Of a stretch of 33,009 bases of DNA, positions 1 to 33,009 are shown one piece after another. Both the position numbers and the translations under genes were made by a program. Each line of letters starts with the position of its first letter. Position 1 is the stretch's first letter. The notes beneath the pieces were generated by a model. It saw only the letters and a list, made by a program, of their open reading frames with translations, ran no database searches and was not told the DNA's origin. Location: NCBI RefSeq assembly GCF_006345805.1, contig NW_021832069.1, forward strand, positions 1-33,009, given 5' to 3'. This DNA is from Octopus sinensis (Eukaryota).

Positions 1-95
1 CAAGTCGATTTCGCCTTTTGGCCTTGATAACATGAAATAACAACAGTCAAGCTCTAGAATCAATGCTATCAATTAACCCCTTCGCCCCAAAATTA
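1..95 (+). mobile_element. 3' fragment of an S2-like SINE, cut by the window edge
   Basis: AAGTCGATTTCGCCTTT resembles S2 body GGTCGACTTTGCCTTT; ...TTAACCCCTTCGCCCCAAAATT resembles the tail seen reversed at 7375-7410. Confidence 0.4.
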
Positions 96-163
96 TTATT
101 CTTGTACCTAAATTACAATTAGCCATTACTTGAATGAATATTATACTCTCTTATATCTACATA

Positions 164-478
164 TGAAAGCGCTTGGCCCAGTGGGTAGGGTGTTGCATTC
201 ACGATAGCTAGATCGTGGGTTCGGTTGTTGGGCCGGGTGGTACGTCGTGTTCTTGAGCAAAACACTTCACTTTACGTTGCTCCAGTCGACTTAGCTGTAA
301 ATGGGTAACACTGCGACGGACTAACCTTCACATCAAGGGGCAATGTTGGCCTGCTCGAATTTTGAGAGAGAGAGATACATAATTCGAAACCTAAAACGAT
401 GAAAAGCGCATTGTGACCAGCGATATATAACCACATCCGATTATCTGGTCGATCACGTGGTTAGATCTACATATGTGG
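164..478 (+). mobile_element. Diverged tRNA-derived SINE, S3 body with tail X
   Basis: A-box-like TGGCCCAGTGG, B-box-like GGTTCGGTT; body GTGTTCTTGAGCAAAACACTT..CGTTGCTCCAGT matches the reverse of 15450-15520; tail matches the reverse of 26443-26565. Confidence 0.65.
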
Positions 479-648
479 CCACGAAATACTAAGTGAATTT
501 CTTTTTTCTAATGAGTTAAATGCAACATTCACTTTTAAAAAGATAGCTTCCCTTTATATAAAGTAGGGTATGAATTGTAAGAACATGGCTGCTATTTCGA
601 GCAGGTCTTAAATACTTTAAATACCTAGCTCTTTTCACATTTTCACAG

Positions 649-749
649 TGAATTGTCAAAGTCGGGTCCTCAACAGGTACAGAGTTCCTCAACTTCTCCA
701 CGTTTTTAGCATCGGTGTGTTAGGCGTTAAGTGTGGCAGACAATATGGC
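649..749 (+). CDS. Candidate isolated internal coding exon, 101 nt, phase 1 to 0, xNCQSRVLNRYRVPQLLHVFSIGVLGVKCGRQYG; product unknown
   Basis: Acceptor CTCTTTTCACATTTTCACAG (AG 647-648), donor GGC|GTAAGT (GT at 750), open frame across it, non-repetitive; no recognised homology. Confidence 0.35.
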
Positions 750-917
750 GTAAGTTATTGCTATAGTTAAAAGTAAAAAATAGTTTAGTAGTCACTGGTT
801 CATGCTACACTTTGGATTTAGTAGGTACGAGGAATTCTCCTTTTTTGTTAAAGAGATATTTGTCTTCGACACAAATTCTTGTCTTTTGTTGGACATTAGA
901 AAATGATGAGTGATTGA

Positions 918-1413
918 GTGGTAAGTAGCTTGCTTACCAACCACATGGTTCCGGGTTCAGTCCCACTGCGTGGCACCTTGGGCAATTGTCTTCTACTATA
1001 GCCTCGGGCCGACCAATGCCTTGTGAGTGGATTTGGTAGACGGAAACTGAAAAAAGCCTGTCGTATGTATGTATGTACGTATCTATGTATGTAAGTATGT
1101 AAGTATGTATGTATATGTATGTATGTATGCATGTATGTATGTATGTATGTATGTATGTATGTATGTATGTATGTATGTATGTATGTATGTATGTATGTGC
1201 GTGTGTATGTTTGTGTGTTTGTCCCCCAATATCGCTTGACAGCCTATGCTGGTGCGTTTACGTCCCCGTAACTTAGCGGTTCGGCCAAAAAGACCGATAG
1301 AGTAAGTACTAGGCTTACAAAGAATAAGTCCTTTTGTCGATTTGCTCGACTAAAAGCGGTGCTCCAGCATGGCCGCAGTCAAATGACTGAAACAGATAAA
1401 AGAATAAAAGAAT
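918..1413 (+). mobile_element. S1 tRNA-derived SINE with internal (GTAT)n at 1063-1198
   Basis: B-box GGTTCAGTCCC, CCTTGGGCAA body, 3' half and TAAAAGAA tail, matching other S1 copies in the window. Confidence 0.9.
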
Positions 1414-1721
1414 GCAAAGCGTGCTGAAACGTTCTTAGCTTTGAGTAAAAGAAAATAGAGGTGGATCTGTTAAATATGATTTTATTTCACATATTCCCCT
1501 TTCAGATTCACACACTTATCGCAGAGGTCCTTCAGTTTTCCTAAGGTCTGTAAAAGAACTCGGAAGGCTGGGCCTCCAGCTAGGCCTTTCGCGACACCCT
1601 TAAAGCCAGGAGCTTTTCAGCAACCCCTACGCAAGTTAGCTACATTTCTCGACCTGATGCAGAAGATAATTTTTAAAGCAAAGTGTTTCCTGGTTCAACT
1701 ACCATCCAAGTAAACCACGTT

Positions 1722-1910
1722 AGGATTTGAACTCAGAACGAAATGAGTCGGAATAAATATCGCGAGGCATCCTGTCTGGCGTTCTAACCTTCCGGCCACT
1801 ACACCGCCTTGGATTGGCACAAAGTGGATCTCAGTTGGATTTGAACCCAGATAGCAGAGACAGTAGGAACAAATACCACGAGGCATTCTTATCAATGCGC
1901 CGACTAATTT
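1722..1910 (-). mobile_element. Two decayed S2-like SINE heads (about 1722-1808 and 1838-1910)
   Basis: GGATTTGAACTCAGAAC..AAATA..GAGGCAT..CTAAC..CCGCC pattern matches S2 heads at 13345-13428 and 32215-32301. Confidence 0.5.
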
Positions 1911-2190
1911 GCCATCCACTGTTTTGTGTCTTAGAAAAAGAGGTGACGGATAGAGTGGCTCTTGAATTCCTGGACGTAAAAATAAAGACGCGGTCAGAAC
2001 GTCTCTAAGAACAAGCTTGTTCGATTAGGTCTGCTCTGGGACTAAAATATAAGCAATAACTATGACAACAGCAACAATAACCTCAACAACACGAAAACTA
2101 TCTAGAGGCGGAATGGCAAAGTGGTTGCACTTTGGCACTTCGTATCTAGCTACATTTTAAAAATGTTTTGCTGTATTTGTCCTAACGCTC

Positions 2191-2291
2191 TACGCAAAGT
2201 TTTCAAAAAGATTTCATCGCTTTCGATACAATCAAAGAGATCTTGGGCAACTGAAACCCGAGTGTCTTTTTGGTCAACGAAGTCAAGTTTG
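2191..2291 (-). mobile_element. Mariner transposase fragment
   Basis: Minus strand reads DQKDTRVSVAQDLFDCIESDEIFLKTL; highly similar to 6413-6510. Confidence 0.75.
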
Positions 2292-2309
2292 CTTTTCTTT
2301 TTCCTTCAG

Positions 2310-2606
2310 CATCATCATCATCATCATCGTCATCACCAACCTCTGGATATTGCGATCTCGAGTTCTCGGACTCACAGAACCATTTACCAGGTTTCCATAG
2401 TGTATAAGCGACCGAGATCACAACATCCTCTCTGGGTGAGACGCTAGTCCGTCGTAGGGTTAACACATCTACAGCTGAACGGGCTGGAGCCACGTGAAAT
2501 GAAACATTTTGTTCAAGGACTCAATGCATCACCAGGTCCGAGAATCGAAACCACGGTCTTGAGATCGTCATTGAAACACGCTAACCACTAGGCCACGCTC
2601 CTTTAC
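2310..2606 (-). mobile_element. S3-type tRNA-derived SINE with (CAT)n tail
   Basis: CAGCTGAACGGGCTGGAGCCACGTGAAATGAAA..GAATCGAAACC..CTAACCACTAGGCCACG matches 15460-15596. Confidence 0.7.
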
Positions 2607-2918
2607 TTTTTTATCCTTTGGAATTGATAAAATAAAGTACCATTCTAAGGTTGTGTATTGGCAGAATTGTGAGGGAAATGGAGGAGGCTCCTTGGAGAAT
2701 TTGCTTCTGCTCTTTGACATAATCTTGTGACCGGTTTAACTCTATCAACTGATCCTTGAATACCTTTAGAAGAATTCATTCTTTGGAATTCGGATGATGT
2801 CTCCAGTTTAAGGAGAACTTCGTCCCTTTCTTCCTACCAATCTTGGAAACACTAAAAATTATAGAGTTAAGGGTGCTTCCCCGACCTTTTCTGGTTACGT
2901 CAATACTTCTACAAAAAC

Positions 2919-2961
<43 letters not shown>

Positions 2962-3001
2962 CTTACCTATCTATCTGTCTGTCTGTCTATCCATCTATCT
3001 A
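2919..3001. repeat. (CTAT)n microsatellite
   Basis: Direct inspection. Confidence 0.95.
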
Positions 3002-3046
3002 TTTACGTTTTGACACACAAATAAATTTTTAAAATTACACGATATA

Positions 3047-3209
3047 GGCGCAGGAGTGGCTATGTGGTAAGTAGCTTGCTTGCCAACCACATGGTTCCGG
3101 TTCAGTCCCACTGCGCGGCACCTTGGGCAAGCGTCTTCTACTCTAGCCTCGGGCCGACCAAGGCCTTGTGAGTAGATTGGTAGACAGAAACTGAAAGAAG
3201 CCTGTCGTG

Positions 3210-3210
<1 letters not shown>
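3047..3210 (+). mobile_element. S1 SINE, 5' half only, running into (TA)n
   Basis: GGCGCAGGAGTGGCTATGTGGTAAG head with A/B boxes, through GAAGCCTGTCG. Confidence 0.9.
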
Positions 3211-3244
<34 letters not shown>

Positions 3245-3528
3245 ATATATATATAATATATATATAATGAGGGAGATAAATTTAATATTAATTTAATTAA
3301 TATCAATTTAAAACCAGTAGCCTAGCATACAAAAATCTGAAAAATCAGAGAAAATTCTAATACATGTGTATATTCAAAGGGCAAGACCACTAGGTAGTCG
3401 GCCGTATACTAGAAATAGATCATCAACGATCAAACTACAAAGAAAAGAATGCTCTCTAGAGGAAAATTCAGCGGACACCAGAACAATTAGGCGGGCAAGA
3501 CAGATGAAAATTATATAAAAAATCAGAA

Positions 3529-3613
3529 TATATATATATATGTGTATGTATGTATGTATGTATGTTGTATGTATGTATGTATGTATGTATGTATGTATGT
3601 ATGTATGTATGTA

Positions 3614-3650
<37 letters not shown>
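3529..3650. repeat. Compound (TA)n-(GTAT)n-(GT)n microsatellite
   Basis: Direct inspection. Confidence 0.95.
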
Positions 3651-3652
<2 letters not shown>

Positions 3653-4068
3653 ATAAAAATAAGAAATTAGAGAAAAGAATGTGATTCAGATCTAGTGGAT
3701 CGAATCCAATCTGAATAGGATAAGAGAAGTACAACACCATTTCCTCTACAAAATACTCTTTAAAAATATGAGCGAGCCTCCACGTTGTGTAGTCAAAGAT
3801 GTAGGCCACATTAAATTCGGTAGCCCTAGAGCATTGTGCTTTAAAAACACGCGATGGCTACGGTTGGAATGTCTTTGATCATAGATCTGTTTCAATCAGA
3901 GCTGACCTGGGGCTAAACAATAACAACACAAGCATTAATAGGTGAATAAATGAATGAATAGACTTCATTGAGACAAATATTTATATTTTCTATAATACAG
4001 ATGACGACTGTCGCCAATCTGGTATGTGTTCTGAAACAATACTCCACATCGTATCAGAACGTACAATG

Positions 4069-4133
4069 CGTATGTTATGTACGTATGTATGCATGTATGT
4101 ATGTATGTATGTGTGTATATGTATGTATGTGTG

Positions 4134-4165
<32 letters not shown>

Positions 4166-4586
4166 TGTATGTATGTATGTGTGTATGTATGTATGTATGT
4201 ATGTGTGTGTATGTATGTGTATGTATGTATGTATGTATGCATGTATGTATGTATGTATGTATGTATGTATGTATGTGTATGTATGTATGTATGTGTGTAT
4301 GCAAGTATGTATGTGTGTATGTATGTGTGTATGTATGTATGTATGTGTGTGTGTATGTATGTATGTATGTGTGTATGTATGCATGTGTATGTATGTATGT
4401 GTGTGTGTATGTATGTATGTATGTAAGTATGTATGTGTGTGTATGTATGTATGTATGCATGCGTGTGTATGCATGCATGCATGTATGAATGTATGTATGT
4501 ATGCATGTGTGTGTATGTATGTATATATGTATGTGTATATGTGTGCGTATGTATGTATGTGTGTGTGTATGTATGTATGTATGTAT
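4069..4586. repeat. About 520-bp compound (GTAT/GTGT/GCAT)n microsatellite
   Basis: Direct inspection; source of the MYVC/HTYI pseudo-ORFs. Confidence 0.95.
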
Positions 4587-4978
4587 TTGGCCCCAGTCAA
4601 AGTTTACAAGGAGACAAAAACAACGCAGAATGACTTCTTTGTATATACCTGGTCACCTAGTTTCAATTTCTTATAGAAAAACTTTTCTCTATTACACATA
4701 TGAATTACTGCCTGTCTTAAGAAAATGACAATGCGAAGATACTATGAGAATTCAGCATAGAGACAGACCTCCAGAAAGTACACAATAAGCTTTGACATCG
4801 TGTTTGTTTAAGGAAACGACAATAGATTATTACTAATACATTGTTAATAATTGACATAGCAATACCAAATAACTATAGAAGTTTTCCGGGAGCAAGCTGA
4901 AAAGCTATAAAGATTTACACTACTAACTCAACTATTGAATTAGTGACATTAAAGCAATCATTCCCTTTATAACAGAGA

Positions 4979-5143
4979 GGCGGCAAGATGGCGCAATCGT
5001 TGGAGCGTCGGTAAAAAAAAAAGGGAAAGAAAAGAGGATGTTTTGCGGCATTGGTTCCGTCAGTTTGCGTTACGTTCTGAGTTCCAATCTTACCGAGGTC
5101 AACTTTGTTATTCTTCTCTGAGCAGTCGATAAAATAAAATACC
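4979..5143 (+). mobile_element. Diverged S2 SINE
   Basis: GGCGGCAAGATGGCGCAATCGTT head, ACGTTCTGAGTTCCAATC..CCGAGGTCAACTTTG..GTCGATAAAATAAAATACC body. Confidence 0.6.
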
Positions 5144-5308
5144 ATTCGATTTAATTGACTGATACATTAATTTCACTACTTTCCAAATTGCTCGTCGTGT
5201 GCTTAAAATTATACACCAAAGAAGAAATATATATATATATATTGATAGGGAGCTTTGCTTACAGGAGATGTGTGATGTGTTGAAAGTTGCGTAACCTATT
5301 ACGCAATC

Positions 5309-5900
5309 GGAAAGACTTCCGCCCTCCCCCCTAATTTCTCCCAAATTTGTTTATTTTTGTAATTTTTTGCCAAAAATCCCCGTTTTCGGAAGCGGAGGTT
5401 CCGGAAAATTGCCAAAAATCGGCATTGTGAAATTTTTCTCCCCCTCTCCCACAAACTTCTTCAATTTTAACTTTTTTCCCCAACACCCTAACCCTAACCC
5501 TAAAACCCCTTTTTTTCCCTAAAACTCTAACCCTAACCCTAAAACCCTAACCTTAACCCTAAAACCGTAACAGTAAGTACAGAAATATTTTAAAAAATTT
5601 TGTCCAAATCATGATGTCCGTATTTTCCGCATATTTAAAAAGAAAATTCTTAAAAAAAGTTTACAAATAGTTTTGGAAATTTCTTTCAGAATCATAATCT
5701 CCATATTTTTCCGCGTATATTGAAAGAAAATTCTGAAAAAAGTTTTAAAATGAAGTGAATGGGGATGGGGGTGGAAATTTAGAAATGTCAATTTTTGCCA
5801 ATTTTTTTGCAGATTCGTATTCCCCCTAACCGAAAAGGAGGGAGTTGTGTCGAAAAAATTCTTTTTAAAGGTGGTTTGGGGCTGGACGGGCAGTCTTGCC
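5309..5900. mobile_element. MITE family B (592 bp), GG..CC ends, 8-bp TSD, internal telomere-like tract; Merlin-like by inference
   Basis: Perfect direct repeat ACGCAATC at 5301-5308 and 5901-5908; imperfect TIR GGAAAGACTTCC / GGCAGTCTTGCC (10/12); CCCTAA/CCCTAAAA units at 5486-5570. Confidence 0.75.
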
Positions 5901-6022
5901 ACGCAATCTTATGTATGTTATTCATACTGCATACCTTATTGTTCTATGCATATGTCACAATAGATTCTTAACGAAACAATTGTAGCAAAACCAAATAACC
6001 CATACGTGTCTTTCTCTATATA

Positions 6023-6153
6023 CAGGGTGTCCCAAAAAAATGTATACACACCTTAAATAATTGTAAATTTTTTATTCTTTGTAAGCCTAGTACTTATTCT
6101 ATCGTTCTCTTTTGCCGAACCACTATGTGTATACATTTTTTTGGGACACCCTG
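6023..6153. mobile_element. Tc1/mariner-type MITE (131 bp) containing an S1 SINE fragment
   Basis: Perfect 28-bp TIR CAGGGTGTCCCAAAAAAATGTATACACA with TA flanks; 6072-6121 matches the reverse S1 3' half. Confidence 0.9.
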
Positions 6154-6160
6154 TATATAT

Positions 6161-6595
6161 AACGAGGGGTGATCAGTAAGTATCCGGAATGTTGCCATAG
6201 TAACGAAGATAAAGTACGCAGAGTAAAGTCGCTTGTACTTTGCTGTGCTTGCAAACTAAGTTTTAACGTTGTAGCTCACTTCCACCGTTTACAGCAGTGC
6301 TTGGAAGGAAGGTGTGTAGCGTGTGATCGTCGCATTGACCATGACAGAAAAATTTGAGCATAGAATCTGCATCAAATTTTGCCAAAAGCTTGGAGATACT
6401 TGCTCAGAGGCGTACGCAAAGTTTTCAAAAAGATTTCATCGTTCTCGACACAATCAAGGAGATCTTGGGCAACTGAAACCCGAGTGTCTTTTTGGTCAGC
6501 TGAAAACAGTTTTGGCACAAACTTGGCAAACACACGTCTCATACCCAAATCTTCAGTGATAATAGACTGAACTGAACCGTAACTTATTGCACATT
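6161..6595 (+). mobile_element. Rearranged mariner: left end and N-terminus on +, then an inverted internal transposase segment
   Basis: ACGAGGGG left end; 6341-6421 MTEKFEHRICIKFCQKLGDTCSEAYAK; minus strand 6417-6590 ISYGSVQSIITEDLGMRRVFAKFVPKLFSADQKDTRVSVAQDLLDCVENDEIFLKT (FVPKL corresponds to the WVPHEL-type motif). Confidence 0.85.
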
Positions 6596-6628
6596 CTCTG
6601 ATAATATATATATATATATATATATATA

Positions 6629-6800
6629 GGGAGAGTTTACGAAAAAAACAAAAGACGAAGACAGGTGCTGTACAAAATAAACAGATGTATTAGTATAACG
6701 CTCAGGAATAGAAAAAAATCTTTTACGTTTCGAGCCTACGCACTTCTACAGAAAGGGACACAGAAAAACAAGGAGAGAAAAAATGTGTGTATCATGGCGA
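6629..6800 (-). mobile_element. Short (TA)n-flanked element, Penelope-terminal-repeat-like; second copy at 27061-27230
   Basis: Shares TTTACGAA..CAAAAGACGAAGACA..GTATTAGT..ACGTTTCGAGC.TACGC.CTTC.ACAGAAAGG with 27061-27230 and carries a hammerhead-like motif. Confidence 0.55.
6720..6755 (-). ncRNA. Variant minimal type I hammerhead-like motif (core CUGUAGA+A)
   Basis: Minus strand CTTT-CTGTAGA-A-GTGC-GTAG-GCTC-GAAAC-GTA-AAAG; one mismatch in stem II. Confidence 0.4.
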
Positions 6801-7204
6801 CTATATATATATATATACATATATATATATGCGGAAAAAAATACTAAACCATAGTCTAGTTACGAAAAGATTTGAATAATTTAAGAAATATCATTTTCTT
6901 GAACCACTTTCTGGAGAAAGTTAAATTTTTTTTTCTTTTTCTCATTTTTATTAGTATTTTTACCGTTTTATTTTTAATGAAATAAACATTTCCTGCAGCA
7001 GAAAAAATATATATACATAACCAAAATCCACTAAACGATTCTATGGTAGAATTGGATCAGGTTTCAAATATGCGGTGTACTTTTCTCCATGACAGCTGGA
7101 AGTAACTTTCAAGGAACGAAAATGTAAACCTTTAATTCCACTGTAAATAATTAAGTCGATGGTAAACATGAAAAATCCGAATTTAGTTTTAATCCTAACG
7201 TGAA

Positions 7205-7206
<2 letters not shown>

Positions 7207-7253
<47 letters not shown>

Positions 7254-7286
7254 GGTGGTGGTGGTGGTGGTGGTGGTGTGGTGGTG

Positions 7287-7343
<57 letters not shown>
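7207..7343. repeat. (AGT)n-(GGT)n-(AGT)n trinucleotide array
   Basis: Direct inspection. Confidence 0.95.
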
Positions 7344-7348
7344 ATCCA

Positions 7349-7493
7349 TTCTATTATTGGCGCAAAGACCCGAAATTTGGGGGGGAGGGGCATAGTTGGT
7401 TATATCGATCCCAGTACTAGTACTCAACTGGTACTTATTTTATCGACTCCGATAGGATGAAAGGCGAAGTAGACCTCGGGAGAATTAGAAATA
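7349..7493 (-). mobile_element. S2-related SINE fragment
   Basis: ATCGATCCCAGT..AACTGGTACTTATTTTATCGACTCCGATAGGATGAAAGGCGAAGTAGACCTCGG matches 13270-13345. Confidence 0.75.
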
Positions 7494-7511
7494 ACAATAA
7501 TAATAATAATA

Positions 7512-7555
<44 letters not shown>

Positions 7556-7584
7556 GTAAAAATAATAATAATAATAATAATAAC
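7494..7584. repeat. (AAT)n array
   Basis: Direct inspection. Confidence 0.95.
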
Positions 7585-7587
7585 AAT

Positions 7588-7680
7588 TCTTTCTACTGTA
7601 GGTACAAGGCTTATAATTTGGGAGATTGGAGATAGCCGATTGCATGGACCCCAGTACTCGACTGGTACTTAATTTATCGA
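7588..7680 (-). mobile_element. S2-related SINE 3' fragment
   Basis: GACCCCAGTACTCGACTGGTACTTAATTTATCGAC matches the S2 body. Confidence 0.65.
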
Positions 7681-7713
7681 CACACACGCACACAAAATGT
7701 ATGTATAATTATA

Positions 7714-7932
7714 GAGGGTAATTGAAAAGTAACTCCCTATTTTAAAAGACTTATAAATTATTTATTAATTGTAATTTGTACGATACAAATGACTATGAGA
7801 GGGAAGCTTTTGGTATGTGGTCTTATTTAAAATTAAAAAACTAACACAAAAACAAAAATATTAAGAAAAAATTACAATCAATAAATGATTTATAAGTATT
7901 TTGAAATAGGGAGTTACTTTGCAATCACCCTG
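7714..7932. mobile_element. Tc1/mariner-type MITE (219 bp)
   Basis: About 64-bp imperfect TIRs (7714-7777 / 7869-7932) ending ..CAATCACCCTG; TA at 7712-13 and 7933-34. Confidence 0.85.
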
Positions 7933-7994
7933 TATACTTACATACATACATACATGCATATATGCATGCATGCATACATACATACATACATACA

Positions 7995-8160
7995 TTATGG
8001 CTGCCCCCTCGTTATCGAGTATGGCCATTGCACGAAGCTTAACTGATACTGGTGCTGTGATCGAATGTGACTTTTTAGCGCAGCTAAAGATCTACAATGT
8101 CTTGTACAGAATTGGCAACTAAGACCTTTACTGGTAAAAGCCGGCTGTAGTTGTAACTGT
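7995..8160 (-). mobile_element. 3' end of an RTE-like LINE with a C-terminal C2H2-type finger
   Basis: 8052-8117 encodes CQFCTRHCRSLAALKSHIRSQH (C-x2-C-x12-H-x4-H), followed by a CTCG-ATAA-CGAG hairpin and GGCAGCCAT, like RTE 3' ends; embedded in (CATA)n. Confidence 0.6.
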
Positions 8161-8563
8161 ACATACATGTAGTTGTACATACATGCATACATACATGCAT
8201 ACATGCATGCATACATACATACATACATATATGCATGCATGCATACATACATGCATACATACATACATACATACATAATACATGCATACATGCATACATG
8301 CAGGCATACATACATACATGCATACATACATATATGCATGCATACATGCATACATACATGCATACATACATACATATATGCATGCATACATGCATACATA
8401 CATGCATACATACATACATACATACATACATGCATACATGCATACATGCATGCATACATGCATACATACATGCATACATACATACATATATACATTCATA
8501 CATACATACATACATACATACATACATACATACATACATACATACATGCATAGATACATACAT
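8160..8563. repeat. About 400-bp (CATA/CATG)n microsatellite
   Basis: Direct inspection. Confidence 0.95.
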
Positions 8564-9050
8564 ATCAGTGAAAAAGAGAATACGCTGAACAATTGAGAAC
8601 TATTGAGAAATCTGTAATTACTCTATACAGATTACAAGTTCAGGTTTATACCTGTAATTTTTGGAGCCTTGGGATGTGTACCAATCTTGAGAAATTAGGC
8701 TTCTCAAAACCAGGAAGGAGAAAGCTAATTCGAAGACTACAGATCCAATCCATCACTGGAACTATAAAGATTTGTAAAACTTTCCAGAAGTTTATCATTT
8801 GAATATATATGAGCATGTCTTGATTTGCAAGTATGCGCATGAGAATACGTACATAAAACAAAACATACAAATCTGCACATATACATACATACAGACAGAC
8901 AGACAGACAGACAGACTGACAGACTGACAGACAAACAAAAATACCCTGTTGTTAATGTTGAAATTCCAAAGAAGGAGCCTTGGATCTAGGTTAGAAACCG
9001 GTTCTTTCTCTATTGACAAGAAATCTTGAAATAAAACTGAACAATCTACA
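8564..9050 (+). mobile_element. 5'-truncated R4/Dong-like (restriction-like endonuclease) LINE: C-terminus plus 3' UTR
   Basis: Frameshifted translation ISEKENT / LLYTDYKFRFIPVIFGALG / TNLEKLGFSKPGRRKLIRRLQIQSITGTIKICKTFQKFII* (stop 8800-8802); the IPVxxGALG motif resembles the R4/Dong C-terminus. Confidence 0.6.
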
Positions 9051-9079
9051 TACATACATACATACATACATACATACAT

Positions 9080-9132
<53 letters not shown>

Positions 9133-9261
9133 TAGACTGACAGACAAACAAAAATACCCTGTTGTTTATGTTGAAATTCCAAGAAGGAGCCTTGGATCTA
9201 GGTTAGAAACCGGTTCTTTCTCTATTGACAAGAAATCTTGGAATAAAACTGAATAATTACA
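9051..9261 (+). repeat. Tandem duplicate of the LINE 3' tail: (CATA)n(CAGA)n plus about 118 bp
   Basis: 9145-9261 is nearly identical to 8932-9050 (offset 213). Confidence 0.9.
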
Positions 9262-9291
9262 TACATAGACACAATATGTAGGCTAGCTGAT

Positions 9292-9326
9292 GCGCTGATG
9301 ATGTCTTTTGAGACAGAAACGTATGT
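9292..9326 (+). ncRNA. Minimal type I hammerhead ribozyme motif with canonical core
   Basis: GCG-CTGATGA-TGTCT-TTTG-AGACA-GAAAC-GTA-TGT: CUGAUGA 9295-9301, 5-bp stem II, GAAA, loopless palindromic stem III ACGU, GUA site (cut after 9323); stem I only 3 bp with 2 G.U. Confidence 0.7.
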
Positions 9327-9441
9327 CCATTGCTCTCCTGCTGTTCCAGACAACCAGTCTTTTCCTTTATGACATTTTAGAAAATCCATGCTTTTTGAAA
9401 ATATCTCCCCTTCTCATTTGGAGTTTGAGCCAACAGCCACC

Positions 9442-10064
9442 AAACGCCAAGAGCGTCGCCTAAATATCTTTCACCTGCGCTGCCTCCAGAAAATCCTTGG
9501 CATCAAATGGCAGAATCATGTTCCCAACAAAGATGTCCTCAAGCAAGCAGGAATACCAAGCAAGTTTGCACTCTTCACACAAAGACGTATGAGATGGCTT
9601 GGACATGTTAGCCGTATGAAAGATGGCAGAATCCCCAAGAACATACTCTACGGAGAGCTTGCTAGGGGCACTAGGTCCGTGGGAAGACCGATCTTACGAT
9701 ACAAGGATGCTTGCAAAAGGACATGAAGGCCTGCAACATCAATATTAGAAACTAGGAAGCAGTTGCCAGTAACCGTGGAGACTGGCGACGTACCGTAAAA
9801 GAGGGAACACAAAGGAGTGACAGTGACAGAGAGAGAGAGGAGAAATGGAAAGACAAAAAAGACGTCCAACAAGAAAACTATGACACACAACCAGCCAGGC
9901 AAAAGTCTTCGCTACATTTGCGGCACCTGCCAGAGGGTTTTTTTGTCCAGGATAGGACTACACAGCCACGGCAGGAGATGTATTAGGACATGAATGTAAA
10001 GCCAGACTAGATTATCTTGTGCGCACTCCATTGTCTCCCGAGGCAAAAAGAACGCCAACAACAA

Positions 10065-10066
<2 letters not shown>
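9442..10066 (+). mobile_element. RTE-clade LINE 3' fragment (pseudogenised ORF C-terminus and 3' UTR)
   Basis: RQERRLNIFHLRCLQKILGIKWQNHVPNKDVL..RRMRWLGHVSRMKDGRIPKNILYGEL..GRPILRYKDACK; frameshift near 9720, in-frame stop, terminal finger CGTCQRVFLSRIGLHSHGRRC, (CAA)n tail. Confidence 0.9.
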
Positions 10067-10102
<36 letters not shown>

Positions 10103-10283
10103 TATTAAGGTGACTATTCACAATTTACAACAGGTAGGCACAAGTTTAGTAATCACTGAGGTGACTGAGGTTTCTAGTCAGCACCAGCTTCGCTAGAAAT
10201 AAGAGTCAAAACAACTCTTAGCCACATGAGACCACTTTCTAGCAACTGACAAAGGAGACAAGCTCCCTACGGCAAGCGAGATG

Positions 10284-10333
10284 GAGTCATGTCATCAATG
10301 ATTTCAGATTTGATTAATCTTCATCAGTGACCC
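10284..10333 (-). ncRNA. Type I hammerhead-like motif with a single defect at the cleavage triplet
   Basis: Minus strand GGGTCA-CTGATGA-AGATT-AATCA-AATCT-GAAATCAT-TG-ATGAC-A-TGACTC: 6-bp stem I (one G.U), 5-bp stem II, near-palindromic stem III; U16.1 is C. Confidence 0.65.
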
Positions 10334-10397
<64 letters not shown>

Positions 10398-10434
10398 TTA
10401 TTATATATATATAATATATATATAATATATATAT

Positions 10435-10849
10435 AACAAAAATGGGACAAGAACGCAAACAGCCAGACAGTTAGGTGAAACAAAAAAAGGGACAACAAAA
10501 TATCCAGATAGACGATACAAGAGTTCCAGATTATCTTTGCAATTTCGGCTGGTTATACTCGAGATTGCTCCAATCTGGCCAGCCCCATGGAAAAACTAAA
10601 CTACGAGCATTAGATTCCTTGGAAGAAAGCAGCGAATCTATACGAAAATACATTCGCTGCTTTCTTCCAAGAAATCTTATGCTTGTAGCTTATTTTTTTC
10701 CTTGAGGCTGGACAGATTGGAGTAATCTCAAGTATAACCAGCCGAAATTGCAAAGATAATGTGGAACTCGACTAAGGATAGAAAACTCCGAATGATCCGT
10801 CCTTGTTTACCTTGTATCGTCTGTCTGGATGTTTTGCGTTATTTTTTTT
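10435..10849. repeat. Foldback element: nested inverted repeats within (TA)n
   Basis: Arms 10521-10637 / 10652-10769 (roughly 90% by eye, inner 20 bp perfect, 14-nt loop); outer arms about 10496-10521 / 10811-10838. Confidence 0.9.
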
Positions 10850-10885
10850 ATATATAAAACAAGCGGCTTACGTGCACTTTTGTCT

Positions 10886-10923
<38 letters not shown>

Positions 10924-10939
10924 TATATATATAATATAT

Positions 10940-10981
<42 letters not shown>

Positions 10982-11452
10982 ATTATATATATATGAGAGA
11001 GAGAGAGAGAGCAATAAGAAAATGGAGGAGATCAATAGGTGGTTCATTAACTTTTAGACATTATATTATGTTAACTTATTTATTTATTTACTAAACTGAT
11101 AACTACAAGAATATACATACATATAACATATTATTCTTTACATATAAGATATAAGATATAAAATATAGTAATATATAAGGATGCTAGTAATTATTATAAA
11201 AAGTGTGAATATAATTTGGGAAAATAACTTACAGCTGTTTCAGCCAGTAGATAAAAATACCTCATTCTACCTTTATTACTCAAGTGGATTGAAGTAATAG
11301 GTAGATGAAAATGACGTACTTGTATATATATCTCTCTAAGTATATATATATATAATAACAAACGGTAAAATTAATTAATTAAGAAGTAATCAATAATTTC
11401 ACCAAGTAGAATTCGGCATGAAAAAGGACCATTACACAGTAAACTTAAGTAA

Positions 11453-11597
11453 TACTTTATAATTAGGGTTCAGCAAAGATTTGCTTTACCACATACCGAA
11501 GTTTAGAAATAGCAGAAGAAATAGCTAAGGTTTTTTGGCTGCTATTTCTAAACTTCGGTATGTGGTAAGCAAATCTTTGCTGAACCCAAATTATAAA

Positions 11598-11600
<3 letters not shown>
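11453..11600. mobile_element. Foldback MITE-like element (148 bp) with TA ends
   Basis: Arms 11453-11515 / 11539-11600 differ by one substitution and one indel; 23-bp spacer; related single arm at 26912-26989. Confidence 0.85.
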
Positions 11601-11651
<51 letters not shown>

Positions 11652-11667
11652 AATTATATACAGAAGA

Positions 11668-11698
<31 letters not shown>

Positions 11699-12212
11699 TT
11701 AAGAGAGAAACAGACAGATAGACAGCAACATAGCCCATCTCCACGTGTTTGTATTTCAACTTTTGAAATCAGAGAAAGCTGTGAAACCGGTTAAGTATTT
11801 AAAAATTTAAAAATAAAATCTAGACGATTCGTAGTGCATTTTCAACTTCTATGTGTATGTGCGTGCGCGTGTGTGTATATATACACATATATACACACTG
11901 AGGAAGGATAGAGAGGGGTACTATATATTCTCACATATATAAAAAAAAAGTTGAAAAAGAAAACTTAAATTAGATTAGAAGAGAAAACCTCCCGCTAGGA
12001 GTGTTTTAAAATCTAAAAACAGCCTAAAGGAAACAGAAATAGTTAATACTTTAAAAATATTTTAATCGCAATTAATTTTAGAAATATAGGCTTAGAAACA
12101 AATTGGGATTCTAGGCTAAGAATCCCACAGCGCTGTAACTTGACTTTTACTTGTAACCTCTGTTTCACTGTATTCTTGATTGCTTCTGTGCCTGTCCCGT
12201 TAACATGAATAT

Positions 12213-12254
12213 GCACGGCTGATGAACCTAACAAAATCGAAACATGACCCTTGC
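12213..12254 (+). ncRNA. Decayed type I hammerhead-like motif
   Basis: GCACGG-CTGATGA-ACCTAACAAAATC-GAAAC-ATGA-C-CCTTGC; core and 5/6 of stem I present, stem II unpaired, cleavage-site U lost. Confidence 0.35.
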
Positions 12255-12262
12255 TTAATCAG

Positions 12263-12483
12263 ATGATTTCAAAGGCAAGATCTACTCATAACCGTAATAA
12301 GCGAACAGACGGAGTTGTTCGAGTATCGGACAAAACACTTTGCAACATCTGTTCCGATTCTCTGCGCTCTGAGTTCTAATCACAGAGGTCGTCTTTATCT
12401 TTCGTCGTTTCGGGGTCGATAAAAAAAGGTGTATCAGTTCAAGACGAAGGATTGATGGAACTATAAAAGCATAGAAGTAAATG
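12263..12483 (+). repeat. About 220-bp segment duplicated at 13640-13865; includes a decayed S2 SINE
   Basis: Near-identical sequence from ATGAT(T)TCAAAGGCAAG to CATAGAAGYAAATG. Confidence 0.9.
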
Positions 12484-12897
12484 CCCTTCGGTATGTTGGC
12501 CATGGAGGCTTCCTATTGACTAAAATCACATAGCCTTAAAGCCTTGTAATTTCTTTATTGTCAATAACTTGAAACATTAACGTTATCTTCATTATCACCA
12601 AGCAAAACTAAGTCAGTGGAGAAATTTTGAAATAATTCAAGTATACACACACACACCACACACACATACATACAAAGTATTGGGGGTTTAGTTCACGGGC
12701 GATCTAAACGATTAGGTACGCTAGGTAAGTGTTGTAATGGATTACTAAGGCTCCAAGGTTATAGCCGAGACTGTAGTTATGGAGCCATTACAGATTTCCG
12801 ATGCAGTGGATATATAATTGTTAAAGAGGACAACAAACATTAAGGCAAGGTAAACATCTCAAGTCGCATACAATATTATCATTGGAAAAAATTCAAA

Positions 12898-12953
12898 GTC
12901 TTACAGCTGTTTCTGGGATATCCCCGAGTATGGGATATTCCATCAGCAGAGAC
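12898..12953 (-). ncRNA. Type I hammerhead-like motif with one core change (CUGCUGA)
   Basis: Minus strand GTCT-CTGCTGA-TGGAATATCCC-ATACTCG-GGGATATCCCA-GAAAC-AGCT-GTA-AGAC; 4-bp stem I, 11-bp stem II (1 mismatch), palindromic stem III ACAGCUGU, GUA site. Confidence 0.65.
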
Positions 12954-13198
12954 AAAGAGGGAAAAATATGGAAAATGAGAATGGTATGTATTCATGAGAT
13001 GACGACATAGAGAAAAGGAGTTAAAGAGTAAGGAGGTGGAAAGAAAGAAGAAAAAAAGAAGCATAAAAGTTCATAGTTCAACTTTCCCATGTTGTAGAAA
13101 TAAGAGCATAAGTCCTTAGGTGTTATCCTGCATAGATCCATGTGGATTAAAATCCTGATATAGTAGACATCCAGAGAAAAAAAGATGCGAACATATCT

Positions 13199-13428
13199 GT
13201 TTCTTTATTGCCCACAAGGGGCTAAACATAGAGGGGACAAACAAGGACAGACAAACGGATTAAGTCGATTACATCGACCCCAGTGCGTAACTGGTACTTA
13301 ATTTATCGACCCCGAAAGGATGAAAGGCAAAGTCGACCTCGGCGGAATTTGAACTCAGAACGTAGCGGCAGACGAAATACGGCTACGCATTTCGCCCGGC
13401 GTGCTAACGGTTCTGCCAGCTCGCCGCC
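13199..13428 (-). mobile_element. Full-length S2 tRNA-derived SINE
   Basis: Head GGCGGCGAGCTGGCAGAACCGTTAGC, B-box GAGTTCAAATTCC, tail ..CCCCTTGTGGGCAATAAAGAAA; matches 32084-32301. Confidence 0.9.
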
Positions 13429-13639
13429 TTAACGCTCAATAGCAGAATGGTATCGGAGGTGTCTATTATGTGGTACAAGGAAAGAAGAAAATAAATAGAA
13501 ACAGAGGTAGATAGAGTGAGGGGAGAGATTTAAGCATTGGCTTTAGGATGAAGTAAGGTGTCTAAGAATTGTGTACGGGATCGCCGAGAGGATGAGAGAG
13601 AGGATGAGGAGGTAGAGGAAGATAGGGTAAAAACAAAAC

Positions 13640-13865
13640 ATGATTCAAAGGCAAGATCTACTCATAACCGTAATCGGCGAACAGACGGAGTTGTTTCGAG
13701 CATCGGACAAAACACTTTGCAACATCTGTTCCGATTCTCTGCGCTCTGAGTTCTAATCAGACCGAGGTCGTCTTTATCTTTCGTCGTTTCGGGGTCGATA
13801 AAAAAAAAAAGTGTATCAGTTCAAGACGAAGGATTGATGGAACTATAAAAGCATAGAAGCAAATG
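13640..13865 (+). repeat. Second copy of the 12263-12483 segment
   Basis: Direct alignment by eye. Confidence 0.9.
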
Positions 13866-14093
13866 AAAGGAATTTAAAGAGAGTAGTAGGTGTCTGTGGT
13901 TGTCTTAAGGGTCTGTAGATGTAAAAGAGGAAATCTAGTAGTAAATGCTTGTGTCCGTTCTGGCTAAGGTCAGTAGCAATAGGGGTTATGGGTATGCAGG
14001 AAGCCGAAAATGGAGGAGCTAGTTGAATGTTAAATTATTTATGAGTGAGAGTTAGAGTAAGAAAATAGGGGATTTATATTAGTAGCCACAGCT

Positions 14094-14264
14094 GCAGGAG
14101 TGGCTGTGTGGTAAGTAGCTTGCTTACCAACCACATGGTTCCGGGTTCAGTCGCACAGCTTGGCACCTTGGGCAAGTTTCTTCTACTATAGCCTCAGGCC
14201 GACCAAAACCTTGTGAGTGGATTTGGTAGACGGAAAGTGAAAGAAACCCGTCGTGTGTATATAT

Positions 14265-14308
<44 letters not shown>

Positions 14309-14758
14309 ATAATATATATATATATATATACAAATTGAGATAGGGGTTGTAAATGCAACCCTCCATGGGATAACATATATCCTATATACTGCTAGTGAAG
14401 TACCCAACAAAGTTAATACATAAATGTTAAGGATTGCGATGCAATCAATTCAATCATTTTATATATATATATATTATATATATATATAATGCATGTATGT
14501 ATGTATGTATGTATGTATGTATGTATGTATGTATGTATGTATGTATGTATGTATATGCTTGTGTGTCTGTGTTTGTTCTCCCAACATCGCTTGACAACCG
14601 ATGCTGGTGTGTTTACGTCCGCGTGACTTAGGGGTTCGGCAAGAGAGACCGATAGAATAAGTACTAGGCTAACGAAGAATAAGTCCTGGGGTCGATTTTC
14701 TCGACTAAAGGCGGTGCTCCAGCATGGCCGCAGTCAAATGACAGAAACAAGTAAAAGA
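14094..14758 (+). mobile_element. S1 SINE whose internal microsatellite contains a 130-bp insert (14331-14460)
   Basis: 5' half 14094-14253, (TA)n, insert, (TA)n/(GTAT)n, 3' half 14560-14758. Confidence 0.9.
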
Positions 14759-15002
14759 AAAATATATATATATATATATATTACGGAGATGTCCTTGCAT
14801 AGCAAGTGACCTGATCTGAGATCGTGTGCTGAAACAAAAACAGTTGCATAGTTGCAGCGTGGAAAGTGTTTATAATCCATTTAAAACACACACAACAACC
14901 GTTAGATTCACTTCAACATTTAGATTTAATTTACCAAAATATTTTCGTCACTTTGAGACCGTGACCTGTTCATCGATAAAATTCCCTCTATATATATCTA
15001 TA

Positions 15003-15202
15003 TATTATTGTATTTGGAGTGAGTCATTCTGTTTTGATGCATTTTTAATTAACACACTCAACGGTTCAATTTCCAATCTATTTACTTATTTATTTTTTCT
15101 AAAATTTTCGTTACTTCTTGCAAAAATTAAATGAGTGGAAACCGAACCGGTGAGTGTGTTAATAAGGCTTTAAAACAGAATGACTCACCCGAGACAATAA
15201 TA
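15003..15202. mobile_element. MITE-like element (200 bp) with about 70-bp imperfect TIRs and TA ends
   Basis: 15003-15075 vs reverse complement of 15136-15202 share TATTATTGT, GTGAGTCATTCTGTTTT, TTAACACACTCA, CGGTTC, TTTCCA. Confidence 0.75.
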
Positions 15203-15269
15203 TATGCTTGAACCCACGAATTCACTTGAATCTTGCAAACCAAATACAAAAACCGAATATATATATATG

Positions 15270-15596
15270 CTGAGGCCCCCTTCGGTCATGACTGACCATG
15301 GGATTGCACCTAGAAAGTTACCCTCCCAGGCACAAGTCCGGGCAAGGTTGTTTATGGAAGACCAGCAGTACCGTCCTCCTCTCTCCATGCCACCAGTGTT
15401 TATCCAAAGGAGGGCAAAGGCCGATACAGCTTGGCACCTGTGACGCCGCAACTCATTTCTACAGCTGAGTGAACTGGAGCAACGTGAAATAAAGTGTCTT
15501 GCTCAAGAACACAACACGCAGCCCAGTCCGGGATTCGAACTCACAACCTCACGATCGTAAGCTCGACGCTCTAACCACTGAGCCATGTGCCTTCAC
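15270..15596 (-). mobile_element. S3 SINE (tRNA-Arg-like head)
   Basis: Minus head GTGAAGGCACATGGCTCAGTGGTTAGAGCGTCGAGCTTACGATCGTGAGGTTGTGAGTTCGAATCCC with A/B boxes. Confidence 0.85.
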
Positions 15597-15601
15597 ATAC
15601 A

Positions 15602-15997
15602 TGGCTGTGTGGTAAGTAGTTTGCTTACCAACCACATGGTTCCGGGTTCAGTCCCACTGCGTGGCACCTTGGGCAAGTGTCTTCTACTATAGCCACGGGC
15701 TGACCAAAGCCTTGTGAGTGGATTTGGTAGACGGAAACTGAAAGAAGCCCGTCGTATATATGTATATATGTGTGTGTGTGTATGTTTGCGTGTCTGTGTT
15801 TGTCCCTCCAACATCGCTTGACAACCGATGTTGGTGTGTTTACGTCCCCGTAACTTAGCAGTTCGGCAAAAGAGGCCGATAGAATAAGTACTAGGCTTAC
15901 AAAGAATAAGTCCAGGGGGTCGATTTGCTCGACTAAAAGGCGGTGCTCCAGCATGACCAGAGTCAAATGATTGAAACAAGTAAAAGAGTAGAGAGAG
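15602..15997 (+). mobile_element. S1 SINE, near full length
   Basis: Full alignment to other S1 copies; TAAAAGAG tail. Confidence 0.9.
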
Positions 15998-16012
15998 CAT
16001 ACATATATATAT

Positions 16013-16061
<49 letters not shown>

Positions 16062-16079
16062 ATATATATATGCATTAAA

Positions 16080-16565
16080 GCATGCGTTTATTTAACATTA
16101 TTCGCAACTATCTGTTGTATATACACGAGCATAAATGCGTATGTATATAAATACCGTACGGAGTGTACAAACGAGTTTGTAAATATACGTGTGCAGAACT
16201 ATATGTATGTTAAAGAGAGCGTGTATTCAAACGATCGTGTTTGCTTCTAAACGAGATTGTAAATAGCTGAGCATGTGTGCGCGTGCGAGCGTGCGTACGT
16301 GTGTCTGTGTGTGCGTGCGTACGTACGTATGTCTGTGTGTGCGTGCGTACGTACGTGTGTCTGTGTGCGCACGTGTATCTATGTTCAAACAAGGACGTGT
16401 GCGTATTTATGTTAAACTGTGCGTGTGTGTCCGTGTCCAAACATGCTTGTAAATATGTGCGTAGGTTCACGAGAGTATCTGTTATTCTGTGTGTGTGTGT
16501 GTGTGCGTGGTGTGTGTGTGTGTGGTGTGTGTTGTGTGTGTGTGTTGTGTGTGTTGTGTGTGTGT

Positions 16566-16596
<31 letters not shown>

Positions 16597-16832
16597 GTGT
16601 CCAAACACGCTTGTAAATATGTGCGTATTTTCACGAGAGTACCTGTGTTATTCTGTGTGTGTGTGTGGTGTGTGGTGTGTGTGTGCGAGTGATGTGTGTG
16701 TGTGTGTGTGCGTGTGTGTGTGTGTGAATGTGTGTGTGTGTCAAAGTGAGCTTGAAAATATGTGTGCGTGTATGCTCGCGAGAGCACGTATGCGTATCTG
16801 CGAGCAGGTATGTGTATCTATGCTAAAGTGTA

Positions 16833-16866
<34 letters not shown>

Positions 16867-17195
16867 CTGAGTGTGTGTACATTTAAACAAGCTTGACAGT
16901 AAACGTATGTGTTCAAACAGGCTTGTAAATGCGTGTGCCCCGTATTCAAACGAGCTCGTAAATGTGTGTGTGTCTGTGTGCCAGTGCCCGCAAAAGCATG
17001 TATGCGTATATCTGTGTTGATGTGTGAATGTGTGTATTCAAACGAGCTTCTAAATAGATGCGTGTGTGTGTTCACGGGAGCACGTATGCGTATCTGTTAA
17101 GCGTGTGTGTGTGTGTGTTCAAAGGCGCTTGTAAATAGATGTGTGTGTGTGTGTATGTTCAAACGATATTGTGAGTATGTGCATGTGTGTGTGAA
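16080..17195. repeat. Degenerate GT-rich satellite with recurring core TTCAAAC(G)AGCTTGTAAAT
   Basis: Core variants recur about 10 times; near-identical blocks at 16431 and 16595 (offset 164). Confidence 0.8.
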
Positions 17196-17199
17196 ATAG

Positions 17200-17450
17200 C
17201 TGTATGTCACTTGTTTTTCGTTTTGCGGCCTCGTTCGGAACGAGTTTTTCAGTGGAGCCACTACGAAATTTGATCCCGATATTTGTGCAACAATCACTGA
17301 AAGACAGAGTGAGCCGCGCCAAAATGTCTAGACTAGCACGTGACCCGGCCGCCTCAACCAATCAGAGTCCGAGTACTGTTGCGTATCAGGTCACACGGGC
17401 GATGCTATTGTTACAGAACGAAGAGGGAGGGACAGGTCGGGTTTGTTTAG
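17200..17450. promoter_or_regulatory. CpG-rich promoter-like island
   Basis: About 18 CpG in 250 bp; E-box GCACGTGAC 17336-44, CCAATCAG 17358-65, GCCAAAATG (YY1-like) near 17318, GTCACACG 17390-97; no match to the window's repeats. Confidence 0.45.
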
Positions 17451-17814
17451 CTTTTGAGTCTTCTTTTTGTTCTAGTCCTCTCCTCTTTCTATCCTATTCT
17501 CTCGTCTTTTTTCTTCTCTTCTCTCAATCTTTTCTTTCATTTTTTTTTTTTATCTTCTGTCTTCCACATTTCCGTCTTCTTTCGTCTTCTTCTCGTCTTT
17601 TGTTCCTCGTCGTCATTTAGTCGTTCCTATCACTGAAGCTCTTCATTTTCTTTTCTTTTCTTTGTCGCCTTTTTCTGTCTTCTTTCTAATTCTGTCCCCA
17701 CCCACCATTTTTTTTTCCTTAATCTCGTTTTGTTTTTCTCTCTTCTCTTTCATATTTTCCTTCTTTCTTCCTACTACGTATTTTTTCATTTCTCCAACCT
17801 TTCTGTTTTCCATC

Positions 17815-18730
17815 GCTTTCTATGACTGTTGCCTACTATCTCTATGACTGTCGTCCGTTGTAAGTCTATGACATTTCTCTATAATGGTCGTCTAATATTT
17901 CTCTCTGAGGGTCGTTTGATATTTTCTCTATGAATGTCGTCTGATATTTTCTCTATGAATGTCGTCTGATATTTTCTCTATGAATGTCGTCTGATATTTT
18001 CTCTATGAATGTCGTCTGATATTTTTCTGACTTTCATCTGATATTTCTCTATGACCATCATTTAATATTTCTCTATGACCGTCGCCTACTATTTCTCTAT
18101 GACTGTCATCCGATATTTCTCTTTGACTAATTAGTGTCTTATGACTGTCGTCTAATACAAGGAATATTTACTCTTTTACTTGTTTCAGTCATTTGACTGC
18201 GGCCATGCTGGAGCACCGGCTTTAATCGATCAACTCGACCCCGGGACTTATTCTTTTGTAAGCCCAGTACTTATTCTATCGGTCTCTCTTTTGCCGAACC
18301 GCTAGGTAACGGGGACATAAACACACCAGCATCGGTTGTCAAGCAATGCTAGGGGGACAAACACACACAAGCATAGATTTATATATACATATATACGACG
18401 GGCTTCTTTCAGTTTCCGTCTACCAAATCCACTCACAAGGCTTTGGTCGGCCCGAGGCTGTAGTAGAAGACACATGCCCAAGGTGCCACGCAGTGGGACT
18501 GAATCCGGAACCATGTGTTTGGTAAACAAGCTACTTACCACACAGCCACTCCTGCGCCTATTGTCTGCTATGCTCCATGAGTGTCGTCTGATATTTCTTC
18601 CTCTGACATGTCTATTATTTGTCTTAAGACTGTCGTTTGTTATGTGTCCCGTATGACACTCTACGACACTCCTTCACTATGTTCGTAGTATGACTGCTGC
18701 TGATTCTGTGTATGGCTGTCGTCTGCTATT
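17815..18730. repeat. 25-bp minisatellite (GATATTTTCTCTATGAATGTCGTCT), split by an S1 SINE
   Basis: Four perfect units 17918-18017; degenerate units either side and again at 18560-18730. Confidence 0.85.
18168..18560 (-). mobile_element. Full-length S1 SINE
   Basis: Reverse complement of the S1 consensus from GGCGCAGGAGTGGCTGTG to the TAAAAGAG tail. Confidence 0.92.
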
Positions 18731-18781
18731 TCTTAAATGGAGAAACAAGAGTCCCAGGAAAAGAATGAAAACACATTTGCC

Positions 18782-18953
18782 TCACTACTACTACTACTAC
18801 ACTACTACTACTACTACCACCACCATCACCACCACCACTACTACTGCTGCTGCTGCTACTACTACTACTACTACTACTACTATTACTACTACTACTACTA
18901 CTACTACTACTGCTACTACTGCTACTACTACTAATACTACTGCTGCTGCTACA

Positions 18954-18995
<42 letters not shown>

Positions 18996-19017
18996 GTTGC
19001 TGCTACTGCTGCTGCAG
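18782..19017. repeat. (CTA)n array with CAC/CTG blocks
   Basis: Direct inspection. Confidence 0.95.
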
Positions 19018-19882
19018 CATGCGCACGTACTAACACATGAATGCACATTCACACACGCATACGTATACACACACACACACACACAGACATTCGCACACGT
19101 TAATGCACACACGCAGAGCCGTATACATATATACATTGACGCACTAATACACACACACACACACCACACACACACACACAGAGGCATTACAAAGCTTTCG
19201 ACGAACATTAGAATATGAACGCACATCTTTGCGTACGTGCTTGTACGTACAAGTATGTGTATATGACTGCGTGAATGTGTGTGTGTGTGTATGTATGCGT
19301 GTGTGCGTGTTTGTGTGTGTATGTGTGTGTGTGTTTTGCAAATATGAATATCTCTGGGTATCAGTGACTGTGTCCATGAATGTAAGTGTATAAATGTATT
19401 TGTGTGTGTATATGTGAATGGGTATCTATGCATGTGTATATGTTTCTAAGCGTTTAATATGTGGGACCCCTTCCTTCACTTGTTTTTCATCCGTGCAATG
19501 AAGAGAGAGAGAGAGAGAGAGAAAAAAAAAAGGGGTCACTCAGTAATTTTGTTATCCGGATTCTTCTGGCGGGAGTGGAAGGTAGAGAGGAGGAGGAGGG
19601 AGAGAAAAAAATGATTGCTGTTGATAGAGAATAAAGTATAAACCAGGTATAATACAAAGAGAGGAGAGAGGGAAAGAGAAAAAAGGGAGGGAAAGACACG
19701 GGGGATAAAGAGAATGGGAGCCACAGAGGAAGTGGGAATGAGAGAAGAATAGCAGTGAAAAATGTGTGTGTGTGTATGTGTGTGTGTGGTCGAGTGAGAG
19801 AGAAAGAGGAAAGTATTCGGGGAAAGAACAGATATAGAGAGCAGGATGATAGCGGATGATGAAGATAGATACATAGAGGGTG

Positions 19883-19941
19883 TTTTATTGCTTTTCTTGT
19901 TTCAGTCATTTTGACTGTGGCCATGCTAGAGCACCACCTTA
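19883..19941 (-). mobile_element. S1 SINE 3'-terminal fragment
   Basis: CTTGTTTCAGTCATTTTGACTGTGGCCATGCTAGAGCACCACC. Confidence 0.8.
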
Positions 19942-19958
19942 AAAAATTTTTTTTTAAC

Positions 19959-20356
19959 TAAGTAGCTTGCTAACCAACCACATGGTTCCGGATTCAGTCC
20001 CGCTGCGTGGCATCTTGGGCAAGTATCTTCTGCTATAGCCCCGGGTCGACCAATGCCTTGTGAGTGGATTTGGTAGACGGAAACTGAAAGAAGCCTGTCG
20101 TATATATGTATATATATATGTGTGTGTGTATGTGTTTGCGTGTCTCTCTGTTTGTTCCCCTAGCATTGCTTGACAACCGATGCTGGTGTGTTTACGTCCC
20201 CGTAACTTAGCGGTTCGGCATAAGAGACCGATAGAATAAGTACTGGACTTACAAAGAATAAGTCCCGGGGTCGATTTGCTCGACTAAAGGTGGTGCTCCA
20301 GCATGGCCGCAGTCAAATGACTGAAACAAGTAAAAGAGTAAAAGAGTAAAAGAGTA
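19959..20356 (+). mobile_element. S1 SINE, slightly 5'-truncated, (TAAAAGAG)3 tail
   Basis: Alignment to other S1 copies. Confidence 0.9.
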
Positions 20357-20558
20357 AGATCTCTTGTAATTTCTGGAAGAGATTTGAAACCACCACGTGT
20401 TGTTGAATTACTGCTTCTCAACACCCGTTATCGGACTTTTGTGGGGGGAAGGCGTACTGTAAAGTTACACACCGCCAACTAAACAAGCTAACACCGGTTG
20501 GCAAACAATGAGGAGCTTGGAAAAAAACAACAAAAAACTGCCTTCACAGCCAGCATTT

Positions 20559-21112
20559 GGATCTTTTCGGTTTGAACGGCAGTTTTTTCTAGCGGTGTCA
20601 TATGAAATTGTCACCCATAATTATGACCCTAGTATCGATCTATTGCATTTCAATCTGTTTTAGGGTTAGGGTTAGGGGTGAGGGGAAGGGTATATTTTTT
20701 TCTTCACAAATGTGAATAAACCCAATCTGTTTCTTAAACGAGGGACATATTCATACGGCACAATAGAATGTGTTTATAAAACATCTTTTTCTCTTGGTTT
20801 TATTGAGAAAATTCTATAGTTTGTAAGATATTTGTTGTTTTTTTTCTTCAATTTCTGCTATTTCAATCGATCAATGACGTGTATTGAGGTTACAAACATT
20901 CTGTGCCGTATGAATATGTCCCTCGTTTAAGAAACAGATTGGGTTTATTTACATTTGTGAAAAAAAAAAGATACCCTTCCCCCCACCCCTAACCCTAACC
21001 CTAACCCTAAAACAGATTGAAATGCAATAGATCGATACTAGGGTCATAATTATGGGTGACAATTTCATATGACACCGCTAGAAAAAAACTGCCGTTCAAA
21101 CCGAAAAGATCC
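20559..21112. mobile_element. MITE family A copy 1: foldback recombinant with two telomere-bearing ends (554 bp)
   Basis: TIR GGATCTTTTCGGTTTGAACGGCAGTTTTT at both ends; about 200-bp inverted arms; flanks CCAGCATTT / CCAGTATTT (the latter overlapping the terminal CC). Confidence 0.9.
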
Positions 21113-21183
21113 AGTATTTGTTCTAAAACAACAAGGAGAAACTCGTACGTCTGCAGACGAAAGTAACAGAGGCGACTCTCCCC

Positions 21184-21518
21184 CGCTTTGTCTTTGGAAA
21201 TCTCTCGTGGAAGCGTCATCCAACCAAAATGCAAATATATGGGAAACTACCACCTGTGTCATTTCTTGTGAAAGGTAGGAGAGTCCAGTTTGCTGGACAT
21301 TGTTGTAGAGCTGAAAACAAGGCAATTTCTACTCTTCTCCTCTGGAAGCCATCTACTCGCAATACCAGAGGGCGCACACTCTCCTACCCTGATGTAATCT
21401 CCAGGGATACAGGCATCCAGCAACAGGACCTCCGTAATGCCATGATGGACCGTGAAGTCTGGCGTAGCATGGTAAATTCCATTGTCTCGACCACGGTCGA
21501 ACAATGATGATGATGATT
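21184..21518 (+). mobile_element. RTE-like LINE 3' end
   Basis: LSWKRHPTKMQIYGKLPPVSFLVKGRRVQFAGHCCR..GRTLSYPDVISRDTG..AMMDREVWRSMV; (TGA)n tail. Confidence 0.75.
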
Positions 21519-22120
21519 ATCTTTACGGTGAGTTAGTATCTCCTACGGAAAGACGATAAAATATTCGAAATAGAAATTAATGATCTACAGCATATCATGA
21601 TGAACTCTGCCTGATACAACGTATATTAGATAAAATTTTTGAGCTTCGATGACTGTTCGTTTGTCTTCTTCCTGTAACCGATTGAAGTGTTAATGCATAG
21701 TGGACCGAGCCACGAACAAGCAGAGTTAACTGCAGCATTGGCGGAAAAATACTCCAGCAGCTTTTACGTTTTTTTTTTTTTATGCAATCAACAACTACAA
21801 GATTGAGTTGATAGGCGTGGTTGTAGATATAAACTGCAAATTGAGTATTGACACGCAATTTCGCTTGAACAACAGCAAGCTTTCCCGTTCATGACCAAGA
21901 TATTGGTATCATTCGAGGGGTGAGAAGGGTGCGGACCGCACCGGATGACACGATCAAAGGAAGTGAGCTCAAAATAATATCTCTAAACAATTTTAGGGCC
22001 TAATTTGCGCATCTTATGTAACAAAGTTTAACATTCTAATCGACATAATTTTGATGTAATTTTAAAATGTTTTTATTTCAAATTCTCTTACTTTCAAAAT
22101 ATGAGTAGATTCAGACTGTG

Positions 22121-22480
22121 GGATCTTTTCGGTTTGACCGGCAGTTTTTAACATTTTAAAACTTCGTATACTGGTAGAATGTGTTTAGAAAACATCTTTT
22201 TCTATAGTTTGTAAGATATTTGTTGTTGTTTTTTTTCCAATTTCTGCAATTTCAACCAATCACTAACGTCTATTGAGGTGAAAACATTCTGTGCCGTATG
22301 AATATGTCCCTCGTTTAAGGAACAGATTGGGTTTATTTACATCTGTGAAGATACCCTTCCCCCCACCCCTAACCCTAAAAGGGATTGAAATGCAATAGAT
22401 CGATTCTAGGGTCATAATTATGGGTGACAATTTCATATGGCACCGCTAGAAAAAACTGCCGTTCAAACCGAAAAGATCCC
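22121..22480 (-). mobile_element. MITE family A copy 2 (360 bp, small deletions)
   Basis: TIRs; 9-bp TSD CAGACTGTG at 22112-20 and 22481-89. Confidence 0.92.
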
Positions 22481-22988
22481 AGACTGTGTGTATGATATTG
22501 TAAATTAAAAGTGTAATTTTATCAGTTGATATTGTTACAATCATTGTGATTACGCCCAGTTTTATTTGAGAATTACGATTTACATGTAAGGTTAGTATAG
22601 AAAAAAATTGTCTTTATTGAGGATTCATTACAGTCTGGTTTGGGAAGAGGCCGATGGCTTAGGTGGGTAACACAACGAGTTAAGGCAATAAGCGATAAAG
22701 ATGCTAACGACGTCACTGGATCAAGACACCACCACAGATAGAATTGGGTGACACGTAAGTGGACATGAACACCGACATCGATTATATGCACAATATGTAC
22801 TGGTGTAGAAGTAATTCAGCATCAAATTTAGAAGCTGTTCGATGTTCAATAAATTCTCCGTTGCCGGCATTAGGCATTATCAGTAAAGTAGCACAGAACA
22901 AATGCGAACAAGGAATCATTACTTCGACATTTTTTTTTTTTATCAATTTTGTCTTTCATTACTGGATGCCAAGATAGAAAGAAACTCG

Positions 22989-23432
22989 GGATCTTTTCGG
23001 TTTGAACGGCAGTTTTTAACATAATTTCTAGGTAACTAAAAAATTTTGAACTTCGTATACTGATAGAACGTGTTTATAAAACATTTTTTTCTCTTGGCTT
23101 TATTGAGAAAATTCTATAGTTTGTAAGATATTTGTTGTTGTTTTTCTTCAATTTCTGCAATTTCAACCAATCAGTGACGTCCATTGAGGTAAACAACATT
23201 CTGTGCCGTATGAATATGTCCCTCGTTTAAGAAACAGATTGGGTTTATTTACATTTGTGAAGAAAAAAAGATACCCTTCCCTCACCCCTAACCCTAACCC
23301 TAACCCTAGCCCTAACTAACCCTAACCCTAAAATAGATTGAAATGCAATAGATCGATACTAGGGTCATAATTATGGGTGACAATTTCATATGACACCGCT
23401 AGAAAAAACTGCCGTTCAAACCGAAAAGATCC
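22989..23432 (-). mobile_element. MITE family A copy 3 (444 bp)
   Basis: TIRs; 8-bp TSD GAAACTCG at 22981-88 and 23433-40. Confidence 0.95.
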
Positions 23433-23606
23433 GAAACTCGTCCTGAGTAACATGATGCAATTATTTTGTGTATTTTGGGGCCCACCCATTATCCACTTCC
23501 ATAGAGTCCGTGGGTTGATATCAGACTTGTTATTTCTGTCACATCGTCTTGTCCTTGTCCGCCATGATTATGTCCTCGTTGGGGCATTTATTGTAAAGCC
23601 TTAAAT

Positions 23607-23880
23607 CAGTGGTTCCCAAACATTTTCAAGCTGTTGCCCCCTTGACCCCTCAGACCACTTTCCTAGCACCCCCACCCCAACTAACCATCACAAACATAGA
23701 CCCCTTTCTGAAGCAAATTCAAAGCAACCGTATTTCACAAATAAAACTTCACCCAATGAACCCACTATTTTGTTGTTTTTACATGAATCGCTTCTTTTGG
23801 CTACCCCCATTAACGCGACACTTTTCTTGGAACTTTCCACCACCCTAGAGGTGCAATTCCGCCCACTTTGGGAACCACTG
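23607..23880. mobile_element. hAT (Charlie-type) MITE (274 bp)
   Basis: 14-bp TIR CAGTGGTTCCCAAA; flanks CCTTAAAT / TCTCAAAT (6/8 TSD). Confidence 0.85.
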
Positions 23881-24039
23881 TCTCAAATCAATAAAACAAA
23901 GGTAAAACCGAATAGGGAACACATGTTTTCACGAATTTGTTTTGCATGAGTTTCGTTAGTCATAAATAATACAGAGATTTTCCTATTTCCAAGTCGTACT
24001 TTTTGCCTTTCTTATGTAGTCTTTACATACGGAAACAGT

Positions 24040-24262
24040 GGATCTTTTCGGTTTGAACGGCAGTTTTTTCTAGCGGTGTCATATGAAATTGTCACCCATA
24101 ATTATGACCCTAGTATCGATCTATTGCATTTCAATCTATTTTAGGGTTAGGGTTAGTTAGGGTTAGGGGTGGGGGGAACACATTCTATCAGTATATGAAG
24201 TTTAAAATTTTTTAGTTACCTAGAAATTATGTTAAAAACCGCCGTTCAAACCGAAAAGATCC
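24040..24262 (+). mobile_element. MITE family A copy 4, internally deleted (223 bp)
   Basis: Both TIRs and the telomere tract retained; no clean TSD. Confidence 0.88.
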
Positions 24263-24754
24263 GAACATTCAACATCTTCAGTTGCTGCAACAAGTCTCTA
24301 ATAAACGGTTTTACATCTACTATATCCATTAAATCTGCAAAAAAACGGAATTAGCAGGTTGTTTATAAATAAATGTCTTTGTTTAAAAATGACAAAAAGG
24401 TCTGCTCACACAGTAGCCTGACACATTAAGAAGCAGCGCTATATCACCACTAAAAATAAACAAGCATTATTATCACATTACATTGTTAAATAAACAAATA
24501 TTATTTTTACAATGAGCGAATGCTTTTTTTGCACCGTCTCAAAAACGCTTAAGTTTAATTCAGCTTGAAAAAAGCAGCTATATTTTGTTTATTGTGAATG
24601 TGGCTGACGGAGGAGCGATAACAAGAAGTATAGAGTCGGGCTTTGGGTGACCTGTTGTATATTTAAGCTTAATAACCAAACGGGCAAGACTATGTACAAC
24701 ATAAAAAAAGATACCAAAAGAAAAATGCAAATAAAAAAGAAAAGAAAAAAGAAG

Positions 24755-25216
24755 GGATCTTTTCGGTTTGAACGGCAGTTTTTTCTAGCGGTGTCATATG
24801 AAATTGTCACCCATAATTATGACCCTAGTATCGATCTATTGTATTTCAATCTGTTTTAGGGTTAGGGTTAGTTAGGGTTAGGGTTAGGGTTAGTTAGGGT
24901 TAGGGTTAGGGTTAGGGGTGGGGGAAGGGTATCTCTTTTCATCACAAATGTAAATAAACCCAATCTGTTTCTTAAACGAGGAACATATTCATACGGCACA
25001 GAAGGTTTTTTTTTACCTCGATGGACGTCATTGATTGGTTGAAATTGCAGAAATTGAAGAAAAACAACAACAAATATCTTACAAACCATAGAATTTTCTC
25101 AATAAAGCCAAGAGAAAAATATGTTTTATAAACACATTCTACCAGTATACGAAGTTTAAAAGTGTTTAGTTACCTAGAAATTATGTTAAAAACTGCCGTT
25201 CAAACCGAAAAGATCC
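24755..25216 (+). mobile_element. MITE family A copy 5 (462 bp, longest TTAGGG tract)
   Basis: TIRs; 8-bp TSD AAAAGAAG at 24747-54 and 25217-24. Confidence 0.95.
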
Positions 25217-25489
25217 AAAAGAAGAAAAAGCAAGCAAAAACAAAATAAAATAAAGAACTGTGTGGGTAAGAAACCACAGGCACAGGCATAGATGTGAGGT
25301 TAAGAAACTCGTTTTGCATCCACTATGCGGCACCTTAAGCAAGTGTCTTTTGTTACAGCTAGGTGTGATTTGAGAGAAATTTAGTTGTTTTTTCTAGCGG
25401 GTCCAGCGACGAGTTTCTTTCTTTATTCGCTCGTGTAGTGTAGTGTCGTGCAGTTAGCCCCATGTTAGCTCCAGTGATTATGGTTGCGG

Positions 25490-25795
25490 GGTGGAGGCAG
25501 TAAGAGTAATGGTTGTGGTGGTGGTGGTAGTGGTGGTGGTGGTGGTGGTGATGGTGGTGGTGGTGATATTGGTGCTCGTGATAGTGATTGTGGTGTTGTT
25601 AGTGTTGTCCGTGGTGGTGGTGGAGCTCGTGATGGTGGTGGTGATGTTGTTAGTGTTGTCCGTGGTGGTGGTGGAGCTCGTGATGGTGGTTGTGGTGGTG
25701 GTGCTGATGGTTGTGGTGGTGGTGGTGGTGGTGTTGGTATTGTTCGTGATGGTGTTGGTTGTTGTCCATGATAGTGGTGGTGGTGGTGGTGGTTG
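25490..25795. repeat. Degenerate (GGT)n array with a 51-bp internal duplication
   Basis: TGTTGTTAGTGTTGTCCGTGGTGG.. at 25594 and 25645. Confidence 0.9.
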
Positions 25796-26043
25796 TGTAT
25801 CTCGTTACACACGATTAACCACTTCACGTTCGAGTGAGCAGTATGGCTTCCACCTAAACCCCCCAGACAGAGACAATAACAGTGCTGGATCAATAGCTCT
25901 GTAGGCCGCACTGGATCGCCTCAGCCGTCTTTCCTGCCTTATTATCAGGACAATTGCTCCACCATGAACGTGGACTGATATGACATTACGCAACAACAAC
26001 AACAACAACAACAACAACAGTAACCAGCGTTACGGCCACGACC

Positions 26044-26074
<31 letters not shown>

Positions 26075-26104
26075 CTACCATCCGACTAACAGAATTAACA
26101 ACGC

Positions 26105-26208
26105 GGTAGGTAGCTTGCTTACCAACTACATGATTCCGGGTTCAGTCCCACTGTGTGACACCTTGGGCAAGTGTCTTCTGCTATAGCCTCGGGACGACCA
26201 AAGCCTTG
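26105..26208 (+). mobile_element. S1 SINE 5' fragment
   Basis: TAGCTTGCTTACCAAC..GGGTTCAGTCCCACTG..CCTTGGGCAAGTGTC. Confidence 0.85.
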
Positions 26209-26442
26209 GTTGCATATTTGTGTGAATAAAATCGGTTTTCCTTGGAATAGAAAAAAAGTCTATGTTTATTCCTTCTTTTGCTGGTGTCTCAAATTTAGGT
26301 TAAATCCGTGTTTCTCAAAGGGGAAGCCTATGGACGGTCGGACAAGTTGTTTTGAGAAAATTTGGTTCAAATGTTTGACAACTCAGCACCGTCCATTGGA
26401 GGGGGGGCGTTTTGCTCGTAGGATATATATATATATATATAT

Positions 26443-26748
26443 ATCACGTGATCACGTGACCGACCAGACGATCAGATGTTGCTACACATCGCTGGTCACA
26501 ATGTGTTCGCATCGTTTTAGCCTTCGAATGACGTCACCCCGCTGGCTAAGCGAGCAGGCCAACAGACGAAAGAGTGAGAGAAAGAGTGGTGAAAGAGTAC
26601 AGCAGGGATCACCACCTCCTGTCGGAGCGTCGTGGAGCTTTTGTAGGTGTTTTCGGTCAATAAACACACACAACGCCCGGTCTTGGAATCGAAACCGCGA
26701 TCCTACGACCGCGAGTCCGCTGCCCTAACCACTGGGCCATTGCGCCTC

Positions 26749-26751
<3 letters not shown>
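26443..26751 (-). mobile_element. S4 tRNA-derived SINE with tail X
   Basis: Minus head GTGGAGGCGCAATGGCCCAGTGGTTAGGGCAGCGGACTCGCGGTC..GGTTTCGATTCC; head shared with 28700-28878. Confidence 0.85.
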
Positions 26752-26781
<30 letters not shown>

Positions 26782-26870
26782 TATAATATATATATATATA
26801 TATATATAATATATATATATTAATATATATATATATATATATAATATATATATATATAATTATATTATAG

Positions 26871-26905
<35 letters not shown>

Positions 26906-26911
26906 AATATA

Positions 26912-26989
26912 TACTAAGCAATAGGGTTTAGCAACGAGTTGCCTTACCACATACCGAATTAGAATAGCAGTCAAAGGTTTATGCTATTT
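26912..26989. repeat. Single diverged arm of the 11453-11600 foldback family within (TA)n
   Basis: AGGGTTTAGCAA..TTGCCTTACCACATACCGAA..TAGCAG. Confidence 0.7.
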
Positions 26990-26996
26990 ATATATA

Positions 26997-27058
<62 letters not shown>

Positions 27059-27060
27059 GC

Positions 27061-27230
27061 AAATTTACGAACAAAAGACGAAGACAAATGAAGGAACAAC
27101 AAATAGGTGTACGTATTAGTTCAACATTCGGGAAGAATGGGAAAAGCTTTGACGTTTCGAGCTTACGCTCTTCGACAGAAAGGATGGAGAGGAAAAAAAT
27201 GGAGAGAACGAAAAAATCAGAGAAGTGAAA
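27061..27230 (-). mobile_element. Second copy of the 6629-6800 element
   Basis: Shared blocks listed for 6629-6800. Confidence 0.6.
27147..27182 (-). ncRNA. Variant minimal type I hammerhead-like motif (core CUGUCGA+A)
   Basis: Minus strand CTTT-CTGTCGA-A-GAGC-GTAA-GCTC-GAAAC-GTC-AAAG; perfect stems I and II, GUC site. Confidence 0.5.
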
Positions 27231-27247
27231 TCAAAATCAAATTCGAT

Positions 27248-27718
27248 GACTGGCATCCGTACTACCGGGATGCAAAGAGCACCATACGAGTGTGATCGTT
27301 GACAGAGCGGGTAACTGGCTTCCGTGCCAGTGGCATATAAAAGACACCATTCGAGTGTGATCGTTGCCAGCGTCGCCTTACTGGCTTTTGTACCCATGCT
27401 AGTAGGGTGCCAAGAGCACCATCCGAGCGTGATCGTTGCCAGAGCGGCTAACTGGCTTCCGTGCCGGTGGCACGTAAAAGGCACCATTCGAGCGAGGTCG
27501 TTGCCAGTACCGCCTGACTGGCCACGTGCTGGTGGCACGTAAAAAGCACCCGCTACACTCTCGGAGTGGTTGGCGTTAGGAAGGGCATCCTGCAGTAGAA
27601 ACTCTGCCAGATCAAGATTGGAACCTGGTGCAGCCATATGGTTCGCCAGCCCTCAGTCAAAATCATCCAACCCATGCTAGCATGGAAAGCGACGTTAAAC
27701 AATGATGATGATGATGAT
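27248..27718 (+). mobile_element. SINE/LINE-tail-like element with internal 65-72-bp tandem units and (GAT)n tail
   Basis: CACC(AT) unit starts at 27280, 27345, 27417, 27482, 27547; then GGCGTTAGGAAGGGCATCC..CATGCTAGCATG..(GAT)n. Confidence 0.75.
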
Positions 27719-27734
27719 ATATATATATATTATA

Positions 27735-27774
<40 letters not shown>

Positions 27775-28215
27775 TATATATTGTTGGTTTTCTTGTCCTG
27801 TCTTTTACTGTTTTTATCTTTATTTGTACTGTTTTTTTCTTCATTTTGTATTGTTTTTACGTCCTGTTCTTGTCACTTTTTTCTTTTTTACCCCTCCACA
27901 AAAAAAATTTATTCAATTCATTTTGCGGGAAGGACTGCTTCGGCGAGGTCGTGTTCTGCCCTTACCTTCGAAACACGCAATGAGTCGAAACAGGGGCAGC
28001 TGAAGAAGGGGAATGTTCCGTGTGTTGTTTGCCTTGTACTCTGTTTTTTCGTTGTTAAAAAAAGTCCGTTTCCTTGTTTGGTTTTATGTTTTCGTTTCTC
28101 GTTATGTTCTACGTTTATTTGTGGTGCCCTGTACTCATATATGCATGTATATATACATATAGCTGTAGGTATGTACATATATGTATGTATGTATATGTTT
28201 TATTTATTAAATTGT

Positions 28216-28254
<39 letters not shown>

Positions 28255-28255
<1 letters not shown>

Positions 28256-28402
28256 CTTCATTCAGTTCCCGTCTAGCAAATCCATTCACAAGGCTTTGGT
28301 CAGCCCGAAGTTATAGTAGAAGACAGTTGCCCAAGGTATTACGCAGTGGGACTGAACTCGGAACCTTGCGGTTGGGAAACAAGCTTCTTACCCCACAACC
28401 AT
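28255..28402 (-). mobile_element. Diverged S1 SINE 5' half
   Basis: TTCAGTTCCCGTCTAGCAAATCCATTCACAAGGCTTTGG..CAGTGGGACTGAAC. Confidence 0.8.
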
Positions 28403-28482
28403 ACAAGCGCTTTCTTCAAGAACGTAGAGCAATGTAATCCATGCTTAAGATATATAAGTAAATGCTAATAACAAATCGGATT

Positions 28483-28878
28483 GATGGATGGATGGAAGCA
28501 CTCCGTCGGTTACGACGACGAGGGTTCCGGTTGATCCGAATCAACGGAACAGCCTGCTCGTGAAATTAACGTGTAAGTGGCTGAGCACTCCACAGACACG
28601 TGCATCCTTAACGTAGTTCTCGGGGATATTCAGCGTGACACAGAGAGTGACAAGGCCGGCCCCTTGAAATATAGGTACAACAGAAACATGAAGTAAGAGT
28701 GAGAGAAAGTTGTGGTGAAAGAGTACAGCAGGGATCACCACCATCCCCTGCCGGAGCCTCGTGGAGCTTTTAGGTGTTTTCGCTCAATAAACATTCACAA
28801 CGCCCGGTCTGGGAATCGAAACCGCGATCCTATGACCGCGAATCCGCTGCCCTAACCACTGGGCCATTGCGCCTCCAC
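28483..28878 (-). mobile_element. S4 SINE with a different 3' tail (tail Y)
   Basis: Head and body match 26565-26751; the tail does not. Confidence 0.85.
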
Positions 28879-29035
28879 AGAGAGAGGATACATATTTGCT
28901 GTATATACCCGTAATTCAATTATATGGTTTTGGGGTTTTAAATTTATATACTGTTTTAATTCCCAGGAGACGCCAAAAGCGATTTGAGAGTCGAATATAA
29001 ATCTCCCTTCTAACGTCTCTCATTTGCTACTTTTC

Positions 29036-29036
<1 letters not shown>

Positions 29037-29082
<46 letters not shown>

Positions 29083-29108
29083 TTCTCTCCCTCTCTCCCC
29101 CTCTCTCT
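29037..29108. repeat. (CT)n microsatellite
   Basis: Direct inspection. Confidence 0.95.
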
Positions 29109-29163
29109 CACTTTTATTCTCACACTAAATCCCACCTCTCCCTCAAACTCACACACACATAAC

Positions 29164-29608
29164 GGATCTTTTCGGTTTGAACGGCAGTTTTTTCTAGCGG
29201 TGTCATATGAAATTGTTACCCATAATTATGACCCTAGTATCGATCTATTGCATTTCAACCTGTTTTAGGGTTAGGGTTAGTTAGGATTAGGGTTAAGGTT
29301 AGGGGTGGGGGGAAGGGTATCTTTTTTTCTTCAGAAATGTAAATAAACCCAATCTGTTTCCTAAACGAGGGACATATTCATGCGGCACAGAATGTTCTTT
29401 TTTACCTCTATGGACGTCATTGATTGGTTGAAATTGCAGAAATTGAAGGAAAAAAACAACAAATATCTTACAAACTAAAGAATTTTCTCAATAAAGCCAA
29501 GAGAAAAATATTGTTTTATAAACACATTCTACCAGTATAATACGAAGTTTAAAATTTTTTAGTTACCTAGAAATTATGTTAAAACTGCCGTTCAAACCGA
29601 AAAGATCC
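29164..29608 (+). mobile_element. MITE family A copy 6 (445 bp)
   Basis: TIRs; TSD CACATAAC (29156-63) / CACATGAC (29609-16), 7/8. Confidence 0.93.
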
Positions 29609-29699
29609 CACATGACTAAGCCAATCATACATGTAAGTAAATGAACTCTGTGTATATCAGATGTTCACTCAACAGAAGCCGGAAGTGACTTTTTTTTCA

Positions 29700-29812
29700 T
29701 TGCGCAATATTCCACAGACACATGTCGCCCCACTCCCTTAAAATATTCCTCGGGTAGAATCAGCGTGACATAACACGTGACAAGGCTGGTCCTTTGAATT
29801 ATTACAGGTAAA
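29700..29812 (-). mobile_element. Decayed fragment of SINE tail Y
   Basis: CCACAGACAC..CAGCGTGACA..GTGACAAGGCTGGTCCTTTGAA matches 28590-28680. Confidence 0.55.
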
Positions 29813-30071
29813 CAATTATCATCAGCGGGCTTTCACACAGCTTCCGCCAACCCATTTTTCATTCACAAGGCTTGGAGTCGACTGGAGGCTGCAACAAAAA
29901 CAAACAAGCAAATAAAAAAAAAACATACTTTACTTCCTGTAACTAACGTAAAACCCTAGCCATTACTTTCAACGTACAATAAAGAGAATTCGTTTTACAC
30001 TCTGAATTTGTTGATCTACATCAGAAATCAAAGAGAACAGGGAAAAATTATTCCAAAATGGAGTAACATTT

Positions 30072-30144
30072 GGATCTTTTCGGTTTGAACGGCAGTTTTT
30101 TAAAATAATTGCCACGTAACTAAACACTTCTAAACTTAGTATAC
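30072..30144. mobile_element. Solo end of a sister family sharing the family A TIR
   Basis: Identical 29-bp TIR, then a diverged subterminal region; truncated by (CT)n. Confidence 0.75.
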
Positions 30145-30172
30145 TCTCTCTCCTCCCCCTCTCTCTCTCTCT

Positions 30173-30210
<38 letters not shown>

Positions 30211-30313
30211 TATATATGATCAAACAGTATGCTTCATTATTTGGTATAGTTGCCTGAATTTGCTCTTCCCCTTTTCTTATTTTAATACTCTATCTCTCTC
30301 TCTCTCCTCTCTA

Positions 30314-30368
<55 letters not shown>

Positions 30369-30883
30369 ATATATATATATATAATATAGATATATATATA
30401 TATATATATTATATCAAGCTGTGTGTCTGTCTATGTTTTTGCCTGTAAGAAGGTATTGTGCCCATGCGATTGATGTTCTTCTTGAATAGCTTCAACTGAG
30501 AGCTACAAAGAAAAACAGACCCAGACAGGGAATTTCAGAGGTCAGACGCGTTCAAGAGGAGAAATAGTGGGCGAAATAATTCAAGTGAAGTTTTCCAAGA
30601 AGGACATATGTGTGACGTGAAAGAAGAGACGACGAATATCGTGTAATGTGGTAGCGATAGAAAAGCCAAAACGTACAGATTTGTACGTTTGCGGTCCAGA
30701 ATATGGACTGTGTTCATGATCAAATTTATATGATCGAATTTCAGCACGTAAACTTTCTGAAAACGATACGTTTTCAACGAATGAGCTTTTAAAAACCTTT
30801 CATGTTCATTGTTTTAACAACCTTATACAAAACCTTATTAAGTCTAGCGCTGAGATGTTACGCAGCCGGGTATTGCCCGATGA

Positions 30884-31295
30884 GGATCTTTTCGGTTTGA
30901 ACGGCAGTTTTTTCTAGCGGTGTTATATGAAATTGTCACCCATAATTATGACCCTAGTATCGATCTATTGCATTTCAATCTGTTTTAGGGTTAGGGGTTG
31001 GGGGAAGGGTATCTTTTTTTCTTCACAAATGTAAATAAACCCAATCTGTTTCTTAAACGAGGGACATATTCATACGGCACAGAATGTTTTTTTTACCTCA
31101 ACAGACGTCAGTGATTGGTTGAAATTGCAGAAATTGAAGACAAAAACAACAAATATCTTACAAACTATAGAATTTTCTCAATAAAGCCAAGAGAAAAAGA
31201 TGTTTTATAAATACATTCTACCAGTATACGAAGTTTAAAATTTTTTAGTTACCTAGAAATTATGTTAAAAACTACCGTTCAAACCAAAAAGATCC
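30884..31295 (+). mobile_element. MITE family A copy 7 (412 bp)
   Basis: TIRs (right end with 2 changes); perfect 8-bp TSD CCCGATGA at 30876-83 and 31296-303. Confidence 0.95.
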
Positions 31296-31656
31296 CCCGA
31301 TGACAAACTCTGTAAACTGTAAAGGTATTTTGATGTGCTTATTTTAAATGTGCTATAAATCCATGATGGTGATCACCCGTTCTTGGTGGTCCCTCATATA
31401 CGTATGCAATAACATTTATGGGGAGAATATTTTTATCACCGAGAAAAATGAGTGGGTGCTACTTTAGCGTATGTTCTACTGCAGTCTCATAGTGTATGCC
31501 GTGAAAGGATCTGACCTTGGCTAGGATTAGGGTTAGGATTTAGGTTTAAGGTTAGAACGCATACTAAAGTGTAAATGGCCAAATATGCTGCTCAGAAAAA
31601 TGTCCTGGCATTTACCGTGCAGCAGTGGTCCTAAGATCAATATTTAAATTAACGAT

Positions 31657-31687
<31 letters not shown>

Positions 31688-31690
<3 letters not shown>

Positions 31691-31860
31691 TCTTTTACTC
31701 TTTTACCTGTTTCAGTCATTTGACTGCGGCCATGCTGGAGCACCGCCTTTAGTCGAGCAAATCGACCCCAGAACTTATTCTTTGTAAGCCTGGTACTTAT
31801 TCTATCGGTTTCTTTTACCGAACCGCTAAGTTACGGGACGTGAACATACTAGCATCGGTT
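31688..31860 (-). mobile_element. S1 SINE 3' portion
   Basis: (CTCTTTTA)2 tail then reverse S1 3' half. Confidence 0.88.
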
Positions 31861-31921
31861 ATTTTTGCCAGCTGAGCGGATTGGAGCAACATGAAATAAA
31901 GTGTCTTGCTCAAGGACACAC

Positions 31922-32075
31922 AGGAGGCTAAACATAGAGGGGACAAACAAGGACAAAGGGATTAAGTTGATTACATCGACCCCAGTGCGTAACTGCTACT
32001 TATTTAATCGACCCCGAAAGGATGAAAGGCAAAGTTAACTTTCGCGGAATTTAAACCCAGAATGTGCAGACGGAC
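31922..32075 (-). mobile_element. Partial S2 SINE
   Basis: GCTAAACATAGAGGGGACAAAC..ATCGACCCCGAAAGGATGAAAGGC. Confidence 0.8.
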
Positions 32076-32083
32076 TAGATACC

Positions 32084-32301
32084 TATTTCTTTACTACCCA
32101 CTAGGGGGCTAAGCACAGAGAGGACAAACGGATTAAGCCGGTTACATCGACCCCTGTGCGTAACTGGTACTTATTTAATCGACCCCGAAAGGATGAAGGG
32201 CAAAGTCGACCTCGGCGGAATTTGAACTCTGAACGTAGCGGCAGACGAAATACGGCTAAGCATTTCGCCCGGTGTGCTAACGGTTCTGCCAGCTCGCCGC
32301 C
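32084..32301 (-). mobile_element. Near full-length S2 SINE
   Basis: Matches 13199-13428. Confidence 0.9.
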
Positions 32302-33009
32302 TTTGTTCCAAGAATTATGATTAATCATAATTTTTTTCCAAGACGCGACTAATCTTTCCTCTCGTTGGCTACATACATTCTTATATTATCAACTCATTAA
32401 TTGTAAATCGAATTTTTTTTAATTTAATTTTTTTTTTAATCCTTAAAATAATCCCCAACCATTTCTCCCCCACCCCCCACCCCCCACCGTTTTCTTTCAT
32501 TCTTTTGTTTTGTTTTTTTTTTTTCTTTTTGCTATATTTTGAAATATTGTTTTCAAACGATCAATCATCGTTGAAGGTTTCATTTCTTCATTTAAGAGAG
32601 CTTCTTTTGCTTTTTTCGAATCTTTCCTTCACACAATAAACACATTGGTAACTGCTTAGTGGTTTCAACGAATTCCATATTTAAAAAAAAAAAAAAAATA
32701 TATGGACTCGTGTCAATATTTACACAAGTATCGACGACACTTTTCCTCTTTCACTTCTTTTCACAGAACTAACCACAATATCAATATTTAGAAACACACA
32801 AAAAACTACTTTCATCTTAGTTTATAAAATAGTAACGTGGAAAAACAAAAACAGAACAAAACTAAAGCAAAACTAAAAAGCAACTAGCCATAAAATGAAT
32901 GCTGTATAAAATAAATTTTAAAATAATTTCTTTCATACTGAATTCAATGTATGATTGATTACTATAATATACTTAGTTAATTACGAGGCAGACCTGAAGT
33001 GCCGAAAGT

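Follow-up and report, generated by a model that had tools for sequence, protein, structure and literature searches.

A Merlin-like MITE family carrying an internal telomere-motif tract in Octopus sinensis

Short runs of the telomere motif TTAGGG recur within one 10.7-kb part (20559-31295) of a 33,009-bp stretch of Octopus sinensis DNA (contig NW_021832069.1, positions 1 to 33,009; hereafter the window). How did they come to lie there? The initial annotation read them as cargo of a Merlin-like miniature inverted-repeat transposable element (MITE) family, which raises the further questions of which transposase moved the element and whether the tract is anything more than a passenger.

Results

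Seven TIR-bounded copies and one truncated end make up the family. The 29-bp end sequence GGATCTTTTCGGTTTGAACGGCAGTTTTT matched the window 15 times with up to three mismatches, compared with no matches in 100 shuffles, which bears out the GG-initiated terminal inverted repeat (TIR) of that length in the initial annotation. These matches delimit seven copies with a TIR at each end (223-554 bp) and a single truncated end, which all lie inside 20559-31295; a profile search found no additional copies in the window. All ends read GGATC..., and the 29-bp TIRs have 0-2 mismatches. The typical element is about 440 bp long and non-coding; its longest stop-free stretch (76 aa) runs through the repeat, no frame had a homologue among 5.8 billion proteins, and a tblastn search of Merlin proteins against the window gave no match. 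Outside the tract the copies are 93-98% identical.

Copy c3 (22989..23432, minus strand, 444 bp) is full length, with a telomere-like tract at 23274-23333 and a block containing CRE-like and CCAAT motifs at 23160-23180. The plus-strand copies c5 (24755..25216, 462 bp), c6 (29164..29608, 445 bp), and c7 (30884..31295, 412 bp, with two mismatches in its right TIR) have tracts at 24854-24929, 29263-29317, and 30983-31009 and blocks at 25025-25045, 29414-29434, and 31105-31125, respectively. Copy c2 (22121..22479, minus strand, 359 bp) has two short internal deletions and a tract at 22354-22380, and c4 (24040..24262, plus strand, 223 bp) is an internal-deletion derivative which kept both TIRs and a tract at 24139-24175. 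Copy c1 (20559..21112, 554 bp) is a left-left foldback, a composite of two left halves with perfect TIRs at both ends. Its arms lie on the plus strand (20559 to about 20769) and the minus strand (about 20770 to 21112), and each has a tract (20658-20690, G strand on plus; 20974-21012, G strand on minus). The last member, c8 (30072 to about 30146, minus strand), is a truncated right end consisting of the TIR and about 45 bp, without a tract, and its truncated end abuts (TC)n(TA)n microsatellites. It was absent from the copies listed in the initial annotation.

Copies were inserted independently. Perfect 8-bp target-site duplications (TSDs) flank c3 (GAAACTCG), c5 (AAAAGAAG), and c7 (CCCGATGA), while that of c6 matches at seven of eight positions (CACATAAC/CACATGAC) and that of c2 is 9 bp long (CAGACTGTG), so that the TSDs described earlier held copy by copy. 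A clean TSD was absent from c1 and c4, both of which are rearranged. Among the five TSD-bearing copies each duplication is distinct and no flank is related to another, and copies occur in both orientations. With these features, the TIRs, the lack of coding capacity, and the high similarity among copies, the element is a MITE family. Clustering of the copies gave P of about 0.002-0.006 under uniform placement, a post hoc statistic, and other octopus loci totaling about 83 kb yielded no copy of the family.

Tract length varies between near-identical copies. All tract-bearing copies contain TTTTAGGG(TTAGGG)n and then a G-rich tail, at a constant position about 100 bp inside the left end, from a perfect TIR. 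Exact TTAGGG units number two each in c2 and c7 and three and four in the two arms of c1. The c4 tract has four units plus TTAG, c6 has four exact and two variant units, and c3 has six exact units together with a single CTAGGG variant and the TTAG interruption. The longest tract, in c5, reaches nine units and includes a duplicated 22-bp module (TTAGGGTTAGGGTTAGTTAGGG), giving a range of 27 to 76 bp overall. The range of two to nine units given in the initial annotation thus agrees with our counts, as does the TTAG interruption it assigned to copies 3-6, which occurs in c3-c6 only.

At the sequence level the tracts have the features of interstitial telomeric sequences and G-quadruplex (G4) sites, namely internal (TTAGGG)n, at least four runs of three or more G, and short loops, and TTAGGGTTAGGG was matched 22 times in the window against 0 expected. 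The earlier claim that at least four G-runs persist in every tract, including those of the shortest and deleted copies, stood. Its G4 motif holds less generally: a canonical motif is present in seven of the eight tracts, the same fraction for which a folding proxy predicts a three-layer G4, but c6 lacks the canonical motif (loops of up to 7 nt) and is predicted to form only a two-layer quadruplex. A different repeat in the window, at 5307-5858, likewise has a telomere-like tract.

A diverged relative is found in Octopus bimaculoides. Matches of 85-92% between a SINE family of the window and loci of Octopus sinensis and Octopus vulgaris agree with an octopod host. On an unrelated O. bimaculoides contig we found a 710-bp relative (locus L010, 5575-6284) with a similar TIR (GGATCTTTGGGGTTTGACGGGCAACATTT), a perfect 8-bp TSD (TAACGTTG), and a degenerate telomere-like tract (TTTAGC, GTGAGGG, TTCGGG, TTAGAG, and similar units) at the equivalent position, which places a tract in the ancestor of the family. 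Its presence in every copy listed in the initial annotation is to be expected at so young an age; the diverged relative is the better evidence of tract persistence.

The CCAATCA and GACGT motifs reported for several copies are indeed both intact in four (c3, c5, c6, and c7); c2 and c1b have them in partly mutated form, and c4 and c1a have lost them by deletion. The 46-bp CRE/CCAAT block around them is 85-89% conserved between the window family and the O. bimaculoides relative, compared with 72% for the TIR and 51-70% for the remaining regions. If any part of the element is a functional cis-element, this block is the likeliest, perhaps as a transposase-binding site or a promoter remnant.

Assignment to Merlin is consistent but unproven. 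Published hallmarks of Merlin are GG ends, TSDs of 8 or 9 bp, and TIRs of 24-462 bp, and all described families begin with GG (PMC8101967). Merlin is also unusually abundant in O. bimaculoides (PMC8101967). The octopus family resembles Merlin transposons and their MITEs in its 5'-GG termini, its TSDs of 8 bp or, rarely, 9 bp, and a perfect TIR whose 29 bp fall within the published range. A verified octopus Merlin encoding DDE_Tnp_IS1595 (PF12762; loci L006-L008) has GG ends and three of three perfect 8-bp TSDs, and a MITE nested in it follows the same pattern. In sequence, however, the family TIR has only GG and one 8-mer (TTTCGGTT) in common with the verified element, at one end. This similarity reached a shuffle p of about 0.04 for that end and was not significant for the other, although Merlin families vary so widely in their TIRs that the mismatch is no defining criterion. 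Searches of the window, 10 retrieved loci, and sequence collections yielded no transposase-bearing element with these TIRs. At the O. bimaculoides locus L010, a right-end fragment of the family has a Merlin ORF about 450 bp upstream. This ORF could not be linked to the O. bimaculoides relatives, since the homology of the two Merlin copies stops before the MITE-like right end and there is no left end upstream. The label proposed in the initial annotation is therefore supported by the termini and duplications but not by an autonomous partner, and we retain "Merlin-like" as the best, if unproven, label.

Discussion

We consider it probable that the family is a MITE in which a telomere-motif microsatellite travels along, that a transposase likely to be of the Merlin/IS1595 type moves it in trans, and that it has spread by local hopping. 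A DDE cut-and-paste transposase would act on the 29-bp GG-initiated TIRs, and its staggered cut would leave 8-bp and occasionally 9-bp TSDs. The family ancestor would already have had the microsatellite and G-rich tail about 100 bp inside its left end, and as a passenger the tract would have shifted in length, probably by replication slippage, including the module duplication in c5, and decayed by point mutation in older copies. Eight copies in 10.7 kb suggest repeated short-range hopping or a regional insertion preference, and the derivatives c4 (internal deletion) and c1 (foldback) may stem from aberrant gap repair or template switching. The scattering of short interstitial telomeric sites, predicted to be G4-capable, would then be a by-product rather than a demonstrated function. 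The recruitment of telomere-binding proteins, telomere healing, and chromatin effects that the initial annotation raised are suggested solely by the presence of the motif.

Typical termini are YARNG for hAT and CATG for P elements, and MULEs typically make TSDs of 9-11 bp in Wicker-type classifications. It is possible, if rather unlikely, that a non-Merlin transposase, most plausibly of a MULE and otherwise of hAT or P, mobilises the MITE and that its Merlin hallmarks are coincidental. Such a reading would fit the missing Merlin partner and the lack of significant TIR similarity to the verified octopus element; in addition, recently active families in O. vulgaris include 21 of Mutator and 2 of Merlin (PMC13282606), and 8-bp TSDs are also made by hAT and P elements (classification summarised in PMC8101967). 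The GGATC termini nevertheless differ from those of hAT and P, even though TSD length fits hAT. TSD length speaks against a MULE, as six of the seven TSDs scorable across the family measure 8 bp and the seventh 9 bp, while the GG start common to described Merlin families and the identical behavior of the verified octopus Merlin favor a Merlin-type enzyme. The tracts might also be ordinary interstitial telomeric sequences, that is, fusion relics or products of telomerase break repair, with flanks multiplied by segmental or tandem duplication. Vertebrate genomes are known to have short interstitial telomeric sequences introduced by break repair, and all copies lie within one 10.7-kb stretch, but we regard this origin as highly improbable given the individual TSDs and unrelated flanks, which contradict duplication, the two orientations, the fixed tract position next to a perfect TIR, and the relative with its own perfect TSD in another species. 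Telomerase repair could still have been the first source of the tract in the ancestral element.

Whether the tract is really a passenger is a separate matter. With or without the CRE/CCAAT block, it might be a selected module, a candidate site for TRF-like or other telomere-repeat-binding proteins or a G4, which might serve the element through nuclear tethering, transposase recruitment, or transcription, or have acquired a regulatory or chromatin role in the host. As a counterpoint to the passenger reading, the tract persists at the same relative position in an O. bimaculoides element whose unconstrained regions retain only about 50-70% identity. The G-runs kept even in deleted copies, the predicted three-layer G4s, the conservation of the adjoining block above that of the TIR, and a second, unrelated octopus repeat family with TTTTAGGG(TTAGGG)2 modules all point the same way. 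However, the heavily degenerate O. bimaculoides tract and the loss of the canonical motif in c6 indicate that perfect repeats are not maintained, which argues against selection for perfect TTAGGG; unit number varies without any length being favored, retention by copies of such young age is no sign of selection, and slippage alone can keep microsatellites going. We therefore find selection on the tract improbable. Quite improbable, too, is the further proposal that the tract and block together form a cis-module conserved across octopus species, either as a putative internal promoter reading through the telomeric repeat, which could yield TERRA-like or G4-forming RNA, or as a putative docking site at which telomere-repeat-binding and NF-Y/CREB-type factors could promote mobilisation or local re-insertion.

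A MITE with a passenger tract has partial parallels among known elements. The ciliate transposons TBE1 (Oxytricha) and Tel-1 (Tetrahymena) bear telomeric repeats at their very termini and are removed in macronuclear development. Like the octopus family, these cut-and-paste-type elements carry the telomeric repeat of their host to internal sites on chromosomes, but in octopus the tract lies inside the element, about 100 bp away from one end, and ordinary TIRs form the termini. Microsatellites or tandem repeats also hitchhike in other MITEs, such as those of Lepidoptera ((GTCY)n), Xenopus Xstir, the pearl/BIV160-type elements of bivalves, and the microsatellite-associated MITEs of pineapple (PMC6947457, PMC8449440). 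These are also short non-autonomous TIR elements whose internal simple repeat is copied to each insertion with a variable number of units; in octopus, the unit is the host telomere motif with a G-rich tail instead of an anonymous microsatellite, so that the dispersed product is a short interstitial telomeric site with predicted G4 capacity. Short runs of the host telomere repeat are also contained in mobile copies of endonuclease-lacking Penelope-like elements (Athena) and a fungal subtelomeric family (PMC4522978). Those are retroelements that are telomeric and fixed in orientation, with 3' repeats priming on chromosome ends, whereas the octopus element is a DNA transposon whose tract is internal, and it occurs in both orientations at internal sites. 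Among Merlin elements in the literature searched, we found none that carries a telomeric tract internally.

Current understanding is unchanged unless a function emerges for the tract or the block; if the cis-module proposal were true, the MITE would actively spread functional binding sites for telomere proteins through cephalopod genomes. For cephalopod genomics, the locus adds a MITE family that was recently active, is probably driven by Merlin, clusters strongly on a local scale, and includes foldback derivatives, and a 46-bp CRE/CCAAT block conserved between species as a candidate cis-element. Near-identical loci differing mainly in telomere-repeat number offer a natural experiment on TTAGGG instability outside telomeres, and the family is a clean example of short interstitial telomeric repeats being spread in an animal genome by a DNA transposon and not by the fusion of chromosomes or the repair of breaks.

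A clustered family of non-coding inverted-repeat elements

The copies under study belong to a miniature inverted-repeat transposable element (MITE) of about 440 bp. A search of the window with its 29-nt terminal inverted repeat (TIR), GGATCTTTTCGGTTTGAACGGCAGTTTTT, allowing up to three mismatches, returned 15 matches where none were expected. Pairing these matches delimited seven TIR-bounded copies, c1 (20559-21112), c2 (22121-22479), c3 (22989-23432), c4 (24040-24262), c5 (24755-25216), c6 (29164-29608), and c7 (30884-31295), in addition to a solo truncated right end, c8 (30072 to ~30146). A profile of the full-length copies found no further members in the window. Outside the internal telomere-like tract the copies are 93-98% identical to each other, occur in both orientations, and are flanked by unrelated sequences. 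Comparison of the flanks gave exactly the target-site duplications (TSDs) proposed in the initial annotation: three are perfect at 8 bp (GAAACTCG, AAAAGAAG, and CCCGATGA), one matches at 7 of 8 positions (CACATAAC/CACATGAC), and one is 9 bp long (CAGACTGTG). A clean TSD is absent from c1 and c4, whose structures are rearranged. Copy c4 is an internal-deletion derivative that kept both ends, while c1 is a foldback, its two left halves joined between GGCACA and ATAGAATGTG near 20769/20770, and it therefore has two oppositely oriented tracts.

The longest stop-free stretch in the element is 76 amino acids and spans the repeat. Its concatenated six-frame peptides, searched against 5.8 billion proteins with the aim of reaching ORFs called on other copies, had no matches; there was also no Merlin-like ORF in the window, and Rfam and tRNA scans over it gave no match. 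These elements are thus a MITE family without coding capacity. The TIR had no exact-pattern match in the metagenome, prokaryote-genome, or viral collections, which contain little or no cephalopod DNA, and full-text papers contained only chance 12-mers of it in unrelated work. For ORFs of the window, public assemblies had no exact counterpart on record.

Because no copies were present in ~83 kb of O. sinensis and O. vulgaris loci or in the first 20.5 kb of the window, the copies form a local cluster. Under uniform placement, eight copies within 10.7 kb have a post hoc probability of ~0.002-0.006. Segmental duplication was ruled out as the source of the cluster since TSDs and flanks differ between copies, and an origin of the tracts as interstitial relics of chromosome fusion was discarded because the tract always sits at the same internal position. 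A search for a paralogous empty site in the window, using joined flanks, found none. The cluster is most simply read as the outcome of local hopping or of a regional preference.

An internal telomere-like tract with G-quadruplex potential

The window contains 22 occurrences of the string TTAGGGTTAGGG, and 100 shuffles contained none. In each tract-bearing copy, TTTTAGGG(TTAGGG)n leads into GGGGTGGGGGGAAGGG or a near variant, with 2-9 exact TTAGGG units and a TTAG interruption confined to c3-c6, all of which agrees with the initial annotation. In c5 a 22-bp module of the tract is duplicated. The annotation had also described a G-quadruplex (G4) motif in the family, with at least four G-runs in every copy. 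Four or more runs of at least three guanines are indeed present in all tracts, but c6 lacks a canonical motif (loops no longer than 7 nt); a ViennaRNA G-quadruplex proxy predicted a three-layer structure in seven tracts and only a two-layer structure in c6.

Other repeats occur in the window, and one of them has a similar tract. A second family at 5307-5858 contains, at 5472-5571 with its G strand on the minus strand, modules of TTTTAGGG(TTAGGG)2 with a 20-bp period, and O. sinensis has a copy at 71% identity (L009 7140-7668) in which the tract is degenerate. We set this repeat apart from the MITE, because nothing beyond the tract and a short CTTTTCGGTT string links the two. Since it is unrelated and still carries a tract, octopus repeats of more than one family contain telomere-like tracts. 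Directly after c5, at 25480-25800, runs a long imperfect (TGG)n/(GGT)n tract with a sub-periodicity of 9-12 bp, whose G-rich strand is also that of the telomeric tract in c5.

The window also contains an abundant SINE-like family (908-1411, 3037-3265, 14098-14758, 15599-15994, 18167-18561 on the minus strand, 19945-20337, and ~28250-28430) with an internal (GTAT)n/(TA)n microsatellite and no Rfam or tRNA match; O. sinensis (GCA_006345805.1) and O. vulgaris (GCA_951406725.2) loci contain many copies at 85-92% identity. The initial annotation pointed to a mollusc; these matches identify the host more narrowly as an octopod. Two C-terminal tails of RTE/CR1-like LINE reverse-transcriptase ORFs (containing RRLRWLGHV) lie on the plus strand at 9373-9723 and 21127-21504, the latter directly adjoining c1. 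For the latter tail, relatives are known only from a Tara transcript and from metagenome assemblies in ENA. A search with a LINE tail of the window gave ENA metagenome relatives only, and its long contigs (L001-L003, from another organism at 71% nucleotide identity) contain neither the SINE nor the MITE. On both strands at 6320-6689, the translation shows fragments that by eye look like the N-terminal DNA-binding region of a mariner-type transposase. A tandem repeat of 65/137-bp units (27271-27550; ~4 copies, 74-86% matches) lies between c5 and c6, and a 25-bp minisatellite (17869-18126; 10.7 copies) and a duplicated 164-bp unit rich in (TG)n (16418-16741) lie upstream of the cluster.

A relative in O. 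bimaculoides and a conserved CRE/CCAAT block

A 710-bp relative of the MITE was found at 5575-6284 of L010, an O. bimaculoides contig chosen solely for its Merlin ORF. It has a right-right foldback structure, the TIR GGATCTTTGGGGTTTGACGGGCAACATTT, and a perfect 8-bp TSD (TAACGTTG). The telomere-like tract in its middle is degenerate and runs first as G strand (~5889-5965) and then as C strand (~5977-6018). Foldbacks of the family thus occur in two species, as a left-left palindrome in c1 and a right-right one here, and both place telomere-like tracts in inverted orientation. The relative establishes the tract as ancestral to the family, in which it has persisted while its units decayed and became imperfect.

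Conservation is highest not in the TIR or the tract but in a 46-column block, CTCAAT(A/G)GACGTCA(N)TGATTGGTTGAAATT(G/A)CAGAAAT. The identity of this block is 85-89% when the window copies are compared with the two arms of the relative, as against 72% for the TIR and 51-70% elsewhere. It lies at 20860-20880, 22249-22269, 23160-23180, 25025-25045, 29414-29434, and 31105-31125 in the window and at 5728-5752 and 6099-6123 in L010, and the CCAATCA..GACGT string noticed in the initial annotation falls within it. We take its motifs to be a CRE-like GACGTCA adjoining an inverted CCAAT in an NF-Y-type context (CTGATTGGTT). Conservation above that of the TIR suggests a functional cis-element; the block could be a transposase-binding or promoter element inherited from an autonomous ancestor. 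That tract and block together form a selected cis-module is, in our judgment, very improbable. A metagenome collection with little or no cephalopod DNA contained no match to the block. The O. sinensis Merlin ORF P0072 is preceded by motifs of the same types, TGACGTCAGACGTCA and CCAATCAG (L009 ~9620-9640 and ~9895-9905), a loose likeness that may be due to chance.

Probable assignment to the Merlin superfamily

The published structural criteria for Merlin elements are TIRs of 24-462 bp, conserved terminal 5'-GG, and TSDs of 8 or 9 bp, and O. bimaculoides has been singled out as unusually rich in them (PMC8101967). The MITE has all three features, so the structural part of the Merlin label in the initial annotation stands, but the defining feature, a transposase-encoding partner with the same TIRs, was not found in the window, in 10 further loci, or in the sequence collections. 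The search through Merlin proteins led instead to an autonomous element of ~8.7 kb in O. sinensis and O. vulgaris (L006 4266-12996, L008 4253-12997, and L007 ~3887-12953), in which protein P0133 (PF12762, DDE_Tnp_IS1595) is encoded identically at the three loci. Its copies are 99% identical, with perfect 8-bp TSDs (GCAAATCT, CAAGGCTT, and GAAACTTT) and TIRs of ~350 bp that start GGCGATGTTTCG / GGCATAGTTTCGGTTG and differ from those of the MITE. This Merlin is recently active. It is unusually large and has an additional inverted copy of part of the TIR in its interior. Another Merlin ORF contains, at L009 10779-11248 and with a 7/8 TSD, a nested ~470-bp MITE that derives from this element. Because this verified octopus Merlin shows them, GG ends and 8-bp TSDs are a Merlin outcome in this host. 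The TIRs of the window MITE and the verified Merlin have only one 8-mer in common (shuffle p ~0.04 at one end, not significant at the other).

Another locus reached through Merlin proteins, L011 (ENA contig ERZ26222911), is unrelated and from another organism; at 4381-10236 it contains a 1473-bp unit with a Merlin transposase fragment in ~4 tandem copies at 99.5-99.7% identity. In L010, a separate fragment of the MITE family, a right end (...AGTATACGAAGTTTGAAAG...AAAAGATCC), terminates at 4602; the Merlin ORF stops about 550 bp upstream of that point, at 4056. This nearness is a hint of partnership that is suggestive only: the O. bimaculoides copy of this Merlin is homologous to the O. sinensis one only as far as L010 4232, and upstream of the ORF there was no matching left end. 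Recently active Mutator families are more numerous than Merlin families in O. vulgaris (PMC13282606), and we regard a MULE as the superfamily of the MITE as unlikely, with the remaining superfamilies together equally doubtful. We favour Merlin-type mobilisation of the MITE with moderate confidence.

A probable passenger tract spread by MITE movement

In the most likely mechanism, a trans-acting DDE transposase would bind the GG-initiated TIRs and excise the MITE, which would reinsert by an 8-bp staggered cut, frequently close by. Deleted and foldback forms may arise from gap-repair errors and template switching, and slippage would expand and contract the tract as it rides along as a passenger. 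The roles that the initial annotation proposed for telomeric sites seeded in this way, in attracting telomere-binding proteins, initiating telomere healing, or affecting chromatin, are speculative.

Some ciliate transposons have telomeric repeats at the element termini. Some Penelope-like retroelements have them at their 3' ends (fungal case, PMC4522978), and in contrast to both, the tract of the octopus MITE is internal. None of the papers searched described a Merlin-type MITE, from octopus or any other source, whose telomeric tract is internal. It is well established that MITEs can carry micro- or minisatellites as hitchhikers (examples are listed in PMC6947457 and PMC8449440); the octopus MITE is therefore of a known kind, and its telomeric passenger is mildly unusual. 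Under the mechanism above, the spread of short, potentially G4-capable interstitial telomeric sites would be an automatic by-product of MITE movement.
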